Assembly: GCA_035385585.1 (NCBI GenBank)
Contig: DAOOKJ010000002.1
Coordinates: forward strand, 595-64,594
Length of the DNA: 64,000 nucleotides
Direction of reading: 5' to 3'
Origin: Minisyncoccota bacterium
GTDB lineage: Bacteria; Patescibacteriota; Minisyncoccia; UBA6257
The notes below the pieces were generated by a model. It was not told where the DNA came from and made no database searches. It saw only the letters and a list, made by a program, of their open reading frames with translations. This document shows, piece by piece, positions 1 through 64,000 of this stretch. A program made the translations under genes and the position numbers. How positions within the stretch are numbered: position 1 is the stretch's first letter; the number at the start of each line of letters is the position of its first letter.

Positions 1-1435
1 TGCTTTCGAAAAACTGGATAATACTTTAAAAGTGGCAATGCTAGACCCGGTGAATTTAGAAACTTTAAATTTTTTGGAAAAATATACCGGCTATTTTATT
101 AAGCCATATTTGGCTTTAGATGAGGATCTGCAGGCTGCCTTTGCCCAATATGGCGCCGCTGCTTCTTCGGATTTTCAAAAGATAATCCAGGAAAGCATCC
201 GCGCCTCTCTCAAATTAAGAGGACTAGAAGCAGAAAAAGCAGCAACAGAGTTTCCAATTGTTTCCTTGATTGATAATTTAATTTCCTACGCTGCTTCTTT
301 GAATGCCTCTGATATTCATATTGAGATTTTAGCCGATGAGGTGTTGATTCGATTTAGAATAGATGGAGTACTTAAGGAAGTGTTAAGACTAGCGAAAGAA
401 ATTCATCCTGCGATAGTGGCAAGAATTAAAATTCTAGCGGGGCTGCAGATCGATGAACACAACAAACCTCAAGATGGCCGATTCAAATACAAATATGCCG
501 ATACTGTTTTTGATATCCGGGTTGCAATCATTCCTACTATGTATGGCGAAAAAGTAGAGATGCGTCTTTTAACCGGTTCAGTTAAGCCAATGAGCTTCGG
601 GGAATTAGGAATGCTAGAAGAAACTATAAGAATCGTTGAAGAAAATATTGCTAAAACTCATGGAATGATTTTAGCTACTGGTCCTACTGGCTGCGGTAAG
701 ACTACTACCTTATACGCAATTTTAAATAAAATTAATCGGCCAGAGGTAAATATTATCACCATAGAAGATCCGATTGAGTATGAACTAAAATATGTTAATC
801 AAATCCAAGTTAATCCAAAAGCGGGCATTGATTTTGCCAATGGTTTGCGGGCAATCTTAAGACAGGATCCGAATATAATTATGGTTGGAGAAATCCGCGA
901 TAATGAAACCGCAGAAATCGCCATGCACGCTGCTTTAACCGGTCATTTAGTTTTGTCTACCTTACACACTAATGATGCACCAACTGCTGTGCCTCGTCTT
1001 TTTGAAATGGGTATTCCACCATTTTTAGTTTCTGCCACCGTTAATATGGTCATTGCCCAAAGGTTAGTTAGAAGAATCTGCCGGGAATGCATTGAAAGTT
1101 ATGAAGTGCCTAGTTCTGTTTATGAAGCAGTCAACCAGCAGTTAAAAATAAGTAAGGGCAAGTTCGCCCCGCTATTTAGACCAAAATTACTTTATAGAGG
1201 AAAAGGGTGCAAGTCTTGCGGTTATACTGGTTTCCGGGGCAGATTGGCCATTTATGAAGCATTTGATATTAATGAAAAAGTAAGGGAATATATTCAAAGG
1301 CCGGATTTCTCTATTGACGGTTTGAAAAACATCGCTTTTAGTCAGGGAATGAAAATAATGTTTGAAGATGGACTATCTAAAGCCGAATTAGGACAAACAA
1401 CTATTGAAGAAGTACTGAGAGTGATAAAAGAATAA
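1..1435 (+). CDS. pilB: Type IV pilus assembly ATPase PilB/GspE family, 5' partial (frame is open to the window start)
   Basis: Walker A GPTGCGKTTT, GspE-type ATPase body, C-terminal CxxC...CxxC tetracysteine motif; followed by pilC and pilin genes. Confidence 0.85.
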   Translation, partial: AFEKLDNTLKVAMLDPVNLETLNFLEKYTGYFIKPYLALDEDLQAAFAQYGAAASSDFQKIIQESIRASLKLRGLEAEKAATEFPIVSLIDNLISYAASLNASDIHIEILADEVLIRFRIDGVLKEVLRLAKEIHPAIVARIKILAGLQIDEHNKPQDGRFKYKYADTVFDIRVAIIPTMYGEKVEMRLLTGSVKPMSFGELGMLEETIRIVEENIAKTHGMILATGPTGCGKTTTLYAILNKINRPEVNIITIEDPIEYELKYVNQIQVNPKAGIDFANGLRAILRQDPNIIMVGEIRDNETAEIAMHAALTGHLVLSTLHTNDAPTAVPRLFEMGIPPFLVSATVNMVIAQRLVRRICRECIESYEVPSSVYEAVNQQLKISKGKFAPLFRPKLLYRGKGCKSCGYTGFRGRLAIYEAFDINEKVREYIQRPDFSIDGLKNIAFSQGMKIMFEDGLSKAELGQTTIEEVLRVIKE

Positions 1436-1557
1436 AGGGTTTTCTGGCTTAAACAAAAAAATAAAATATAGTTTACAAGAATAAATTGAGTGCTCGGTGC
1501 TCAATGTGATAGTAAAATTTACTTCGCATTGGGCTCGTAAATTTCAATCACATTAGT

Positions 1558-2769
1558 ATGCTTTTTCATTACGTTGCTCAGGACAAACAAGGAAGAATAA
1601 AAGAAGGCAATGTTAGCCAGCCCAACCTTCAGGCAGCTTTAGATTTTTTAGCCAGCCAGAATTTAAAGCCAATTTCAGTCAGACCAATAGCACTTGAAAA
1701 GGCAAAAAAGGGAATAATAATTCGCAAAGAATCATTAAGTTTGACTGATAAAGTATTTCTAACTAAATATCTGTCTTTGATGCTGAAAGTTGGCACTGAT
1801 TTATTTTCTGCCATTGATATTCTAATTGAAGATTTTGAATCAGGGCCAGCCAGGAGATTTTTGCTGGAAATAAGAAGTAATTTGGAAAAAGGCCAGCCAT
1901 TTTATTTGGCTTTTCAAAACCACCCTGATTATTTTTCTCAAGTGGTCATAAATTTAATAAAAGCCGGGGAGAGCGCTGGAAATCTAGAAAAGACTTTGGA
2001 GCAAGTATCTTCTGACCTGGAAAGAGAAAAAGAACTTTCTAGTAAAGTAAAATCCGCCTTAATTTATCCAATGATATTAGTCGCCACCTCGTTTTTTATG
2101 ATTATATTTCTTGCGACTTTCGCCATCCCCAAATTAAGCGAAATGTTTTTGTCAACCGGCAAAGAAGTGCCACTTTATACAAGAATAGTATTAGGTGTTG
2201 GAATGTTTTTAAACCGCTATGTTTTCATTGTTATTCCTTTAATTATCGGCGTTCCTCTGATTTTATATTTTTATTTTTCTAAAAATAAAACAGGGAAAAT
2301 GTATTTTAATAATCTTTTAGAAAAAATTCCCGTAGTGAAGAATTTGGTAGAGAAAATGGCTTTAGAAAGGTTCGCTTCTGTTTTGGGCTCTCTAATTAAA
2401 GCTGGAATGCCAATTATTCAAGCGGTTGAGGTAACTGCTCAGGCAGTTGGCAATCCCAAATATGAGGCTTCATTAAATAGAATTGCAAAAGAATATTTGA
2501 GTAAAGGAATTTCAATCGGCGATTCTTTCAAAAGAGAGAAAATTTTTCCGGCAGTAGTGTCTAATCTATTAGCCATTGGAGAAAAAGCCGGTCACACAGA
2601 AGAGATATTATTTACTTTATCCACTTTTTACGAATCAGAAATAGATGTTGCTTTAAAAACTTTGGTTTCCTTTATTGAGCCGGCTCTTCTTGTTATAATC
2701 GGAATAATTGTTGGCGGTATTGCTCTGTCTTTAATAGTGCCGGTGTATCAGTTAGTGGGACAATTCTAA
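1558..2769 (+). CDS. pilC: Type IV pilus inner-membrane platform protein PilC/GspF family
   Basis: 403 aa, two GspF-type repeats with TM segments; directly follows pilB. Confidence 0.8.
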   Translation: MLFHYVAQDKQGRIKEGNVSQPNLQAALDFLASQNLKPISVRPIALEKAKKGIIIRKESLSLTDKVFLTKYLSLMLKVGTDLFSAIDILIEDFESGPARRFLLEIRSNLEKGQPFYLAFQNHPDYFSQVVINLIKAGESAGNLEKTLEQVSSDLEREKELSSKVKSALIYPMILVATSFFMIIFLATFAIPKLSEMFLSTGKEVPLYTRIVLGVGMFLNRYVFIVIPLIIGVPLILYFYFSKNKTGKMYFNNLLEKIPVVKNLVEKMALERFASVLGSLIKAGMPIIQAVEVTAQAVGNPKYEASLNRIAKEYLSKGISIGDSFKREKIFPAVVSNLLAIGEKAGHTEEILFTLSTFYESEIDVALKTLVSFIEPALLVIIGIIVGGIALSLIVPVYQLVGQF

Positions 2770-2891
2770 AAATAAATCAAAATTCAAAACTCAAAAGTCA
2801 AAATTATAATTCAAAATTTAAATTCAAAATTTAAATTCAAAATGCAAAAGTAAAGATTTTAAAATTTAAACTTTTTACTTGTAATTTCTTA

Positions 2892-2965
2892 CCTGTCTAA
2901 ACCCCGCCCTTTTTGAAAAAAGAGCAGGATTTAGCAGGGTGAAACTTTTGAGTTTTGAATTTATA
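2892..2965. repeat. Imperfect palindromic element aaaccccgccc-tttttgaaaaaa-gagcaggattt, copy 1 of 3, followed by a conserved tail gtgaaacttttgagttttgaatt
   Basis: Copies at 12381..12450 and 53436..53480. Confidence 0.6.
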
Positions 2966-2970
2966 TTTTT

Positions 2971-3474
2971 ATGTGTTTTCATACAAAATACAAAATACAA
3001 AATACAAAATACAGATTCCGCGGCTTTACTCTTGTAGAACTTCTTATTGTTATTGGTATTACTGCTACAATGGCAACGGTTGGCATTGGTTATTATATGA
3101 ACCAGCAAAAAACTAAACTTTTAGAAACCACTGCTCAAGAGATTGTTAGTTATCTAAAATATGCCCAACAAAAATCAATCTCACAAGAACAGGGATTACA
3201 ATGGGGAGTCCATTTTGAAAACCCCTCTTCTGGTCAGGATTTTTACGCTCTTTATACTGGGACCACTTATTCTAATCCAATTGAAACAAAATATCTCCCA
3301 GAAGGAATAGAATTTTCTATACCCCAAACAGCAAGTTCAGTCGATATTTCGTTTTCCAAACTCACAGGCAAAAATTATAGTGGAACTAACCAATCTGTTA
3401 CCATTCTATCTACCTTTAATAATGCTACTACCACAATTACTGTTTCTTCTTTAGGATTAGTGACTTATCAATAA
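2971..3474 (+). CDS. Type IV pilin-like protein; 18-aa basic leader then G|FTLVELLIVIGI
   Basis: Class III signal: leader ending in G, Phe +1, Glu +5, hydrophobic helix; leader is encoded by a 4x AAAATAC heptanucleotide repeat. Confidence 0.75.
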   Translation: MCFHTKYKIQNTKYRFRGFTLVELLIVIGITATMATVGIGYYMNQQKTKLLETTAQEIVSYLKYAQQKSISQEQGLQWGVHFENPSSGQDFYALYTGTTYSNPIETKYLPEGIEFSIPQTASSVDISFSKLTGKNYSGTNQSVTILSTFNNATTTITVSSLGLVTYQ

Positions 3475-3522
3475 AGTAGCAATAACAATAATAAAATTTT
3501 ATCGTCTTGATCTATTTTTTTC

Positions 3523-3615
3523 ATGTTTTTCCATAGTCCCATTGACGAAGTCCGCATTTACAATCGGGTTCTTAGTCCCGCAGAAATTCAACAGCACTAT
3601 AACTCCAGACAATAA
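3523..3615 (+). pseudogene. Remnant C-terminal tail of a LamG (concanavalin A-like) domain, IDEVRIYNRVLSPAEIQQHY, in the same frame as the upstream pilin but cut off by two in-frame stops (TAA 3472, TGA 3508)
   Basis: Translation MFFHSPIDEVRIYNRVLSPAEIQQHYNSRQ matches the canonical LamG C-terminal DEVRIYNRALSxxEI motif; frame identical to ORF 2971..3474. Confidence 0.45.
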
Positions 3616-3721
3616 CTGACAGCAAAATTTCTAATTTTAAATTTCCAATTTTAAATTTTTAATTTTATAAATAAAAATAATTTCCTAAAAAATTTAGGCG
3701 GATAAAGTTGGTAATTAATTT

Positions 3722-4750
3722 GTGAAACACCAAATGCTCTTTACAAAATACAAAATACAAAATACAAAATACAGACTTTGTGGTCAATCTCTTTTAGAAC
3801 TTCTTTTATCCATTGCAGTCGGGACAATTTTAATTGGCGGGTCGGTGCTATTAATGACTACTTCTTTAAGAAGTTATCAATCAATAAAACAACGATTAAC
3901 TATTAATTCTTTATCTCGACAAGAAGCAGAGGTTATAATTTCCAAGGCTCAAGATAGTTGGCATAGTGTTTATGATTTAACAAGGGCAACAGATTATTAT
4001 ACTACTTCAACTAATAATGTTTGGAGTTTTAATTCTGGCAAAGAAGAATCCACAATTAATAATGTTTCTTATAGAAGATATTTCCAAGTGTTAGATGCTT
4101 TACGAGATGATTCAGGAAACATCGCTACTTCAGGAAATACTGACCCAAATACTTTAAAAATCAATGTTTTTTTGGAATACGGAATTAATTACAATTCTTC
4201 TTCCAGTTTAGTTTTTTATCTTACTCGTTCTTCTAATAATCAAGTTTTTCAACAGACAGACTGGTCTGAAGGACAGGGTCAAACTGGTCCTCTTCCTAAT
4301 CCCGGAAATAAATTTGATACTTCTACCAATATTAACTTCGCTTCAACAACCGGTTCTATTTATATGGCCACAACGACCATCGCGGCAGAATTAACTTCCT
4401 CTATTTTAGATACCGGTGTTGATGGAGGGGCTGGATTCAATTCGCTTCTTTGGCAAGGAAGCAAAGGAACTAATGGTTATGTTAAATTTCAGATTGCTTT
4501 TTCTAATTCTATTACTGGTCCTTGGACGTATTATGGTTGTACAACTATTCCTTCTTCTTGTTTGAATCCAAATAATTGGACAACTGCCAGCAGTTCTTTG
4601 GCTGCTTTAGAACCAAACACCTCCTTACCTTTGCCTTTTTATAGTACTCCTAGCCCTCAGAATAAACGTTATATTCGCTATAAAATTTTTCTTTCCACTT
4701 CTGGCACTTCTCCTCAAATAAATGATATAATAATAAACTGGAGCCCGTAG
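3722..4750 (+). CDS. Large pilin-like protein (prepilin-type N-terminus G|QSLLELLLSIAVG, Ser/Thr/Asn-rich body)
   Basis: Same KYKIQNTKY leader repeat as gene 2971; Glu +5; hydrophobic N-terminal helix. Confidence 0.65.
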   Translation: MKHQMLFTKYKIQNTKYRLCGQSLLELLLSIAVGTILIGGSVLLMTTSLRSYQSIKQRLTINSLSRQEAEVIISKAQDSWHSVYDLTRATDYYTTSTNNVWSFNSGKEESTINNVSYRRYFQVLDALRDDSGNIATSGNTDPNTLKINVFLEYGINYNSSSSLVFYLTRSSNNQVFQQTDWSEGQGQTGPLPNPGNKFDTSTNINFASTTGSIYMATTTIAAELTSSILDTGVDGGAGFNSLLWQGSKGTNGYVKFQIAFSNSITGPWTYYGCTTIPSSCLNPNNWTTASSSLAALEPNTSLPLPFYSTPSPQNKRYIRYKIFLSTSGTSPQINDIIINWSP

Positions 4751-4789
4751 TCACGAAACATGTAACATGAAACTTGAAACATAAAAAAT

Positions 4790-5152
4790 ATGAAACAAAG
4801 CCTCACCGGATCTTTCCATAAAAAATTAAGATTTAAATTAGATAAATTTGTTTCTTTAATTTATCAACTTACTAAAAATTTTCCGAAAGATGAATTATAT
4901 GGAGTTACTTCTCAATTAAGACGTTCTTCTCTTTCAATAATTTTGAATTATATCGAAGGTTATGGTAGAATGAAAAGTAAGGTATACCAAAATTTCATAG
5001 AAATTTCTTACGGCTCCTTAAAAGAAACTAAATATTTACTATACTTTTCTTATAAGGAAAATTATCTTTCTTTTGATGAATATCAAACAACTATACAACT
5101 ATCGGAAGAAATAGGAGCAATGCTTTATGGGATTTTAAAAAATATAAAATAA
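4790..5152 (+). CDS. Four-helix-bundle protein (23S rRNA intervening-sequence protein family, TIGR02436-like)
   Basis: 120 aa, helical pattern and size typical of the family; flanked by inverted GAAACA-heptamer repeat arrays. Confidence 0.55.
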   Translation: MKQSLTGSFHKKLRFKLDKFVSLIYQLTKNFPKDELYGVTSQLRRSSLSIILNYIEGYGRMKSKVYQNFIEISYGSLKETKYLLYFSYKENYLSFDEYQTTIQLSEEIGAMLYGILKNIK

Positions 5153-5157
5153 CTAAT

Positions 5158-6156
5158 ATGTTTCAGGTTTCACGTTTCAAGTTTCATAAAAAAGCTTTTA
5201 CTCTGATGGAACTTTTGCTTTATTCTGGTATTTTAGTGATTTCTGCAGGATTAATTGGCGGGATTGTTTATACTATTTCTAAGGCTAATTTAAGAACCCA
5301 AGCAGAAGAAGAGGTGAATTCTTTAATGATGCGGCTAGAGGAAGTATTTCGCCAAAAAATCGAGGTAGCAAAAGGAGTTAATAGTTTTGGAGTAGGGGGC
5401 GCGACATTGGAATTAAATATGGGCAACTCAACTACGACTTTTAGTTCAAGTAATTTTACTTTGTATTTAAATGAGGGCGCTAGTGATTTACCATTAAACG
5501 ACTCTAATAAAGTGAAAGTTACTTCTTTAGTTTTTTCTCCAACCGGCGCTACTGGCGCGGCAATTTCCAACACTTATCATTACGCTTGGAGTGGCAATGT
5601 TGGTTGGATTGATTTTGGTTATCCAGGTTCAAATGTAAGAGTCCCAACTGGTGAAGGTGAACTAACTGGCGCTGCCTATATTTTATCTGATGGCTCTTGG
5701 ATTTCTTTAAATTGCAAGACCACTGATAGTTGTTCATCGAATAATTATAAAGTAAGTTCTGATTCAAACGGTAATTTAAGCGGTTGGGGATGGTCAGATA
5801 ATTACGGCTGGGTTAGTTTTAGTTGCAAAACTGGCGGTTCAGATGGAGGAGATATTTGTTCTTCTTCTAATTATGGCGTGAAAGTGGCAACAACTACCAC
5901 AGAAAATTATCAGGCAGGCGAATTTGATGGTTATGCTTATTCCGAAAACATTGGCTGGATATCTTTTAGTTGCAAAACTGGCGGCGAAGACAAAACTGAT
6001 ATTTGTGATACTTCTGATTACCGAGTTCAAGACTTAAGGATGAACACAAATGCGGTAAAAATAGATATTACTCTGGAATACAACTCTCAAAAACCAGAAC
6101 AGCAAATTACTAGAACTAACAGTTTTGTTTTTAATATTCTTACCCCAGCGAAATGA
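5158..6156 (+). CDS. Pilin-like protein (leader MFQVSRFKFHKKA|FTLMELL) with four internal ~45-aa repeats carrying GW(I/V)SFSCKTGG...DIC..S.Y.V
   Basis: Prepilin-type N-terminus with Glu +5; repeats read directly from the translation. Confidence 0.6.
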   Translation: MFQVSRFKFHKKAFTLMELLLYSGILVISAGLIGGIVYTISKANLRTQAEEEVNSLMMRLEEVFRQKIEVAKGVNSFGVGGATLELNMGNSTTTFSSSNFTLYLNEGASDLPLNDSNKVKVTSLVFSPTGATGAAISNTYHYAWSGNVGWIDFGYPGSNVRVPTGEGELTGAAYILSDGSWISLNCKTTDSCSSNNYKVSSDSNGNLSGWGWSDNYGWVSFSCKTGGSDGGDICSSSNYGVKVATTTTENYQAGEFDGYAYSENIGWISFSCKTGGEDKTDICDTSDYRVQDLRMNTNAVKIDITLEYNSQKPEQQITRTNSFVFNILTPAK

Positions 6157-6222
6157 GGCACTAAATTTTAATTTTAAAATAATTTTTTAATGTCTTAATT
6201 TTTAAAAATTAACAAATTTAGA

Positions 6223-6639
6223 GTGTTTATTTATAGAATTAAAAATTACAAAATTAAAAATTGTTTTCGTGGAGTCGCCTCTCTTATTACGATTATTTCT
6301 TTAGGGACTTTAATTTTTATTATTTCTTTAGCCACCAGTATTCTTGCTTATTACTCAAATTTAAATATAGATTCCAATAAAAAAGCCACCATCGCAAACT
6401 ATGCTACTTATAGCGGGCTTCAGGATGCCTTGTTAAAATTAGAAAGAAATAAAGATTATAGTTCTTCTTTTAATTTAAGCGTTAATGGGACTAATGATGT
6501 TTCGGTAACTGTTTCCGGTGGGACAATTACTAGCACTGCTACTTTTTCCCAAATTAGCAAGAAATTACAAACAGAAGTTGTTATTGATTCTACCACTGGA
6601 CTAATTATCCCCACTTCAACTAGAGAGTTGACTTTATGA
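6223..6639 (+). CDS. Minor pilin/pseudopilin-like protein (leader ...NCFRG|VASLITIISLGTL)
   Basis: Basic leader then hydrophobic helix; lacks Glu +5; position in pilus cluster. Confidence 0.45.
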   Translation: MFIYRIKNYKIKNCFRGVASLITIISLGTLIFIISLATSILAYYSNLNIDSNKKATIANYATYSGLQDALLKLERNKDYSSSFNLSVNGTNDVSVTVSGGTITSTATFSQISKKLQTEVVIDSTTGLIIPTSTRELTL

Positions 6640-8156
6640 AAAACAATGTTCAAAAAAAGTTTAAAATTAATTGGCAAAAGTTATTAGTGCCTGAGTTTAG
6701 AATTTATGGCGTTTCTTTAAATGATTACGAAATTAAAATTTTCTGCTTTGATAAATCCTTAAATAAAATTTCTACTGTAAATAAATTTGTTTTGCCAGCA
6801 GGAATTATTAAAGAAGGTATTCTTCAAAATCCCGAGGCTTTCAAATCTTTTTTTAGTTCGTTAAAGGAAAAACTATGGCGAAAAGAAAAAAATGTCTGGA
6901 TAATCTTGTCATTACCTTCGGCAAATTTTTATATTAATTATTTTTCTTTGCCAGAATTAAGCGAAACTCAATTAAAGGACGCGGTAATTTTTAATGCTCA
7001 AATGGCAGCCCCTCTCCCCCTAGAAGAATCTTATTTTGATTGGGAAGATTGGGGACTATCGCAAAAAGAGTTTGAAAAAGAAATTTTTATCGCTTTGGGA
7101 ATTAAAAAACAAATTGACCCCTATTGGGAAATCTTTAAAGATTTAGGTCTAAAGATAGTGGCTATTGAGCCTTATGCTTTGTCTTTAACCCGTTTCGTCT
7201 ATAATTTTTTGGAACAAGAAGAACCGGTTTTAATTATTGATGTTAGAAATGATGGGATGGAGTTTGTAATTAGTGAAGGGAAGAAACTTATTTACTTTGA
7301 TTACGATTCCTGGCATGAAATTTTCGGCCAGAATATTCCTCAAAAAATTCTGCCTTCTCATTTAGAAAAACATCTTTTAAATGAAATCCCGATGATTTTA
7401 AACTTTTATTCTTTAAAAAGGCAAAAATCGTTAAAAAGATTTCTTCTTTTAAGCGAAAATGACCAATTATTGGTTTACTTTTACGATTGGCTAAACAAGA
7501 ATTATGGCTTAAATCCCTTGGAATTTAATGTCCCTCCTTTTTTAAAGAACCTTAAAAGAGATTGGGCTGGAGTGGTCGGTTGTGCTTTACGGGGGTTGAT
7601 TTCGCGGGGAAAAGACACTATTGTTTCCTTGGCGCCAATTCAAACCGAAGAGGATTATTATCAATCGCATTTAATAAGCACGGTTTCTTTATGGCTTAAA
7701 ATTATTGTTACTGTTTTGGGGTGTTTTACTTTAGTTTATGGTCTTGTGGATTATGCTCTGTTTATTAGAACAGAAAAAAGGTTTGCGGCTGACGCCATAG
7801 CTGCGCTTAACCCAACTATTCTGCAAAAACAAGAACAACTGCAAAGATCAGCCGATGAATTCAATACTTTAGTCCGAAAGGCAGAAGCAATTAATACTTT
7901 TAAAAAAGATTTTGCTGCTATTTTGAATGAAATTAGTAACCAAACAAAAGATTCTATTACTTTAAAAAGGATTTTTATCACTGATAGCGGTACTTTTAAC
8001 ATTACTATCACCGGAGAGGCAAAATCAAAAGAGGCCATTGTTAATTTTAAGCAGACATTGGAAGAAAAACGGATCCTACAAGATTCTTCTTTGCCGCTTG
8101 AAGCGATGGTGGAAACTCCTCAGGGGGTTAGTTTCATTTTGAACGGAAAGTTATAA
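6636..8156 (+). CDS. PilM-like actin-fold pilus assembly protein fused to a TM segment and PilN-like C-terminal region
   Basis: 506 aa; ~350-aa N-terminal region, one TM helix (VSLWLKIIVTVLGCFTLVYGLV), coiled-coil/periplasmic tail; 4-bp overlap with upstream gene. Confidence 0.45.
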   Translation: MKNNVQKKFKINWQKLLVPEFRIYGVSLNDYEIKIFCFDKSLNKISTVNKFVLPAGIIKEGILQNPEAFKSFFSSLKEKLWRKEKNVWIILSLPSANFYINYFSLPELSETQLKDAVIFNAQMAAPLPLEESYFDWEDWGLSQKEFEKEIFIALGIKKQIDPYWEIFKDLGLKIVAIEPYALSLTRFVYNFLEQEEPVLIIDVRNDGMEFVISEGKKLIYFDYDSWHEIFGQNIPQKILPSHLEKHLLNEIPMILNFYSLKRQKSLKRFLLLSENDQLLVYFYDWLNKNYGLNPLEFNVPPFLKNLKRDWAGVVGCALRGLISRGKDTIVSLAPIQTEEDYYQSHLISTVSLWLKIIVTVLGCFTLVYGLVDYALFIRTEKRFAADAIAALNPTILQKQEQLQRSADEFNTLVRKAEAINTFKKDFAAILNEISNQTKDSITLKRIFITDSGTFNITITGEAKSKEAIVNFKQTLEEKRILQDSSLPLEAMVETPQGVSFILNGKL

Positions 8157-8160
8157 CAAA

Positions 8161-8325
8161 GTCTACCCTCTCTGCCCCAATACTGCTTCGGCACCGGCTG
8201 TCGGCTCGCTCCAGCCGCTGAGCCGCAGCCTAAGCTCTCGGCCTGACGGCTCTTTCGCTTCGCTCAAGACCAAGCCCGTCAGGCCTGCGAGGTTTGCTTC
8301 AGCAGTATTGGGGCAGAGAGAACAG
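8161..8325. repeat. GC-rich structured intergenic element: perfect outer palindrome (ctctctgccccaatactgc...gcagtattggggcagagag) enclosing a ~110-nt GC-rich core with nested inverted repeats; homologous to the element at 19709..19840 in opposite orientation
   Basis: Direct sequence comparison; ~60% GC against an AT-rich background; lies immediately 3' of a plus-strand gene. Confidence 0.7.
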
Positions 8326-8381
8326 CAATGAGACATTATTCTTAAGAGAGTATTTATTATATAGAGAATTTCTTATTTTTT

Positions 8382-9794
8382 ATGAAAATTACTTTTTTTG
8401 GCGGCATAAATGAAATTGGCGGAAATAAGATTTTGATAGAGGAAAAAGGAACCTCTATTTTTTTAGATTTTGGCAAAAGTTATAAAGAATCCTCTCTCTA
8501 CTTTGAAGAATTTGTCAGTCCAAGGGCAGTTCATGGAATCAAAGACTATTTAGCCTTAGATTTGATTCCTCAAAAACAGGGTATTTACCGCAAAGACCTA
8601 GTTGAAATTTTAGAGAAAGAAAATTATGAAATATCCTCTTATGATAAGTTGTCCTTATCAGCAATTCTTCTTTCTCACCCCCATATGGACCACGCCGGCT
8701 ATCTTTCTTTTATAGACGAAAAAATTCCTGTTTATTTAACCAAAAATAGTCTTTTGGTATTAGAAACTTTTAATATTATTAAACCATCTAATTTAGAAAA
8801 TGAGATTTTTGAAATCAGTTATCCTCATTATTTTGACTCAAAGAAAAGAAAAAAACAGAAAAGAAATTTTAAAGAAGTTTCAAATTTAAAAGGGTTTAGG
8901 ATTAATGATTTAGAGATAACCCCGATTGCGGTTGACCATTCTGCGCCAGGAGCAACAATGTTCTTGATTAAATCTAAAGATAAAAAAATCCTTTATTCCG
9001 GCGATTTTCGGCTTTCAGAAATAGATAAAGAGCATTTAGAAAAAATTACCAGTTATCTTAAAAAAGAAAAAATTGATTATTTTCTGTGCGAAGGAACAAG
9101 AATTACAGAAGATAAAGTATTAAGAGAAAAAGAGGTTTATATTAAAGCCAAAGAAAGAATTTTAGATATTAAAGGACTGATAGTTGCTGATTATTCTTTA
9201 ACAGATACTACTCGCTTTTTAACTTTACAAAACCTTGCCAAGTCAATAAATAGAAAAATTGCCTTGCCATTTAACTATTTTGGCTATTTGATTTTCCTTA
9301 AAGAGAAAGGGTTCAACATTGATATTTCAAAAAATGTTATTTTATATGGTAAGAAAAAATCAAAATTAAAAAAATGGGAAAAAAATTTAATTAAAAAATA
9401 TCCTTTTGTTGAGGCGGATGAAATTCAAAAAAATCAAAAAGATTATTTTGTTATCCTGAATTTTTATCAAATTCAGGAATTAATTGATTTAAAGCCAGAT
9501 GAAAATTCTTATTTTTTAAGAGCCATTACTGAACCTCATTCAGAAGAAATGGAAATTTCTGAAGCAAGATTTGTTAATTGGATTAAGCATTTTGAAATGC
9601 AGGGCTTAACAGAGGAAGGGAAATTTGAAAGAGCGCATATTTCTGGTCATATCTCCGGCAAAGAATTAAAAGATTTTATTTCAAAAATTCAGCCCCATTT
9701 TATTATTCCTATTCATACCGAGCAACCGCAAGAATTCAAAAAAATTTATAAAAATGTTTTGATAGTGAAGAAAGGAGAAACAATTACCATATAA
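8382..9794 (+). CDS. MBL-fold beta-CASP family hydrolase, RNase J-like ribonuclease
   Basis: HPHMDHAGY (HxHxDH) motif, later GDFR and HISGH beta-CASP motifs. Confidence 0.55.
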   Translation: MKITFFGGINEIGGNKILIEEKGTSIFLDFGKSYKESSLYFEEFVSPRAVHGIKDYLALDLIPQKQGIYRKDLVEILEKENYEISSYDKLSLSAILLSHPHMDHAGYLSFIDEKIPVYLTKNSLLVLETFNIIKPSNLENEIFEISYPHYFDSKKRKKQKRNFKEVSNLKGFRINDLEITPIAVDHSAPGATMFLIKSKDKKILYSGDFRLSEIDKEHLEKITSYLKKEKIDYFLCEGTRITEDKVLREKEVYIKAKERILDIKGLIVADYSLTDTTRFLTLQNLAKSINRKIALPFNYFGYLIFLKEKGFNIDISKNVILYGKKKSKLKKWEKNLIKKYPFVEADEIQKNQKDYFVILNFYQIQELIDLKPDENSYFLRAITEPHSEEMEISEARFVNWIKHFEMQGLTEEGKFERAHISGHISGKELKDFISKIQPHFIIPIHTEQPQEFKKIYKNVLIVKKGETITI

Positions 9795-9797
9795 CTT

Positions 9798-10628
9798 ATG
9801 ATTATCGATGGTAAACAACTCGCCTCTGAAATAATAGAGGAATTGAAACAAGAAAGAAAAAAAATCGCTAAAAAGATTCGTTTGGCGGTTGTTTTAGTTG
9901 GCAATGATTCTGCTTCTCTATCTTTCATTAAACAAAAAGAAAAAATTTGCCAAGAATTAGAAATCGATTTTCGTTTGTATCAATATCCTTTAGATATAAA
10001 AACAAAAGAATTAAGGCAAAAAATTTCTCAAATTTGCCGCAATAATTATAATCGGGGAGTAGTAGTTCAATTACCTTTGCCAAAACAAATTAAAAGCCAG
10101 TCAGTTCTTAATGCGGTTTTGCCGCTAAAAGATTGTGATTGTTTATCAGAAAAGAATTTAGGTCAATTTTATACTTTTAGAAGCAAGATTTTACCACCGA
10201 CAGTTGCGGCTATAAAATTTATTTTAGAAAAATACCAAATTTTAGTTAGAGGAGAAAATGTTTTAGTGATTGGTCGGGGGCAATTGGTTGGCAAGCCCGC
10301 CGCTTTATGGTTTATAAATGAAGGAGCAACTGTTTTAGTTTCAAATAGCAAAACAAAAGACTTAAAAGAATTATTAAAATGGGCGGATATCATTGTTTCT
10401 TCTGCTGGGGTGCCAAATTTAATTAATGGCGACGATATAAAAGAGGGGGCAGTAGTAATTGATGCTGCAGTTGTCTCAGAAGCCGGGCAATTAAAGGGTG
10501 ATTGCAATTTTAATTCAGTTAAAGAAAAAACCAAAATTATTACCCCAGTACCGGGAGGAATCGGCCCCTTGACAGTTGCCTTTTTATTTAAAAATTTGCT
10601 GACATTGACCAAACTTCAAAAGAAATAG
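9798..10628 (+). CDS. folD: Bifunctional methylenetetrahydrofolate dehydrogenase/cyclohydrolase FolD
   Basis: N-terminal IIDGK...VVLVGNDSAS, Rossmann VIGRG..VGKP, C-terminal TPVPGGIGPLT. Confidence 0.85.
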   Translation: MIIDGKQLASEIIEELKQERKKIAKKIRLAVVLVGNDSASLSFIKQKEKICQELEIDFRLYQYPLDIKTKELRQKISQICRNNYNRGVVVQLPLPKQIKSQSVLNAVLPLKDCDCLSEKNLGQFYTFRSKILPPTVAAIKFILEKYQILVRGENVLVIGRGQLVGKPAALWFINEGATVLVSNSKTKDLKELLKWADIIVSSAGVPNLINGDDIKEGAVVIDAAVVSEAGQLKGDCNFNSVKEKTKIITPVPGGIGPLTVAFLFKNLLTLTKLQKK

Positions 10629-10685
10629 TATAATGTCTGTATCCTGTATCTTTTATTTATTATTTTTTATTTTTGATTTATTATT

Positions 10686-12251
10686 ATGTTTGATATTTTA
10701 ATTAAAAAAGGATTGGTTTTTGACGGTTTGGCTAATGAGCCGAAAATTTTAGATTTAGCCATTAAAGATGGAAAAATCTCTAAAATTGGTAATCTTAAAA
10801 ACGAAAAAGCAAAAACAGAAATTAATGCTGAGGGTTTTTATGTTTGCCCTGGTTTTTTAGAAATTAACTCTCTTGCCGATAGGGATTTTAGTGTTTTTTT
10901 AAAGCCAGCGGCAGAAAATTATCTTCTTCAGGGGGTAACAACGGTAATTGGCGGAGCGGGTGGCGCCTCGCTTTATCCATTAATTAGCGGTTCTTTAGAA
11001 TCTTTAAACAAATGGCTTGATTATCAGCAAATTAACATAAAATGGCAAAGAATAGGTGATTTTTTTGCTATTTTAGAAAAAAGAGGATTAGGAGTAAATT
11101 TTGGTAGTTTAATTAGTTGGGCAACCATAAGGAGTGATTTTACAAAGCGAGAATTCAGAACTTTATCAAAAGAAGAAAAAGAAAAATTAAAGTTTATTGT
11201 AGAAGAGAGTTTAAAAGAGGGAGCTTTGGGAATAGCTTTTGCTTTAGGGTCAGAAGAAGAAAGAGCAGTAGGAATAGAAGAGATTTTAGAAATTGGAGAA
11301 ATCGTGAAAAAATTTAAGGGTTATTTAGGGTTTAGCCTAAGAGATGAATCGGATGGTTTTTTGTCAAGCACAAGAGAAGTTTGTGAAGTTTCAATTAGGG
11401 GAAAATTGCCTATTGAAATATACCAATTAAAGGTTTTAGGAGAAAATAACCATAAATTCTTTAAAGATGCCCTAAAGTTTATTGAAGACGCTAATAAAAA
11501 AGAAGAATTAATAAATTTTGACCTTTCACCTTATGAGAGTACTGTTTTACCGCTGATGTCGTATCTTCCTGATTGGGCGGCAGTTGGAGGTTGGCCGGTT
11601 TTTTTAAAAAATATTCGGGAAGAGATTATATACAAAAAATTAATTCAGGATTTAAAAAGAAAAAGAAATCTTATCAGTAATTTAATTGTAACCAGTTCTG
11701 AAAATGAACCATTTTTTGTCGCTAAAAGTTTAAAAGAATTAGCCAAAGGATTTAATTTGACACCCGAGGAAACCCTGCTAAAAATTTTAGAAATAAATAA
11801 CGGTCGGGTTTTTGTTTTTTCCAAAAATCTTTCTCCGGAAAATGTCAAAATGGGAATTGCTTCAGAATTTTCCTTTGTTTCAGCGGAAAGCGGGTTCTAC
11901 AATAAAGAAGAAAAATCTCAATCATTAATTCATCCCAAGTCCTTTGATACTTTCATAAGATTTCTAAATGACTGGTCATTGAAAAATAAAATTCTTCCTT
12001 TAGAACAGGCAATTTACAAAATTACTGGTAAAGTAGCAAAAAAAATTGGTCTAAACAACAGAGGGTTTATAAAAGAAAATAATTGGGCTGATGTCATTAT
12101 TCTGTCGCCGGAAAAATTAAACTCTCTGGCAACTTATAAAAATCCTTATCTTTCTCCCGCAGGAATTGGAACTGTTATTATTAATGGAAAAATTGCTTAT
12201 AATAAAGGGATTATTAGCGAAGAGAGAGTCGGAAAAATTATAAGGCGCTAA
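10686..12251 (+). CDS. Amidohydrolase-family protein (D-aminoacylase-like fold); canonical HxH metal-binding motif not evident
   Basis: N-terminal beta-sandwich pattern typical of amidohydrolase_3, but PGFLEINSL sits where the HxH motif is expected. Confidence 0.4.
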   Translation: MFDILIKKGLVFDGLANEPKILDLAIKDGKISKIGNLKNEKAKTEINAEGFYVCPGFLEINSLADRDFSVFLKPAAENYLLQGVTTVIGGAGGASLYPLISGSLESLNKWLDYQQINIKWQRIGDFFAILEKRGLGVNFGSLISWATIRSDFTKREFRTLSKEEKEKLKFIVEESLKEGALGIAFALGSEEERAVGIEEILEIGEIVKKFKGYLGFSLRDESDGFLSSTREVCEVSIRGKLPIEIYQLKVLGENNHKFFKDALKFIEDANKKEELINFDLSPYESTVLPLMSYLPDWAAVGGWPVFLKNIREEIIYKKLIQDLKRKRNLISNLIVTSSENEPFFVAKSLKELAKGFNLTPEETLLKILEINNGRVFVFSKNLSPENVKMGIASEFSFVSAESGFYNKEEKSQSLIHPKSFDTFIRFLNDWSLKNKILPLEQAIYKITGKVAKKIGLNNRGFIKENNWADVIILSPEKLNSLATYKNPYLSPAGIGTVIINGKIAYNKGIISEERVGKIIRR

Positions 12252-12285
12252 CTTTATACCTAACAATCTTTTTTTAGGTGAGGGG

Positions 12286-12314
12286 TTGATTTTTGCCCTT
12301 TATATTGATATAAT
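12286..12314 (+). promoter_or_regulatory. Sigma70-type promoter TTGATT-17-TATAAT upstream of mreB
   Basis: Hexamers and spacing read from sequence. Confidence 0.4.
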
Positions 12315-12380
12315 GTGTTGATATAAGGTGTAGCAATTAGCCGCATTGAATTTTAAATAAATTTAAATTTTGAGTTTCTT

Positions 12381-12450
12381 GTCCGCCCAAACCCCGCCTT
12401 TTTTGAAAGAAGAGCGGGATTTGGACGGGTGAAACTTTTGACTTTTGAAT
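12381..12450. repeat. Palindromic element copy 2 (between the mreB promoter and the mreB start)
   Basis: gtccgcccaaaccccgccttttttgaaagaagagcgggatttggacggg + gtgaaacttttgacttttgaatt. Confidence 0.6.
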
Positions 12451-12460
12451 TATTATTAAT

Positions 12461-13468
12461 ATGTTAGTCCGTCATTTGGGCATAGATTTGGGTACTGTCA
12501 ATACTTTAGTTTTTATTCCAAAAAAGGGCGTCGTAACAAACGAGCCCTCAATTGTTGCTATTACCATTGATGACAACAAAGTTTTAGCGATTGGCTCAGA
12601 AGCCAGAGAAATGTTAGGTAGAACTCCAGAAATAATTAAAACTTATAAACCGTTAAAAGACGGCGTAATAGCCGATTACCGAGTTACTCAGGCAATGCTT
12701 AAATATTTTATTGATAAAGCATTGGGACCATGGCGTTTAGTTAAGCCTGATGTAGTAATATCGGTGCCGGCAGGAATTACCTCAACAGAACAAAGAGCAG
12801 TAATTGAAGCAGCCCGAGAGGCTGGCGCAAAAGAGGCTTATGTAGTAAGAGAACCAATTTTGGCCGCTTTAGGTGCTGAAGTGCCAATAAATTCTCCTCA
12901 GGGAAATATGATTGTCAACATCGGTGGCGGGACAACAGAGGTAGCAGTAATTTCTTTGGGAGGAATTGTTAGTTGGTTTTCAGTAAGAGTAGGAGGTATT
13001 AAAATGGATGAAGCAATTGCCGATTATATAAAGAAAAAATACAATTTAGCAGTTGGAGAAAGGACGGCTGAGAATATAAAAATAGAAATCGGCACTGCTT
13101 TACCTTTAAAACAAAAACAGGAAATAGAAATTAGAGGATTAGATTTAGGGGAAGGTTTACCAAAAAATATTATTATGAATTCAAATGAAATTGTTGAGGC
13201 AATTCAAACACCGCTTCAGGAAATTATCAAAGCAGTAAAATATGTTTTAGCCGAAACCCCTCCAGAATTAGCGGCTGATATTATGGAAAAAGGAATGTTT
13301 ATTTCTGGCGGCGGCGCTCTTTTAAAGAATATCGATGCTTTAATTACTAAAGTCACAGGAGTGCCAAGTTATATTGCTGAAGAGCCTCTTTTCTGCGTTG
13401 CTAAAGGAACAGGGGTAATTTTAGATAATTTAGAACTTTATAAAAGAAGCATTACCACTTATCGATAA
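12461..13468 (+). CDS. mreB: Rod shape-determining actin homologue MreB
   Basis: GIDLGTVNT phosphate-1 motif, full actin fold, 335 aa. Confidence 0.9.
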   Translation: MLVRHLGIDLGTVNTLVFIPKKGVVTNEPSIVAITIDDNKVLAIGSEAREMLGRTPEIIKTYKPLKDGVIADYRVTQAMLKYFIDKALGPWRLVKPDVVISVPAGITSTEQRAVIEAAREAGAKEAYVVREPILAALGAEVPINSPQGNMIVNIGGGTTEVAVISLGGIVSWFSVRVGGIKMDEAIADYIKKKYNLAVGERTAENIKIEIGTALPLKQKQEIEIRGLDLGEGLPKNIIMNSNEIVEAIQTPLQEIIKAVKYVLAETPPELAADIMEKGMFISGGGALLKNIDALITKVTGVPSYIAEEPLFCVAKGTGVILDNLELYKRSITTYR

Positions 13469-13493
13469 GTTAATTCTTTTGTTAAGTCTTTTA

Positions 13494-13530
13494 TCTGCTC
13501 TAATATTGCTTCAGCAGTATTTGAGCAGAC
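13494..13530. repeat. REP-like 16-bp-arm hairpin (tctgctctaatattgc-ttca-gcagtatttgagcaga) immediately 3' of mreB; this is the 'empty' form of the outer stem of the 8161 element
   Basis: Arms match the 8161 arms ctctgccccaatactgc / gcagtattggggcagag. Confidence 0.6.
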
Positions 13531-13562
13531 CCTAAAACAAAGGTAAAAATTCACTTTTTTCC

Positions 13563-14546
13563 TTGCAATCTATGATATTTCCTAATGAAAGGATTAAAAA
13601 GTTTTTAGAAAGCCTTCTTGAACATAAAGAATCACAAATTCAGAGTATGCTTTTTTGGGGAGAAAAAGGGACAGGAAAAATGACTACTGCTTTAAATTTC
13701 GCAAACTCTTTATTATGCTTAAATCAAAAAAAATGGGAAGGTTGCGGAAATTGTGTAAGTTGTCAATTACTAAAAAAAGGTCTTCATCCGGATTTAAGAA
13801 TTATTGATACTTTAAAAGATACTATTTCGATTGATGAGATAAAAGGAAAAGAGATAGAAAATAAAGAAGGACTAATTCAATTCTTATCTTTTTATCCTCA
13901 AGTTTCCCCATTTAGAATTGTAATCATAAATGAGGCAGAAAAACTTTCTTTAGATGCCCAAAATGCTTTTTTAAAAACTTTAGAAGAACCGCCACCTCAT
14001 TCAATTATTATTTTAACCTCTAATGAGCCAGATAAATTGCTTCCCACGGTTTATTCCCGGCTTTTGACTTTAAGGTTTAATCGTTTGCCGAAAGAAAAAC
14101 TTAAAAAATATCTTGCTAAAGAATATTCCCTAGAGGAAAAAGTGGCAGAAAAAATTGCTCTTCAAAGTAATGGAAAAATTGGATTGGCAATTAAACTTTT
14201 AGATAAAGAATTTGTTCAAAAGAGAAGTAGATTATGGCAGGAATTTTTAGAGATGATAAAAAATAATTTTATTTTTCGCTCCTTGTATTTAGAAAATAAA
14301 TTGAAATTCATTAAAAAACAGCAAGAAGTTCAAAATGGAGAGGGTAAAGATACCTCTCAAATAAAAGAAATGATTAGTATTTGGTTAGAAAATTTAGAAC
14401 ACGAAATTAGAGAAGAAAAAGATTTGTCATTAACGCAAGAAAAGAAAATAAATTTGGCAAAAGAACTATTAAATGCTTATAACCTAATTAGTTTTTCTAA
14501 TATTAATATTCAACTTCTTTTAGAAAATATATTTTTAACAGTTTAG
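13563..14546 (+). CDS. holB: DNA polymerase III delta-prime subunit
   Basis: GEKGTGKMT P-loop-like, CGNCVSCQ zinc module, clamp-loader fold. Confidence 0.7.
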   Translation: MQSMIFPNERIKKFLESLLEHKESQIQSMLFWGEKGTGKMTTALNFANSLLCLNQKKWEGCGNCVSCQLLKKGLHPDLRIIDTLKDTISIDEIKGKEIENKEGLIQFLSFYPQVSPFRIVIINEAEKLSLDAQNAFLKTLEEPPPHSIIILTSNEPDKLLPTVYSRLLTLRFNRLPKEKLKKYLAKEYSLEEKVAEKIALQSNGKIGLAIKLLDKEFVQKRSRLWQEFLEMIKNNFIFRSLYLENKLKFIKKQQEVQNGEGKDTSQIKEMISIWLENLEHEIREEKDLSLTQEKKINLAKELLNAYNLISFSNINIQLLLENIFLTV

Positions 14547-14590
14547 AATGTCTTTGTTGGGACAGACATCCATAATACTTAGTTAATTCA

Positions 14591-15148
14591 ATGTCTTCTG
14601 AAATCACAAAAAATTTAGAAAAAGCAGCCCAAGAAATAACTGAGTCATTTCACTCAGAGATTTTGAGTTTAAGAACTTCGCGGCCATCTCCTTCTTTGGT
14701 AGAAAATATTTCAGTTGAATCTTACGGAAATTTTTTGCCCTTAAAACACCTTGCTTCAATTTCCATTATGCCGCCAAATATTATTTCTATTGAACCGTGG
14801 GACAAATCGCTTTTAAATAATATCAAGAAAGCAATTGAGGCTTCTAATTTAGGTTTAACGCCGCAATTAGAAGCGAATCAACTGCGGCTTTACCTTCCAC
14901 CTTTAACTAAAGAGCGAAAGGAAGAATTAATCAAAATATTAAATCTTAAAAAAGAGGATTTTAGAATTAAACTGCGTCAGTTAAGGGAAGAGACCCTGCA
15001 GAATATTAAAGAACTATTTGAGAAAAAAGAGATTAGCGAAGATGAAAAATTTAGACTCAAAGACGAAATTCAAAAAATTATAGATAAAAGCAATGAAAAA
15101 TTAGATGAATACGAAACAAATAAGAAAAAAGAAATAGAAGAAGGATAA
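14591..15148 (+). CDS. frr: Ribosome recycling factor
   Basis: 185 aa, conserved RRF pattern (ISVESYG...LTPQ...RLYLPPLTKERKEEL). Confidence 0.85.
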   Translation: MSSEITKNLEKAAQEITESFHSEILSLRTSRPSPSLVENISVESYGNFLPLKHLASISIMPPNIISIEPWDKSLLNNIKKAIEASNLGLTPQLEANQLRLYLPPLTKERKEELIKILNLKKEDFRIKLRQLREETLQNIKELFEKKEISEDEKFRLKDEIQKIIDKSNEKLDEYETNKKKEIEEG

Positions 15149-15149
15149 T

Positions 15150-15953
15150 ATGATTGGCTTTATTTTGGCATTAATATCTTTAAGTCTTACACTTATTATT
15201 CACGAATGGGGGCATTTTTTATTCGCCAGAAAATTTAAAGTTAGGGTTGACGAGTTTGGAATTGGATACCCGCCACGGCTTTTTAGTGTTAAAAAAAATG
15301 GGGTAGTTTACTCAATAAATGCCATCCCTTTTGGGGCTTTAACTGCTATTTACGAGGGAGACAAAAACAATCCGGAAAAAGATAGTTTTCACGCCCAATC
15401 GTTCTGGAAAAAGTTTTTGATTCTTTTTGCCGGCCCTTTATTTAATTTTCTGTTAGCCTATTTTATTTTTATTCTCCTTTTTACCATTGGTATGCCGCAA
15501 ATTTTAATTCCCGAATCTTTTGGACAAATTAGTTTGAAGGTTCCATTTTATTTAGCACCGATTAAAGCGCTGGAGTTTTTAGGAACTCTTTTGAAAGAAA
15601 CGTTTATTGGTTTTGGAAGATTATTGGTTAATTTTTTTTTGAGATTAGATATCAGTGAACTTGTTGGCCCCGTAGGAATAATGGCTATATCTAGTAAGGC
15701 TTTTGAGATAAATATTAGTTACGGCCTATATATTTTAGGACTTATTTCCTTTGGCTTTGCGACCTTTAACTGGCTGCCAATTCCGGCGCTTGACGGTGGC
15801 AGAATCCTTTTTTTATTAATAGGAAAAATACGGAAAAAAGAAGTAAGCCAGGCGACGGAAAATGCTATTAATAACTTTGTTTTTGTAATGCTTTTAATTT
15901 TAATGCTTTTTGTCACTGTCAAAGATGTCAAATTATTTATCTTAAAAAGTTAA
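15150..15953 (+). CDS. Site-2 protease family (M50) zinc metalloprotease, short RseP-like form without PDZ
   Basis: HEWGH zinc motif in TM1, LDGG motif later. Confidence 0.7.
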   Translation: MIGFILALISLSLTLIIHEWGHFLFARKFKVRVDEFGIGYPPRLFSVKKNGVVYSINAIPFGALTAIYEGDKNNPEKDSFHAQSFWKKFLILFAGPLFNFLLAYFIFILLFTIGMPQILIPESFGQISLKVPFYLAPIKALEFLGTLLKETFIGFGRLLVNFFLRLDISELVGPVGIMAISSKAFEINISYGLYILGLISFGFATFNWLPIPALDGGRILFLLIGKIRKKEVSQATENAINNFVFVMLLILMLFVTVKDVKLFILKS

Positions 15954-15970
15954 GAGATTTATTTTTTAAA

Positions 15971-17218
15971 ATGAGATTTTCTTCTTTAAAATGGAAATCG
16001 TTAAAAGAAGTACCTAAAGATGGCAAAACAGACGGTACTTCGCTTTTAATTAAAGCCGGCTTTATTGAAAAAGTCGGAGCGGGAATCTATGATTACCTTC
16101 CTTTTGGCCTATCAATTTTAAACAAAATTGCCGCGGTAATAAGGCAAGAAATGAAAAATATTGGCGCTCAGGAGATTTTAATGCCAAGCCTTCATCCTTT
16201 GAGTTATTGGCAACAAACTAAAAGAGATAAAAGTTTTAATGCTTTATTTAAAATTAAATCCCGGTTTCATAATGAATACGTTTTGGGGCCAACTCATGAA
16301 GAAATCGTCGTTCCTTTGGCAAAAAGGTACATCTCTTCGTATAAAGATTTGCCATTATATTTATTTCAAATCCAAACAAAGTTTAGAGACGAACCGAGAC
16401 CAAAAGCGGGAATCCTTAGAGCAAAAGAATTTTTAATGAAAGACTTATATAGTTTCCATTCTGACGAAAAAGATTTGGATATTTATTACGAAAAAGTGAA
16501 AAATAGTTATACAAAAATTTTTAATGCTTTGAAACTCAAAGCCGTTATTACCGAAGCCTCTGGCGGTACTTTTTCTAAACTTTCCCACGAATTTCAGGCG
16601 CCATCTAAAAATGGCGAAGATATAATTTTTTATTGCGAAAAATGTGGATTTTCACGTAATAAAGAAATAGCAAAAAACATTAAGCAATGCCCAAATTGTC
16701 ATAATTTATTAACAAAAATTAAAAGCATAGAGGTGGCTAACATTTTTAAATTAAAAGACAGATATTCAAAACCTTTCAATTTAACTTATAAGAACAAAAA
16801 TGGCGAAGACGATTTTGTAATGATGGGCTGTTACGGAATAGGGATTTCAAGAATTTTAGGAACCTTGGCAGAAGTCTACCATGATGATAGAGGCTTTGTT
16901 TGGCCAGATTTAGTCGCTCCTTATACATATCATTTAATTTCTTTAAAAACAAAAGACGATAAAATAAATAGAGAAATCAATAAAACTTCAGAAAAAATTT
17001 ATAATTTTCTCTTACAAAATAAAAAAGAGGTTGTCTATGATGACCGAGATATTTCTACTGGCGAAAAGTTCTATGATGCTGATTTAATTGGCGCGCCAAT
17101 AAGAATTGTGGTTAGCGAAAAAACCCTAAAAGAGAAGTCCTTTGAAATCAAAAAAAGAAATTCAAATTCTTTCCAGTTGATAAAACTAGAAAAATGTGAT
17201 AAATTATTAGCAAAATAA
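15971..17218 (+). CDS. proS: Prolyl-tRNA synthetase, minimal form: no INS editing domain, small Cys4 zinc-ribbon insertion
   Basis: Class II motifs 1-3 (FRDEPRPKAGILRAKEF, GCYGIGISRI), CEKCG...CPNCH insert between motifs 2 and 3. Confidence 0.75.
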   Translation: MRFSSLKWKSLKEVPKDGKTDGTSLLIKAGFIEKVGAGIYDYLPFGLSILNKIAAVIRQEMKNIGAQEILMPSLHPLSYWQQTKRDKSFNALFKIKSRFHNEYVLGPTHEEIVVPLAKRYISSYKDLPLYLFQIQTKFRDEPRPKAGILRAKEFLMKDLYSFHSDEKDLDIYYEKVKNSYTKIFNALKLKAVITEASGGTFSKLSHEFQAPSKNGEDIIFYCEKCGFSRNKEIAKNIKQCPNCHNLLTKIKSIEVANIFKLKDRYSKPFNLTYKNKNGEDDFVMMGCYGIGISRILGTLAEVYHDDRGFVWPDLVAPYTYHLISLKTKDDKINREINKTSEKIYNFLLQNKKEVVYDDRDISTGEKFYDADLIGAPIRIVVSEKTLKEKSFEIKKRNSNSFQLIKLEKCDKLLAK

Positions 17219-17249
17219 ACAATATGATACAATTATATATTAAATTTCT

Positions 17250-18305
17250 ATGGCTTTAGTTCCGAAAATATTTAATTATAATATTGGCATAGATCTAGGC
17301 ACTACTAAAACCTTAGTTTATGTAAGAGATAAGGGGATTTTAGTTCATGAGCCAACAGTTGTTGCTGTCAATAACAAAACTAACCAGATTATTGCCGTTG
17401 GAAAAGAGGCTTATGAAATGATTGGTAAAACCCCTCCCCATATTACTGCTTCCCGCCCCTTAACAAATGGTGTTATTTCTGATTTTGAAATCGCGGAAAA
17501 ATTTATTCGTTATCTTCTAGAAAAAATAAAGAGAAAAGGAATTTTAAATAGTATTTTCGATTGGCCAAGATTAACTATCAGCATTCCAACTGGCGGAACT
17601 GAAGTTGAAAAAAGAGCGGTTGAGGAGGCGGCAAAAAACGCCGGCGCCAAAGAAGTTTATTTAATTGAGGAGCCAATGGCAGTTGCCTTAGGCACCCGTT
17701 GGCCGGTTTTACAGTCAAATGGAATTTTAGTTGCCGATATCGGTGGAGGGACGACAGAAGTGGCAGTAATTTCCTTAGGAGGGGTGGTTGTTTCAAACAG
17801 TATCAGGATTGCGGGAAATAAATTGAATGAAGATATAATTTATTATTTTCGCGATAAATTCAAAATGGCAATTGGCGAAAAAACAGCCGAAAATATTAAA
17901 ATTATTCTTGGCTCCGCAATTGATTTAGGCACTAATTCTGATATGAAAATTAAAGGGAGAGATTTAACCCATGGTTTACCGAAAGAAATCAAAATTAGAG
18001 CAGAAGATATAAGAGAGGCAATTACTCCCTCGCTTTTAAAAATAATTGATGCCATTAAATCAACAATTGAAGCCACCCCGCCAGAATTAGTTGGCGATAT
18101 TATGACTGAAGGGGTGCTGCTTTCCGGTGGTACCAGTCTTTTAAAAGGACTGGATAAATTAATAGAAAATTCAGTAGGTTTAAAAGTAAAATTAATTGAA
18201 GATCCAATTACTTCTGTCATTAGGGGAATCGGAGTGATAATGGAAGATTTCCCAACTTATAAAAACTGTCTGACTAATATTAGCAGAGAAAAACCGCCAA
18301 TTTAA
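17250..18305 (+). CDS. Second MreB paralogue
   Basis: IGIDLGTTKT, ADIGGGTTEVAVIS; directly upstream of mreC. Confidence 0.85.
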   Translation: MALVPKIFNYNIGIDLGTTKTLVYVRDKGILVHEPTVVAVNNKTNQIIAVGKEAYEMIGKTPPHITASRPLTNGVISDFEIAEKFIRYLLEKIKRKGILNSIFDWPRLTISIPTGGTEVEKRAVEEAAKNAGAKEVYLIEEPMAVALGTRWPVLQSNGILVADIGGGTTEVAVISLGGVVVSNSIRIAGNKLNEDIIYYFRDKFKMAIGEKTAENIKIILGSAIDLGTNSDMKIKGRDLTHGLPKEIKIRAEDIREAITPSLLKIIDAIKSTIEATPPELVGDIMTEGVLLSGGTSLLKGLDKLIENSVGLKVKLIEDPITSVIRGIGVIMEDFPTYKNCLTNISREKPPI

Positions 18306-18306
18306 G

Positions 18307-19125
18307 ATGAAAAGAGAGATAAAAATCAACAAATTATTGACAAAAGTGATTATTATAATCACTTTTATTGTTATTTTTAAAGTGTATCTTGAACAAAAAT
18401 CTTTTTTAGAGAATGCAATAGTTCAGGCAGCCGTAGGCGTAAATCAAAACACTTCTCTTTTTTCCCCTTTCACTTCACTTCAATTATGGTTTTCCGATTT
18501 ATTTCATTTTAATCAAATTAGGGAAGAGTATGCTAGTTTGAAAGAAGAAAATGTAAATTTAATCCGAGAGGTCAGTTACCTTTCTTCTCTAAAAGAAGAA
18601 AATGAAATTTTAAGAGAGGCGCTCAAAATAAAAGAAGAGAAAAAGTGGCATTTGATTCCGGCAAAAGTTATCCTGACGGATCCAACAGGTTTGAGTGGTA
18701 ATTTCTGGATAAATAAAGGTTTAAATGATAATCTTAGAGAGGGGATGAATGTGATTACTAATAACGAGGTTTTAGTTGGTCGAATAACAAAATGTTACAA
18801 TCAAAGTTCTAAAGTTGAATCTATTTTTGCCCCGGGAATTAGAATCGGGGTAGAAAATTTAAGGTCAAACATTTTAGCAGTAGCAGAAAGGGATTTTCAG
18901 GGGAATTTCTATCTTAAATTAATTCCTCCAAACGCAGATATTGAAGTAAACGATATACTTGTTACTTCTAGTGAAAATTCTTTTTATGTAAAGGGGTTAC
19001 TAGTGGCAAAGGTCAAAGAAAAAACGCCTACCTCAAAAATTCCGGAAAAGGAGTATGTTTTGGAAACATTTCTAAATCATCTAAAACTCCAGGATGTTTT
19101 GATTATTACCGATTTTAGTATTTAG
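18307..19125 (+). CDS. mreC: Rod shape-determining protein MreC
   Basis: N-terminal TM, coiled coil, C-terminal beta domain; synteny mreB-mreC-mreD. Confidence 0.7.
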   Translation: MKREIKINKLLTKVIIIITFIVIFKVYLEQKSFLENAIVQAAVGVNQNTSLFSPFTSLQLWFSDLFHFNQIREEYASLKEENVNLIREVSYLSSLKEENEILREALKIKEEKKWHLIPAKVILTDPTGLSGNFWINKGLNDNLREGMNVITNNEVLVGRITKCYNQSSKVESIFAPGIRIGVENLRSNILAVAERDFQGNFYLKLIPPNADIEVNDILVTSSENSFYVKGLLVAKVKEKTPTSKIPEKEYVLETFLNHLKLQDVLIITDFSI

Positions 19126-19211
19126 AATTTGTGATGATTATTGTATTTTTTATGAATTTCTAAGTATTTCTATAAATTTCATATTATTTCATATTATTTT
19201 GATTTATTTTA

Positions 19212-19700
19212 ATGCCGTCAAAACCAATTTCTTACTTTTTTGCCATTTTGCTTTTCGCTGTTTTGCTTTTGATAGAAAGTTATCTTCACCCGTATTTTAC
19301 TTCCTTATTTTTTATCAACTGGCTGATAATTTTTATAATTTTTATCAATTTTAATTTTCCTTTTATTTTTGTTTTTCCTTTAGCCTTGATTTCTGCTTTA
19401 TTTTTTGATAGTCTTACTTTCAATTATTGGGGTGTTAATTTTGGTCTTTTTTTGTTAGTGATAATATTTCAAAAGTTGCTTTTAAAAATATTTGAAAAAA
19501 ACTCCTATCTTTCTTGGCTCATAGTTGGTGAACTATTAATTATTTTTTATTTTTTAGGTTTAACATTATCTTATCTTATATTAAAACAACCAATTTTTTA
19601 CCAAAATATTTTCCTTTCTTTAGTTTTAAACGCTTTAATTTATTGGCTCATCTTACAAATTTATAATCCGAAAATCTATAAAAAAAAGTTAACCTTATGA
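19212..19700 (+). CDS. mreD: Rod shape-determining protein MreD (polytopic membrane protein)
   Basis: 162 aa, fully hydrophobic, position after mreC. Confidence 0.55.
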   Translation: MPSKPISYFFAILLFAVLLLIESYLHPYFTSLFFINWLIIFIIFINFNFPFIFVFPLALISALFFDSLTFNYWGVNFGLFLLVIIFQKLLLKIFEKNSYLSWLIVGELLIIFYFLGLTLSYLILKQPIFYQNIFLSLVLNALIYWLILQIYNPKIYKKKLTL

Positions 19701-19708
19701 TGTATACT

Positions 19709-19840
19709 GTCTACCTCACAGCCCCAACTGGCTTTCTCTTGAGCGAAGTGAAAGAAGTGAAAGCCGTTAACCCGAGAGTTTAGGCTGTGGCTCAGCGGCC
19801 GGAGTAAACCGACAGCAGGTGCGAAAGGATATTAGGACAG
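19709..19840. repeat. Second copy (inverted orientation) of the GC-rich structured element seen at 8161..8325
   Basis: Reverse complement aligns with the 8161 element (gctgtcgg...ccgctgagcc[g/a]cagcctaa[g/a]ctctcgg...cttcgctcaag, ggggctgtgaggtagac arm). Confidence 0.7.
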
Positions 19841-19862
19841 AAAAAATCACTAAATTTCATTT

Positions 19863-21794
19863 ATGTTTCAGTCTAACTTTAAAATTAAAAGAAATAAAAA
19901 TATAATAGAACCAGAAGAAATACTACTGGAAGAAAGAAATGACAAAGAAAATTCGTATGGCAGATTAGAATGGACAATAAAACCTACTTACCTAAAAACA
20001 GTATTTTGGTTAAGTCTAGCATTCTTTCTAATAATTTTTGGGAGAGTTTTGTATTTGGAAGCAGTAAAAGGAAACTTGTATGCCCAAAGAGCGGAAAATA
20101 ATCGGCTCCGTTATTATTTCGTTAATGCCCCTCGGGGAATAATTTATGACCGTTATAATGAGCCATTAGTTGAAAACATTCCCTCTTATAGTTTAGTTAT
20201 GGTGCCTCCGGATTTGCCACAAGATGAAAATTCAAAAGATAAAATAGTTCAAGAAGTTTCTAATATCTTTAGTCTACCGCCGGAAGAAATTAATCGTCAT
20301 TTGACCAACAAAGATATCAGCCTAGAACCAGTTCTTTTAAAAACTAATTTGTCTATAGAAGAAGTAAGAAAATTTGAAACCACAGTAATAAATGCTTCAG
20401 GTTTTAAAATTGTTCAAGATAATAGCCGTTATTATCCTTATGCCGAAGCAATGGCTCACTTGGTTGGTTATGTCGGAAAAATGAGCGCGGAAGATATTAA
20501 AAAATATCCTAATTATCCCTTAACTTCAGTCGTTGGTAAAACAGGACTTGAAAGTTATTATGAAAAATATCTAGCAGGTTATTTCGGAAAGAAATTAATT
20601 GAGGTTGATGCTAGTTATAAAATTGTAAAGGATTTAGGCGCCCAAGAGCCGACCCCTGGCAGTGATTTAATTACAACAATTGATAAGGATTTACAGGTAG
20701 AATTATACAAAACACTTAAAAAATATAGTGATAATCTTGGTTTAAAGGGCGCAGCCGGTATTGCCTTAAATCCTTTAAATGGCGAAGTTCTTGCTTTGGT
20801 GAGCCTGCCGTCTTTTGACCCAAATATTTTGACAAAAGGCAGTCCTTCAAAAATAATTGAAAGTTATCTTACTAGTCAAAATTATCCTCTTTTTAATAGA
20901 GCAATTTCGGGATTGTATCATCCCGGCTCAACTATTAAACCTTTAATGGCAGTCGCGGCTTTAGAAGAACAAATTATTGACCCTGAAAAAGAAATTTACG
21001 ATGAAGGAGAAATTGTAATAGTCAGCCCCTATGACCCTAATCAAAAATATGTTTATAGAGACTGGAAGAAACATGACTGGGTTGATTTAAAAAAAGCAAT
21101 CGCCCAATCTTGTAATGTTTATTTTTGGACAGTTGGTGGCGGATATAAAGATATTAAAGGATTGGGAATAGAAAAAATAAAAAAATATTGGTTAGAATTC
21201 AATTTAGATAAAAAATTCAATATAGATTTAGGAGGCGAAACAGCCGGGGTTTTACCTGATCCCGAATGGATAAAAACTAACAGAGTTAATGATCCGACGT
21301 GGAAAATAGGAGATACTTACAATGTTTCTATTGGCGAAGGAAATCTCCTTTTGACACCTCTTCAAATTTTAAGTTATCTTTCCTCTATTGCTAATGGGGG
21401 TAAACTAATGAAGCCAATGATTGTAAAAAATATCATTTCTTCCTCAAATGAAAATGTTTTAGTTCAAGAATCTAAAGTTATAAAATCTATAAATGCTTCA
21501 GCCGAGACTCTTAAATTAGTCCAGGAAGGACTTAGGGAGGTTATATTATCCGGAACTGCTCAATCTTTAAAATATCTACCAATAGAAGTAGCAGGCAAAT
21601 CTGGTTCACCAAAATTTCTAATAGGTGGCAAAGAAGGATATCATGCAATGTTTGTTTCTTATGCTCCTTATGATAATCCAGACATTGCTTTAATTGTTCT
21701 TATTGAACAACCTCCGCCAAATACCGGTTCTGCCACCACCCTAGCAATCACAGAAGAAATTTTAAAATGGTACTACGAAAATAAAAAACTATGA
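19863..21794 (+). CDS. mrdA: Penicillin-binding protein 2 (peptidoglycan D,D-transpeptidase, elongasome)
   Basis: N-terminal TM, PBP dimerisation domain, STIKP (SxxK) and KSGS motifs. Confidence 0.8.
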   Translation: MFQSNFKIKRNKNIIEPEEILLEERNDKENSYGRLEWTIKPTYLKTVFWLSLAFFLIIFGRVLYLEAVKGNLYAQRAENNRLRYYFVNAPRGIIYDRYNEPLVENIPSYSLVMVPPDLPQDENSKDKIVQEVSNIFSLPPEEINRHLTNKDISLEPVLLKTNLSIEEVRKFETTVINASGFKIVQDNSRYYPYAEAMAHLVGYVGKMSAEDIKKYPNYPLTSVVGKTGLESYYEKYLAGYFGKKLIEVDASYKIVKDLGAQEPTPGSDLITTIDKDLQVELYKTLKKYSDNLGLKGAAGIALNPLNGEVLALVSLPSFDPNILTKGSPSKIIESYLTSQNYPLFNRAISGLYHPGSTIKPLMAVAALEEQIIDPEKEIYDEGEIVIVSPYDPNQKYVYRDWKKHDWVDLKKAIAQSCNVYFWTVGGGYKDIKGLGIEKIKKYWLEFNLDKKFNIDLGGETAGVLPDPEWIKTNRVNDPTWKIGDTYNVSIGEGNLLLTPLQILSYLSSIANGGKLMKPMIVKNIISSSNENVLVQESKVIKSINASAETLKLVQEGLREVILSGTAQSLKYLPIEVAGKSGSPKFLIGGKEGYHAMFVSYAPYDNPDIALIVLIEQPPPNTGSATTLAITEEILKWYYENKKL

Positions 21795-22258
21795 CTCAAT
21801 ATATTACCCCTGAAGCCTACCAAAAATTAAAAAAAGAATTGGAGGAGTTGAAAACTGTCAAACGTCAAGAAATCGCTCAAAGAATTAAAGAAGCCAAAGA
21901 TTTGGGAGATTTATCGGAAAATGCATCGTATCAAGAAGCAAAGGAAGCGCAATCTAAATTGGAAACGCAAATTTTGGAATTAGAATCCTACCTAAAAACT
22001 GTTACCTTAATTCATCATCCTAAAACTAATGGTAAATTAGTAGAGGTCGGTTCAACGGTCTTGGTTCAATCTTTAACTCCGCCCCGCGCCAAAAAAACCT
22101 TTATTATTACTGGTTCATTAGAAGCCAATCCTTTAGAAGGCAGAATTTCTAATGAATCGCCATTAGGCCAAGCCTTTTTGAAAAAGAAAAAAGGAGATAT
22201 AGTAGTTGTCAAAACCCCTAAAGGTGAGGTAAAATATAAGATACTGAAGATAACGTAA
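21791..22258 (+). CDS. greA: Transcription elongation factor GreA
   Basis: Coiled-coil N-terminus with DLSENASY, FKBP-like C-terminus. Confidence 0.85.
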   Translation: MTQYITPEAYQKLKKELEELKTVKRQEIAQRIKEAKDLGDLSENASYQEAKEAQSKLETQILELESYLKTVTLIHHPKTNGKLVEVGSTVLVQSLTPPRAKKTFIITGSLEANPLEGRISNESPLGQAFLKKKKGDIVVVKTPKGEVKYKILKIT

Positions 22259-22399
22259 TCTGTATTCTGTATATTGTATTCAGTATTCTGATTGAGATAA
22301 CAATTTAAAATTTAGAGGATTATGAGTTTAACTTTTAACTTATCTTTTGGATCTTTGAGTTTTAATTTTTAATTTTTTATTTATTATTTTTTATTTATT

Positions 22400-23842
22400 A
22401 TGTTAGACGATATTATCAAAGAAAGAATAAAGAAATTAGAAGAGTTAGAAAAGCAAGGAATTGACCCTTATCCAGAATTTTGTTCTCGGCAATTTTCTTT
22501 AGAGGAAGTTTTAGATAATTTTAGCCTCTGGTCAAAAAAGAAAAAGAAAATAGATGTCGCTGGTAGAATTATGGCTAAAAGGGGACATGGGGGAGTAATA
22601 TTTTCTGATATAAAAGACGAAAAGGGGAAACTTCAGTTAGTGTTTAAGGAAGATAAATTAGGCACAAACCTGATGCAGTTTTTTGAGAAATATTTTGATA
22701 CTGGAGATTTTATTGATGCAAGCGGTACTCTTTTTCTTACTAAAAGCGGTGAAAAAAGTCTTTTAGTTTCAAATTTTCAACTTTTAGCTAAAAGTCTGCG
22801 ACCTTTGCCCAAAGCCTGGTATGGATTAGAAGATATCGAAGAAAGATACCGTCGACGTTATCTTGATTTAATTTTAAATGATGAAGTAAAAGAAAGATTT
22901 ATTTTGCGGTCTAAAATTATTTGTCTTATTCGGGAGTTTTTAAACAAAGAAGGGTATTTAGAAGTAGAAACTCCTGTCTTACAACCGGTTTATGGCGGAG
23001 CCAATGCCGAGCCTTTTATTACCGAACTCAAGGCGCTTAACAGTAAACTTTATTTAAGAATTGCGCCGGAATTATATCTAAAGAGGCTAATAATTGGCAG
23101 TTTTAATAAAATTTATGAAATAGGCAAAAATTTTAGAAACGAAGGAATTGACAGAGAACATAATCCTGAATTTAGCATGCTTGAACTTTACGCTGCTTAT
23201 CAGAACTCCAATGATTTAAAAGTTTTAATTCAAAACTTACTTACTTTTATTGTTAAAAATTTAAATAAAGATTTGCCTAAACCGATAACTTTGCCAAGAA
23301 AATGGCAGGAAATTGACTACGAAAAGTTTCTTTTTAAAAAAACTGGGTTACAACTTCAAGATTCACACAATGAGTGGTTTAAAAAAGCAATAGAATTAAA
23401 AATAGAAGTTAACGCTAATGAAGAAAAGGAAAAGATTTGGGATACGTTTTTTAAGAAGTTCCGGACGGAAATCAAAGAACCAACTTTTATTATAAATCAT
23501 CCAATTGAGATATCGCCCTTGGCTAAAAAATCAAAAGATGCACCGGCTAAAGTCAGCCGTTTCCAACTTATTTTTAAAGGCTGGGAAATAGTTAATGCTT
23601 TTTCTGAATTAAATAATCCCTTGGAGCAAAAACAAAGATTTGAGGTTCAGGTAAAGAAAAGAAAAAAAGGAGATTTAGAAGCCCACCCGAAAGATGTAGA
23701 ATTTATTGAAGCGTTAGAATACGGAATGCCGCCAACCGCCGGCTTAGGCCTTGGAATAGATAGATTAGTGGCAGTTTTAACTGATGCCCCTTCTTTAAAA
23801 GAAATAATTTTCTTTCCATTTATGAAGCCGAAAGAAAAATAA
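22400..23842 (+). CDS. lysS: Lysyl-tRNA synthetase, class II
   Basis: OB-fold N-terminus, FRNEGIDREHNPEF motif 2, GLGIDRL motif 3. Confidence 0.9.
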   Translation: MLDDIIKERIKKLEELEKQGIDPYPEFCSRQFSLEEVLDNFSLWSKKKKKIDVAGRIMAKRGHGGVIFSDIKDEKGKLQLVFKEDKLGTNLMQFFEKYFDTGDFIDASGTLFLTKSGEKSLLVSNFQLLAKSLRPLPKAWYGLEDIEERYRRRYLDLILNDEVKERFILRSKIICLIREFLNKEGYLEVETPVLQPVYGGANAEPFITELKALNSKLYLRIAPELYLKRLIIGSFNKIYEIGKNFRNEGIDREHNPEFSMLELYAAYQNSNDLKVLIQNLLTFIVKNLNKDLPKPITLPRKWQEIDYEKFLFKKTGLQLQDSHNEWFKKAIELKIEVNANEEKEKIWDTFFKKFRTEIKEPTFIINHPIEISPLAKKSKDAPAKVSRFQLIFKGWEIVNAFSELNNPLEQKQRFEVQVKKRKKGDLEAHPKDVEFIEALEYGMPPTAGLGLGIDRLVAVLTDAPSLKEIIFFPFMKPKEK

Positions 23843-23845
23843 AAT

Positions 23846-25120
23846 ATGTTAGACATCAGATTTATTCTTCAACATCCAGAAGAAGTTAAAAAAGGACTTC
23901 AAAATAAAGGCGTTGATTCATCTTTGGTAGATGAAGTTTTAGATTTAGACACAAAAAGAAGAGAATTAATTAAAAAAATAGAAGAATTAAGGGCAAAAAG
24001 AAACATTGCTAATGAGAAATTACTCAAAGCATCTAATCAAGAAAAAGAAGAGATTTTAAAAGTGTTGAAAGAGGTTAAAATAGTTTTAGTGCAACAGGAA
24101 AAAGAATTGAAAAAAATAGAGGAAAGTTTTAAAAAGAAAATGAGTTTATTGCCAAATCTGCCGCTTCAAGATGTTCCAATTGGGGTTAATGAAACTGGCA
24201 ATGTGGTAATAAAAGAAGTTGGCAAAAAGCCAGTTTTTAATTTTTCTCCCAAAGATTATATTCAAATTTCCGAAAATCTGGATATTATTGATGTTAAAAG
24301 GGCGGCCAAAACTTCTGGTTCCCGTTTTGGTTTTCTTAAAAAAGAAGGGGCGCTATTAGAATTAGGTTTAATTCAGTTTGCTGTTGAATTGCTATTTAAA
24401 AAAGGATTTGAAATAATAATTCCTCCTACTTTGATAAAACCAGAATTAATGTGGGCAATGGGTTATGTTGATAGAGGGAAAGAAGAGATATATTATCTGG
24501 AAAAAGACAATCTATATTTAATTGGGACGGCGGAACAAATCATTGGCCCAATGTTTGCTGGCGAGATATTTAATGAAAATGAACTTCCAAAAAGAATTGC
24601 CGCTTTTTCTTCCTGCTACCGCCGAGAAGCAGGATCCTATGGAAAAGATACAAAAGGAATTTTAAGAGTTCATCAATTTGATAAAGTAGAAATGTTTGTT
24701 TTTTCGAAACCAGAAGATTCTATAAAAGAACACCAATTTCTTTTATCAATTGAGGAAGAGATAATGCAAAAATTGGGTATTCCTTACCGTATAATCAGTA
24801 TTTGTACTGGCGATTTAGGCGACCCAGCCGCTTCCAAATACGACATTGAAGCTTGGCTGCCGGGCCAAAATGATGGAAAAGGGGAGTATCGGGAGACCCA
24901 TTCTACTTCTAATTGCACTGATTTTCAGGCAAGAAGGCTAAATACCAAATATAAAACAAAAAATGGTTTAAAATTTGTTCATACTCTAAACGGTACTGCC
25001 ACAGCCATTGGCAGGACTATTATTGCCATTATTGAAAACTATCAAACAAAAGAAGGTTTTGTGAAAATTCCAAAAGTTTTGTGGAAGTATGCCAATGGAG
25101 TGAGGATTATCAAAAGGTGA
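23846..25120 (+). CDS. serS: Seryl-tRNA synthetase
   Basis: N-terminal coiled-coil arm, class II core with FRREAGS-type motif. Confidence 0.9.
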   Translation: MLDIRFILQHPEEVKKGLQNKGVDSSLVDEVLDLDTKRRELIKKIEELRAKRNIANEKLLKASNQEKEEILKVLKEVKIVLVQQEKELKKIEESFKKKMSLLPNLPLQDVPIGVNETGNVVIKEVGKKPVFNFSPKDYIQISENLDIIDVKRAAKTSGSRFGFLKKEGALLELGLIQFAVELLFKKGFEIIIPPTLIKPELMWAMGYVDRGKEEIYYLEKDNLYLIGTAEQIIGPMFAGEIFNENELPKRIAAFSSCYRREAGSYGKDTKGILRVHQFDKVEMFVFSKPEDSIKEHQFLLSIEEEIMQKLGIPYRIISICTGDLGDPAASKYDIEAWLPGQNDGKGEYRETHSTSNCTDFQARRLNTKYKTKNGLKFVHTLNGTATAIGRTIIAIIENYQTKEGFVKIPKVLWKYANGVRIIKR

Positions 25121-25125
25121 TAAAT

Positions 25126-25165
25126 CTCTGCTCTAATATGGCTGAAAGTGTTGGGGCATCCTAGA
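25126..25165. repeat. REP-like hairpin copy immediately 3' of serS
   Basis: ctctgctctaatatggc-tgaa-agtgttggggcatcc. Confidence 0.5.
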
Positions 25166-26026
25166 AATAGACATTCTAAAACAAAATCTGAACCTGCTAT
25201 GAAAGTGAAAAAGAGCCAAAGAATAATTCAGAAGCAAAAGCAAAAAATTAAGAAATTTTTTCTTGCTTTTGGAATTATTTTGTTGGGGTTTTTTAGTTAC
25301 TGGCTTATTTTCCTTTCTAATTTCTTTCAGATTAAACAAATTAATATTGTAGACAATCCCTCTTTTCTTTTGGAAGATGTTAACCAATATTTCAAGCAAA
25401 GAAACGCGAAATTCGTTCCTATTATTATCTATAAAATCTTTCCAGATTATCAAAAAAACTACCGAAATATGCTTTTATTTTCCAAAAGTGACCTTACTTC
25501 ATTTTTAAGAAATAAGCATCCCGATATTAACGAAATAACTCTAAATTTATCAATTGCTAATCAAACCCTTGATATACAAACAACTTTAAGAGAATCAGAA
25601 TATATTTTTTGCCAGCAAGAAGATTCTAATTGTTACTTTGTTGACAAAAATGGTGTTATTTTTGAACAAGCTCCTTCAAGCACTGGTTCTTTAATCAAGC
25701 AAATAATCAGCCAAAAACCTGTAAAATTTCAATTTGGTCAAATTCTTATTACTAAAGATTTGTGGCAAAGAATTGAAAAATTATTTCTTTTAACAGCAGG
25801 GGAGCAATCTCCTTTCAAAATAGAATCAATTTATATAGACCCAGATAACCTTTCATCTTTAAAAATCAAAACACAGGAGGGTTGGTTTCTATATTTTAAT
25901 CTCAACGAAAATCTTGAGTATCTTTTAAAAGTAATCCAAGAACTTAAAGAATCAAGAGGAAACAAAGGTTTTTCTCAAATAGAATATCTTGACTGCCGCT
26001 TTTTACCGAAAATCTATATAAAATGA
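25148..26026 (+). CDS. Membrane-anchored hypothetical protein, possibly FtsQ/DivIB-like (POTRA); a likelier start is ATG 25199 (MKVKKSQR...)
   Basis: Basic N-terminus, one TM helix, IKQINIV segment; the track start 25148 is a GTG inside a REP-like hairpin. Confidence 0.35.
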   Translation: MLGHPRNRHSKTKSEPAMKVKKSQRIIQKQKQKIKKFFLAFGIILLGFFSYWLIFLSNFFQIKQINIVDNPSFLLEDVNQYFKQRNAKFVPIIIYKIFPDYQKNYRNMLLFSKSDLTSFLRNKHPDINEITLNLSIANQTLDIQTTLRESEYIFCQQEDSNCYFVDKNGVIFEQAPSSTGSLIKQIISQKPVKFQFGQILITKDLWQRIEKLFLLTAGEQSPFKIESIYIDPDNLSSLKIKTQEGWFLYFNLNENLEYLLKVIQELKESRGNKGFSQIEYLDCRFLPKIYIK

Positions 26027-26095
26027 GAGTATTGTGGTATAATTAATATATCCATTTATAGCAATGTAACAATTTAACAAGGTAGCAATTTTTTT

Positions 26096-26476
26096 ATGCC
26101 TGAAAAAGAATTAAAAATAATAAGCAAAAGGATTGAAGAAAAAAAATCTCATATTGAAAAAGCCGGTCTTCCAGCCCAGCCGGAAGAATTATTGGTAAGA
26201 GAAACTATTAGTGAGAGGATAGAGGAATCGCTAAAAAATCTACCGCCAATCTCTTCTGATTCAGGCGGCCAACCTTTCACTTCTTCTTTTGCAAAAAGAG
26301 CGGATGATGAAAATCAAAAAAAGCTTCGTGAGTTGGTAGCGCTTGCTTTTGACGAAAGTATTCCTAAAGCAGTCAATTTAGCGCGCAAAACCGGCAATTT
26401 CCACTTGATAGATTCCCTTCATGACAAATTAGTTTTAGCCTTTATTGAGAAAATAAATAAAGAAAAAGCAATATGA
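26096..26476 (+). CDS. Hypothetical protein, operonic (4-bp overlap) with the downstream ATPase
   Basis: 126 aa, acidic, no recognisable motif. Confidence 0.4.
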   Translation: MPEKELKIISKRIEEKKSHIEKAGLPAQPEELLVRETISERIEESLKNLPPISSDSGGQPFTSSFAKRADDENQKKLRELVALAFDESIPKAVNLARKTGNFHLIDSLHDKLVLAFIEKINKEKAI

Positions 26477-28860
26477 ATGCTCTTCTTGCTATTTTAATTG
26501 GTTCGATTGTTTTGATTGTTTTATTATATATTCTTTTCTCTAAAGTTGTTTTTCGTCAAGAAGTAAAAGGCAGTTTAGAGTATCGTTTATTTTTAGTAAA
26601 GGTTCCAAGAGATTTTATCTCTGAAGAACAAAAACAACAAGCCAAAAATTTTTCTCTTTTTGCCAGTTTCTTTGAGCAAATACTTGAAGCTTTTAGTAAA
26701 TATAAAAAGGATTTAATTTTTGAACTGGCAACCCCTTATGATACCAAAGAAATTTGTTTTTACTTTGCCTGCCATAATAAAGACAGCGACTTTGCTATTA
26801 AAAATATCAGCGCTCTTTTCCCTTATATTCAAATTGATGAAATAACGGAAGATTATACTATTTTTTCTCCCAATGGTAAAACCGCTGGCGCTTATCTGAA
26901 ACTGACAAATCATTATGCTCTGCCAATAAAAACTTTTAAAAACTTTGAACAGGACCCAATGGAAACTATTGTCACAGCTTTTACTAAAATTGAACAATTG
27001 GAAGGGGCGGCAATCCAAATTATTCTAAAGCCAGCGGCTGAATCCTGCAAAAAAAGCATTTTAAATATTCGTAAATCTCTAATGGAAGGGAAAGATTTAA
27101 AAGAGGCAATTGCTTTGCCAAAAGATGTTATTTTAAAAACCTTGAAAGAATCAGCTAAAACGAAAAACAAAGAGCAAGAAAAAAATAAGGAAATTACTCC
27201 TCCTAAAATAGACGAAAACCTTATAAAAGCAATTGAAGAAAAAAGTCAGTGTCCTCTTTTCAGTGTGAACCTTCGTTTGATCACCTCGGCTGAAACCCAA
27301 AATCGGGCAAACGATATCTTGGCTCACCTGGAAGGAGCCTTTATGCCCCTAAATAATCCCGTGGGAAATATCTTCAAGGTTATTAAACTTAAGGTTAATA
27401 GAGTTTTAAAAAAATTCGTTTATCTTTTTGCCTTCCGTATTTTTGAACAAAAAACCAGCATTGTTTTAAACTCTTTAGAAATTGCGACAATTTTTCATTT
27501 TCCTCACCCATTCATTGATAATTCCCAAATTAAATGGCTAAAAGCCAGAAGCGCGCCTGCGCCTTTAAATCTTCCTCAAACAGGGGCTTTATTGGGAATT
27601 AATTTTTACAGCGGAGAGGAAAAACAAGTAAGAATTTTAGATGAAGATCGTCGGCGTCATATTTATATTGTTGGTCAAACTGGCACCGGTAAAAGCACTT
27701 TGTTAAAAAATATGTTAATTGAAGATATAAATTCCGGCAAAGGTGTGTGTTTTATTGATCCTCACGGCGATACCGCGGAAGAAATGCTTGGTTTTATTCC
27801 GGAGAATCGTTTTCAAGAAGTAATTTATTTTAATCCTGGCGACTATAAACGCTCTTTCGGTTTGAATATGCTTGATTGGGATAAACGTTTTCCTTTCCAG
27901 AAATCTGCCATTTCCAATGAAATGATAGAAATTTTTGATAAACTTTATGATTTAAAGACAACCGGTGGGCCGATTTTTGAACAGTATTTTAGAAACGCCC
28001 TCCTCTTGTTATTAGACGATCCGAACGAAACACATACTTTAATAGACTTGCCAAGAGTTTTAACTAATCCTGATTACCGAAAAAAACTTTTAGAAACTAC
28101 TCCCAATCCTTTAACCAAAGAATTCTGGATAAAAGAGGCGGAAAAAGCCGGTGGAGATTTAGCCCTGGCAAATGTGGCGCCCTATATTAATTCAAAACTT
28201 AATCCGTTTCTTGCTAATGACCTCGTCAGGCCAATCATTGGTCAGATTCACTCTTCAGTTGATTTCAGGAAAATAATGGACGAGGGAAAAATTTTTATTG
28301 TCAATCTCTCCAAAGGAATGTTAGGCGATATTAACAGCTACCTCTTGGGAATGATAATTGTGGGAAAACTTCTAATGGCTTCTTTTTCAAGAGTAGATAT
28401 TCCAGAAGAACAGAGAAAAGATTTCTACCTCTATATTGATGAATTCCAAAACATTACCACTGATACCGTTGCCACTATTTTTTCTGAAGCCCGTAAATAT
28501 CGATTAGATTTAACTGTTGCCAACCAATATCTTGCCCAATTAAAAGAACCAATTTTAAAAGCGGTTTTTGGCAATGTCGGAACTTTAATTTCTTTTAGGG
28601 TAGGAAAAGACGACGCGGATATTCTAGCAAAATATTTTGACCCGGTTTTCAACGCTTATGACTTAATGAATTTAGACAACTTCAATGCCTATATTAAGTT
28701 AATGATTCAAAACCAGACTTCCCGCGCTTTTAATATAAAAACTCTAAAATCGCCTCCACCAGATATTCAAAAAATAAACTATCTGAAAGAATTTTCTTCT
28801 TTGCAATACACCACTCCTCGTGAAGAAGTAGAAATGGAAATAAGAAAGAGATACGAGTAA
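26473..28860 (+). CDS. TraD/VirD4-like type IV coupling protein family ATPase with N-terminal TM segment
   Basis: Walker A GQTGTGKST, FIDPHGD, Walker B YLYIDEFQN; 795 aa. Confidence 0.55.
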   Translation: MNALLAILIGSIVLIVLLYILFSKVVFRQEVKGSLEYRLFLVKVPRDFISEEQKQQAKNFSLFASFFEQILEAFSKYKKDLIFELATPYDTKEICFYFACHNKDSDFAIKNISALFPYIQIDEITEDYTIFSPNGKTAGAYLKLTNHYALPIKTFKNFEQDPMETIVTAFTKIEQLEGAAIQIILKPAAESCKKSILNIRKSLMEGKDLKEAIALPKDVILKTLKESAKTKNKEQEKNKEITPPKIDENLIKAIEEKSQCPLFSVNLRLITSAETQNRANDILAHLEGAFMPLNNPVGNIFKVIKLKVNRVLKKFVYLFAFRIFEQKTSIVLNSLEIATIFHFPHPFIDNSQIKWLKARSAPAPLNLPQTGALLGINFYSGEEKQVRILDEDRRRHIYIVGQTGTGKSTLLKNMLIEDINSGKGVCFIDPHGDTAEEMLGFIPENRFQEVIYFNPGDYKRSFGLNMLDWDKRFPFQKSAISNEMIEIFDKLYDLKTTGGPIFEQYFRNALLLLLDDPNETHTLIDLPRVLTNPDYRKKLLETTPNPLTKEFWIKEAEKAGGDLALANVAPYINSKLNPFLANDLVRPIIGQIHSSVDFRKIMDEGKIFIVNLSKGMLGDINSYLLGMIIVGKLLMASFSRVDIPEEQRKDFYLYIDEFQNITTDTVATIFSEARKYRLDLTVANQYLAQLKEPILKAVFGNVGTLISFRVGKDDADILAKYFDPVFNAYDLMNLDNFNAYIKLMIQNQTSRAFNIKTLKSPPPDIQKINYLKEFSSLQYTTPREEVEMEIRKRYE

Positions 28861-28861
28861 T

Positions 28862-28892
28862 AAAAAAAGAGGGCAAATTGCCCTCAAATCTA
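28862..28892. terminator. Bidirectional hairpin terminator between convergent genes
   Basis: gagggcaa/ttgccctc stem flanked by A- and T-runs. Confidence 0.6.
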
Positions 28893-28899
28893 TCTTAGT

Positions 28900-29727
28900 C
28901 TATATTAACATAGTAAGCGACATAAATCGTGCTTCTTCTTTGCTGCTTCTGCCTTGTGAGATTAAATGGTGAGAATAAAAAAGACTATCAGAATCAGTTG
29001 TATGATATGCAGAACAACAAACAGTCATTGAAACTATAGGTACTTTCTTCTCAAACTCTTCTAACTGTTTTATGACTTCTCGATGAATATCAATAAAAAT
29101 TTCCTTTTGAGTTGTTTGATAGGTATTAAATTGATATCTGGCAGCCGGTCCGATAATAACAAACAATTCAAAGTTAGGATTAGAACTAGAAACTAATTTT
29201 ATTTTTCCCCTAGTATCATAGATTGCAGCAAGATATAGACCATGCAGAATTTCTAGAGCATCTTGAATAATGGCAATATTTTTCCTAGAAACATGAACAA
29301 GCATAAGGGTATCCGAAGATGGAAGATAAATACTTACCGGCGCACAATCAGCTGCCACAAACCCTAATGGAATTATAGGAGTAGGTTTTAGAAAAAGTAA
29401 CCCATCGCATTTCAAGGAAGAAAGCTTTAACCATCCTTCACCAGACATTTCTTTTTCTACTAATATGATTTCTTCAGACATTTGTGGATTCAGAATAATT
29501 GGTTCTAAAATTTTTCTAGACTTTTTTATCTCTGAAACTTTATGCAGTAGGTCAGACCAAAATACCTCTCTGTTTGCTTTAACTTGTTCGTGAGGACCAT
29601 ACTTATACGACATATTCCCGTACAATCTGGTACTATTTACCTGAACAAGCCTTTCTAACTGAATGAAGTGGATAATTCTTCCCTCTATATCTACTAATTT
29701 TTCTTCCCCTTTTTCATTTATTGTCAT
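28900..29727 (-). CDS. PgeF/YfiH (DUF152, laccase-domain) family protein, divergent
   Basis: AADCAPV (cf. TADCLPV), H-containing segment, C-terminal C.AY...LFYSHH..GR...MLI resembling YfiH tail C.Y...FFSYRRD..GR..WLI. Confidence 0.45.
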   Translation of the reverse strand: MTINEKGEEKLVDIEGRIIHFIQLERLVQVNSTRLYGNMSYKYGPHEQVKANREVFWSDLLHKVSEIKKSRKILEPIILNPQMSEEIILVEKEMSGEGWLKLSSLKCDGLLFLKPTPIIPLGFVAADCAPVSIYLPSSDTLMLVHVSRKNIAIIQDALEILHGLYLAAIYDTRGKIKLVSSSNPNFELFVIIGPAARYQFNTYQTTQKEIFIDIHREVIKQLEEFEKKVPIVSMTVCCSAYHTTDSDSLFYSHHLISQGRSSKEEARFMSLTMLI

Positions 29728-29947
29728 TTCTTACCTCCTTTTTACTTTCAAGAACATCTTCTACTCTTTGTTTCAAGTTTGCTATATTAGTATCAAGAAG
29801 TTTAGTTCCAAAATTGGATTCAGTGGAAAATAAAACTACCATAATAATGGGATCAGTAGATAAATTGTCTTCGCATATTCCTATTTCATACTTCTTGAGT
29901 TTTTTTTCTTTTAATTTTGCCCTTAAAAAATTCATTAACTCTTCCAT
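29714..29947 (-). CDS. Small hypothetical protein
   Basis: 77 aa ORF, operon position between two minus-strand genes. Confidence 0.35.
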   Translation of the reverse strand: MEELMNFLRAKLKEKKLKKYEIGICEDNLSTDPIIMVVLFSTESNFGTKLLDTNIANLKQRVEDVLESKKEVRNDNK

Positions 29948-29948
29948 T

Positions 29949-30149
29949 TCATGCCTCCTTTTCTGACCAAGTCAATTTGATTTTGAATTCCTTACCGCAA
30001 CTGCACTTGAAAAGAACTTTCTCTTTATTTTTTAGTTCATCGATTTTAATATAATCCCATTCTCCACAATATGGGCAAGGAAAAACTATTCCTAATTCTC
30101 CCACACCCACTTCAATTTCTTTCCTTTCTTCTTCTTCTTCTTTCTCCAT
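29949..30149 (-). CDS. Small zinc-ribbon protein
   Basis: CPYCG...(17 aa)...CSCG motif, acidic N-terminus. Confidence 0.45.
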   Translation of the reverse strand: MEKEEEEERKEIEVGVGELGIVFPCPYCGEWDYIKIDELKNKEKVLFKCSCGKEFKIKLTWSEKEA

Positions 30150-30322
30150 CTTTACCTCCTTTTAAAAAAATAAAAAAAGTTCTATAATTTTCAAAGAACT
30201 GTTTATATTTAATCACAAATTCCACCAAAAGTAAAGAGAAAGTTCCTAGTTGCTTAATTTTTGCTTTTTTGATAAAATGATTTTACTGGATTATAAAAAC
30301 TTCAAATTTAAATTATTTCACT

Positions 30323-31417
30323 GTGTCTTATTTGGTTTTATATCGCAAATATCGTCCCCAGTATTTTAAAGAAGTCATTAACCAAAAAAATGTTATTCTA
30401 ACCCTGGCTAATGCTCTAAAAGAAAGCAAAATTTCTCACGCCTATCTTTTTGCTGGCCCACGAGGTACGGGAAAAACAACCGTTGCCAGACTCTTGGCAA
30501 AAGCCTTAAATTGCAAGAATCGCCAGCAAAACGAATTTGAACCTTGTAATAATTGCGAATCTTGTTTAGCGATAAATAAAGGCAGTTCTCTGGATTTAAC
30601 AGAAATTGACGCTGCTTCAAACAGAGGGATTGAAGATATTCGGGCTTTAAAAGAAAATGTGAAATTTCCGCCAGTAAACTCAAATTACAAAATTTTTATT
30701 ATTGATGAAGCGCACCAGATTACCAGAGACGCTTTTAACGCCCTTCTGAAAACTTTAGAAGAACCGCCGCCATATATTGTTTTTATTTTAGCAACTACTG
30801 AACCGGAAAAATTACCCGCCACCATTTTGTCGCGGGTTGAACGTTATGATTTTAAAAAATTAAATTTAGTTGATATCATTGGTCGTTTGAAATATCTTTG
30901 CGAAAAAGAAAATATCAAATATGACGAAGAAGCTTTGAGATTGATTGCCTTGTATTCTGATGGGGGATTAAGAGATGCTGAATCTTTATTGGGGCAAATT
31001 TCCTTGATTACTTCAAACAACGTTACAAAAGAAAGCGTGGAAGAATTAACCGGCGCTATAAATTTAGAAAAAATTAAAAGGTTTATAGACAGTTTAATTA
31101 AGAAAAATAAAGAAAAAGCGATTGGTTTTATCAATGAAATTTACGACCAAGGCTACGAACTGGAAATTTTTAACAGTGAAGTAATCAACTATTTAAGAAA
31201 ACTTCTTTTATTAAAAATTTCACCGAGTTTGGCTTCAATTTTAGAAAAGGAAACCACTGATGAAGAGTTATCAATTCTTTTTAAACAAGCCCAACTAATA
31301 GAATTACCGTATTTAGAAAGATTACTCAAAAGATTAGTTGAGGTTCAGTATCAAATTAAACGCTCCCCAGTAAAAATTTTACCCCTGGAACTATTTATCA
31401 GCGAAGAATTGATTTAA
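30323..31417 (+). CDS. dnaX: DNA polymerase III gamma/tau subunit, short form
   Basis: GPRGTGKTT Walker A, CxxC zinc module, DEAH-like IDEAHQI, GTG start. Confidence 0.85.
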   Translation: MSYLVLYRKYRPQYFKEVINQKNVILTLANALKESKISHAYLFAGPRGTGKTTVARLLAKALNCKNRQQNEFEPCNNCESCLAINKGSSLDLTEIDAASNRGIEDIRALKENVKFPPVNSNYKIFIIDEAHQITRDAFNALLKTLEEPPPYIVFILATTEPEKLPATILSRVERYDFKKLNLVDIIGRLKYLCEKENIKYDEEALRLIALYSDGGLRDAESLLGQISLITSNNVTKESVEELTGAINLEKIKRFIDSLIKKNKEKAIGFINEIYDQGYELEIFNSEVINYLRKLLLLKISPSLASILEKETTDEELSILFKQAQLIELPYLERLLKRLVEVQYQIKRSPVKILPLELFISEELI

Positions 31418-31423
31418 TAAAAA

Positions 31424-31494
31424 TGCGGGGTAGTGTAACGGTAGCACGTCAGGCTCTGGACCTGAAAATTCTGGTTCGAATCCAGGCCCCGCAG
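31424..31494 (+). tRNA. tRNA-Gln (anticodon CUG)
   Basis: Manual fold: acceptor tgcgggg/ccccgca with U1:A72, anticodon stem tcagg/cctga, loop cuCUGga, T-arm tctgg-ttcgaat-ccagg, discriminator G; no encoded CCA. Confidence 0.7.
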
Positions 31495-31620
31495 CTACCC
31501 TCAGCCAAGGCTACAGAATAGGAAACTAATTTGAAAAATCTAACAATTTTTAATATAATTAAATAATGGTCGAAGATAGGTTTGTTCACCCCCGCGCAAT
31601 AAAATTAAATCAATAAAAAT

Positions 31621-32019
31621 ATGAAAGGATATTTTACTAATATAGAAAAAGATACTTTGGAAAATGAAAATTTTCGCAAAGTACTTTACACCGCCAAACA
31701 CTCTCAGTTGGTGTTAATGAGTCTAAAACCAAAAGAAGAAATCGGAATGGAGGTCCATCTTGAAAATGACCAATTCTTCCGTTTTGAAAAAGGAGAGGGG
31801 AGAGTAATTATTGACGGAAACGAATACCAAGTTTCCGATGGCTCGGCAATCGTAGTGCCAGCCGGTGCTCAGCATAACGTCATTAACCTGTCTGAAACCG
31901 ATAGTTTGAAACTATATACTATTTATTCTCCGGCTCATCACAAAGATGGAATTATTCGCAAAACAAAAGAAGAAGCAATATCCCAAGAAGCAGAATTTGA
32001 CGGAATAACAACAGAATAA
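31621..32019 (+). CDS. Cupin-domain protein
   Basis: 132 aa, double-stranded beta-helix pattern (VVPAGAQHNV). Confidence 0.55.
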   Translation: MKGYFTNIEKDTLENENFRKVLYTAKHSQLVLMSLKPKEEIGMEVHLENDQFFRFEKGEGRVIIDGNEYQVSDGSAIVVPAGAQHNVINLSETDSLKLYTIYSPAHHKDGIIRKTKEEAISQEAEFDGITTE

Positions 32020-32026
32020 ACAATTT

Positions 32027-32605
32027 ATGATTCTTTCTGACCGCGATATTCAAAAAGTAATTAAAGAAAAGAGATTGATTTTTAAGCCGGCTCTATCCAA
32101 AGACCAGATAGGGCCGGCTTCTATTGATTTAAAATTAGGCAGAATTTTTAAATCATTTAACATTTCAAAACAATCAATGTTGGACACAAAAAAAGGACTG
32201 CCAGACAAATCTTTTATTAGCACTCGGAAATTAAAAAACAATGAACCGTTTATCCTGCATCCAACAGATTTTGTTTTAGCCTCAACTAAAGAATATGTAA
32301 AAGTCAGCAACGACTTGGTCCTAAAAGTAGAAGGGAAAAGCACCTTGGCCAGAATGGGAATTTTGGTCCACACAGCTGGCTTTGTTGACCCGGGATTTGA
32401 AGGAACTTTAACTTTAGAAATTTCCAATCAGTCAAATTTACCAGTCGCCCTGTATCCAGAGATGTATATCTGTCAAATTGCCGTAGAACTTCTATCATCT
32501 CCTGCAGAAATACCTTATAATAAGCGAAAAAAGTCACTATATTCGAAATCCAAAGGACCAATAGAAAGTAAAACCCAAAACCTATTTGAAAAAAATAAAT
32601 TTTAG
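32027..32605 (+). CDS. dcd: dCTP deaminase
   Basis: MILSDRDI N-terminus, dUTPase-like fold, 192 aa. Confidence 0.75.
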   Translation: MILSDRDIQKVIKEKRLIFKPALSKDQIGPASIDLKLGRIFKSFNISKQSMLDTKKGLPDKSFISTRKLKNNEPFILHPTDFVLASTKEYVKVSNDLVLKVEGKSTLARMGILVHTAGFVDPGFEGTLTLEISNQSNLPVALYPEMYICQIAVELLSSPAEIPYNKRKKSLYSKSKGPIESKTQNLFEKNKF

Positions 32606-32654
32606 AGTAAAATGAGTAAAAGATAAGAAAAAATTTCAAATAATAATTAATCAT

Positions 32655-32726
32655 TCCGGGGTAGTTCAGCGGTAGAACGCCTGGCTGTTAACCAGGATGT
32701 CCGAGGTTCGAATCCTCGCCCCGGAG
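32655..32726 (+). tRNA. tRNA-Asn (anticodon GUU)
   Basis: Closely matches the bacterial tRNA-Asn pattern: acceptor tccgggg/ccccgga, anticodon arm cctgg-cuGUUaa-ccagg, T-loop ttcgaat, discriminator G; followed by hairpin terminator caccgt-atcaa-acggtg + T-run. Confidence 0.8.
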
Positions 32727-33098
32727 CACTGTAGAACACTTTGAGGCTTGAAGCACCGTATCAAACGGTGTTTTCATTTTAAACATTAGCTTTTCATCCT
32801 TTCACCTCTGTTCGTGCACACTGAATCCATCTATTGAACGAAACCCGAACCTATTTTAGAGAAAATCCCGACGCCGACTTTTAGTTGCCAGCCCGCCGAT
32901 GGCGGGTTGACAACTAAACCCGTCGGCTCGCGGGCAAAAAATTTCTTCACCTAAAACTCCTTTATTCTTTGCCCGCTCGCCGAAATTTCAGCCATTGCCC
33001 GCAAAGCAAGCGTAGATTTTTATTCAATGGATAGTACTATTCCAATTTGGCATATTCTATTATGGAATATATCATAAAGGCAGAGGTAATGTCAAATT

Positions 33099-33320
33099 AT
33101 GAGTAAAACAATTTATTCAAAAGAACATAGGCATATCATTGAGCAATTAAAAAAAGCCCGTGAAGAGGCTAATTTATCGCAGGAAGAAGTCGCCAAAATT
33201 CTCGGTAAAACCCAATCTTATATTTCAAAAATTGAATCGGGGCAGCGAAAGATTGACGTTATTCAGTTAAAAGAATTTGCAAAAATTTACAAGAAAAATT
33301 TAGATTTTTTCTTAAAATAA
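33099..33320 (+). CDS. XRE-family HTH regulator, size and context of a restriction-modification controller (C) protein
   Basis: 73 aa, LSQEEVAKILGKTQSYISKIESGQRKI helix-turn-helix; palindromes (tgga-TAGTACTA-ttcca) in its upstream region. Confidence 0.6.
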   Translation: MSKTIYSKEHRHIIEQLKKAREEANLSQEEVAKILGKTQSYISKIESGQRKIDVIQLKEFAKIYKKNLDFFLK

Positions 33321-33323
33321 ATT

Positions 33324-33863
33324 ATGCACATAAACGAAGTAAAAACAGCAATTAAAGTCGGTGATTTCGTATTAAGAAAAGGGAGTAAAAACAAAATCAG
33401 TTTCCAGTACTCACCAAATCTTAATAAAAAAACGCTTTCCGATGACTCCGCAAGAATATATTTAATTACTCAAGACGGAATCATTAAGAAAATAGGTGGT
33501 TCAATTCAGACAGGAGGAATTAAGGGTACTATCAGTTTTTATATCGGCGCGATGACAGGAAGTCCCGGTAGGCCAAGATTTATTGTTCATTTGCTTATTG
33601 AAAAAGCTCTTAAAAGTGGTTCAAAAGTGGCTTTATATATGATTACTTCACCAAAAACATCAGCCAAAGTTAGTGGTCTATTTGAAACTAAGAAAATGAA
33701 GATCGCTAGTTTCAAAGAAATGGAGGATTTATGTAAATTTGATTACTATTCTAAAGAAAAGAAATATCCTGATTGGAACTTTCAAGAGAATCATCAACCA
33801 TATCCTCCCGAATTAGAAAGGAAGTTTATGGCTTATCACCGGAAGCGTTTGAGTAAGAAGTAA
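33324..33863 (+). CDS. Hypothetical protein; candidate type II restriction endonuclease on positional grounds only
   Basis: 179 aa, 4 bp downstream of the C-like gene, stop abuts the stop of the convergent methyltransferase; possible D...ExK (QDG...LIEKA). Confidence 0.3.
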   Translation: MHINEVKTAIKVGDFVLRKGSKNKISFQYSPNLNKKTLSDDSARIYLITQDGIIKKIGGSIQTGGIKGTISFYIGAMTGSPGRPRFIVHLLIEKALKSGSKVALYMITSPKTSAKVSGLFETKKMKIASFKEMEDLCKFDYYSKEKKYPDWNFQENHQPYPPELERKFMAYHRKRLSKK

Positions 33864-35405
33864 TTATTTTCTTGGTGGACCATAGATTATTATTTCGTGA
33901 GACTCTTTTACATATTTACCATTGCCATTTTTCTTTCTGTTTAGTCCTATTCTTGTTTCTCCTTGCCCCATAGTATATTGCCAACTTGGGAAAAATTGTT
34001 GAAAGTCTTTGTAATATTCTGTTATTGTTGGACAATTATTGTAGGAAAGAATAAATCCTCCTTTGTGATTTTTTAGTAAATCTCGCAGAACCTCGTGGGG
34101 AAATCCATTGTGATGAACTGGAATATTTCTCATTGGGTAAATACCTTTAAACATTTTTGAATCTTTTCCGATATAATAAGGTGGATCGCAGTAGAGAAAA
34201 TCATTGGGATATTTGGGTATTACATCTCGGAAATCTGCACATTCTACTTTTAAGTTCCCTGGTTTAAAATCTCGGATTTTCTCTATCATACTCCTATATC
34301 TTTTATCATTTAGGTAAATTTCTGATGACCAACCCATAAATCCAGGCCCATAAGAGAGGTTAAAGTTGTAGACAAAATAAACAGCCAAAGTAAGGGGATC
34401 TAGTTTTACTTTTTTCTCCCAAACATCTCTTAAAATCAACCTTATTTTTTCAAAGGTTGTTTTATTTGGTTTTAGTTCTTTCAGTTTTTCGTAGAGTAGT
34501 TTCGGCTTTTCTATTTGAAATTTCCAGTAATTGCATAGAATATCAAAAATATCAAATCCGATAACTTCTAATCCCAACTCTTTAGTCATGGCTATTTCAA
34601 TTGAACCCCCTCCAAAAAATGGAGAAATAACTCTTTTTATATTATCCGGTAATAATTCAATAACGTGCCCAACTGCCAAAGTTTTCCCTCCGGCGTATCT
34701 TATAGGAGAAAGAGCAACTCTTTTGTATTTATTTTGACTATTTAGATTTTTACTTCTTATGTGGTTCAAAAACATTTTCTTTTTGTAAGCGAGTGTTTTA
34801 TCTTGAGGAAAGTTTTCCAAATTTCTTATGATTTTAACAACTACGCCCCGTACCTCAACTTCTCTACGATAGATCGGCAGCATAGCTTGATTTGCCGGCT
34901 GTAACCTTATACGATTTTTCTCTCTATAAAGTTTCTTAAGAGTGGCTTCGTTATCGTCGATAATAGCCACCACCGTTTGGCCGTCATCGGCGGTTTCTTG
35001 CTTGCGAATTACAACAATATCGCCATCAAATATACCATCATTAATCATACTATCGCCCTGAACACGCAGGGCATAATATTTCTCATTTGGTCTTATTTCT
35101 TTTTTGGATATAGTAACTTTAGAATCAGACACTTCTATTGCTTCTATAGGTTGACCTGCAGCAATAGTCCCTACGATAGGAATTTTTACAATTTCATCAC
35201 GCTTTGTAGTATCAATAGCGCACGGTTTATTTTCTTCTTTTTCCAGATATCCTAAGTCGCGAAGTTTTGAAACATGAAAGTGAGCCGTTGAGACAGAAGA
35301 AAGCCGGAAATGTTTTGTTATTTCTTCCAAAGAGGGGGCATATCCCTTTTTGTCGGTAAAAGATTTTATAAAGTCTAAAACTTGTTTTTGACGTTTTGTC
35401 AGCAT
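33864..35405 (-). CDS. In-frame fusion: complete LexA repressor (winged-helix, Ala-Gly cleavage site, S24 Ser/Lys peptidase) + Dam-family (D12 class) N6-adenine DNA methyltransferase
   Basis: N-terminal region aligns with LexA (MLTKRQKQVLDFI...; VGTIAAGQPIEA; RVQGDSM...VVIRK); C-terminal region carries RYAGGK, PFFGGGS and DPPY Dam motifs. Confidence 0.75.
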   Translation of the reverse strand: MLTKRQKQVLDFIKSFTDKKGYAPSLEEITKHFRLSSVSTAHFHVSKLRDLGYLEKEENKPCAIDTTKRDEIVKIPIVGTIAAGQPIEAIEVSDSKVTISKKEIRPNEKYYALRVQGDSMINDGIFDGDIVVIRKQETADDGQTVVAIIDDNEATLKKLYREKNRIRLQPANQAMLPIYRREVEVRGVVVKIIRNLENFPQDKTLAYKKKMFLNHIRSKNLNSQNKYKRVALSPIRYAGGKTLAVGHVIELLPDNIKRVISPFFGGGSIEIAMTKELGLEVIGFDIFDILCNYWKFQIEKPKLLYEKLKELKPNKTTFEKIRLILRDVWEKKVKLDPLTLAVYFVYNFNLSYGPGFMGWSSEIYLNDKRYRSMIEKIRDFKPGNLKVECADFRDVIPKYPNDFLYCDPPYYIGKDSKMFKGIYPMRNIPVHHNGFPHEVLRDLLKNHKGGFILSYNNCPTITEYYKDFQQFFPSWQYTMGQGETRIGLNRKKNGNGKYVKESHEIIIYGPPRK

Positions 35406-35443
35406 ACTCTTTAACTTTCGATTTATTTTCGATTACACTTTAA

Positions 35444-35471
35444 TTATAGGGAACATACCAGTCAATGTCAA
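35444..35471 (-). promoter_or_regulatory. Consensus sigma70 promoter (TTGACA-17-TATAAT on the minus strand) driving the LexA-methyltransferase gene
   Basis: Minus-strand reading cttgTTGACAttgactggtatgttcccTATAATtaaag. Confidence 0.5.
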
Positions 35472-35670
35472 CAAGTTTAGTTATCCACAGAGGGATAAAA
35501 AGCTATTGGATTTCGTAGGGTTTTCAGGATTCAACCTCACTAATCCGAAAAACAATATTCTTTTACAAGAATCGGTCGAATTGTAATTGTTTAAAGGATT
35601 AATTGTTGTTTGAAATACAACAACCTGAAATATTATTAATTAAGAACCCTGTAGGTTTGGATTAGATACC

Positions 35671-36054
35671 ATGTTTATGATACAGAAACTGAATCTCATC
35701 TGGAATGGTTATTATTCATATAATGATAGTTCCGTTGAGAGAAACGTACCTGAAAGTGCAGGCGTATACAAAATAAGTGTTTCTCAACAAGATAAAACAT
35801 TAAAAGTTCATTACGTTGGCCAAGCAGAAAACCTAAGAAAAAGATTAAAAGAACACCTCGATACTAGTAATGAACAAAATGAATGTCTTGTAGAACACAT
35901 TGAAAAATATGCCTGTAGTTATAGTTTTGCATTAGTTTCAAGACAGGAAGATAGGGATGCTGCAGAGAGAGCATTGTACATTCATTACAAACCGGAATGC
36001 AATGATCCCGATGCTATTCCTAACGTGCCTGATGTAGAAATTAATCCAAACTAA
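35671..36054 (+). CDS. Small GIY-YIG nuclease-domain protein, divergent from the LexA-methyltransferase gene
   Basis: GVYKI...YVGQAENLRKRLKEH matches GIY-YIG motifs. Confidence 0.55.
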   Translation: MFMIQKLNLIWNGYYSYNDSSVERNVPESAGVYKISVSQQDKTLKVHYVGQAENLRKRLKEHLDTSNEQNECLVEHIEKYACSYSFALVSRQEDRDAAERALYIHYKPECNDPDAIPNVPDVEINPN

Positions 36055-36057
36055 GGT

Positions 36058-36098
36058 AGCGGACGCTATCTGAAAAGATAGCGTCCGCTCTTTTCTTT
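36058..36098 (+). terminator. Rho-independent terminator
   Basis: Perfect 13-bp stem agcggacgctatc/gatagcgtccgct plus T-run. Confidence 0.7.
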
Positions 36099-36254
36099 AT
36101 CTTAACATAAAAGTATGTCAGAAACATCATCACATAAAAGAGTGAAAGGACACGCAGCCGGTAAAAGTGGCGAAACAGAAAAGAAAATTAAATACGGTGG
36201 ACGCATTGATGTTTTTATTTTATTTCACGCAGATTCTAATGTGATTCAGGGCAC

Positions 36255-36345
36255 GGAGCCGTGCACCACGTAGGGTGCACGGCCATGAACCCAGCGTGGT
36301 TTATGGCTAATTTCAAAAAGCCTCTATTTATGAGGCTTTTTTATT
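36255..36345 (+). repeat. Two-hairpin structured element (ccgtgcacc-acgta-gggtgcacgg; ccatgaaccca-gcg-tggtttatgg) followed by its own terminator hairpin; copy 1 of 2
   Basis: Second near-identical copy at 37018..37102; the two copies flank gene 36397..36936. Confidence 0.6.
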
Positions 36346-36396
36346 TCTCTGGACACGTGTGGTATAATAGATAATTAAATAATATCCTATATATCT

Positions 36397-36936
36397 ATGT
36401 CTAAAAAAATAATCATTCCAATAATAGTAGTTATGGTGGGAGGATATTTAGTTTATCACCCTCCAAAAGGAATCAAGCAATCAACGGAAACGCAGAAGTT
36501 TACTCTAGATGCTAAAAATTGCACTTATCTCATTGAAGGTCAGAATATTACTTTAATAAATGGATATTCAGAAGAAGAAATTGCTTCTGGCTCTGCCTCA
36601 AAAATAATTACTAAATATTTTGGTAATGAGGCAGCAGGAGATTTTAATAACGATGGTTTTTCTGATGTAGCCTTTCTTTTAACGCAGGAGACTGGTGGGA
36701 GTGGTACTTTCTTCTATGTAGCAGTTGCCTTAGGGAGTGAGAATAAATGTCTTGGCACTAATGCTATTTTTCTTGGCGACCGAATTGCTCCCCAAACAAT
36801 CAATTTTCAAAATGGCGAAATAATTGTCAACTATGCAGATAGAAATCCAGACGAACCAATGACGGCATCTCCGTCAGTTGGGGTCTCAAAATACTTTCAT
36901 ATAAACGAAGGTCAGTTAGTTGAAATTCAAAAATAA
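36397..36936 (+). CDS. Secreted/membrane-anchored hypothetical protein
   Basis: N-terminal TM/signal IIIPIIVVMVGGYLV; extended -10 promoter tgtggtataat at about 36355. Confidence 0.5.
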   Translation: MSKKIIIPIIVVMVGGYLVYHPPKGIKQSTETQKFTLDAKNCTYLIEGQNITLINGYSEEEIASGSASKIITKYFGNEAAGDFNNDGFSDVAFLLTQETGGSGTFFYVAVALGSENKCLGTNAIFLGDRIAPQTINFQNGEIIVNYADRNPDEPMTASPSVGVSKYFHINEGQLVEIQK

Positions 36937-37017
36937 AATTATAGTTGAGGAGATAAGTCAGGAATGAAAATTGCTTTTCTGTTCGTGATAAACCAGCTTA
37001 TGACTGCCTAAACCCCT

Positions 37018-37102
37018 GTGAGCCGTGCACCACGTAGGGTGCACGGGCCATGAACCCAACGTGGTTTATGGCTTTTTAAAATCGCCCAAAAGGCGATTTT
37101 TT
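37018..37102 (+). repeat. Copy 2 of the two-hairpin element plus terminator hairpin (aaaatcgcccaaaaggcgatttttt)
   Basis: About 90% identical to 36255..36308 over ~55 nt. Confidence 0.6.
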
Positions 37103-37406
37103 GATATAATAGGAATTCAAATGTTTTTTTGATAGATTTTGCCGCTTCTGGAAAGTTTTCCACCTTATTTTTTTGAGTAAAAAATGATACTCTATACTTA
37201 ATATGCAGTTTGAAGAGTTACTTAATCTTTATAAAGAAAAGAAAAAGCCATACAGTAAGATAAAACTAAGAAAACAATGAAATAGTCCCAATTTAAGAAA
37301 ATTCTTAAAAATTCAATAGTCAAAATGTCAAAAGTCAATGGAATGACTAAAATTTAATATGGAGGATAAAAAATATGGACGAGCAGATGACAACATAAAT
37401 TTCTCC

Positions 37407-39848
37407 TTAATTTTGTTCGCCAAAATTTATTCCATAAACTAAACACCAACCTTTACTTTGTTTTCCACTTATTCTCGCTTGTCCTTCAAGAATAGGGGAG
37501 TAATGATTAGGAACTAATTGAGCAATAGCGGCTATCCGGGCAACTAAATCATATTCCTTTATCCAACCTAAAACAGTATTTTTTAGTTGGGTAAAAATCT
37601 CCTTCGCCTTTTGATCATTAACTAAACTTGAACCAAATTCGAGCCGCAAAACTTTCAAATTTTTATCGAAAACACTGGTAACTAATTTCTCTTTTTGAGC
37701 TGTATCGAATTCTCGTAACTTAATAGTATGTGGTAACATCTGTAAAATCAATTGGCCATCGCTGGTAGCTATTAATGACCAAACACAATGCTCATCATTA
37801 AATTCTGGATTAAGCTTATTTTTAGGAAAAGCGCCAATTAAAACTTCTGTAACTTGGCTTCCTTCTATTGGTTCAATTAGTCTATCATAGGGACTGATTC
37901 CGTTTTTATCTTTCTTAAATAAATTTTTTATTTCCTCAAGGGAGGAAATTGCTATCCATCTTCCTCTGCCGGGTAAGTCTGGATGAATACAGGTACGAAT
38001 CGAAGCGTCGTAACCATCATTAATATTTTTTTCAAGTCTCATTATTATTTCTTTAACTTTATTAGGTAACATTATTGAATAGTTTTCCCTTATTTCTGCG
38101 GGAATTAATGCATTTACAATAGTTGTCTCTTTTGCTTTAGAAGACTTAAATAAACTAATCTTTTTCGCTTTTTCCTTTTCAGCGGCTATAAATTGAGCAA
38201 CCTTTTCTATTCCCTTTCTATCTAAAATCCAATACCAAGGGTTTCGCTTTCGCTCTTCTGACCACCTTTTTACTATTTGTCTTTCGTCTTGGGTTAACAT
38301 TGCATTTTTTTCTTCCAGTGGTATCAAACCTCTAAATACTCTTACTTTTTCTCTTCCGATTACTTCTACAGTACAAATCTTTTCAGCAATTTCAGCAGGC
38401 GCCTCAGGAGCACCTATAATAACTGGGATGTTAAATCGCTGAAGCGCTCTTGTCAGATGAGAACCTAGGCTACCGGTAGAAGTAATAATGGCTTTTAACA
38501 AAGAAGAACATTGAAGAAGTTCGGAAGTATCGTCTAAACTTAAAGGACCCCAATAAATGATTTCGTTTCTATCACCCTCTAGATCTTTTAAAGAAGTAAT
38601 CACTCGGTAGCCATGAGCAACACCCGGAGAGATTCCCCACCCTCCTCGGCACAAAACCCCTCCCTCTTTTTCAGCTTTTTGCGCCTCTATTTCATTTAGA
38701 GATGGTTGCAAGAGTTGCTGCAACTCAGAAGCAGTTATCTGTGATATTGCTTCTTTTTCAGAAAGTAGCCCTTTTTTTATTTGCTCAATAAGAAATCTTA
38801 GTTTCGCCAAAGGCGAAAGGGGAAGTTCCCGCAATTGTAAACACCATACAGTATCGCCATCATAAGAAAACTCAAGCTCCTGAGGAAGAGCACAATGCTC
38901 AATAATGGTACCAAAAATTTCTTCTAATTGACTTTTTATTGGAGAATTTGGAAGCTCAGCAAGAGGTTGTGATTCCCGCGTCTCATCACCAACAACAGCC
39001 CTTCCTTGCTTTCCAGGAGCATAAATAATCAAAGGACCCCCAATCAAATCAGATGGATCGTGGGTAAGTAAAACACCAGCGCCAGCCTTTTCAGCATCTC
39101 GATTGGTAAAAATCATTTGTTGGATGATACAAGCCGTACCCCAGTCTTTGGGAATTCCTAATTCTTCCCGCCATCTTCTTGTTCCTTTACTCCCCCAAGA
39201 GCCAAAAACAATTTTAATTCCCTTTAATATCTGTTGATCAATATCCTGAGGAAATTCCTCTCCTGATTCTCTTTTAAAAATCTTTTTTGCTTCAAAAATC
39301 AACGACTCCAATCCAGCTTCATCGGTTTTAGAAGATCTATTAACTAAATCATTAAATTTCTCAGAACCAATTCCCCAAAAACAGCCTAAATTTATAATTA
39401 GATCAAGATAAGATTCATAAGCTCCTCTTACACCAATTTCATTTTTTAAAGTATTTATTGTGTTGTCATTAATCCCAACATTAAGAAGAGTCAACATTAC
39501 CCCGGCCATTGATACTGGTGGACTAGAGCGAATAGAGATAAAAAGAGGTTTTTCTCTATCATTAAAACGTCGGCCGGTTTTTTCCTCTAACCTTCTTAAT
39601 TCCCTCCTAATAATTTCTAAGAAGTTTTCCTCATTCTTTCTTAATGCCCACCAGCCATCTGTGGTGATAATAAATCCTGTTGGTACAGACAGATTCCACG
39701 ATACCATCAATCTTAACTGATATCCTTTATTTCCAAGAAAAAAACAAGCATCTTTATCAGATTCTGGAAAATAACCATCAAGAGGACAACAAATAGAAGA
39801 AGAACAATCTTCAGATGATTCCCTTTCTCTCTTACAATCATCATTCAT
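37407..39848 (-). CDS. PEP-utilising enzyme family protein: PPDK-type N-terminal ATP-grasp domain + phosphohistidine swivel domain + ~290-aa C-terminal domain of unknown type
   Basis: VPTGFIITTDGW PPDK_N signature; TSTGSLGSHLTRALQRFNIPVIIG mobile-domain signature; C-terminus does not look like the usual TIM-barrel PEP-binding domain. Confidence 0.6.
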   Translation of the reverse strand: MNDDCKRERESSEDCSSSICCPLDGYFPESDKDACFFLGNKGYQLRLMVSWNLSVPTGFIITTDGWWALRKNEENFLEIIRRELRRLEEKTGRRFNDREKPLFISIRSSPPVSMAGVMLTLLNVGINDNTINTLKNEIGVRGAYESYLDLIINLGCFWGIGSEKFNDLVNRSSKTDEAGLESLIFEAKKIFKRESGEEFPQDIDQQILKGIKIVFGSWGSKGTRRWREELGIPKDWGTACIIQQMIFTNRDAEKAGAGVLLTHDPSDLIGGPLIIYAPGKQGRAVVGDETRESQPLAELPNSPIKSQLEEIFGTIIEHCALPQELEFSYDGDTVWCLQLRELPLSPLAKLRFLIEQIKKGLLSEKEAISQITASELQQLLQPSLNEIEAQKAEKEGGVLCRGGWGISPGVAHGYRVITSLKDLEGDRNEIIYWGPLSLDDTSELLQCSSLLKAIITSTGSLGSHLTRALQRFNIPVIIGAPEAPAEIAEKICTVEVIGREKVRVFRGLIPLEEKNAMLTQDERQIVKRWSEERKRNPWYWILDRKGIEKVAQFIAAEKEKAKKISLFKSSKAKETTIVNALIPAEIRENYSIMLPNKVKEIIMRLEKNINDGYDASIRTCIHPDLPGRGRWIAISSLEEIKNLFKKDKNGISPYDRLIEPIEGSQVTEVLIGAFPKNKLNPEFNDEHCVWSLIATSDGQLILQMLPHTIKLREFDTAQKEKLVTSVFDKNLKVLRLEFGSSLVNDQKAKEIFTQLKNTVLGWIKEYDLVARIAAIAQLVPNHYSPILEGQARISGKQSKGWCLVYGINFGEQN

Positions 39849-40202
39849 ACTGGTAATATTTTAAACTATAAAATGTAATAAAGTCAATTCCTAGAGTTTA
39901 AGAGGTTATAAGTACTTTATAAATTGTTGCAAATTGATTAGCTGTCTCTTTGTCGCAGAATAATTTTTTTAAATTTAAAACATTAATTTGTTTAATAATC
40001 ACCATTATCGTCACCGATTCCGTGATAAAAATCCCTCATTATGTCTTAAAAATACCTAAATTTAGCGATCATTAGAATTTCTTCCGAAACATTAAAGGAA
40101 GAAATGTGGCCCCCGACCTTAAAAAAGCCATATGGCCCTAGGAATTACCTAAGGCTTTTTTTATTTCACACAGGTTCTAATGTAATCCAGTATTCGGAGC
40201 TA

Positions 40203-40262
40203 CTATTGACTCTTGGTTTTATTTATAGTATGATATAAATACCTTGTAATAGGGTATTTTAA
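40203..40262 (+). promoter_or_regulatory. Promoter-operator module TTGACT-17-TATGAT followed by palindrome atacc-N9-ggtat; paralogous copy at 45569..45628
   Basis: ~85% identity over 55 bp between the two copies. Confidence 0.5.
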
Positions 40263-40331
40263 TAAAAACAAGGTAGTTCTTTGAAAACTATCACATAATT
40301 TATATATAAAAATATAAAAAGGAGGCGAACA

Positions 40332-40721
40332 ATGGATAAAAAAGGGTATATGGCGATAAGACATCATGATCTTAAAGAAGCCCAATGGTGCTCAGATTGT
40401 GATAAGGTAAAAAATAAAGCACTAAATCAAACATTCGTTGGCATACTTGAAGTGGGGGAGATATATAAAGTGGCAGGGAGTAACATAAAAGAACTTAAAA
40501 GATACAACAAGCAGTACCTTCTATTTAAACCGCTTGGTTTTGGTGCCATCTTTTCTATCTCTCAATATCCGCAAGCTATCTCTTTTGCAAAATATTATTC
40601 CAGTCATTCCCTCATGTTTATAATTAAATTTGAAAGAATTTGGAAAATTGAATTTAGAGAGAATATTGAATTTAGAGAATTGACAATAGAGGGGGCAATT
40701 GGTTATTTCCAACCAGAGTAA
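40332..40721 (+). CDS. Hypothetical protein
   Basis: 129 aa ORF with strong RBS aaaggagg, followed by terminator 40738..40768. Confidence 0.5.
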   Translation: MDKKGYMAIRHHDLKEAQWCSDCDKVKNKALNQTFVGILEVGEIYKVAGSNIKELKRYNKQYLLFKPLGFGAIFSISQYPQAISFAKYYSSHSLMFIIKFERIWKIEFRENIEFRELTIEGAIGYFQPE

Positions 40722-40737
40722 TTAGTGAATAAATAGT

Positions 40738-40768
40738 TACCCCAGAGTATTTCTGGGGCTTTTTTATT
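40738..40768 (+). terminator. Rho-independent terminator
   Basis: ccccagag/ctctgggg-type stem + T-run. Confidence 0.6.
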
Positions 40769-40857
40769 TTTCATTTATGGGACTTTTTTGTTTTTTGGTA
40801 AGTGTGGTATAATACATATAAGTTTCATACGTTTACGTTTATAAAGCCTAATATATA

Positions 40858-41547
40858 ATGAATAAAAAAAATTTAATAAATATTATTTTGATAGTAATTA
40901 TTTTCGTTGCTATTGGGGCAATGGGGTATTTTATTTTCATCAAAAAATCAGAAACTATTCCCGAGGAAAGTACCAAAAGGTATACAAATTCATTATTGGG
41001 GATTGAATTTTCTTATCCTCGAAATTTTATTCCTTATCTTCGAGATAATGAATATTTAGGCGATCAACCGTCGCGTTTTGTATCTGGTAAAGATTCATAT
41101 GCTCCATTAGACGAAAACTCTTATTTCGTAATAACTCTTAATGGCGTTAAGGGTTATTATGATTGTCCTTCTTTAGAAAATTCAGAAATGTCTTACTCTG
41201 GTTCATATGAAGATATCCAACAATTCATTCAAGAAGGCAAGTCAATTAAATTTGAGAATTGCAAAGAAATTATTCAAACCATTGATCAAGCCGCTCAAAA
41301 TTCTGCTTATCATAAATTAAAGCCTTTTGGAGAAAATCCAATTATCAAAACATTGCAAATTGAAGGGCAAGAAGCAAGGCTTATAATTCCTTCCGAAAAC
41401 AGTATTAACGAAAGAGAATTAATTGTTGAGCTGAAAAAATCCGTTTTCCTTTTAGATAAATATTGGACATTTTTAGTAATCCATACAAGTCAAGATCCTG
41501 ATGGAAAAACAATGAAGACGATTTTAGAATCATTAACATTTAGATAA
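40858..41547 (+). CDS. Secreted/membrane-anchored hypothetical protein
   Basis: N-terminal TM, extended -10 tgtggtataat at about 40803. Confidence 0.5.
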   Translation: MNKKNLINIILIVIIFVAIGAMGYFIFIKKSETIPEESTKRYTNSLLGIEFSYPRNFIPYLRDNEYLGDQPSRFVSGKDSYAPLDENSYFVITLNGVKGYYDCPSLENSEMSYSGSYEDIQQFIQEGKSIKFENCKEIIQTIDQAAQNSAYHKLKPFGENPIIKTLQIEGQEARLIIPSENSINERELIVELKKSVFLLDKYWTFLVIHTSQDPDGKTMKTILESLTFR

Positions 41548-41567
41548 AATAATCCATCTGGCAAATT

Positions 41568-41600
41568 AAAACCTCGGGATAAAACGCCGAGGTTTTTAAT
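41568..41600. terminator. Bidirectional terminator between convergent genes
   Basis: aaacctcggg...cccgaggttttt. Confidence 0.6.
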
Positions 41601-41637
41601 TAATCGGATAAAGAAAACAAGTTTTGCTTTTATCAAA

Positions 41638-43626
41638 TTATGCAGTGTCAGCATTTATTGGGGAAAGGAATTGACTCATATAGAGATTGTAATAAAATCC
41701 CTTTGCCGCTAGAAGTTTTTTGTGATTTCCTTGTTCTACAATCCGACCTTTATTCATCACTAGAATAATATCAGCATTATAAATAGTGGATAAACGATGA
41801 GCTATAACCAAACTAGTACGGCCTTTTCTTAGTTTTGCCATCGCTTTTTGAATCAACATTTCTGTTCGAGTATCAACAGAACTAGTAGCTTCGTCGAGTA
41901 TCAATATTTTAGGATCAGCTAAAAAGACACGGGCTATGGTTAACAGTTGTTTTTGTCCTTGAGATATGTTAGAAGCGTCGTCGGTCAGTATAGTATCATA
42001 TCCGTCTGGTAATGTTTTGATAAAATGATCTACATAAGCCGTTTGAGCAGCTGAGATTATTTCTTGTTCAGTGGCTCCTTCTTTGCTATAGGCAATATTA
42101 TCCCGGATGGTGCTATTAAATAACCAAGTATCTTGCAAAACCATCCCAAAAATTTTACGGAGGTCATCTCTTCTCATTTTTCTGATATCAACGCCATCTA
42201 TAGAAATACATCCGCGGTCTATTTCATAAAAACGCATTAATAAATTTACTAAGGTTGTTTTACCGGCACCAGTTGGACCAACTATTGCCACAGTTTCTCC
42301 AGGCTTAATCTCTAAATTTAAATCCTCAATTAGAGGAGTATCAGGGTTGTAGCTAAAGTAGACATGTTCAAATTTTATTTCTCCCTTTACTTTTTCCAGT
42401 ACTACGGGATTTTCTATATCTGGTATTTCTTCTTTTTCATCTAAAAGTTCAAATACTCGTTCAGCTGAGGCGGCCGTAGATTGAAGAATATTTAAAATAC
42501 TGGCTACTTGAACTACTGGTTGGGTAAATTGTTTAGAATATTGAATGAAAGCCTGGACGCCACCAAGGGTAATAAGACCTTTCGCTACTCGAATTCCCCC
42601 AATAATACAAATGACAACATAATTGAGATTATTTAAAAAATTTACTGAGGGACGAATTAAACTTGATATGAATTGAGCCTTAAAACTAGATTCATAAACC
42701 TTTTGATTTTCTTCATTAAAACGTTCTTTGGCTTTTTCTTCCCGGTTGAATGCTTTGATAATATTGTGGCCGGTAAATGTTTCTTCAATATGGCCATTCA
42801 AAGTACCAGTGCTGTCCCATTGAGCTATAAAGTATTTTTGGGATTTATTAATCACTAATCCAGCAATCAAAAGAGCTAAAGGAATAATCACAAGAGATAT
42901 CCAAGTAAGCAGGGAACTAATAGAAAACATCATAATAAGAACTCCAACGACGACAGCAATCGCGTGGACTATTTGAGTAATATTTTGCTGGAGGGTATGA
43001 GCAATATTATCTACATCATTAGTCACTCGGCTTAAGATATCACCATGAGAGTGATTATCGTAATATTTTAAAGGTAATTTAGCGAGTTTGGCATCTACTT
43101 CTCGTCGTACCCGATAGACAGTATTTTGGGCAACGCCAGCCATTGTATACTGTTGTAGCCATTGAAAGAAAGCTCCTAAAAGATACACTATCAAAAGAGT
43201 AATTAATATCTGCTTCAAGGCTTGAAAATCTATGCCCTTGCCAGGCACAAGATTCATTACCGATATCATCTCTGCGAGTTGATTTTGTCCTTTTGCTTTT
43301 AATTCAGCAATAGCTTGTTCTTTAGTTATCCCGCTAGATAACTGTTTACTTATTACTCCTTCAAATAATTTATTAGTAGCTTCGCCTATTATTCTAGGTG
43401 CAAAAATAGTAAAAGTCACGCTCAAAATAGTAAAAATTACCACTAATAATAAAGGAATTGCTTGAGGCTTAAGATAAATAATAAGACGCTTCATCGTTCC
43501 TCTGAAGTCTTTAGCTTTTTCCACTGACCTAGCAGCAACTCGTGCTCCGCCACCGAATCTACCCTGCCTCCTTTGGATTTGTCCTCTTATTGGTGGTTTA
43601 TTATTTTGATTATTATTAACACTCAT
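41638..43626 (-). CDS. ABC exporter, fused permease-ATPase (MsbA/multidrug type)
   Basis: 6-TM domain + Walker A GPTGAGKTT, signature ISQGQKQ, Walker B ILILDEATS. Confidence 0.85.
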   Translation of the reverse strand: MSVNNNQNNKPPIRGQIQRRQGRFGGGARVAARSVEKAKDFRGTMKRLIIYLKPQAIPLLLVVIFTILSVTFTIFAPRIIGEATNKLFEGVISKQLSSGITKEQAIAELKAKGQNQLAEMISVMNLVPGKGIDFQALKQILITLLIVYLLGAFFQWLQQYTMAGVAQNTVYRVRREVDAKLAKLPLKYYDNHSHGDILSRVTNDVDNIAHTLQQNITQIVHAIAVVVGVLIMMFSISSLLTWISLVIIPLALLIAGLVINKSQKYFIAQWDSTGTLNGHIEETFTGHNIIKAFNREEKAKERFNEENQKVYESSFKAQFISSLIRPSVNFLNNLNYVVICIIGGIRVAKGLITLGGVQAFIQYSKQFTQPVVQVASILNILQSTAASAERVFELLDEKEEIPDIENPVVLEKVKGEIKFEHVYFSYNPDTPLIEDLNLEIKPGETVAIVGPTGAGKTTLVNLLMRFYEIDRGCISIDGVDIRKMRRDDLRKIFGMVLQDTWLFNSTIRDNIAYSKEGATEQEIISAAQTAYVDHFIKTLPDGYDTILTDDASNISQGQKQLLTIARVFLADPKILILDEATSSVDTRTEMLIQKAMAKLRKGRTSLVIAHRLSTIYNADIILVMNKGRIVEQGNHKKLLAAKGFYYNLYMSQFLSPINADTA

Positions 43627-45364
43627 ATATTATCTTTTTATTATTAGACAGTTGAGAATGCACGATATCACGATAGATTTCACAGATTTTCATAAGTTGA
43701 TTATGAGTGCCAATTCCTGCAATAGTACCATCGTCATTCAATACTACAATTTGATCAGCATCCAAAATAGTACTTACTCTTTGGGCTACAATAATGACAG
43801 CCGAATGAGTAGTTTCTTTTTTAAGGGCTAGTCGCAGTTGAGCATCAGTTTTAAAGTCTAAGGCAGAAAAGCTATCATCAAATAAGTATATCTCTGGTTT
43901 TTTGACTAAAGCCCGGGCAACAGCCAGTCTTTGACGTTGTCCTCCTGAAAAGTTAACTCCTCCCTGTTCAACAGGGGCGTATAACTTATCCGGCAGATCC
44001 ATTACAAAATTCTTAGCTTGAGCTATTTCTAAAGCGTGCCAGAGTTCTTCTTCAGTAGCGTTTTCATTTCCGTAGCGTAAATTATCGGCGATTGTGCCGC
44101 TGAAAAGAAAAGCTTTTTGAGGAACTAATCCTATTCGGTTTCTTAAATCTTTCAGAGATATTTGGCGGATATCTATACCATCTATCTTTATGCTTCCATT
44201 AGTCACATCATAAAAACGAGATATTAAAGCTATCAAAGTACTTTTTCCGCAACCAGTGCTTCCGATAATAGCAGTAGTTTTTCCAGGTATTGCTGTAAAT
44301 GTTATATCTTTGAGAACTAATTCTTCTGCATCAGGATAGTTAAAATCTACCTTAGAAAACTCTACTTTTCCTTCTATTCTTGGAGGTAAAGTTACTGATT
44401 TAGAAGGATCTTTAATAGACGGCTCGGTATTAAAAACTTCCAATAATCGCTCAGCTGAAGCTTCTGCTCGAGGCATCATAATAAACATACTCATAGCCAA
44501 AGTAACTGCTATCATAATTTCCATAATGTAAGTTAAAAAAGCAGTTAGATTACCTATTGCCATTGCTCCACTTTCTATTCTGTGACCTCCAAACCAAATA
44601 ATGGCGATGGTAGCCATATTCATAATAATGAGAAGAGAGGGTATGGCCAAAGCAATAATTCGATTTACTCTTAAGGTAGTAGCAGTAAGGTCACGATTTG
44701 CTTTATCAAAACGTCGGGCTTCATAATTATTCTTCACAAAGGCTCTTATAACCCTGACACCCATCAGTTTTTCTCGCATAATTTGGTTCACGCGATCTAT
44801 TTTACTCTGAATGGAACGAAATAGTGGTATAGCCTTTATTAAAATAAGCCATACTACCACCGCCATCAAAGGAGCAATAATAATGATAGAAGAAGACAGC
44901 ACTACGTCCTGCCGCAAAGCCATTATAATTCCGCCCAAGCACATAATAGGGGCTATAACCATAAGATTTAATCCTAAAATTACCAGCATCTGGATTTGGT
45001 GCACATCATTGGTATTGCGGGTGATAAGAGAAGGAGTGCCAAATTTATCAAGGTCAGCTTGCGAGAAACTTTCCACTTTATAAAATACTGCTTGTCTCAT
45101 ATCCCGACCTAAACTCATTGAGATTTTGGAACCTAGATAAGAAGAGGATATAGCGCAAGCCGCTAATATTAGGGTAACTACCAGCATAAAAGCGCCCGTC
45201 CTTATAATATAATTGATATCTCCCTTGGCCATCCCATTGTTAATAATATTAGCGTTAAGATTAGGCAAATAAAGACTGGCCATTACTTGAGCCAATAATA
45301 AAACTACAGCCAAGGCGACCTGTTTTCTATAGGGTTTTAAAAATTTTATTAATAAATCTTTCAT
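43616..45364 (-). CDS. ABC exporter, fused permease-ATPase, probable heterodimer partner
   Basis: GSTGCGKST Walker A, FSGGQRQR signature, YLFDDSFSALD. Confidence 0.85.
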   Translation of the reverse strand: MKDLLIKFLKPYRKQVALAVVLLLAQVMASLYLPNLNANIINNGMAKGDINYIIRTGAFMLVVTLILAACAISSSYLGSKISMSLGRDMRQAVFYKVESFSQADLDKFGTPSLITRNTNDVHQIQMLVILGLNLMVIAPIMCLGGIIMALRQDVVLSSSIIIIAPLMAVVVWLILIKAIPLFRSIQSKIDRVNQIMREKLMGVRVIRAFVKNNYEARRFDKANRDLTATTLRVNRIIALAIPSLLIIMNMATIAIIWFGGHRIESGAMAIGNLTAFLTYIMEIMIAVTLAMSMFIMMPRAEASAERLLEVFNTEPSIKDPSKSVTLPPRIEGKVEFSKVDFNYPDAEELVLKDITFTAIPGKTTAIIGSTGCGKSTLIALISRFYDVTNGSIKIDGIDIRQISLKDLRNRIGLVPQKAFLFSGTIADNLRYGNENATEEELWHALEIAQAKNFVMDLPDKLYAPVEQGGVNFSGGQRQRLAVARALVKKPEIYLFDDSFSALDFKTDAQLRLALKKETTHSAVIIVAQRVSTILDADQIVVLNDDGTIAGIGTHNQLMKICEIYRDIVHSQLSNNKKIIYEC

Positions 45365-45568
45365 TTAAATTACCTCTATTTCTATTTTAATATCATAATT
45401 TCAATATTATACACTGTATTAAATGCTTTTCAAGCGATGAAATATAATTTATCTTAAATTTTTCTTTTATAAAATTGTAATTTGTTTCTTTTTTATTCGT
45501 TATATACCAAATCCCCCGGAATTAGAGAAAAAGGGATGAGATTTACAAAGAATAATCGATCTTCAGAA

Positions 45569-45628
45569 ATTGACTTTTAATTTTATTTATAGTATGATAT
45601 AAATACCAAGTAATAGAGTATTTTTGGT
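45569..45628 (+). promoter_or_regulatory. Second copy of the TTGACT-17-TATGAT promoter-operator module
   Basis: See 40203..40262. Confidence 0.5.
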
Positions 45629-45724
45629 AAATTTTAACTAGTACCTTGAAAAAATGTACCTTCCTAATCGGCAAACTGTTCATTATCTTATTTTTAGTGG
45701 CTAGTTTGCCGATTAGGTAAGGAG

Positions 45725-46204
45725 GTGATTAACATGTTTGACATAGATGGACCAATAGCACTATTTGTATGGGCCCTCGTGATTATAGCTTTTATTAGTG
45801 TTATGCCCTGGTGGGTATGGATTCTCATTATTCTAGGTGGATTGTTATGGTTAATTTTCTCAGTTCTTAAAGATAGTGGTGTAGGGAGCGGTGTAGGTTC
45901 CTCTGAAGAACCAGAGAAGAAAGAACCCAATTATGCTCCTTATTCAGGTCATTATTCAGAGACAAATTACCATATTGATGAAGATGGAACAGTGCACGAC
46001 AATGAAAACTATCAAATTGGTTATATAGATAGAGATGGAACTATTTATAGGTATGGTAGTGATGGACCAGAAAAAATAGGGTATATAGATGATTGTGGAA
46101 ATATAAGAGGCAAAGACGGGACATCTATATCACACGATGATGATGATATCAATGATAAGATTAATGATATTGGTTTGATAATTAAGGGGAAAAAGAGGCA
46201 TTAA
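45725..46204 (+). CDS. Small membrane-anchored protein with three G-Y-I-D-x-D/C-G-x-I repeats and acidic tail
   Basis: Two TM helices then repeats IGYIDRDGTIYRYG / IGYIDDCGNIRGKDG. Confidence 0.5.
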   Translation: MINMFDIDGPIALFVWALVIIAFISVMPWWVWILIILGGLLWLIFSVLKDSGVGSGVGSSEEPEKKEPNYAPYSGHYSETNYHIDEDGTVHDNENYQIGYIDRDGTIYRYGSDGPEKIGYIDDCGNIRGKDGTSISHDDDDINDKINDIGLIIKGKKRH

Positions 46205-46215
46205 AGGTTTGTTTT

Positions 46216-46252
46216 TCAAAGCCGATCTAAAATATAAAGATCGGCTTTTTTA
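46216..46252 (+). terminator. Rho-independent terminator
   Basis: aaagccgatc...gatcggcttttttt. Confidence 0.6.
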
Positions 46253-46364
46253 ATGGTCCCATAATTCTAATACGCTTTAATATGCAGAGTTGGGCAAATC
46301 ACTGCTCGAATGACTTCGGATAACCTTTGTTTGACATTTCCTCCTAGAATAGTAAAATAGAGGC

Positions 46365-47297
46365 ATGAAAATAAAAAAATATTTTGTTTTGGTTTTAATG
46401 GCAATAATTATTCTTTGCGGAATAGGTATTTGGTTAAACTATAATAAAAGTCAGGGGGATTTGATTCCATTCAATCAGCCTCCTCCAGAAGAAAATCTTA
46501 TTGCTCAAGTGACTTTTCTTTGTAAAGATAATAAAACAATCGAAGCCAGCTTTTATGAAGGAGAAGTAAAGCCGGTAGAACCCGGCGAGCCACCAATTCC
46601 TCAGGGAAAAGTGAAGCTTGTTTTAAGTGATGGCCGGAGTTTTGAATTGCCTCAAACTATTTCTGCCAGTGGCGCTCGCTATGCTAATAGTAATGAGTCG
46701 TTTGTTTTTTGGAATAAAGGCAATGGCGCTTTGGTTTTAGAAAATAATGAAGAAAAAAATTATATCGGTTGTGTAATTTTGGCTAAAGATTCAGGAGATT
46801 TACCAAACACTTATTTAGATGCTGTGGTAGGTTTTACCATTCGTTATCCAGTTGATTATAAAATAGATACTTCGTATAAGTATCAGGCTTTAGGTCCTGG
46901 TAAAGAAATTGGTGGTGTAAAATTTACTATTCCCGAGAGTTTTGTTACAGGTACTAATTTATCAAATTTTGATACTGGAATTTCAGTTGAAATTATTCCT
47001 GCGACTGAAAATTGCCAAGCCAGCCTTTTTCTACCTGTTACTGATAGTACTGAAGTTAAAAATCTTGTTGATAATAATATTGAATATTCTTTCGCAAAAA
47101 TTACCGAAGGCGCTGCTGGCAATTATTATGAAGAACAAGTTTGGGCGCTTAAAGAAACTAATCCCTGCATTGCTCTTCGCTATCTAATCCATTCAACCAA
47201 TATTAATAATTATCCTGAAGGGATGGTTAAAGAATTTAACCGCGCCAATCTCCTAAATACTTTTGATAAAATTCGTTCTTCTTTGGTTACCTTATAA
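46365..47297 (+). CDS. MliC-domain (C-type lysozyme inhibitor-like) protein with extra C-terminal domain
   Basis: Signal/TM; ...C...SASGARYANSNESFVFWNKGNGALVL...C matches the MliC core; promoter TTGACA-16-TAAAAT at 46331..46358. Confidence 0.5.
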   Translation: MKIKKYFVLVLMAIIILCGIGIWLNYNKSQGDLIPFNQPPPEENLIAQVTFLCKDNKTIEASFYEGEVKPVEPGEPPIPQGKVKLVLSDGRSFELPQTISASGARYANSNESFVFWNKGNGALVLENNEEKNYIGCVILAKDSGDLPNTYLDAVVGFTIRYPVDYKIDTSYKYQALGPGKEIGGVKFTIPESFVTGTNLSNFDTGISVEIIPATENCQASLFLPVTDSTEVKNLVDNNIEYSFAKITEGAAGNYYEEQVWALKETNPCIALRYLIHSTNINNYPEGMVKEFNRANLLNTFDKIRSSLVTL

Positions 47298-47345
47298 GAT
47301 ATCTTACATTATTTTAAAAATAAAACAATAAATTAAAATAATTTT

Positions 47346-47552
47346 ATGAAATCAAAAAAGAATCTATTAATTGTGATAGGAGTAATTATAGTAGTCGTCG
47401 CTTTATTTTTCGTTTTTAAAGGGAATAACTTCTCAAAAATAAGCCCCTTAAATGAAAATGCTTTAAATAAGACACTCTCAAAACCATCATTGCTTCATCC
47501 TCCTGGAAAAATTTTTTGTGGAGGCATTGTCAAGGTCAATAGTTGGCACTGA
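47346..47552 (+). CDS. Small membrane protein, possibly the 5' part of a frameshifted gene continuing in ORF 47518..47736
   Basis: N-terminal TM; overlapping out-of-frame ORF downstream. Confidence 0.3.
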   Translation: MKSKKNLLIVIGVIIVVVALFFVFKGNNFSKISPLNENALNKTLSKPSLLHPPGKIFCGGIVKVNSWH

Positions 47553-47741
47553 AAATGGAGACAATAAAGGGATACCAACCGAAGAAGGCGGCAAATTTAT
47601 GAATTTTCTTCAGCAATACGGAATCAATTTTAAAGAACTGGAAGAATATTCCGATGCCTTATCTTTAGACCCAGTAAGAAGTCAGGAAGTGAGCACGAAG
47701 TTATCTAATCGACTTACAAAGTTAGGGGAAAAATAATAATC

Positions 47742-48917
47742 TTAAACTCTCTTTTGAGTGGTTTCCAAGATTTTCGCGCAAACAAGGCCAATAATAGAAA
47801 AAATAATAGCAACGGTAATTAAATAATTATCGCTTTTAATTGCGCTTAAAAGAAAACTTGGAATCGTACCGCCTAAAGTAGAAATAATACTTGAGGCAGC
47901 GCCGGCTTTTTGAACCTGCTCTTCAAAAAGGTCTAATGATAAAGCGGCTCCATTGCTTTCTTTAATCGCATAGTCAACCCCAAAAGCACATAAGGTAATT
48001 GCCAATACCCAAATGTTTTTGCTTAAGAGAAAACACACCCCTCCAACAATTCCTATCAAGATTTCCAGATAAAGCATTTTAAAACGACCTATTTTGTCAG
48101 AAATTGCTCCCATAGGGTGAGTTAATAATACTCTCGTAATTTGAAAGACTATAAGAAGAAGGCCAATGTAAGAAGCGCCATAAAGGTTCTGAATAGTAAG
48201 AGGAATTTTTGCAGTAATTAATCCAAAAATCCAACCAGTGGCAATAGAACTGGGAAAAAGCAAAAGGATTCTTCTATCAAAAACAAATTTTAGAATTTCT
48301 TTCAACTGACCAATAAAACTTCTTGAATAACTCTCTTGAAATTTTGATTTTGGCTCTCTTAAAAAGATTAGAAGAATGAGAAAACCTAGAAAAGCGATAA
48401 TTGTAAGAATGAAATAAAAATTTATAAAAGACCCCCGAGCCAAATAGAGCGAACCAAAAACCAAACTCAAAGTTGCCCCAATTCTTACTCCGGCGCGATA
48501 AAAACCATTAAAACTTCCTCGTTTTTCTTTAGGACTAACTGCTCCAATATATGCCACTTCAACATTACCTTTTAATCCTGCCCCTAATCCCAAACAAATA
48601 GCCGCCGTATATAAAAAAAGAACATTTCTCGTAATAATAGCCAATATAAAAAGAGGGTAAGAGAAAAAACCCAAAACTAATGATTTTTTTAAGCCAATTT
48701 TAGAACTTATAAACGGCGCCGCAATATTTCCCAAAAATACTACCCCATATAAAAGCGAGAGGGCTTTTAGGGCGAAAGTTAATTGACCAGTGGTTTTATA
48801 AAAGGCGGTAAAATAATGTTCTGAGGCTTGCCAGCCAAAAAATAAAATTCCTCCTGCCAGAGTTAAAATTATAATATCTGCATATTGATTAAGAGAAAAT
48901 CGTCGTTTGTTTTCCAT
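47742..48917 (-). CDS. MFS transporter
   Basis: About 12 TM segments, 391 aa. Confidence 0.7.
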   Translation of the reverse strand: MENKRRFSLNQYADIIILTLAGGILFFGWQASEHYFTAFYKTTGQLTFALKALSLLYGVVFLGNIAAPFISSKIGLKKSLVLGFFSYPLFILAIITRNVLFLYTAAICLGLGAGLKGNVEVAYIGAVSPKEKRGSFNGFYRAGVRIGATLSLVFGSLYLARGSFINFYFILTIIAFLGFLILLIFLREPKSKFQESYSRSFIGQLKEILKFVFDRRILLLFPSSIATGWIFGLITAKIPLTIQNLYGASYIGLLLIVFQITRVLLTHPMGAISDKIGRFKMLYLEILIGIVGGVCFLLSKNIWVLAITLCAFGVDYAIKESNGAALSLDLFEEQVQKAGAASSIISTLGGTIPSFLLSAIKSDNYLITVAIIFSIIGLVCAKILETTQKRV

Positions 48918-48930
48918 CTTATTTATAAAT

Positions 48931-49812
48931 TTACCAGTCGAAAATTGAAATTAGATATTCGTCAATTTCGCGTTGGTCTAAATCGTAAAAATTTTTATTT
49001 TCTTGATGAAGTTTGGTGGCTAATCTAATACCGACAAATCGCCAATGCCAAGGTTCAAAAATATAATATTTGTTATTTTCTGGATAAGATAAAATAAAAC
49101 CGTATTTATAAGCATTTTCTAAAAGCCATTTATAGGTTTTTGTTTTATGAAATAAAGAAGAATTTCCATTGAATTCACTGGTAGTAAAATCAATAGTTGT
49201 TCCTAATTGGTGTTCTGAATATCCTTGGTCAGCAACAAATTTATTTGCTCCAGAGCCATAAGAAAAAGAAGAACTGGATTTAATATTTGCTTGTTCAAAA
49301 AAAGACCGATATCCCCATTTAACCTTTAAATCAATTTGGTTCTTTTTTGCTTCTTCTAAAAGAGTGTATAAAAACGGCAAAACATTACCGTGGATATATT
49401 GTTCCTTTGAATTGTTTACATATTGGGAGTCAATCGGGAGCAGGGTTTTTGGCACATAGTTCTCGTTTAAAAAATAAACTTTGGAATATTTTTTTAGCAG
49501 TTCTTCGTCTAAACTTCTTAATTTTACAATCGTATTGACATTTTGCTTTAAATCTTCAAGAGTGGAAGAAACATTATCAATTTGCGCTTCTTGATTTATT
49601 AACTGCTCTTGAAGCGCTAAATTCTCTTCGTTTTTTCTTTCCACTATACTCTCATAAACTTCATTTACTCTCTGATAAACTGTAAGGGCACCTTTAACTT
49701 GCCTGAATTCGTTTAAGAAAATATAGAATTTTAGAGAGAAATAAGAAAGGGCGCCAAACCCAACCAAAATAATAACTAAAACAACTGCTGTTTTGAAAAA
49801 CGATTTTTTCAT
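48931..49812 (-). CDS. VanY/M15B-family D-alanyl-D-alanine carboxypeptidase, membrane-anchored with coiled-coil stalk
   Basis: SEHQLGTTIDF and EPWHWRF zinc-peptidase motifs. Confidence 0.7.
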   Translation of the reverse strand: MKKSFFKTAVVLVIILVGFGALSYFSLKFYIFLNEFRQVKGALTVYQRVNEVYESIVERKNEENLALQEQLINQEAQIDNVSSTLEDLKQNVNTIVKLRSLDEELLKKYSKVYFLNENYVPKTLLPIDSQYVNNSKEQYIHGNVLPFLYTLLEEAKKNQIDLKVKWGYRSFFEQANIKSSSSFSYGSGANKFVADQGYSEHQLGTTIDFTTSEFNGNSSLFHKTKTYKWLLENAYKYGFILSYPENNKYYIFEPWHWRFVGIRLATKLHQENKNFYDLDQREIDEYLISIFDW

Positions 49813-49902
49813 TTATTTTACCCCTTTATTGTATCAACTTTTGAGATATAAAGCAAAAATCATTTGTTTTAAGGCGCAAAATGCGATAAAATATTAAGAA
49901 TT

Positions 49903-50670
49903 ATGGAAAAAACAGAAAAAGAACTGGTTTTAAATGGCCTTTTAGTCCAATCTTATTTCAAAAAATCTTTAGAAAAATCTAAAGGAAATATTTTACTTCT
50001 CCACGGCTGGGGAGTTTCTGCCTCTATTTTTAATTCTCTGGCAGAATTTTTAACTAAGGAAAATTTTGATGTTTATTTAATTGATTTTCCCGGTTTTGGC
50101 AAATCGCCAGCGCCAAAAATGCCTTTAGTGTTGGAAAACTATTCGTTGTTGGCAAAAGAATTTATTGAAAAAGAAATCCAAGAAGAAACTATTGTTTTGG
50201 CTCATTCGTTCGGCGGGAGGGTGGCTATTAAATTAACCAGCAATTTCTCGCAATTGGTGAAAAAACTTGTTTTAATAGATAGCGCTGGTTTTGTAAAAAA
50301 AGGTTTGAAAAATACTTTAATTAAAATCTTTGCCCAAATTTTTAAGCCAATTTTTAAACTTCCGGCCTTTTCTTCGTTAAAGATTAAAATTTATAAAAAA
50401 ATCGGCACTGAGGATTATCTTTCAAATCTTGAATTGAAAAAAACTTACGCCAATATCGTAAAGGAAGATTTAACAGAAGAATTAAAAAAAATATCGGTTG
50501 AAACAATTATTATTTGGGGAAAAGATGATAAAACCACTCCTTTGAGTTGGGGAAAGAAAATGCACAAATTAATCAAAAATTCCAAATTTTACGAAATAAA
50601 AGGCGACCATTTTTGCTTTTTGGACAATCCTTCTGAATTTAACTTCATTCTAAAGAATATTCTTAGTTAA
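49903..50670 (+). CDS. Alpha/beta-fold hydrolase
   Basis: HGWG oxyanion region, AHSFGG nucleophile elbow. Confidence 0.65.
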   Translation: MEKTEKELVLNGLLVQSYFKKSLEKSKGNILLLHGWGVSASIFNSLAEFLTKENFDVYLIDFPGFGKSPAPKMPLVLENYSLLAKEFIEKEIQEETIVLAHSFGGRVAIKLTSNFSQLVKKLVLIDSAGFVKKGLKNTLIKIFAQIFKPIFKLPAFSSLKIKIYKKIGTEDYLSNLELKKTYANIVKEDLTEELKKISVETIIIWGKDDKTTPLSWGKKMHKLIKNSKFYEIKGDHFCFLDNPSEFNFILKNILS

Positions 50671-50715
50671 AAAGTTATTTAATCTGCTTTAAAACTTATT
50701 CGCTCGAACTGGCAT

Positions 50716-50746
50716 TAGGGGTTTGCTGAAGCAGTATTGAAGCAGA
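50716..50746. repeat. Partial REP-like copy (ggtttgctgaagcagtattgaagcagac) 3' of the hydrolase gene
   Basis: Matches ggtttgcttcagcagtattggggcagagag at 8291..8320. Confidence 0.45.
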
Positions 50747-52191
50747 CAAAAAACAACAATTTTAAAATGAAAAAATTTGTAAAAATTCTATTTTTTTACC
50801 CTTTATACTTCCTTCAATTGGAAAACTACCAATTGAAAAGGTTTTATCAGGTTTATTTTAAAAAGGCTTCTACTTTAGAAAAACCACGGCAAAAACTCGT
50901 TTTAACTTTAAAAATCAAAGTTCTTATTTTGGTTTCGGCAATAATAATTCTTTTGGCTGGCGTATTGTTCGCTTACAAGTTTTCTGTCTGTTGGGGAATT
51001 GCTGCAAGTTTTATTCTTGTTTTATGTTTTCCATTTATTCTTGGTTTAAGCGTCATAATTCTTCTTCCGTTGGATATTTTAATCAAAAAACTAAATATTT
51101 TTCAGGCTCAACAAAAAATTAAAAGATTAAAAAATCTAAAAATAGTTGGAATTACCGGCAGTTATGGAAAAACTTCATTTAAGGAAATTTCAGCCGCTAT
51201 CTTGGGAACAAAATATAAAGTAGTTTATACTCCAGAAAACAAAAATACTCCGTTGGGAGTTAGCCAAGTCATTTTAAAAAATTTAAAGCCGGAAACGGAA
51301 ATTTTTGTGGCAGAAATGAGCGCCTGGCAAAAGGGAGATATTAAAATCCTCTCTCGAATAGCGCCACCGGGAATCGCGGTTTTAACAGGGATAAACGAGA
51401 GCCATTTAGAAAGGTTTAAAACCATTGAAAATACTATCAACACTAAATTTGAAATTGTTAAATATTCAAAGGAAAACGCTTTAGTTGTCTTAAATGCAGA
51501 CAACGATTATATTATAAAAAACTACAAAAAATATGTCGGCAATAAAAAGGTAATTTTCTTTGGCAAAGAAAACGAAGAATTTTTAAATTATAAAATTAAA
51601 GAAATAATTTTTAACGAAAACACCTTAAAACAAACTTTTATCTTGGAATTAGAAGGCAAAACTTATCAATTTGAAATTCCTTTTTTGGGTGAATATGCGG
51701 TAGCGATGACTATTGGCGCAATTTTAATCGCTAAATATCTCAATTTAAATGAAACAGAAATAAAAATAGGCTTGAGCTTGTTAAAACCAATAGAACACCG
51801 GCTTCAGCCAATCCTTCGTGACGATATTTTAATCATTGATGACAGTTATAATGGCAATCCTAATGGCGCCAGAGAGGCGATTAAGGTTTTGTCTCGTTTT
51901 AAAAAGAGAAGAAAAATTTATGTTACGCCGGGGCTGGTAGAAATTGGGAAGCGGAGTTACGAAATTCACAAAGAAATTGGAAAACTATTGGCTCCAGTAG
52001 CGGATTTGGTAATTTTAATAAAAAACAGCGTCACGGATTTCATTGTTGCAGGTCTTAAAGAAAGCGGCTTTAATTCAGAACAAATCATAATTTATAATAC
52101 TCCCTTTGAATTGGAAGAAAACATTAAAAAAATAATTAGAGCCAATGATGTAGTTTTATTTCAAAACGATTGGCCGGACAACTACCTGTAA
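50737..52191 (+). CDS. murF: UDP-MurNAc-tripeptide--D-Ala-D-Ala ligase MurF with unusual ~110-aa N-terminal region containing two predicted TM helices
   Basis: GITGSYGKTS Mur-ligase P-loop; adjacent to ddl. Confidence 0.7.
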   Translation: MKQTKNNNFKMKKFVKILFFYPLYFLQLENYQLKRFYQVYFKKASTLEKPRQKLVLTLKIKVLILVSAIIILLAGVLFAYKFSVCWGIAASFILVLCFPFILGLSVIILLPLDILIKKLNIFQAQQKIKRLKNLKIVGITGSYGKTSFKEISAAILGTKYKVVYTPENKNTPLGVSQVILKNLKPETEIFVAEMSAWQKGDIKILSRIAPPGIAVLTGINESHLERFKTIENTINTKFEIVKYSKENALVVLNADNDYIIKNYKKYVGNKKVIFFGKENEEFLNYKIKEIIFNENTLKQTFILELEGKTYQFEIPFLGEYAVAMTIGAILIAKYLNLNETEIKIGLSLLKPIEHRLQPILRDDILIIDDSYNGNPNGAREAIKVLSRFKKRRKIYVTPGLVEIGKRSYEIHKEIGKLLAPVADLVILIKNSVTDFIVAGLKESGFNSEQIIIYNTPFELEENIKKIIRANDVVLFQNDWPDNYL

Positions 52192-52246
52192 AATTAACTG
52201 CCAATAACATTTTCTTTTTAAGATTTGTTCTGCTAAAATAATAATT

Positions 52247-53422
52247 ATGAAAAGCGCTAAACCAACAATTGGAGTATTTTTTGGCAGCCGAAGCCCAGAA
52301 CACGATATTTCTATTATTACGGCTGAGTTAATTATCAGCGGATTAAAAGGGTTAGAATATCCAGTTATTCCTGTATATTTTGCCAAAGACGGCACTTGGT
52401 ATATTAATGAAAAATTATCTAATTTGTCTTTTTTTCAGACTGATATTTGGGATTTTAAAAATTGGCATCGTTATTATTTAGATTTAGAAAATTCTAAAGA
52501 AAAAATCGTTTTAAAGCAAAAGGGGATTTTTGGGAAAAAAATAACGATTGAAGTTTCTTTTCCGGCTTTTCACGGCCAATATGGGGAAGACGGCACAATT
52601 CAAGGTTTATGGGAAATTTTTAATATTCCTTATATTGGCTGCAGTGTTTCAAGTTCTGCTTTGGCGAAAGACAAAGTTTTTACAAAATTAATTTACAAAG
52701 CAAAACAGATTCCAACAACAGATTTTATCTATTTTTATAACTTTGAGTGGGATATTCATAAAGAAAAAATCTTAAAAGAAATCCAGGAAAAACTTCATTA
52801 TCCTCTGTTTGTAAAACCATCAAGGCTCGGTTCGTCTATTGGAATAAAAAAGGTAAAAAATCGCAACGAGTTGGAAGAGGCGATTGAAGTTGCCCTTCAC
52901 TACGATGAAAAAATTATAGTTGAAAATGGAATTGAAAATGTTAGAGATTTAACTTGCGCAGTTTTGGGAAATTCTAAAGACCTGTTTGTTTCTTTGGTTC
53001 AAGAATCGCTTTATGAGACTGATTTTTTTACCTTTGAAGACAAATATTTAAAAGCCGGAGGCGCTCAAACAGGAAAAGCCCAACAAAAAATAGTTATTCC
53101 GGCAGAAATTCCTAATAATCTGACTGAAGAGATTCAAAAATTAGCAAAAGAAATTTTTGTGATGTTTGGCTGCAGCGGAATCTCAAGAATTGACTTTCTA
53201 TACGATGAAAAAGAAAATAAACTCTACACCAATGAAATCAATCCTTTGCCAGGCACACTCTACCATCATTTATTCAAGAAGAGCGGTATTGAACTTCCTC
53301 AATTATTGCAAAAACTAATTGATTCAGCGTTTGAAAGACATAGAGAAAAACAGCAATTAATCACTACTTTCAATTCTTCAGTTTTAAAGCAAAGCAATAT
53401 CTCAAATAAATTCAAAATTTAA
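52247..53422 (+). CDS. ddl: D-alanine--D-alanine ligase
   Basis: IGVFFGSRSPEHDIS N-terminus, ATP-grasp core. Confidence 0.85.
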   Translation: MKSAKPTIGVFFGSRSPEHDISIITAELIISGLKGLEYPVIPVYFAKDGTWYINEKLSNLSFFQTDIWDFKNWHRYYLDLENSKEKIVLKQKGIFGKKITIEVSFPAFHGQYGEDGTIQGLWEIFNIPYIGCSVSSSALAKDKVFTKLIYKAKQIPTTDFIYFYNFEWDIHKEKILKEIQEKLHYPLFVKPSRLGSSIGIKKVKNRNELEEAIEVALHYDEKIIVENGIENVRDLTCAVLGNSKDLFVSLVQESLYETDFFTFEDKYLKAGGAQTGKAQQKIVIPAEIPNNLTEEIQKLAKEIFVMFGCSGISRIDFLYDEKENKLYTNEINPLPGTLYHHLFKKSGIELPQLLQKLIDSAFERHREKQQLITTFNSSVLKQSNISNKFKI

Positions 53423-53435
53423 GGTCGATTCACTC

Positions 53436-53480
53436 ACCCAAATCCCGCTTTTTTTTGAAAAAAGAGCAGGATTTAGGCGA
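53436..53480. repeat. Palindromic element copy 3 (directly after the ddl stop)
   Basis: acccaaatcccgcttttttttgaaaaaagagcaggatttagg. Confidence 0.55.
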
Positions 53481-53515
53481 ACAAGTAAAATTAAATTAAC
53501 TTCTAATTAACTTCT

Positions 53516-53794
53516 ATGGTGAATTTTGTCATTAAAAAAGATGGTTCGCAAGAACCATTTGACCAAGAAAAAATAAAAAGGGCAGTCATTGGCGCTTGCA
53601 AAGAAGCAGGATTGAATGAAACAAAACAGGCAGAATTGGCCCAAAGCATTAGCCAAAAAATAATGGAAATATTTAACGGTCAAGAAGTAGTAAAATCTAT
53701 TGAACTGCGGGATAAAATTTTAGGTGAATTAGAAATAATGGCACCCGAAGCAACCGCTGCTTGGTACAACTACGAAGCGAATAAAGCAAAATAG
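53516..53794 (+). CDS. Stand-alone ATP-cone domain protein
   Basis: VIKKDGSQEPFDQEKIKRAV matches the ATP-cone N-terminal motif. Confidence 0.55.
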   Translation: MVNFVIKKDGSQEPFDQEKIKRAVIGACKEAGLNETKQAELAQSISQKIMEIFNGQEVVKSIELRDKILGELEIMAPEATAAWYNYEANKAK

Positions 53795-53808
53795 GAGGCG
53801 AAAATAAA

Positions 53809-53840
53809 AAGGGGCAAATTATTGCCCCTTAGATTTTTTA
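53809..53840. terminator. Bidirectional hairpin terminator (aaggggcaa/ttgcccctt)
   Basis: Perfect 9-bp stem between convergent genes. Confidence 0.6.
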
Positions 53841-54349
53841 TCTAACTCTTCTTCTATCTTTTCTATTTCTTGAATTAATGCTTTATTTTGCCTGATGGAA
53901 TCATTCTGAAACCATAAAATGAATTTTTGAAATAATATATGTGCTTGCCATTCTTGACCCCATATTTCCAGACACTCTTGTAAAATGAGTTTAAATTTTT
54001 CAGCTTTTTTTCTGTTATGAAAATCAATTGTAATCTGTTTTATATTCTCTGAATCTTCTTTAGCAGCATTTAAAGCAGAATCCGTCAGCTCCTTCATTTG
54101 GATATCAAAATCTTTCAGAAAATCATCATATAGTTTCAAGTCAGTAATCGTTTTTCCAAAATAAAAAGGTAATATCTCCTCAAAAAAAAACCGCATAATG
54201 GCAGAGGGGTGCCAGTTATTGAACAACGAATGATACAATCCATGCTTAAATCTATTGATCTTTGGAAGTTTATTCTTTTCTTCATCACTTCCCCCAATGC
54301 TCACCGGTACTATATGGTGAGTATCAGTACCGTCCCTTTTCATCTTCAC
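53819..54349 (-). CDS. HNH endonuclease-domain protein
   Basis: HHIVPVSIGGSDEEKN...H motif near the N-terminus. Confidence 0.5.
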   Translation of the reverse strand: MKMKRDGTDTHHIVPVSIGGSDEEKNKLPKINRFKHGLYHSLFNNWHPSAIMRFFFEEILPFYFGKTITDLKLYDDFLKDFDIQMKELTDSALNAAKEDSENIKQITIDFHNRKKAEKFKLILQECLEIWGQEWQAHILFQKFILWFQNDSIRQNKALIQEIEKIEEELDKKSKGQ

Positions 54350-54428
54350 CTCCCGTTTAAAAAATTTTTAAAGAACAAAATTACTCTTTTATTGTATCAG
54401 TTATCCTCTATTTAAGCAATATCAAAAT

Positions 54429-55187
54429 ATGAAAGACTATCTTCAAAGAGCAAAAAAGTGGCTATTAGAAGAAAAATATAATGGCGAGCAGTCTGTACAA
54501 TATTTTAAAGATTTAGAAAAACTAAAAAGAGGAGAGCCTTTAGATTACGTAATCGGTTTTAGAGATTTTTTAAATTGCAAAATTGATTTGTCTTTAAAAC
54601 CTTTAATTCCGCGCGAAGAAACAGAACATTGGTTGGAAAAAATTATCATTGATATCAAAAACAAGTATTCTGGCAAAAAATTAAAAATTTTAGACCTTTT
54701 TAGCGGTTCTGGTTGCGTTGGCATAGCAATTTTAAAACATCTACCGAATTCTCTGGTTGTTTTTGGCGAAAAATCTCCTAAATTTATAAAACAAATTAAA
54801 ATTAATCTAAAAATAAATAAAATAAAGCCTTCCCGCTATAAAATTGTTCAAACAGATATCTATTCAAATATTAAGGGAAAATTTGATTTTATTTTTGCCA
54901 ATCCGCCTTATTTATCTAAACAAAGAATTTCCAAGGTTCAAAAATCGGTTTTAAAATACGAACCGAAAAACGCTTTATTCGCCAAAAACAACGGCTTATA
55001 CTTTATTGAGAGATTAATTAAAACATCAAAAAATTTTCTAAAATCAAAAGGAGAAATGTTCATTGAATTTGACTCCTGGCAGAAAAAGAAAATAGAGAAA
55101 ATTTTAAAAGTAAATCCTTTCTACAATTTTCAATTTTTTAAAGACCAATTCAATCGTTACCGCTACTTAAAACTTACTTTGAAATAA
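54429..55187 (+). CDS. prmC: Release-factor glutamine N5-methyltransferase PrmC/HemK family
   Basis: LDLFSGSGCVG SAM motif, FANPPY. Confidence 0.7.
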   Translation: MKDYLQRAKKWLLEEKYNGEQSVQYFKDLEKLKRGEPLDYVIGFRDFLNCKIDLSLKPLIPREETEHWLEKIIIDIKNKYSGKKLKILDLFSGSGCVGIAILKHLPNSLVVFGEKSPKFIKQIKINLKINKIKPSRYKIVQTDIYSNIKGKFDFIFANPPYLSKQRISKVQKSVLKYEPKNALFAKNNGLYFIERLIKTSKNFLKSKGEMFIEFDSWQKKKIEKILKVNPFYNFQFFKDQFNRYRYLKLTLK

Positions 55188-55387
55188 CACCTTTCTTTTC
55201 TTAATTCTTCCTCTTTTCTTTTTTTAGTGACGATCGTCATTAAAAAAAGAAAAGTTGCAATAAGAAGGTCAAAAATGGTAAGATAGAAAAATAGAATAGA
55301 AAACACAGGGCTCTATTTGAGGGACTTATATAACTTCAAAATAGGGCGCTTTTGTATTTTAGAAATCAGTCTTAGAGTCAGAAAAAA

Positions 55388-57214
55388 ATGTCTATTTTTA
55401 AGTTAAAATCACCGTATAAACCAGCCAGCGGCCAACCTAAGGCTATAAAACAACTGGTAGAAGGAATAAAAAAGGGGTATCGCTTTCAAACCTTAATGGG
55501 AGTCACTGGTTCTGGAAAAACTTTTGTGATGGCTAATACTATTTCTCATTTTGACAAGCCAATTTTAGTAATTGCCCCGAACAAAGCCTTGGCTGCCCAA
55601 CTCTATCATGAGTACAAAACTTTTTTCCCGGCAAATTCGGTTAATTATTTTGTCTCTTATTATGATTATTACCAGCCAGAAGCATATCTGCCAATTACTG
55701 ATACTTATATTGAAAAAGAGGCCCTTATTAATGAACAAATAGATAAATTAAGGCATAAAGCAACGTCTGCTTTAATGACGCGGCGCGATGTCATTATCGT
55801 GGCTTCAGTTTCTTGCATTTATAACTTAGGAGTGCCTTTAAACTATTTTGCTTCTGCAATTCATTTGGAAATAGAAAAACCAATTACCCGCGGAGACCTA
55901 ATCAGGCAACTAATAAAAATCCAATTCACTCGCACCAATAGCGATTTGAAACCGGGTTATTTCAGAGTAAGAGGAGATGTTTTTGAAATTATGCCTATAA
56001 CAGGGGAGGTAATTTATTATGTTGAAATTAAAGACCAAAAAATTTATGAGATAAATCTACTTGCCCCCCTAACCAGAAAAATCATTGAGAAGTTAAAGGA
56101 AGCGGTGATTTTTCCAGTCAAACATTTTATTTCACTAGAACCTCAAAGAGAAAAAGCAATTGAAGAAATTAAAAAAGAACTAAAAGAAAGGTTAGATTAC
56201 TTTAATAAAAATAAACTTTATTTAGAGGCAGAAAGGTTGGAAAGAAGAACAAAGTACGACATTGAAATGATTAAGACTTTAGGCTATTGCCATGGCATTG
56301 AAAATTATTCAAGACATTTGACTGGCAAACTAATGGGCGACCCACCGGATACTTTGCTTTCATATTTTCCTTCTAAAAATGGCAAACCTGACTTCCTGAC
56401 AATTATTGACGAATCTCATATTTCTATTCCTCAAATCAGAGGAATGTATGAAGGTGACCGTTCAAGAAAAGAAATTTTAGTCCAATACGGCTGGCGTTTG
56501 CCATCTGCTTTAGATAACCGGCCTTTAAAATTTGAGGAGTTTTTGGAAAGAACTGAACAGATAATTTTTACTTCTGCCACTCCCGGCGATTTTGAACAAA
56601 AGAATTCTAAACAAATTGTAGAATTGATTATTAGGCCAACCGGCCTTGTTGATCCGCCAATTGAAGTCCGGCCAGTCTTTAACAAAGAAACTAATTACAG
56701 CCAAATTGATGATGTGGTAAAAGAATTAGAAATGATAGAAAAGAAAGGGGAACGAGCAATTGTCAATGTTTTGACTAAAAAAATGGCCGAAGAATTGACT
56801 GATTATCTTTTAAGAAAAAATATCAAGGCAAATTATCTGCATTCTGATATTAAAACTTTTCAGCGAGCGGAAATTTTAACCAAGTTCAGAGAAGGAGAAT
56901 TTAATGTTTTAGTCGGAGTCAACCTTTTAAGAGAAGGGCTTGATTTGCCTGAAGTCACTTTGGTGGCAATTTTAAATGCTGACCAAGAAGGATTTTTAAG
57001 AAGCGAATCTTCTTTAATTCAAACAATGGGAAGAACTGCCAGAAATATCAACGGCAAAGTTCTTCTTTATGCTGATAACTTAACCGGCTCAATTAGAAAA
57101 GCAGTTAAAGAAACTCAGAGGAGAAGAAAAATCCAATTGGCATACAATAAAAAACACCATATTACGCCGGAAAGCATCCATAAAAAAGTAGAGGAATTGA
57201 TTACTTTTGATTAA
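55388..57214 (+). CDS. uvrB: Excinuclease ABC subunit B
   Basis: GVTGSGKTF, helicase motifs, UvrB domain order. Confidence 0.9.
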   Translation: MSIFKLKSPYKPASGQPKAIKQLVEGIKKGYRFQTLMGVTGSGKTFVMANTISHFDKPILVIAPNKALAAQLYHEYKTFFPANSVNYFVSYYDYYQPEAYLPITDTYIEKEALINEQIDKLRHKATSALMTRRDVIIVASVSCIYNLGVPLNYFASAIHLEIEKPITRGDLIRQLIKIQFTRTNSDLKPGYFRVRGDVFEIMPITGEVIYYVEIKDQKIYEINLLAPLTRKIIEKLKEAVIFPVKHFISLEPQREKAIEEIKKELKERLDYFNKNKLYLEAERLERRTKYDIEMIKTLGYCHGIENYSRHLTGKLMGDPPDTLLSYFPSKNGKPDFLTIIDESHISIPQIRGMYEGDRSRKEILVQYGWRLPSALDNRPLKFEEFLERTEQIIFTSATPGDFEQKNSKQIVELIIRPTGLVDPPIEVRPVFNKETNYSQIDDVVKELEMIEKKGERAIVNVLTKKMAEELTDYLLRKNIKANYLHSDIKTFQRAEILTKFREGEFNVLVGVNLLREGLDLPEVTLVAILNADQEGFLRSESSLIQTMGRTARNINGKVLLYADNLTGSIRKAVKETQRRRKIQLAYNKKHHITPESIHKKVEELITFD

Positions 57215-57219
57215 ATTCT

Positions 57220-59736
57220 ATGGAGGATGAAATAATTATTAAAGGAGCAAGAGTTCATAATCTAAAAAATATCAACTTAAGGTTGCCAAAAAATAAGTTG
57301 ATTGTTTTTAGCGGTGTATCTGGAAGCGGCAAGTCTTCTTTGGCTTTTGATACTATTTTTGCTGAAGGCCAGCGTCGTTATTTGGAATCTTTATCTCCTT
57401 ATGCGAGACAATTTTTGGGTCAAATGGACAAACCAGATGTTGATGAAATTTTGGGCCTTTCGCCGGCAATCGCCATTGACCAAAAAGCCCTTTCCCACAA
57501 TCCTCGCTCAACTGTCGGCACTCTAACAGAAATCTACGATTATTTAAGAGTGCTTTTTGCCAGAATGGGAGAAGTATTTTGTCCTTTATGCGGAGAGAAA
57601 ATTCAAAAACTCTCTTTAGATGAAATGACAGACATTATTAAAGAAAAGGCGAAAAGCGTAAAAAATAAAACTGTTACCGTTCTTTCACCTGTTATTCGCG
57701 GCAGGAAAGGGGAGTATTATCAAATGCTTTATGACTTTCTATCATTAGGTTATTCATTTGCTTACATTGATTCAAAAAAATATTCTCTTCATGATAAAAT
57801 TGAACTGTCGCGTTATAAAAATCACACTATTGAAATTGTCATTGACACTGTCTCAATTGACGATGAATCGCGACTTTTTGAAGCAATAGAAAACGCGGTA
57901 AATTATAGCAAAGGTTTGGTGAAAGTAACTTTTGAAAAAGAAAAACCGCCTCAGAAAATAAAAGAAACTCTTCTTTTATCAAGCCTCTGGACTTGTCCCG
58001 AAGATAATTTTGCTTTTCCCGAAGTTGAACCACGCCTTTTTTCCTTTAACAGTCCTTATGGCGCCTGTCCTGCTTGCCATGGTTTGGGAAAAGAAGATAT
58101 TTTTACCAATGAAATCTGCCCAGTTTGCAAAGGAAAAAGATTAAAGCCAGAAGCTTTAGTCGTAAAAATCAATGGCAAGAATATTTGTGAATTAACCAAC
58201 TTATCAATTGACCAACTCTATTTATTTTTTAATAAATACGAAGCAAATTTAAAAGAAAAAGAAAAAATTATTTCTGCTGATTTAATTAAAACGATTAAAG
58301 AAAGATTAAAATTTTTAAGCGAAGTCGGGCTTTCTTATTTAAGTTTAAACCGGGAAGCAGAAACGCTTTCTGGCGGAGAAGCCCAAAGAATCAGATTGGC
58401 TTCCCAAATTGGCTCTCAACTTTCAAATGCTCTATATGTTTTGGACGAGCCAACAATAGGCCTTCATGAAAGAGATACTGACAAATTAATTAAAATTTTA
58501 GAAACTCTTAAAAAAAGAAACAATACTATTATTGTCGTTGAACACGATGAAAAAACAATTTATTCTTCGGATTATTTAGTAGATTTGGGGCCGGGAGCAG
58601 GAATTGAAGGCGGTTATATTACGGCAAGCGGTAAAACAGAAGAATTAATCGAAAACGAAAAGAAATACCAATCTTTAACTTTAGATTATTTAAGGGATAA
58701 AAGAACAGTCTTTGTTCAGAATCCTTTAAGGGGGCAATTGACAGAGAAACTTAAAATAATCGGCGCCAAGGCGAATAATTTAAAAAATATTAACGTTGAA
58801 ATTCCTTTAAGAAAATTAGTAGTTGTCACTGGCGTTTCTGGCAGCGGAAAATCATCTTTAATTTATGATGTCTTGTATAAAAATCTTGTTAATCTTATTT
58901 ATCGCCTTCCTCAGGATTTAAAAAATGTTTCAAAAATTTTAGGCAGTGAATACTTAGACAGGGTAGTAATGGTTACTCAGGCGCCGATTGGCCGAACTCC
59001 GCGTTCAAATCCCGCTACTTATACGGGAATTTTTACTCCAATTCGCGAATTTTACGCTTCTTTGGAAGAAGCCAGACAAAGAGGCTATCATGCCTCACGA
59101 TTTTCATTTAATGTTAAAGGCGGCCGTTGCGAAGCCTGCGAAGGAGCAGGCTACAAATTAATTGAAATGCATTTCCTGCCGCCTATTCTGGTGGAATGTG
59201 AAGTTTGCCACGGAAAAAGATTTAATCGGGAAACCTTACAAGTAAAATATCAGGGAAAAAATATTAGCGAAGTGTTAGAGTTAACAGTAGAGGAAGCGCT
59301 TAAATTTTTTGAAGGAATTTATCCTATTACCGAAAAATTACAAGTTTTGAAAGAAGTCGGCTTGGGTTACATTAAATTGGGACAATCAGCCACTACTCTT
59401 TCTGGCGGAGAAGCCCAAAGAATTAAATTGGCGCGCGAACTTACCCATCCATTAGGAAGAAGAGTGCTTTATCTTTTAGATGAACCGACAGTCGGTCTTC
59501 ATTACTATGACATAGAAATGCTTCTCAAAGTTTTAATAAAATTGATTGAAAAAGGAAATTCAGTAGTTATGATTGAGCATAATATGCATGTAATTAAATG
59601 CGCGGATTATATTGTTGATTTGGGACCAGAGGGCGGTGAAAAAGGAGGAAAATTAATTATTGAAGGAACTCCCCAGGAGATTGTAAAGACAAAAAACTCT
59701 TATACTGGTCAGTATCTGAAACATTACTTAAAATAA
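57220..59736 (+). CDS. uvrA: Excinuclease ABC subunit A
   Basis: Two ABC ATPase modules (GVSGSGKSS x2) and zinc fingers. Confidence 0.9.
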   Translation: MEDEIIIKGARVHNLKNINLRLPKNKLIVFSGVSGSGKSSLAFDTIFAEGQRRYLESLSPYARQFLGQMDKPDVDEILGLSPAIAIDQKALSHNPRSTVGTLTEIYDYLRVLFARMGEVFCPLCGEKIQKLSLDEMTDIIKEKAKSVKNKTVTVLSPVIRGRKGEYYQMLYDFLSLGYSFAYIDSKKYSLHDKIELSRYKNHTIEIVIDTVSIDDESRLFEAIENAVNYSKGLVKVTFEKEKPPQKIKETLLLSSLWTCPEDNFAFPEVEPRLFSFNSPYGACPACHGLGKEDIFTNEICPVCKGKRLKPEALVVKINGKNICELTNLSIDQLYLFFNKYEANLKEKEKIISADLIKTIKERLKFLSEVGLSYLSLNREAETLSGGEAQRIRLASQIGSQLSNALYVLDEPTIGLHERDTDKLIKILETLKKRNNTIIVVEHDEKTIYSSDYLVDLGPGAGIEGGYITASGKTEELIENEKKYQSLTLDYLRDKRTVFVQNPLRGQLTEKLKIIGAKANNLKNINVEIPLRKLVVVTGVSGSGKSSLIYDVLYKNLVNLIYRLPQDLKNVSKILGSEYLDRVVMVTQAPIGRTPRSNPATYTGIFTPIREFYASLEEARQRGYHASRFSFNVKGGRCEACEGAGYKLIEMHFLPPILVECEVCHGKRFNRETLQVKYQGKNISEVLELTVEEALKFFEGIYPITEKLQVLKEVGLGYIKLGQSATTLSGGEAQRIKLARELTHPLGRRVLYLLDEPTVGLHYYDIEMLLKVLIKLIEKGNSVVMIEHNMHVIKCADYIVDLGPEGGEKGGKLIIEGTPQEIVKTKNSYTGQYLKHYLK

Positions 59737-59742
59737 TTTCTT

Positions 59743-60936
59743 ATGGCATCTCTCAAAGAACAAGTTAAAAAATTTCCAAAATCAAGCGGCGTTTATCTCT
59801 TTTTGGATAAAAACGGCAAAGTGCTATACGTCGGCCGGGCAACCTCTTTAAGAAAAAGAGTTCTAAATTACTTTGAAAAAGGATTGGAGCCAAGAATTTC
59901 TGAAATGGTCGGACTGGCGAAAAAGGTCAACTGTATTAAAACTAACAACCTTTTAGAGGCAGTAATTTTAGAAGCAAATTTAATCAAAAAATATTGGCCA
60001 AAATATAATATTAAAGAAAAAGACAACCGCTCTTTTATTTATCTGGTGATTTCTAAAAAAGACTTTACTTATCCAATTATTGCCAGAGGCCAGGAACTAA
60101 AAAAATTTCCGGCGGAAAAAGCGGAAATCTTCGGCCCTTATCAAAGTTTAACTATCGTTAATAATGCTTTAAAAATTTTGCGGCGTTTTTTCCCTTATAG
60201 CACCTGTAAAATTAATTCTGGCAAACCTTGTTTTAATTACCAAATAGGACTCTGTCCCGGCGCCTGTATTGGCGCCATCTCAAAAGAAGATTATCAAAAA
60301 AACATAAATAATTTGATTCTCTTTTTAAAAGGCGAAAATAAAAAACTTTTTAAAATTATTGCCAAAGAAAATCCGGAAAAACTGAAAGCATTAAAGCATA
60401 TTCAGGACGCGGCTTTAATTTCAAAAGAAGATTATTATTTAAAGCAAAACCTTTATCGGATTGAAGGCTATGACATTTCTTATTTTCAAGGGAAAATTCC
60501 TTATGGTTCAATGGCAGTTTTTATAAATTCAAAAAAATCGCCTTCTGACTATCGAATTTTTAAAATCAAAGAGGCGCAGCCAAAAAATGACCTAGAGGCT
60601 TTAGCCGAAGTTATCAGAAGAAGATTGAAACATTCGGAATGGAGATTGCCGGATTTAATTGTGATTGACGGCGGGAAACCTCAAGTAGATTATTTGTCAA
60701 AACTATTTAAACAATTACAAGTAAAAATTCCTTTTGTTGGGATTTCAAAATACCGAAACGACAAGTCCCACAACTTTTCTGCGAGAAGTCAGGACAAGTT
60801 TGTTTTTCCAAAAAATACAAAGACCACGGTTAAAAATTTAATTGAAAGTCAAAAAAACACTTTGCTAAAGGTGCGAGATGAAGCCCATCGTTTTGCGCTA
60901 AAATTTTCCAGAAAAACCATTAACTTGAAAAAATGA
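59743..60936 (+). CDS. uvrC: Excinuclease ABC subunit C, short form (GIY-YIG + UvrBC-interacting region; C-terminal HhH region absent)
   Basis: GVYLFLDKNGKVLYVGRATSLRKRV GIY-YIG motif; only 397 aa. Confidence 0.7.
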   Translation: MASLKEQVKKFPKSSGVYLFLDKNGKVLYVGRATSLRKRVLNYFEKGLEPRISEMVGLAKKVNCIKTNNLLEAVILEANLIKKYWPKYNIKEKDNRSFIYLVISKKDFTYPIIARGQELKKFPAEKAEIFGPYQSLTIVNNALKILRRFFPYSTCKINSGKPCFNYQIGLCPGACIGAISKEDYQKNINNLILFLKGENKKLFKIIAKENPEKLKALKHIQDAALISKEDYYLKQNLYRIEGYDISYFQGKIPYGSMAVFINSKKSPSDYRIFKIKEAQPKNDLEALAEVIRRRLKHSEWRLPDLIVIDGGKPQVDYLSKLFKQLQVKIPFVGISKYRNDKSHNFSARSQDKFVFPKNTKTTVKNLIESQKNTLLKVRDEAHRFALKFSRKTINLKK

Positions 60937-60954
60937 AATAAAAATCAAAGAAAT

Positions 60955-61560
60955 TTGTATAATTATATGAAGGCAAATAGCAATTTTCCCCAAAAAGAAG
61001 CCATTTCTGATGAACAAATCGCCACTAGCGTTCAGAAAGGAAATTTAGAAGATTTCGGTGAATTAGTACTAAGATATGGTAAGAAAATCCAGAACTATCT
61101 TTTTAGATTTATTCAAACTAAAGAGGAAGTAGAAGACTTAACTCAGGACATTTTTTTAAAGGCCTATTCAAATATTTTAAGTTTCAATCCAAAGAAAAAA
61201 TTCACTCCCTGGCTTTATCAAATAGCCCACAATGAGTTAGTCAATTATTTAAGAAAAAAACATTATCTTTCAACAAAATTTATCAATTTAGATTTAGATA
61301 TTTTGGCCGCGAAAAGTGTATCGAAAAATGACATTCTAAAAGATTTAGAAAACAATTTAAAATTTGAATTAATAGACAAAAACCTGAATAAATTAAATTT
61401 TAAATATCGCCAGCCATTTGTTTTGTTTTTCTATGAGAATCTTTCTTATCAGGAAATTTCCGACATCTTAAAAATACCTATCTCCACTGTTGGAACCAGA
61501 ATCAAAAGAGCAAAAGAAATTATAAAAAAATCCGTTAATAATTCAGAATCTTTTTATTAA
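60955..61560 (+). CDS. ECF-subfamily sigma-70 factor
   Basis: Region 2 (DLTQDIFLKAY...WLYQIAHN) and region 4 HTH (LSYQEISDILKIPISTVGTRIKRA). Confidence 0.8.
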   Translation: MYNYMKANSNFPQKEAISDEQIATSVQKGNLEDFGELVLRYGKKIQNYLFRFIQTKEEVEDLTQDIFLKAYSNILSFNPKKKFTPWLYQIAHNELVNYLRKKHYLSTKFINLDLDILAAKSVSKNDILKDLENNLKFELIDKNLNKLNFKYRQPFVLFFYENLSYQEISDILKIPISTVGTRIKRAKEIIKKSVNNSESFY

Positions 61561-61564
61561 ATTT

Positions 61565-62338
61565 ATGGAAAAAGAAGAGACTGAAAAAAAAGAGACTAAT
61601 AACACCCCAAAATTGAAAGAAACAATTCTTGCTCAAATTAAAAATGGGAAAGTAAAAATAAAATCTAAATTTTCTTTTATTTTAAAAGACATCCTTCTAA
61701 TAGCGGGCATAATCGCTTTAATTCTTTTGGCGTGGTTTATTTTAAGTTTTGTTTTCTTTGTTTTAAAAGTTAAAGGGTTATCTTTTCTTCCCCAGATAGG
61801 CCTAATCGGCTTAAAAATATTTCTGATAAATCTTCCTTGGCTATTAATTCTTATTGTTTTGTTAATTCTAATAGTCTTGGAATTATTTGCCAAAAATTTG
61901 GCAGTGGTTTACCGAAAGCCGCTCCTTATTTCTTTTTTCGTGCTCTTTGGCTTAATTTTGATTGGCAGTCTAATTCTAAACAGAACATCCCTTCATCCTC
62001 GCTTTTTTTCTCAGTCTAAAAAGCAGATGCCCCCGCCAGTTTATGGTTATTTTTATAGAAGAATCGGACCCCAAAAACCTCCGCCTTATTTTCAATCCTT
62101 TGTCTGGCGTGGTAATATAAAAGAACTCACAAACAAAGGATTTATCTTGGAAACTTATTTTGGCGAAATATTGGAAGTTCAAACCTCTACTTTAAAGAAA
62201 CCTTTGGCCGAACCTTTAAAAATAGGGGATTCAGTGGCAGTAATTGGAAAAAAGAAAGGAACCATTATTGAAGCGGAAAAAATTTTAAAAACCGAAGATA
62301 TTTTTAGAAAACCTCTCCCAGAAAATAAAAAAATTTAA
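61565..62338 (+). CDS. Membrane protein, candidate anti-sigma factor by position
   Basis: Directly downstream of the ECF sigma gene; several TM helices. Confidence 0.4.
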   Translation: MEKEETEKKETNNTPKLKETILAQIKNGKVKIKSKFSFILKDILLIAGIIALILLAWFILSFVFFVLKVKGLSFLPQIGLIGLKIFLINLPWLLILIVLLILIVLELFAKNLAVVYRKPLLISFFVLFGLILIGSLILNRTSLHPRFFSQSKKQMPPPVYGYFYRRIGPQKPPPYFQSFVWRGNIKELTNKGFILETYFGEILEVQTSTLKKPLAEPLKIGDSVAVIGKKKGTIIEAEKILKTEDIFRKPLPENKKI

Positions 62339-62349
62339 TAATTAAACTT

Positions 62350-64000
62350 ATGGCTCATAATTCTTCAAACTTCATAAAAAAATTAGCGAAAAACAAAATT
62401 TTCATTTTTGCTTTAGTCGTCATAGTTATCCTTGGCGGTTATTTTATCTATAAAAAAACTGCTAATAAGGAGGAAACTAAATATATCATCGGTCAAGTTT
62501 CCAAAGGAACAATCAACAAAATCGTTTCTGGCAGCGGTTATATAACCATTCCTGACCAATTAGATGTCAAATCCAAAATCGGGGGAGAGGTCGTTTATAT
62601 TAACGTTCAAAACAATTCTTTTGTTAGCGCCGGAACAACAATTTTAAAAATAGATTCAAAAAATTACGAGAAACAGGTTGATGACGCTCAATTCAGTTTA
62701 GAAATGGCTCAAATGTCTCTTGAAAAATTAATCTCTCAAAAAGAACAAACAACAAATGACTTAAATAAAGCCTACGAAGATGCTTTCCAGAATCTCTCCA
62801 CAATTTATGGCGCTCTTCCTTCCTTGATAACCAATATTAAAGAGATTTTTGAATCGGAAACAAAAAGAGAAATAAACCTAAAAGATTTGGATTTTTACAG
62901 CCAGGTTGTCGGCTTCTACAATAATTTGCCTTATACTCAAAATCAACAAATAGATTCTTTTAAAAAACTTTTGAATGAATATTATGATTTATTCAGAAAA
63001 TATCAATTATTGAAACTGCCCGTAGAGCATAACGATTTTGACAATTTTCTAAATTCTACTTACTACACCATTAAAAATTTATTTGATTTAATCAGGAACA
63101 ACCGTGATATTGTTCTCTCTTATAAAGATTTACACGACAATCATTCAATTTTTACCGACATTCCGATGGCCATTACCAATTCCCAGCTTGACTCCTTATC
63201 ACAAGCCACAGCGAGTTTAAACCAATACATAAACACCATTACTTCAAATAAAAATACAATTGATAAATACAAAACTACCCTTAAAAATTACGAACAGGAT
63301 ATTAAAAACCAAGAGTATTCAATTAAGCAAAAAGAAAATGCCCTGAAAGAAGCCAAAGATAATCTTGAAAATTGTTATGTGAGAGCGCCTTTAAGCGGAA
63401 CCCTGACAAATTTTGAAATTAAAAAGGGCGATCTAATTTCTAGTAATACCACTATCGGGACTTTAATTACCAAAAATAAAGTGGCAGAAATTACCTTAAC
63501 AGAAATAGACGCGGCTTTGGTGAAAGAAGGACAATCAGTCACTCTTACTTTTGACGCTTTGCCAGAAGTAATTTTAAAAGGTCGGGTAACTGAAGTTGGG
63601 TTATTAGGCCAGACATCGCAGGGAGTAGTTTCTTATCCAGTTAAGATTTCCATTGAATCTTCGCCTGATTTAGAAAAAGTAAAAGCCTCAATGACAGTTG
63701 ATGCCAATATCATCGTAGAAGGGAAAAGTAATATTTTAACTATTCCCCTTACCGCTCTCAAAACAAAAAATGGAAAAAGTTTTGTTGAAATCCCTGATGA
63801 AGCAGATTTAACTTTAATAAAATCGCAAACATCAACCAATCAAAAACAACGCCCACAAAAAACAGTTACTTTAAAGTTGCCGCCTAAAGAAAAATTTGTT
63901 GAAACTGGAATAAGCGATGAAGAAAATATAGAAATAACCTCTGGCTTAAATGAAGGAGATTATATCATTATTCAAACTATCACTCCAAATCAAAACACTT
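62350..64000 (+). CDS. HlyD/MacA-family periplasmic adaptor (efflux membrane-fusion protein), 3' partial; not in the ORF track because it has no stop inside the window
   Basis: ATG 62350, frame stays open to the window end; N-terminal TM, coiled coil, CYVRAPLSGTL beta-barrel motif. Confidence 0.7.
   Translation, partial: MAHNSSNFIKKLAKNKIFIFALVVIVILGGYFIYKKTANKEETKYIIGQVSKGTINKIVSGSGYITIPDQLDVKSKIGGEVVYINVQNNSFVSAGTTILKIDSKNYEKQVDDAQFSLEMAQMSLEKLISQKEQTTNDLNKAYEDAFQNLSTIYGALPSLITNIKEIFESETKREINLKDLDFYSQVVGFYNNLPYTQNQQIDSFKKLLNEYYDLFRKYQLLKLPVEHNDFDNFLNSTYYTIKNLFDLIRNNRDIVLSYKDLHDNHSIFTDIPMAITNSQLDSLSQATASLNQYINTITSNKNTIDKYKTTLKNYEQDIKNQEYSIKQKENALKEAKDNLENCYVRAPLSGTLTNFEIKKGDLISSNTTIGTLITKNKVAEITLTEIDAALVKEGQSVTLTFDALPEVILKGRVTEVGLLGQTSQGVVSYPVKISIESSPDLEKVKASMTVDANIIVEGKSNILTIPLTALKTKNGKSFVEIPDEADLTLIKSQTSTNQKQRPQKTVTLKLPPKEKFVETGISDEENIEITSGLNEGDYIIIQTITPNQNT

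Follow-up and report, generated by a model that had tools for sequence, protein, structure and literature searches.

What is a complete LexA repressor doing at the front of a DNA methyltransferase? The question is raised by a locus in a 64,000-nucleotide stretch of DNA from an uncultured, small-genome bacterium of the Minisyncoccota (Patescibacteria) (the window, in whose coordinates all positions are given). On balance, we consider it probable that the locus is a type II restriction-modification (R-M) module in which a D12-class methylase carries the complete LexA as its N-terminal regulatory domain, which would make the methylase autorepressed and SOS-inducible. The protective methylase of such R-M systems is probably switched on by DNA damage.

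The fusion gene and its domains

33864..35405, minus strand: LexA-methyltransferase fusion gene, 513 aa (ORF, three Pfam domains and TIGR00498)
35223..35402, minus strand: LexA winged-helix DNA-binding domain, residues 2-61 (Pfam PF01726, LexA_DNA_bind, 5.6e-16)
35154..35159, minus strand: Ala83-Gly84 autocleavage-site codons GCA GGT (read from the sequence)
34836..35180, minus strand: S24 peptidase/dimerisation domain, residues 76-190 (Pfam PF00717, Peptidase_S24, 1.3e-30)
35049-35051 and 34935-34937, minus strand: codons of the S24 dyad, Ser119 and Lys157
33969..34697, minus strand: D12-class (alpha) N6-adenine DNA methyltransferase domain, residues 237-479 (Pfam PF02086, MethyltransfD12, 1.4e-31, full profile 1-253/253)
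34176-34187, minus strand: methyltransferase motif IV DPPY codons (read from the sequence; motif I is PFFGGGS)

The 513-aa frame runs without an internal stop and all three domains were detected by Pfam; the in-frame LexA-Dam fusion described in an initial annotation of this DNA is genuine. The protein scores 187.5 bits against TIGR00498, the NCBIfam lexA equivalog (cut-off 110.95), and its methylase part matches the PADLOC MTase_II model PDLC03281 (1.3e-112). When compared with the PDB, the LexA part gave full-length matches to the LexA structures of T. maritima (3k2z, residues 2-196, 2.7e-35) and E. coli, while the methylase part matched DpnM (1.3e-7). The recognition helix of the LexA winged helix is SVSTAHFHVSKL. 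PFFGGGS and DPPY are invariant, and the succession of the AdoMet motif FxGxG and then motif IV is the alpha order. The catalytic lysine had been placed in 'VVIRK', which is wrong; by alignment to E. coli LexA it is Lys157 in 'EATLKKLY', the equivalent of K156 in 'VTVKRL'. The AF2 model of the whole fusion was of low confidence (pLDDT 68) and uninformative on whether the methylase hinders LexA dimerisation or cleavage. GATC (observed/expected 0.31) and CATG (0.46) were among the most depleted 4-mers of the window, a weak hint only at the methylase target.

The same domain pair recurs elsewhere. All three domains are present in at least 120 protein clusters (90% identity level), 73–93% identical over the full length and drawn from independent assemblies from JGI, ENA, NCBI and Logan. 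The fusion is found in 27 GTDB species, whose labels are all Patescibacteria lineages or unclassified bins. The architecture is thus common in metagenome protein databases, but its annotation there is only generic ('DNA adenine methylase' or 'transcriptional repressor LexA'), and no description of a LexA-methylase architecture was found in the searchable literature, in line with the earlier statement that no such family had been described. Could the fusion nevertheless be an artefact, caused by a frameshift, by chimeric assembly or by loss of the stop codon that kept neighbouring lexA and methylase genes apart? Unfused intermediates in the form of lexA-methylase operons do exist (loci L145, L149, L156 and L184), and overlapping stop and start codons occur in such operons, so a single indel could yield an apparent fusion. 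However, the same continuous frame and junction are seen in the clusters from independent assemblies and sequencing projects, and residues at the junction are conserved. An artefact has a negligible probability in our view and is already effectively refuted. Junction and junction residues are conserved across the whole D12 family while the flanks vary between genomes, so the fused gene moves as a unit.

The partner nuclease

33324..33863, plus strand: restriction endonuclease candidate, 179 aa, GIY-YIG fold (T4 EndoII / R.Hpy188I type), convergent with the fusion

This gene and the fusion have abutting stop codons, at 33863/33864. The 179-aa partner is a GIY-YIG nuclease resembling T4 EndoII and R.Hpy188I, and not the PD-(D/E)xK enzyme that had been anticipated. 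It has the fold of the GIY-YIG restriction endonucleases (R.Hpy188I, R.Eco29kI) and of T4 EndoII, but its sequence shows no detectable resemblance to that of any GIY-YIG enzyme of solved structure, and it was matched by no Pfam, NCBIfam or PADLOC model. R44, Y46, K56, I57, G58, R85, E132, E134 and N152 are invariant in its family and are candidate active-site residues.

The nuclease gene abuts a methylase gene in about 50 loci, convergently in CPR bacteria and archaea and in tandem in Helicobacter. Together with the fusion it forms a two-gene module in many different Patescibacteria contexts. Pairs lacking LexA occur in DPANN archaea, Helicobacter and cyanophages, with identities of 70–79% in archaea and of 55% and 35% in H. 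pylori. Since the pair exists without LexA, it is an R-M unit in its own right, and its adjacency, conserved across genomes, bears out the earlier view of the locus as a restriction-modification module. We found no LexA-type repeat upstream of the nuclease genes, and any effect of LexA on restriction would therefore be indirect. Nor was a terminator-like site found between the two convergent genes, so that transcriptional interference may act on the nuclease.

The fusion promoter and its predicted operator

35443..35471, minus strand: fusion promoter, TTGACA(35471)-17-TATAAT(35443)
35416..35433, plus strand: predicted LexA operator, direct repeat TTTCGAT-N4-TTTCGAT with an 11-bp period, between the -10 element and the fusion start codon
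35481..35489, minus strand: consensus DnaA-box 9-mer, TGTGGATAA / TTATCCACA, 10 bp upstream of the -35 element

The promoter proposed for the fusion matches the consensus at 12/12 positions, and its layout is repeated in the related loci L097, L100 and L127. The conserved elements of the divergent region are the direct repeat and the DnaA-box 9-mer. The palindrome GTTGTT-N8-AACAAC, which the initial annotation had put forward for binding assays, is present at 35605-35624, but as an operator it is wrong, for it lies in a part of the divergent region absent from the compared related loci.

TTTCGAT-N4-TTTCGAT occurs as a single exact copy in the 64-kb window, at the fusion's own promoter; no further operator copies were found in the window, the surroundings of uvrA/uvrC included. 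Nearly every homologous fusion is preceded by an equivalent direct repeat of 11-bp period, which overlaps the -10 element or the start of transcription. LexA boxes in the form of direct repeats are a known class, exemplified by GTTC-N7-GTTC in Alphaproteobacteria (PMC8565304). Across 64 loci, with counts that are not independent of phylogeny, the sequence of the repeat unit changes in step with the recognition helix of LexA: A.F/Y goes with TTC(T/G)A(T/A) in 23/23, V/I.Q with TTCGGT in 20/20, V.H with TTCTA(A/G) in 3/3, V.K with TTCGC(T/C) in 2/2, and V/I.E with TTCGGG (7), TTCGGT (5) or TTCGGA (1). That the repeat at 35416-35433 is the operator through which the LexA part would autoregulate, as had been proposed in general terms, is strongly supported by this covariation.

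In the sampled DNA, the operator type of each locus is otherwise unique to its own promoter; a further copy belongs to a divergent GIY-YIG gene in L020, where at least one more gene would thus be under the control of the fused LexA. This confinement fits a dedicated autoregulator and is silent on SOS signalling. The DnaA-box 9-mer is likewise a single copy in the window, and a perfect DnaA box is found in 51/67 fusion promoters, the background rate being 0.011 per 130 nt.

Accessory genes and surroundings

33099..33320, plus strand: C-protein-like XRE HTH regulator, 73 aa (HTH_3, 1.4e-17), directly upstream of the nuclease gene
33038..33075, plus strand: putative C-box and promoter of the XRE-nuclease operon, an inverted repeat overlapping TTGGCA-17-TATCAT
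35671..36054, plus strand: small stand-alone GIY-YIG protein, 127 aa, divergent from the fusion
31424-31495: tRNA-Gln
32655-32727: tRNA-Asn

The XRE gene is similar to known controllers (PADLOC Control_protein 3e-8, C.BclI 8e-6, C.AhdI 8e-4), and the gap from its stop to the next ATG is 3 nt, not the 4 bp given earlier. It is limited to the window, L012 and L040, or 3 of the roughly 50 nuclease-bearing loci, so that a 'classic C-R / M layout' is true of this copy but does not fit the family. Among the palindromes reported upstream of the gene, TAGTACTA is present at 33032-33039, but the conserved element is the inverted repeat TATTCCA-N18-TGGAATA at 33038-33069, of which L040 has a near-identical version ahead of its XRE gene and L012 a related one.

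The small divergent gene is a GIY-YIG gene, as had been annotated (Pfam 25.4 bits, cut-off 22.6). In L156, L183 and L184/L185, homologues of it are oriented divergently to a LexA or LexA-methylase gene, and a second small GIY-YIG family occupies the same position in L020, L103 and L107. It is likely an accessory or LexA-regulon gene. The two tRNA genes were found near the locus as described. Atypical composition, on which the initial annotation had based horizontal acquisition, was not borne out (GC 0.31–0.41 in the locus and 0.29–0.41 in the surrounding 14 kb). Composition thus gives no evidence for recent acquisition, but the module is mobile, judging by its differing flanks in other genomes.

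The same LexA cassette on other methylases

Among the closest relatives of this LexA domain, counted as 50%-identity representatives, most of the first ~60 are proteins of 270–890 aa with LexA at the N-terminus, as are 52 of the best 150. Both LexA domains were present in 51/51 of those scanned, and at least 45 of the 51 also carry N6_N4, Eco57I/N6_Mtase, D12 or C5 methylase domains. Of 39 complete metagenomic fusions, 36 have an ORF no more than 400 bp from their 3' end; it is convergent in 33, with most abutting or overlapping the 3' end, and 4/10 scanned partners match the curated restriction-enzyme families RE_TaqI, RE_Bsp6I, RE_BsaWI or MvaI_BcnI above Pfam cut-offs. The design is general: one promoter-operator-LexA cassette is found in front of methyltransferases that belong to at least four classes, and in most cases a partner gene converges on the fusion. 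Because the same design occurs on many unrelated methylases, such defence systems probably turn the protective methylase on upon DNA damage.

Cleavage-site conservation and the proposed mechanism

The Ala-Gly bond is kept in 23/23 aligned fusions of the D12 family, in which the ..IAA residues preceding the scissile bond are likewise conserved. Neither the Ser nor the Lys varies among 51 diverse fusion representatives or among the LexA sequences mapped for the helix-operator comparison. Taken together, Ala-Gly, the Ser of GDSM and the Lys of TLKK are invariant in more than 100 fused and related sequences that span less than 50% identity. With an invariant Ala-Gly and Ser/Lys dyad, RecA-triggered self-cleavage is to be expected and SOS coupling of the fusion is plausible.

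We propose the following mechanism. The LexA winged helix would bind TTTCGAT-N4-TTTCGAT where transcription of the fusion begins from its own strong promoter, as the covariation implies, and since the LexA part would sit on its own promoter, the methylase would repress its own synthesis. The convergent GIY-YIG nuclease would be the restriction enzyme, which in the window copy would have its own C-protein-type controller. Upon DNA damage, activated RecA would cause the protein to cut itself between its DNA-binding domain and the S24-methylase portion, the operator would be vacated, and methylase synthesis would rise. More speculatively, transcription from the derepressed methylase promoter might also interfere with that of the nuclease gene and so reduce its expression. 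Together, these steps would give rapid protection when the system enters a new host, and would amount to a type II form of 'restriction alleviation' whenever the chromosome is under-methylated or has suffered damage. The consensus DnaA box beside the operator suggests an extra coupling to replication.

Alternative explanations

Alternatively, the fusion might be the master repressor of the host's own SOS response, perhaps the only one it has, with an R-M methylase captured at its 3' end. The methylase would then ride on an autoregulated, damage-inducible lexA promoter, and the R-M system would be hard to lose because its deletion removes LexA. The protein does score above the curated LexA equivalog cut-off, PGAP names such proteins 'transcriptional repressor LexA', and no second lexA was found within the 64-kb window; yet L025 has two different LexA-methylase fusions within 4.5 kb, which argues for system-specific controllers. 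A small GIY-YIG gene divergent from lexA is a typical host SOS layout, common to fused and unfused versions and with its own operator copy in L020, and lexA-methylase operons exist unfused. Set against this, the junction is conserved in the whole D12 family while the flanks differ, operator specificities diversify like those of R-M controller proteins, and no operator lies near uvrA/uvrC within the window. We regard such a host repressor as possible, though rather unlikely.

It would be less likely still, and in our view improbable, that the LexA part is a mere DNA-binding and dimerisation module providing constitutive autorepression with no DNA-damage response, like the N-terminal HTH of SsoII-type methylases. 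S24 domains also act as dimerisation domains, a dimeric methylase would suit a palindromic target, and autoregulation alone accounts for an operator at the promoter, but the invariance of Ala-Gly and of the Ser/Lys dyad, with the conserved ..IAA, would be unexpected if cleavage were dispensable. We consider it very improbable that LexA tethers the methylase to chromosomal sites for local epigenetic marking of LexA-bound promoters, rather than for genome-wide protection. The fusion does join a sequence-specific DNA binder to a methylase, and the initial annotation had raised the idea of targeting; however, the sole operator copy in 64 kb is at its own promoter, a restriction partner demands genome-wide protection, the methylase is 70–79% identical to stand-alone versions paired with the same nuclease family, and many unrelated methylase classes bear the same N-terminal cassette.

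Comparison with known systems

In methylases of the M.SsoII, M.EcoRII and M.MspI type, an N-terminal DNA-binding region represses the methylase's own promoter. The fusion is alike in having an N-terminal DNA-binding domain, a predicted operator in the methylase promoter and predicted autorepression within an R-M system. The domain there is an XRE-type HTH, whereas the fusion has a LexA winged helix and S24 and so is not a member of that family; it differs further in its intact self-cleaving S24 domain, the 11-bp-period direct repeat, and the occurrence of the cassette on alpha, beta, gamma and C5 methylases. With a complete LexA and intact catalytic residues, it would have a damage-responsive switch built in, unlike the SsoII type. 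As in the C-protein R-M systems (C.PvuII, C.AhdI, C.BclI, C.Esp1396I), the window copy has an HTH gene upstream of the nuclease and an inverted repeat over the promoter, with weak but significant similarity of that gene to C.BclI, C.AhdI and the PADLOC Control_protein model. The conserved regulator of the fusion family, however, is the LexA domain on the methylase and not a C gene, although LexA cassettes, like C proteins, form operator-specificity groups.

The fusion shares with LexA, lambda CI and SetR of SXT the full LexA domain set and a predicted operator at its own promoter, and it seems to move as part of a mobile unit, as CI and SetR do. It adds a DNA methyltransferase of ~310 aa at the C-terminus and shows, in the sampled DNA, no detectable SOS regulon beyond its own promoter, apart from the divergent small GIY-YIG gene in some relatives. 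DNA-damage-responsive control of defence systems is known from CapH/CapP of CBASS and from WYL/BrxR regulators. A related case is ClpXP-dependent restriction alleviation of type I R-M systems; restriction alleviation is a subject of PMC4231737 and PMC11109961. The concept of a defence retuned upon DNA damage or unmodified self DNA is shared with all of these. Here, the sensor would be RecA-LexA self-cleavage inside the type II methylase polypeptide itself, and what is predicted to increase is modification rather than attack.

Results

An intact LexA-methyltransferase fusion

The 513-aa ORF at 33864..35405 on the minus strand was found to be intact. Pfam placed LexA_DNA_bind at residues 2-61, Peptidase_S24 at residues 76-190, and MethyltransfD12 at residues 237-479 with the whole profile covered, confirming the in-frame fusion proposed in the initial annotation. 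The N-terminal 196 residues scored 187.5 bits against the NCBIfam LexA equivalog (curated cut-off 110.95), and the LexA part matched solved LexA structures end to end (T. maritima 3k2z, 2.7e-35; E. coli, ~1e-23). The DNA-binding part qualifies as a genuine LexA on every sequence criterion that was applied. The scissile Ala-Gly pair is A83-G84, encoded by GCA GGT at 35154-35159, and the nucleophile is Ser119, within GDSM. The catalytic lysine had been placed in VVIRK, which was wrong: alignment to E. coli LexA puts the general base at Lys157, within EATLKKLY. The VVIRK lysine is the counterpart of E. coli K135; the catalytic residue there is K156. These catalytic residues were invariant among the fusions compared. 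An AF2 model of the entire fusion reached a pLDDT of only 68 and was left out of inference.

Features of the locus, by window coordinates
33099..33320, plus strand: XRE gene, an optional third gene
33324..33863, plus strand: 179-aa nuclease candidate, convergent, its stop abutting the fusion stop
35416-35433: predicted operator TTTCGATTTATTTTCGAT, between the -10 element and the start codon, at about +3 to +20 of the transcript
35471..35443, minus strand: fusion promoter TTGACA-17-TATAAT, a perfect consensus match
35481-35489, minus strand: DnaA box TTATCCACA / TGTGGATAA, a perfect 9-mer and the only copy in the window
35671-36054, plus strand: small GIY-YIG gene, 127 aa, divergent from the fusion

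The XRE gene, the 179-aa gene, the divergent GIY-YIG gene, the two tRNAs and the consensus promoter were all as first described. The atypical composition ascribed to the locus did not hold up, as its GC content (0.31-0.41) is no different from the surroundings.

Distribution of the fusion

The same domain pair was searched for in other polypeptides. In a 5.8-billion-protein collection, at least 120 clusters (90% identity level) carried all three domains and were 73-93% identical to the fusion over its full length. These clusters derive from JGI, ENA, NCBI and Logan assemblies, and an artefactual origin of the fusion is excluded. Their names are generic: 'DNA adenine methylase', 'transcriptional repressor LexA', or 'Type II adenine specific DNA methyltransferase [Candidatus Wolfebacteria]'. 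With one genome per GTDB species, the fused form was present in 27 species, mostly labelled Patescibacteria lineages (Giovannoni-, Gribaldo-, Sungii-, Yanofsky-, Kuenen- and Portnoybacteria, Paceibacterota) or unclassified bins. No match covering both halves was found in 72,556 PLSDB plasmid records or 50,697 GenBank phage records, both from cultured organisms, or in IMG/VR.

The junction ...VVVKIIRNL-ENxxQDN-TLAYKKK... is kept across the D12 fusions, and the residues after it align with the natural N-terminus of unfused homologues, which argues for a single fusion event in the D12 family rather than repeated frameshifts. Unfused archaeal methylases start at the equivalent of residue ~200, with no LexA remnants upstream. 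Among 16 contigs with an identical neighbouring dcd, we found no module-free strain variant; all had the same arrangement or ended inside it. Of two further, independent assemblies of this strain, one (L177) breaks off just past the nuclease gene and the other (L178) just past dcd/tRNA-Asn, a pattern that may reflect population heterogeneity at the locus.

A predicted helix-matched operator at the fusion promoter

An alignment of 130-nt upstream regions from 23 fusion genes (22 loci plus the window) brought out two elements. The predicted operator is a direct repeat with an 11-bp period and the unit xTTCNNN, which in other loci overlaps the -10 element or the spacer. The 64-kb window holds no further exact copy. 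In each of 24 sequences checked, the operator type of that locus occurred nowhere but at the fusion promoter, except in L020, whose divergent gene has a further copy overlapping its -10 element. The repeat unit varies by locus, and both copies vary together, following the LexA recognition helix (the residues opposite E. coli S39-L50 in the alignment).

Recognition helix and repeat unit across 64 promoter/protein pairs, other methylase classes included (pairs share ancestry, so counts are not independent)
..TAHF/YH..: TTC(T/G)A(T/A), 23/23
..T(V/I)HQH..: TTCGGT, 20/20
..T(V/I)HEH..: TTCGGG 7, TTCGGT 5, TTCGGA 1
..TVHHH..: TTCTA(A/G), 3/3
..TVHKH..: TTCGC(T/C), 2/2

The same helix-operator pairs reappear with different methylase classes, and the covariation links bases 5-7 of the unit to residues at two positions in the helix. 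It amounts to a natural experiment on LexA specificity that is directly testable. Direct-repeat LexA boxes with the same spacing, GTTC-N7-GTTC, are an established class (PMC8565304). Because of this precedent and the covariation, we infer that the repeat is a LexA operator through which the fusion would repress its own promoter, in line with the autoregulation initially suggested for the LexA part. The GTTGTT-N8-AACAAC palindrome put forward earlier does exist, but it is rejected as the operator: it lies in a stretch not common to the related loci, whose flanks differ, and the conserved elements are elsewhere. On reading the sequence, no Gram-positive type GAAC-N4-GTTC box was seen in the promoter spacer, and no LexA-type repeat was found upstream of the nuclease genes. 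At 57220-60936 in the window, a uvrB-like ORF is followed by uvrA (838 aa) and uvrC (397 aa) with almost no spacers; no LexA-type direct repeat lies near uvrA/uvrC, the near-match at 58648 sitting inside uvrA.

A perfect DnaA box was present in 51 of the 67 fusion promoters from the window and L001-L175, and in 58 with one mismatch allowed; the background rate, measured over 0.99 Mb, was 0.011 per 130 nt. The commonest start of the box lies exactly 11 bp upstream of the first repeat, a distance of one repeat period. The box suggests co-regulation by DnaA, a second input from the replication initiator.

The nuclease partner and the restriction-modification unit

A convergent gene of 179-181 aa always lies 3' of the fusion, with stops abutting or overlapping, on contigs with quite different flanks. 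The 179-aa protein had no Pfam, NCBIfam, PADLOC or PDB sequence match, and a sequence-profile search of its family against PDB returned chance-level matches only. Only structure comparison succeeded, giving a GIY-YIG fold that groups with T4 EndoII and R.Hpy188I and rules out the PD-(D/E)xK nuclease initially anticipated. Residues invariant in the family include RIY(44-46) and KIG(56-58).

The methylase part (residues ~200-513) also occurs alone, as an ordinary gene beside the same nuclease family. It is 70-79% identical in DPANN archaea, Microgenomates, a Dehalococcoidales bin and a Pelagibacteraceae bin, and 52-57% identical in Helicobacter and Campylobacter, where a nuclease homologue (30-39%) lies directly downstream. 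As the pair occurs without LexA and the methylase matches the PADLOC type II model PDLC03281 (1.3e-112), the two genes form a restriction-modification (R-M) unit in their own right, supporting the R-M context first assigned to the fusion. LexA has been added to this unit in Patescibacteria, and the fusion-nuclease pair behaves, as judged from its contexts, as a mobile unit. In the archaeal and bacterial loci L028-L053, from the four groups with the 70-79% identical methylase, the nuclease beside the LexA-less methylase is 42-65% identical. The carriers are archaea and unrelated bacteria from similar habitats, and the distribution points to recent cross-domain horizontal transfer of the methylase-GIY-YIG unit. 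In T4-like cyanophages (H16-H18; Synechococcus phages Sf-CH11 and S-SCSM2R), a methylase 46-51% identical to the window methylase domain adjoins an annotated GIY-YIG nuclease, which echoes the structural resemblance between T4 EndoII and the 179-aa protein.

Reading the specificity off the H. pylori homologue (55%, strain HUP-B14, beside typA) was tried and rejected: TCNNGA belongs to an enzyme of the gamma class, ACNGT to one that makes m4C. For HP0481, no assigned motif was found in papers on H. pylori methylases. Several 4-bp palindromes are markedly depleted over the whole 64 kb (observed/expected: GATC 0.31, AGCT 0.38, CATG 0.46, GGCC 0.47, TCGA 0.49), in keeping with a genome that has met many R-M systems. 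D12 methylases typically target GATC and CATG, and the depletion of these two is only a hint at the specificity.

A LexA cassette on many methylase classes

An exhaustive HMMER search with the LexA part alone against 1.84 billion cluster representatives gave 498 hits at E <= 1e-30. The ~60 closest matches (45-76% identity) were mostly 270-890-aa proteins that begin with LexA; only below about 48% identity did ordinary LexAs of ~200 aa predominate. Both LexA domains were present in 51/51 long representatives by Pfam scan, and their C-terminal parts matched N6_N4_Mtase (31), Eco57I (7), N6_Mtase (5), MmeI_Mtase (4), MethyltransfD12 (4), C5 DNA_methylase (3) and TaqI_C (2). A metagenome scan added ~45 further fusions. 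An ORF of 118-352 aa begins at most 400 bp from the 3' end in 36 of the 39 complete ones; it is convergent in 33 of those 36, and most abut or overlap the fusion. Of ten scanned partners, four scored above cut-off against curated restriction-enzyme families (RE_TaqI, RE_Bsp6I, RE_BsaWI and MvaI_BcnI).

The shared cassette, TTGAC(A/G/T)-17-TATA(A/C)T-~8-AATCGAAA-N3-AATCGAAAG, precedes the window D12 methylase, beta-class methylases (L097, L100), the L127 locus, and unfused lexA of higher-GC organisms. At four loci, an unfused lexA overlaps the start of one or two methyltransferase genes in an operon (L145 280-2003, L149 152-2391, L156 1726-4599, L184 715-3204). The enzymes are beta, gamma, C5, or D12 plus beta, and the operator layout is that of the fusions. 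Such operons, some of them in higher-GC organisms outside CPR, are likely evolutionary intermediates of the fusions.

One Portnoybacteria contig (L025, PFWG01000025) carries two different fusions within 4.5 kb, at 99-1460 and 2410-4263. One is of the D12 class and the other is an NPPY enzyme of the gamma class, 617 aa long; they are separated by 950 bp that include a 264-aa gene. The second fusion has an operator type to itself, TTTCGCT-N4-TTTCGCT, and its helix, TVHKH, matches. A second Patescibacteria-type stand-alone LexA, with a Cys-Gly site (IACG) and not Ala-Gly, was seen at L094 1-1501 and L146 2492-4318, with a conserved gene of ~270-280 aa after it. The L094 copy lies divergent from a methylase of the beta class, and a TTCGG-N6-TTCGG repeat covers its -10 element.

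A possible circuit and its alternatives

The computed components are an R-M unit, a LexA that is complete and whose catalytic residues are invariant, and a helix-matched predicted operator on its own strong promoter. The fusion would repress this promoter. In a new host cell the promoter would be free and methylase would build up first, to be kept low at steady state. Activated RecA would then provoke cleavage at A83-G84, removing the DNA-binding domain, freeing the promoter and raising methylase levels; the new C-terminus (..IAA) would resemble the ..VAA end that targets the E. coli LexA fragment to ClpXP. No terminator-like site was found between the two convergent genes, and, speculatively, read-through from the derepressed methylase promoter could dampen the nuclease gene. 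The combined effect might be that a damaged or under-methylated chromosome is spared from its own nuclease. We tentatively suggest, while considering it doubtful, that in Patescibacteria and certain neighbouring lineages the SOS switch and R-M now form a single circuit, through a portable promoter-operator-LexA cassette fused repeatedly to many methyltransferase classes and serving in at least some genomes as the only LexA. If true, one self-cleaving protein would govern the DNA-damage response, replication status and the marking of self and non-self DNA, and loss of the R-M system would mean loss of SOS control.

The main rival, that the fusion is simply the cell's own LexA, also strikes us as rather unlikely. 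It accords with the fusion scoring above the LexA equivalog cut-off, with the window holding no other lexA, and with the small GIY-YIG gene being divergent from lexA in fused and unfused forms alike, including the L020 gene with its own operator. It is at odds with the two adjacent fusions in L025, a junction conserved while flanks vary, diversified operator specificities, and uvrA/uvrC in the window lacking an operator. A non-cleaving, purely architectural LexA part is unlikely given the invariance of the catalytic residues, and local tethered methylation does not fit a module with a restriction partner and a single operator.

R-M systems need methylase and nuclease to be balanced, which is known to be achieved by C proteins, by antisense RNAs or by a small HTH at the N-terminus of the methylase. 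The closest functional parallels are C-protein control and the SsoII-type methylases, whose N-terminal HTH represses their own promoter; a C-like gene is present in the window copy too. The fusions fall among the transcriptionally self-regulated R-M methylases and imply a new input, the SOS signal. The new element is a complete self-cleaving SOS repressor used as a portable regulatory head for many methylase classes. No description of the architecture was found in the literature searched; work by Sanchez-Osuna and colleagues, from 2017 in Environ Microbiol, reportedly dealt with the Patescibacteria SOS network. A full LexA within the methylase would add a control logic of another kind, with modification autorepressed at rest and boosted by the RecA signal, which arises when the chromosome is cut or repaired. 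In effect, a type II system would gain an equivalent of the restriction alleviation seen with type I enzymes. The fusion is not a lone oddity, as the cassette occurs on alpha, beta, gamma and C5 methylases, some adjoined by TaqI-, Bsp6I-, BsaWI- or MvaI/BcnI-type nucleases. Since CPR bacteria are reported to rely heavily on R-M and not CRISPR, the architecture bears on defence and genome integrity in ultra-small CPR cells. It also draws attention to hundreds of proteins whose names say no more than 'LexA' or 'DNA adenine methylase'.

Accompanying genes and the upstream spacer

A DnaA box often accompanies the cassette, as does a small GIY-YIG nuclease gene on the divergent side. Small stand-alone GIY-YIG proteins (93-127 aa, two families) are divergent from LexA or LexA-methylase genes at no fewer than seven independent loci, independent of methylase class. 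Examples outside the window are L156 1297-1653, L183 4001-4381, L184 3281-3637, L020 2572-2853 and L103 2122-2406; the L020 gene has its own predicted LexA operator over the -10 element. The protein may be a Cho-like SOS nuclease or a third component of the module.

The XRE gene was present only in the window, L012 and L040. Its product weakly resembles C proteins, and a TATTCCA-N18-TGGAATA inverted repeat is conserved over its putative promoter (33038-33075). An Rfam scan of 31000-37500 returned the two tRNAs only, with no match in the ~300-nt spacer between tRNA-Asn and the XRE gene (32728-33030, plus strand). This spacer is GC-richer (0.40-0.41), carries long inverted repeats (32880-32897/32901-32918 and 32923-32942/32964-32983), and has a predicted fold much more stable than that of shuffled sequences (-85 kcal/mol, z = -4.76). 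Possible explanations are an integration scar, clustered terminators or an unknown RNA.

What the first reader, a model, noticed from the sequence alone, without database searches (positions are those of the whole stretch)
36216..37102. Paired two-hairpin elements with their own terminators flanking a single secreted-protein gene
The unit ccgtgcacc-acgta-gggtgcacgg + ccatgaaccca-gcg-tggtttatgg (two 9-bp stems) occurs at 36255..36308 and 37018..37072. Each copy is followed within ~8 nt by a separate terminator hairpin (36316..36345; 37078..37102). The copies bracket gene 36397..36936 together with its extended -10 promoter. Copy 1 is preceded by a 35-bp block (ttatttcacgcagattctaatgtgattcag) that recurs at 40161..40200 in front of a different promoter. 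These could be small-RNA genes, cassette boundary sites, or a mosaic intergenic repeat family.
Basis: seen in the sequence. Interest (0 to 1): 0.5.

Follow-up and report, generated by a model that had tools for sequence, protein, structure and literature searches.

The report
Orphan tRNA-linked twin hairpins of nuclease cassette
The two repeats are leftover copies of a conserved double-hairpin that in related bacteria sits between a tRNA gene and a tiny GIY-YIG nuclease gene, and here they mark the joints of gene cassettes that are swapped between strains, pointing to a seemingly undescribed selfish element found in several phyla.

Summary
A 53/54-nt, GC-rich unit of two hairpins occurs twice (36256-36308 and 37020-37073). 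The copies are 96% identical, while their flanks are about 50% identical. A covariance model finds no other copy in the 64 kb.

It is not a small-RNA gene. In relatives of this Patescibacteria genome the same unit lies directly after tRNA-Asn, and its first stem starts at the discriminator base. It lies directly before an 83-aa stand-alone GIY-YIG nuclease gene of the UPF0213/Slx1-like type.

This tRNA / twin hairpin / GIY-YIG module recurs in candidate phyla radiation (CPR) lineages, Planctomycetota and Thermodesulfobacteriota. All 7 loci chosen by the protein alone carry the unit just upstream. Across 17 units, 99% of stem positions pair and 8 of 16 pairs show compensatory changes.

In the window the nuclease ORF is cleanly missing. 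It is intact in one relative and frameshifted in another. A 3.5-kb restriction-modification islet separates tRNA-Asn from copy 1. Each copy follows a degenerate ~75-nt block ending in GAGC, which is the tRNA's 3' end.

These junction modules bound cassettes that differ between strains. The best reading is orphan cis-sites of a selfish nuclease cassette that serve as recombination joints. The molecular role of the hairpins remains inferred.

The parts
32655..32727 (+). tRNA-Asn (GTT). In relatives the twin-hairpin unit follows it directly. Here it is followed by an inserted islet.
   Evidence: ARAGORN and Rfam. In L106, L133, L136, L137, L140 and L150 the unit starts at the discriminator base of tRNA-Asn.
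32728..36214 (.). Inserted islet X between tRNA-Asn and copy 1. It carries a 370-nt non-coding left end, an HTH protein, a 179-aa protein, a LexA-S24-Dam methyltransferase fusion, a 127-aa GIY-YIG protein and a 52-aa ORF.
   Evidence: The islet is absent at this place in L106, where tRNA-Asn abuts the unit. Its first 85 nt recur in L106 at 4136-4220, behind a block-A copy.
36185..36259 (+). Block A1, a junction block ending in CGGAGC, which equals the last 6 nt of tRNA-Asn. It may be a decayed tRNA-Asn 3' fragment.
   Evidence: Repeat family D2 and alignment A2 with copies in the window, L106 and L133. The conserved core TTCTAA aligns with the T-loop TTCGAA, but weakly, with p = 0.01-0.2.
36256..36308 (+). 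Twin-hairpin unit, copy 1. Hairpin 1 is at 36258-36283 with loop ACGTAG. Hairpin 2 is at 36281-36308 with loop CAGCGT, an inverted version of the first.
   Evidence: The covariance model scores 77.4 bits on the + strand against 62.9 on the - strand.
36315..36368 (+). Terminator-promoter module T1P: terminator-like hairpin at 36315-36341 and extended -10 TGgTATAAT at 36360-36368. It is reused at 40748-40818 and in L106, L133 and L145.
   Evidence: (D1, D4). In L106 and L145 the GIY-YIG ORF lies between the unit and this module. In the window 6 nt take its place.
36397..36936 (+). 179-aa protein with an N-terminal membrane anchor, a member of a very common Patescibacteria family. It is the cargo between the two copies.
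   Evidence: There are 2974 homologues, all unnamed. The same gene occurs in other contexts in L145, L147 and L148.
36950..37022 (+). Block A', a degenerate copy of block A ending in GTGAGC, directly before copy 2.
   Evidence: Alignment A2. The stretch is conserved at 98% in L145, in front of its unit.
37020..37073 (+). Twin-hairpin unit, copy 2. Hairpin 1 is at 37023-37046. Hairpin 2 is at 37045-37074, followed by TTTTT.
   Evidence: The covariance model scores 79.2 bits on the + strand.
37078..37102 (+). Terminator-like hairpin T2 with a T run. The unit+T2 module recurs, decayed, at L145 19-116.
   Evidence: Fold and blastn of L145 against the window.
40156..40200 (+). Block A2, which ends in CGGAGC but is followed by a promoter and a 129-aa gene rather than by a unit.
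   Evidence: (D2).

Best explanation
The 54-nt unit is the cis element of a small selfish nuclease cassette. It is not a gene of its own.

**Native form (shown in relatives).** The order is tRNA gene, then twin hairpin, then about 20-45 nt, then an 83-aa stand-alone GIY-YIG nuclease of the UPF0213/Slx1-like type. The first stem begins at the tRNA's discriminator base and contains the CCA/CCG positions. The second hairpin is an inverted version of the first.

**State in this genome (shown).**
- The nuclease ORF has been lost from behind copy 1.
- A restriction-modification islet has been inserted exactly between the tRNA-Asn 3' end (...CGGAGC) and the unit.
- The unit now occurs twice, each time behind a degenerate block that ends in GAGC.
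- These [block A | unit] joints, together with a reused terminator-promoter module, are the breakpoints at which strains differ in cassette content.

**How it works (inferred).**
- The hairpins are the DNA site that the structure-specific nuclease recognises or next to which it homes.
- Breaks made there are repaired from other copies.
- That repair spreads the ORF into empty units, copies tRNA-end fragments along with the unit, and swaps whatever lies between two units.
- The two orphan copies are therefore remnants and portable recombination joints. For the 179-aa mRNA, copy 2 is at most a 3'-UTR structure.
For: **Native context.**
- The tRNA-Asn | unit | GIY-YIG order is seen in L106, L132, L133, L135-L138 and L150.
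- The same module lies behind tRNA-Ser or tRNA-Asn in Yanofskybacteria, Roizmanbacteria, Planctomycetota and Thermodesulfobacteriota.
- It lies next to tRNA-Leu in Vogelbacteria and Saccharibacteria.

**Association tested from the protein side.**
- All 7 loci picked only by similarity to the 83-aa protein carry a unit within about 100 nt upstream.
- 14 loci with a unit have the small GIY-YIG ORF beside it.

**Conserved structure.**
- Across 17 units, 99.3% of cells pair and 8 of 16 pairs have compensatory changes. None of 500 shuffles reach these values, and slid controls give 22-45% pairing.
- Loop sequences (ACGTAG and its inverse) are conserved across phyla.

**Selfish-gene life cycle.**
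- The ORF is intact in L106.
- It is frameshifted by an 11-nt deletion in L145.
- It is cleanly absent in the window, where 279 nt are replaced by 6 nt.
- L145's cassette is about 98% identical to L106's, although the core genes differ by 9-20%.

**Signs of mobility.**
- The element is flanked by duplicated tRNA fragments of 19-21 nt in L142, L042 and L046.
- L067 has a pseudo-tRNA end plus hairpins repeated 320 nt apart.
- A twin hairpin is nested inside another in L134.

**Junction logic.** All four combinations are observed: tRNA|unit, tRNA|islet X, block A|unit, and block A|X left end.

**Not a plain duplication.** The units are 96% identical while their flanks are about 50% identical.

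**Nuclease family.** The protein hits Pfam GIY-YIG only. Its best solved relatives are UPF0213 proteins 1zg2 and 1ywl, then SLX1. Prokaryotic Slx1-like proteins are the minimal stand-alone form of the domain (PMC1564403).
Against: - No biochemical evidence links the nuclease to the hairpins. The link rests on co-occurrence.
- The unit always lies on the transcribed strand between the tRNA and the ORF, which fits an RNA role equally well. Wobble pairs (8 G-U/U-G cells against 2 A-C cells) lean slightly towards a single-stranded sense-strand function.
- The unit stays intact in occupied loci, so a simple 'the site is destroyed by insertion' homing model does not hold as such.
- The window genome itself does not encode the 83-aa nuclease within these 64 kb. 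Any present-day activity at these copies would need a copy elsewhere in the genome.
- Block A's tRNA ancestry is statistically weak.
- Copy number per genome could not be measured.
Confidence: 0.55

Rival explanations
1. The unit is an RNA element. It is transcribed with the tRNA and works as a processing or insulating signal. After the tRNA 3' end is cut at the discriminator, hairpin 1 becomes a protective 5'-terminal stem for the nuclease mRNA. In orphan copies it would act as a 3'-UTR stabiliser or terminator aid.
For: - The unit has the same orientation as the tRNA and the ORF in every occupied locus.
- Hairpin 1 pairs with the CCA/CCG positions of the tRNA.
- Compensatory changes occur with G-U intermediates on the sense strand.
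- Both window copies sit just before terminators, and copy 2's hairpin 2 plus TTTTT is terminator-like.
Against: - Loop sequences, and the inverted relation of the two loops, are conserved across phyla. A mere stabiliser does not need this.
- In L080 an orphan unit lies between two genes on the opposite strand.
- Nested and tandem copies (L134, L066, L067) look like propagation of DNA.
- There is no Rfam family.
Confidence: 0.22
2. Each hairpin is a lox/dif-like site for a site-specific recombinase encoded elsewhere: 9-bp inverted arms around a 6-bp asymmetric spacer. The 764-bp segment between the direct repeats would then be an excisable cassette, much like an integron cassette.
For: - The 9-6-9 geometry with an asymmetric spacer.
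- Direct repeats bracket a single gene. Similar brackets occur in L133 (2.9 kb) and L145 (2.8 kb).
- The junction combinations resemble attB, attP, attL and attR.
Against: - No tyrosine or serine recombinase was found among the genes annotated around the locus or among 20 further window ORFs.
- Islet X joins at CGGAGC, outside the hairpins.
- The breakpoint with L145 lies in the terminator, not in the unit.
- attC features are absent.
- The cassette has its own promoter.
Confidence: 0.1
3. The units are independent small-RNA genes of about 60-90 nt, each ending at its own terminator.
For: The fold is stable and a terminator follows each copy.
Against: - No promoter-like site lies upstream of either copy.
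- There is no Rfam match.
- In relatives the unit starts inside the tRNA gene and no terminator follows it; the nuclease ORF follows instead.
Confidence: 0.03
4. The pair is a recent local duplication or an assembly artefact with no function.
For: There are only two copies in 64 kb.
Against: - The same arrangement occurs in 8 independent metagenome assemblies.
- The flanks are about 50% identical while the units are 96% identical.
- The unit is conserved, with covariation, across phyla.
Confidence: 0.02

Closest known systems
REP / BIME / REPIN elements with their RAYT (Y1 HUH) transposases (from my own knowledge: Nunvar 2010; Bertels and Rainey 2011; Ton-Hoang 2012; Messing 2012)
   Same: Both are short, GC-rich extragenic palindromes that occur as inverted doublets and sometimes as arrays of alternating orientation. 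Both keep their stems through compensatory changes and sit beside a single-copy nuclease-type gene. A GTAG motif is present.
   Different: The neighbouring gene is a minimal GIY-YIG nuclease, not a Y1 HUH protein. GTAG lies in the loop rather than 5' of the stem. The units are tied to tRNA 3' ends. Copy number looks low (2 in 64 kb). The same loop and stem consensus is shared across phyla, whereas REPs are species-specific.
Free-standing GIY-YIG homing endonuclease genes of phages, e.g. T4 SegB in the tRNA gene cluster (PMC2330249)
   Same: Both are small GIY-YIG ORFs inserted between conserved genes next to tRNA genes. Both show presence/absence polymorphism with sharp borders. Intact, degenerate and lost states are seen here, and neighbouring DNA is co-converted.
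   Different: Seg and I-TevI enzymes carry a C-terminal DNA-binding domain, whereas these proteins are the 83-aa catalytic domain only. The elements here are chromosomal in bacteria of several phyla. They have a conserved twin hairpin, which Seg genes lack.
UPF0213 / prokaryotic Slx1-like stand-alone GIY-YIG proteins (PDB 1zg2, 1ywl; PMC1564403)
   Same: These are the best sequence matches of the associated 83-aa protein, with the same minimal domain. Eukaryotic Slx1 cuts branched and stem-loop DNA (my own knowledge), which fits a hairpin substrate.
   Different: The function of UPF0213 proteins is unknown. I found no report of a link to tRNA genes or to a cis hairpin in the papers I searched.
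Integron gene cassettes with attC sites
   Same: Both have single-gene units bounded by structured repeats, in an array that differs between strains.
   Different: There is no IntI gene and no attC architecture (a single imperfect hairpin with a GTTRRRY core). The cassettes here have their own promoters. The array starts at a tRNA gene rather than at attI.
tRNA-targeted genomic islands (att repeats made of the tRNA 3' end)
   Same: The variable region starts exactly at the 3' end of tRNA-Asn. Its internal joints end in the same 5-6 nt (GGAGC) and carry a T-loop-like TTCTAA.
   Different: No integrase was found. The shared identity is only 6 nt plus a weak resemblance. The islets are very small (0.8-3.5 kb).

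Membership tests
REP/REPIN-RAYT | Short imperfect palindrome, often as an inverted doublet | tested here: met
   There are two 9-11-bp stems. Loop 2 is the reverse complement type of loop 1.
REP/REPIN-RAYT | Conserved GTAG tetranucleotide flanking the stem on its 5' side | tested here: not met
   GTAG lies inside the loop of hairpin 1 (ACGTAG), not outside the stem.
REP/REPIN-RAYT | Associated RAYT (Y1 HUH transposase) gene flanked by the repeats | tested here: not met
   The neighbouring gene in 14 loci is a GIY-YIG protein. No Y1 transposase was found among the window ORFs tested.
REP/REPIN-RAYT | Tens to hundreds of copies per genome | not testable with these tools
   Only 64 kb of this genome is available, and it holds 2 copies. 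No complete genome could be scanned.
Free-standing GIY-YIG homing endonuclease cassette | GIY-YIG ORF present or absent between the same flanking sequences in related genomes | tested here: met
   The ORF lies between the unit and the terminator T1. It is intact in L106, frameshifted in L145, and absent in the window.
Free-standing GIY-YIG homing endonuclease cassette | Two-domain enzyme: GIY-YIG domain plus a C-terminal DNA-binding domain | tested here: not met
   The proteins are 83-86 aa and hit Pfam PF01541 over residues 1-71 only.
Free-standing GIY-YIG homing endonuclease cassette | Endonuclease cuts the ORF-less allele near the insertion point | not testable with these tools
   This needs an enzyme assay.
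Integron cassette / attC | IntI integrase and attI next to the array | tested here: not met
   No recombinase domain was found in the genes around the locus or in 20 further ORFs.
Integron cassette / attC | attC: one imperfect hairpin with R''-L''/L'-R' and a GTTRRRY core | tested here: not met
   The unit is two separate perfect hairpins with no GTTRRRY.
tRNA-targeted integrative island | Direct repeats of the tRNA 3' part at both ends | tested here: inconclusive
   Only CGGAGC is shared. The T-loop-like core gives p = 0.01-0.2, and whole-flank tests give p = 0.1-0.7.
tRNA-targeted integrative island | Integrase gene inside the island | tested here: not met
   Islet X encodes an HTH protein, a 179-aa protein, a LexA-Dam fusion and a GIY-YIG protein, with no integrase.
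Known RNA family (Rfam 15) | Match at or near a family's gathering score | tested here: not met
   No hit at gathering threshold in the window. The best hits at E <= 10 score 14-24 bits against cut-offs of 34-176.
Intrinsic terminator | GC-rich hairpin directly followed by a U run | tested here: inconclusive
   In copy 2, hairpin 2 is followed by TTTTT. Copy 1 and the units in relatives are not followed by a U run.
UPF0213 / Slx1-like GIY-YIG (the associated protein in relatives) | Stand-alone minimal GIY-YIG domain closest to UPF0213 structures | tested here: met
   PF01541 at E = 1e-16 to 1e-19. PDB 1zg2 at E = 2.5e-9, 1ywl at 9.5e-7, and SLX1 7wme at 0.034.

The most novel reading that the evidence does not exclude
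The twin hairpin and the minimal Slx1-like GIY-YIG nuclease together form a previously undescribed class of mobile element. It would be a GIY-YIG counterpart of the REPIN/RAYT partnership that targets the 3' ends of tRNA genes. It has spread across CPR bacteria, Planctomycetota and Thermodesulfobacteriota. It leaves orphan hairpin units that act as joints for cassette exchange in tRNA-linked variable regions.
Probability: 0.35. Interest if true: 0.75.

Novelty: new variant of a known kind. Interest (0 to 1): 0.6.

Why it matters
If the reading holds, it gives the large and functionally unassigned UPF0213/Slx1-like family of stand-alone GIY-YIG proteins a concrete substrate: a hairpin with a conserved loop next to a tRNA end. 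It also gives them a biological role as a selfish cassette.

It would add a second, unrelated nuclease type to the 'palindromic repeat plus domesticated or selfish nuclease' theme, known so far from REP/RAYT.

It would also explain how very small genomes of Patescibacteria shuffle single-gene cassettes at tRNA-linked hot spots without integrases.

The element is short, strongly structured and easy to model. A genome-wide census and a simple cleavage assay would therefore settle the question.

Tried and rejected
1. **Pseudo-tRNA flanks.** Local alignment of the 65-nt flanks to tRNA-Asn was not better than shuffles (p = 0.1-0.7). Only a T-loop-like core and GGAGC remain, so I kept the idea as 'possible'.
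2. **Rfam families.** Nothing was found.
3. **Phage origin.**
   - BLAST of the unit against phage records gave one chance hit.
   - The junction pattern in viral contigs gave 4 chance hits in high-GC coding DNA.
   - The nuclease gave one weak partial hit in viral contigs.
4. **Genome-collection scan with the exact hairpin-1 stems.** The useful leads were the low-GC hits. The model later separated the true units (at least 55 bits) from the chance hits (at most 30 bits).
5. **Integrase or recombinase in the window.** None was found.
6. **Precise empty site for the 179-aa cassette.** The 8 closest assemblies all carry both copies. L145 lacks the upstream unit, but its breakpoint lies in the terminator, so this is not a clean excision.
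7. **Literature.** Searches for a described tRNA / hairpin / GIY-YIG element found nothing relevant.
Full report
**1. The observation**

The window carries a unit of two adjacent hairpins at 36256-36308 and again at 37020-37073. The sequence is GAGC-CGTGCACC-ACGTAG-GGTGCACG-G-CCATGAACC-CAGCGT-GGTTTATGG-CT.

The copies differ by one loop base and one extra G between the hairpins, so 52 of 54 positions match. The 75 nt upstream and 40 nt downstream are only about 50% identical.

Each half occurs exactly twice in 64 kb at up to three mismatches, with none expected by chance. A scan for all 6-nt-loop hairpins shows these four are the only ones of their kind in the window.

The unit has 62% G+C in a 33% G+C window. 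It folds far better than shuffles, with z = -4.7 and -4.3.

A terminator-like hairpin follows each copy: 36315-36341 and 37078-37100. The upstream block is also confirmed: 36215-36259 recurs at 40156-40200, 45 nt at 80% identity.

**2. Source organism and local gene content**

The gene content and the matches point to a Patescibacteria (Paceibacterota-like) genome from anaerobic digesters. Eight independent metagenome contigs carry the identical 179-aa protein with the same arrangement and both copies.

The window around the finding reads, in order:
- cupin and dCTP deaminase genes
- tRNA-Asn (32655-32727)
- a small islet: HTH protein, 179-aa protein, LexA-S24-Dam methyltransferase fusion, 127-aa GIY-YIG protein
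- block A1, unit copy 1, terminator-promoter module
- the 179-aa membrane-anchored protein
- block A', unit copy 2, terminator
- a PPDK_N-domain gene on the other strand
- block A2, a 129-aa gene, a second terminator-promoter module, a 229-aa gene
- ABC transporters

There is no Rfam family at gathering scores or at E <= 10 with a credible score.

**3. Where the unit belongs**

A scan of one genome per species with the exact hairpin-1 stems was mostly noise from high-GC genomes. It nevertheless produced the key lead. In a Paceibacterota genome (L106, 80-91% identical to the window in shared genes) the unit lies immediately after tRNA-Asn. The G of the first stem is the tRNA's discriminator base.

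An 83-aa ORF follows 38 nt later. That ORF is a stand-alone GIY-YIG domain (Pfam PF01541, E = 1e-19). After it comes the same terminator-promoter module that follows copy 1 in the window.

A metagenome scan with a junction pattern gave seven more loci. All have tRNA-Asn, then the unit, then the GIY-YIG ORF. One of them has a different tRNA-Asn sequence, and L134 has a second twin hairpin nested inside hairpin 2.

Low-GC hits of the first scan show the same design in other phyla:
- **Thermodesulfobacteriota:** tRNA-Ser followed by hairpin arrays and the GIY-YIG ORF (L067, L050).
- **Vogelbacteria and Saccharibacteria:** hairpin doublet plus ORF, flanked by a 21-nt duplication of the 5' end of tRNA-Leu (L042, L046).

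**4. Testing the association from the protein side**

I searched with the 83-aa protein and found 938 homologues, named only 'GIY-YIG nuclease family protein' or 'putative endonuclease', mostly on short contigs. I then fetched loci for seven diverse hits without regard to hairpins. All seven carry a unit within about 100 nt upstream of the ORF:
- **Four with a tRNA directly upstream:** Yanofskybacteria (tRNA-Ser), Roizmanbacteria (tRNA-Asn), an unnamed contig (tRNA-Ser) and Gribaldobacteria (tRNA-Asn).
- **One with duplicated tRNA fragments:** Planctomycetota, where a tRNA-Asn 3' fragment is duplicated on both sides of the element.
- **Two with a decayed tRNA-like end:** contigs where the unit follows a remnant finishing in GAGC.

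A profile search of all held loci finds the small GIY-YIG ORF beside the unit in 14 loci. Orphan units occur in the window, at L133's second copy, and in L098, L080 and L066.

**5. Structure**

An alignment of 17 units from these lineages keeps both stems. 99.3% of cells form standard pairs, and 8 of 16 pairs show changes on both sides (31 cells). No shuffle out of 500 reaches these values, and slid controls fall to 22-45% pairing.

The loops are conserved in sequence. Hairpin 1 has A(C/T)GT(A/T/C)G. Hairpin 2 has the reverse-complement type, C(A/C/T)(A/G)CGT or TTACAT. At the DNA level the unit is therefore an inverted pair of one hairpin type.

A covariance model built from this alignment scores true units at 55-85 bits. 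It scores the chance palindromes from the first scan at 30 bits or less. It finds only the two copies in the window with filters off. The sense strand always scores 7-17 bits higher, so the orientation of the unit is defined.

**6. What happened in this genome**

Comparison with L106 and with L145 (a strain whose 179-aa gene is 98% identical) gives the history.

- **(a) The nuclease ORF is an indel.** It lies exactly between the unit and the terminator. It is intact in L106. It is frameshifted by an 11-nt deletion in L145, with a stop after 7 codons. It is replaced by 6 nt in the window.
- **(b) Islet X sits between the tRNA and copy 1.** It lies exactly between the last base of ...CGGAGC of tRNA-Asn and block A1-CGGAGC|unit. 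Its first 85 nt occur in L106 behind another block A copy. All four joints exist: tRNA|unit, tRNA|X, block A|unit and block A|X.
- **(c) Block A is about 75 nt long, and a degenerate copy precedes copy 2**. The 179-aa gene therefore lies in a segment bounded by two [block A | unit] joints.
- **(d) The same kind of bracket occurs elsewhere.** It is seen in L133 (2.9 kb containing the nuclease and four genes), in L145 (2.8 kb) and in L067 (320 nt).
- **(e) L145 is a mosaic.** Its 179-aa gene and PPDK gene are window-like (94-98%). Its nuclease cassette and 235-aa gene are L106-like (about 98%). The switches occur at the reused modules.
- **(f) The pair is not obligatory around this gene.** In L145 the 179-aa gene has no unit upstream.

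**7. Block A**

The whole flanks are not significantly tRNA-like. However, the invariant core TTCTAA lines up with the T-loop TTCGAA at about the right distance from the terminal GGAGC in four of six copies, with p = 0.01-0.2 each.

Clear partial tRNA duplications flank the element in L142, L042, L046 and L067. L153 and L154 carry similar decayed ends. I regard block A as probably a decayed tRNA-Asn 3' fragment carried along with the unit. This is not established.

**8. Mechanism**

*Shown:*
- the module architecture
- its conservation with covariation
- the ORF presence, pseudogene and absence series
- the cassette mosaicism at the repeated joints

*Inferred:* the hairpins are the DNA site of the neighbouring nuclease.

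The inference rests on three points:
- the strict co-occurrence of unit and nuclease
- the conserved loops and the inverted symmetry of the two hairpins
- the family of the protein, whose nearest solved relatives are UPF0213 proteins and, more weakly, SLX1

Prokaryotic Slx1-like proteins are the minimal stand-alone form of the domain (PMC1564403). That Slx1 is structure-specific is from my own knowledge. The closest functional precedent for a GIY-YIG gene living among tRNA genes is phage T4 SegB (PMC2330249).

The main rival is an RNA role, in tRNA-trailer processing or mRNA end protection. It fits the fixed orientation and the sense-strand wobble pairs. It does not explain the conserved, mutually inverted loops, the nested and tandem copies, or the orphan unit lying opposite to transcription in L080.

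A recombinase-site reading fits the 9-6-9 geometry and the direct repeats. It lacks any recombinase, and the observed breakpoints lie outside the hairpins.

The small-RNA reading has no promoter and no support from relatives.

**9. Comparison with known systems, and novelty**

The element works most like REP/REPIN repeats with their RAYT gene, and like free-standing GIY-YIG homing genes. It fails defining features of both:
- there is no Y1 transposase
- GTAG is in the loop rather than flanking the stem
- the nuclease has no DNA-binding domain

It is not an integron and not a classical tRNA island. I found no Rfam family and no paper describing a tRNA / twin-hairpin / GIY-YIG module in the library searched. 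This is not proof that none exists.

I rate it a new variant of a known kind, namely selfish nuclease cassettes with palindromic cis elements. The window itself holds only two orphan remnants, which are of moderate interest alone. The family they reveal is the interesting part.

Noticed in passing
window 33864-35405 (- strand): A 513-aa protein fuses a LexA DNA-binding domain and S24 peptidase to a D12-class (Dam-like) adenine methyltransferase. It lies next to an HTH protein and an unassigned 179-aa protein. This looks like a restriction-modification islet whose methylase carries a self-cleaving repressor module.
   Followed up: partly
window 32728-33098: A 370-nt non-coding, relatively GC-rich left end of the islet contains a long hairpin (about 32885-32925). 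Its first 85 nt recur at 92% in L106 4136-4220 behind a block A copy. It could be an RNA or an end of the islet.
   Followed up: partly
window 36315-36373 and 40748-40818; L106 1526-1592; L133 about 3380-3450; L145 3142-3209: A terminator plus extended -10 promoter module is reused in front of different secreted-protein genes. It serves as a recombination breakpoint between strains.
   Followed up: partly
window 40204-40270 and about 45560-45630: A second reused promoter module (ATTGACT..TTTTATTTATAGTATGATATAAATACC..GTAATAG) stands in front of two unrelated genes. The copy at 45480-45560 is preceded by what may be a decayed block A.
   Followed up: partly
window 35671-36054: A 127-aa GIY-YIG protein of a different subfamily lies about 200 nt upstream of copy 1. 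Its best profile matches are the UvrC N-terminus and the group I intron endonuclease family. The profile of the 83-aa family does not match it.
   Followed up: partly
window 36115-36273 (+) and 37008-37163 (-): ORFs of 52 and 51 aa run into or across the units. Some metagenome annotations call them genes. They have no family match and are probably artefacts of the GC-rich hairpins.
   Followed up: partly
L134 3650-3740: A complete twin hairpin is nested between the 5' arm and the loop of hairpin 2 of another unit. This suggests that units can insert into units.
   Followed up: partly
L066 440-780 (Pirellulales) and L067 6225-6710, L098 1259-1400 (Thermodesulfobacteriota): There are tandem arrays of up to about a dozen related hairpins in alternating orientation. 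Some have no nuclease gene nearby. They are reminiscent of BIME-like mosaics.
   Followed up: partly
L142 640-1050; L046 2590-2960; L042 3680-4031: The hairpin-plus-nuclease element is flanked by direct duplications of 19-21 nt of a tRNA gene. These are the 3' end of tRNA-Asn in L142 and the 5' end of tRNA-Leu in L046 and L042. They look like long target duplications or co-converted tRNA pieces.
   Followed up: partly
table: Most homologues of the 83-aa nuclease sit on very short contigs, often under 2 kb. This would be expected if the cassette is repeated or polymorphic and breaks assemblies.
   Followed up: no
L143 5075-5252 and L134 3156-3461: Second, more divergent small GIY-YIG ORFs lie within a few kb of the first. 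Several paralogous cassettes per genome are therefore likely.
   Followed up: no
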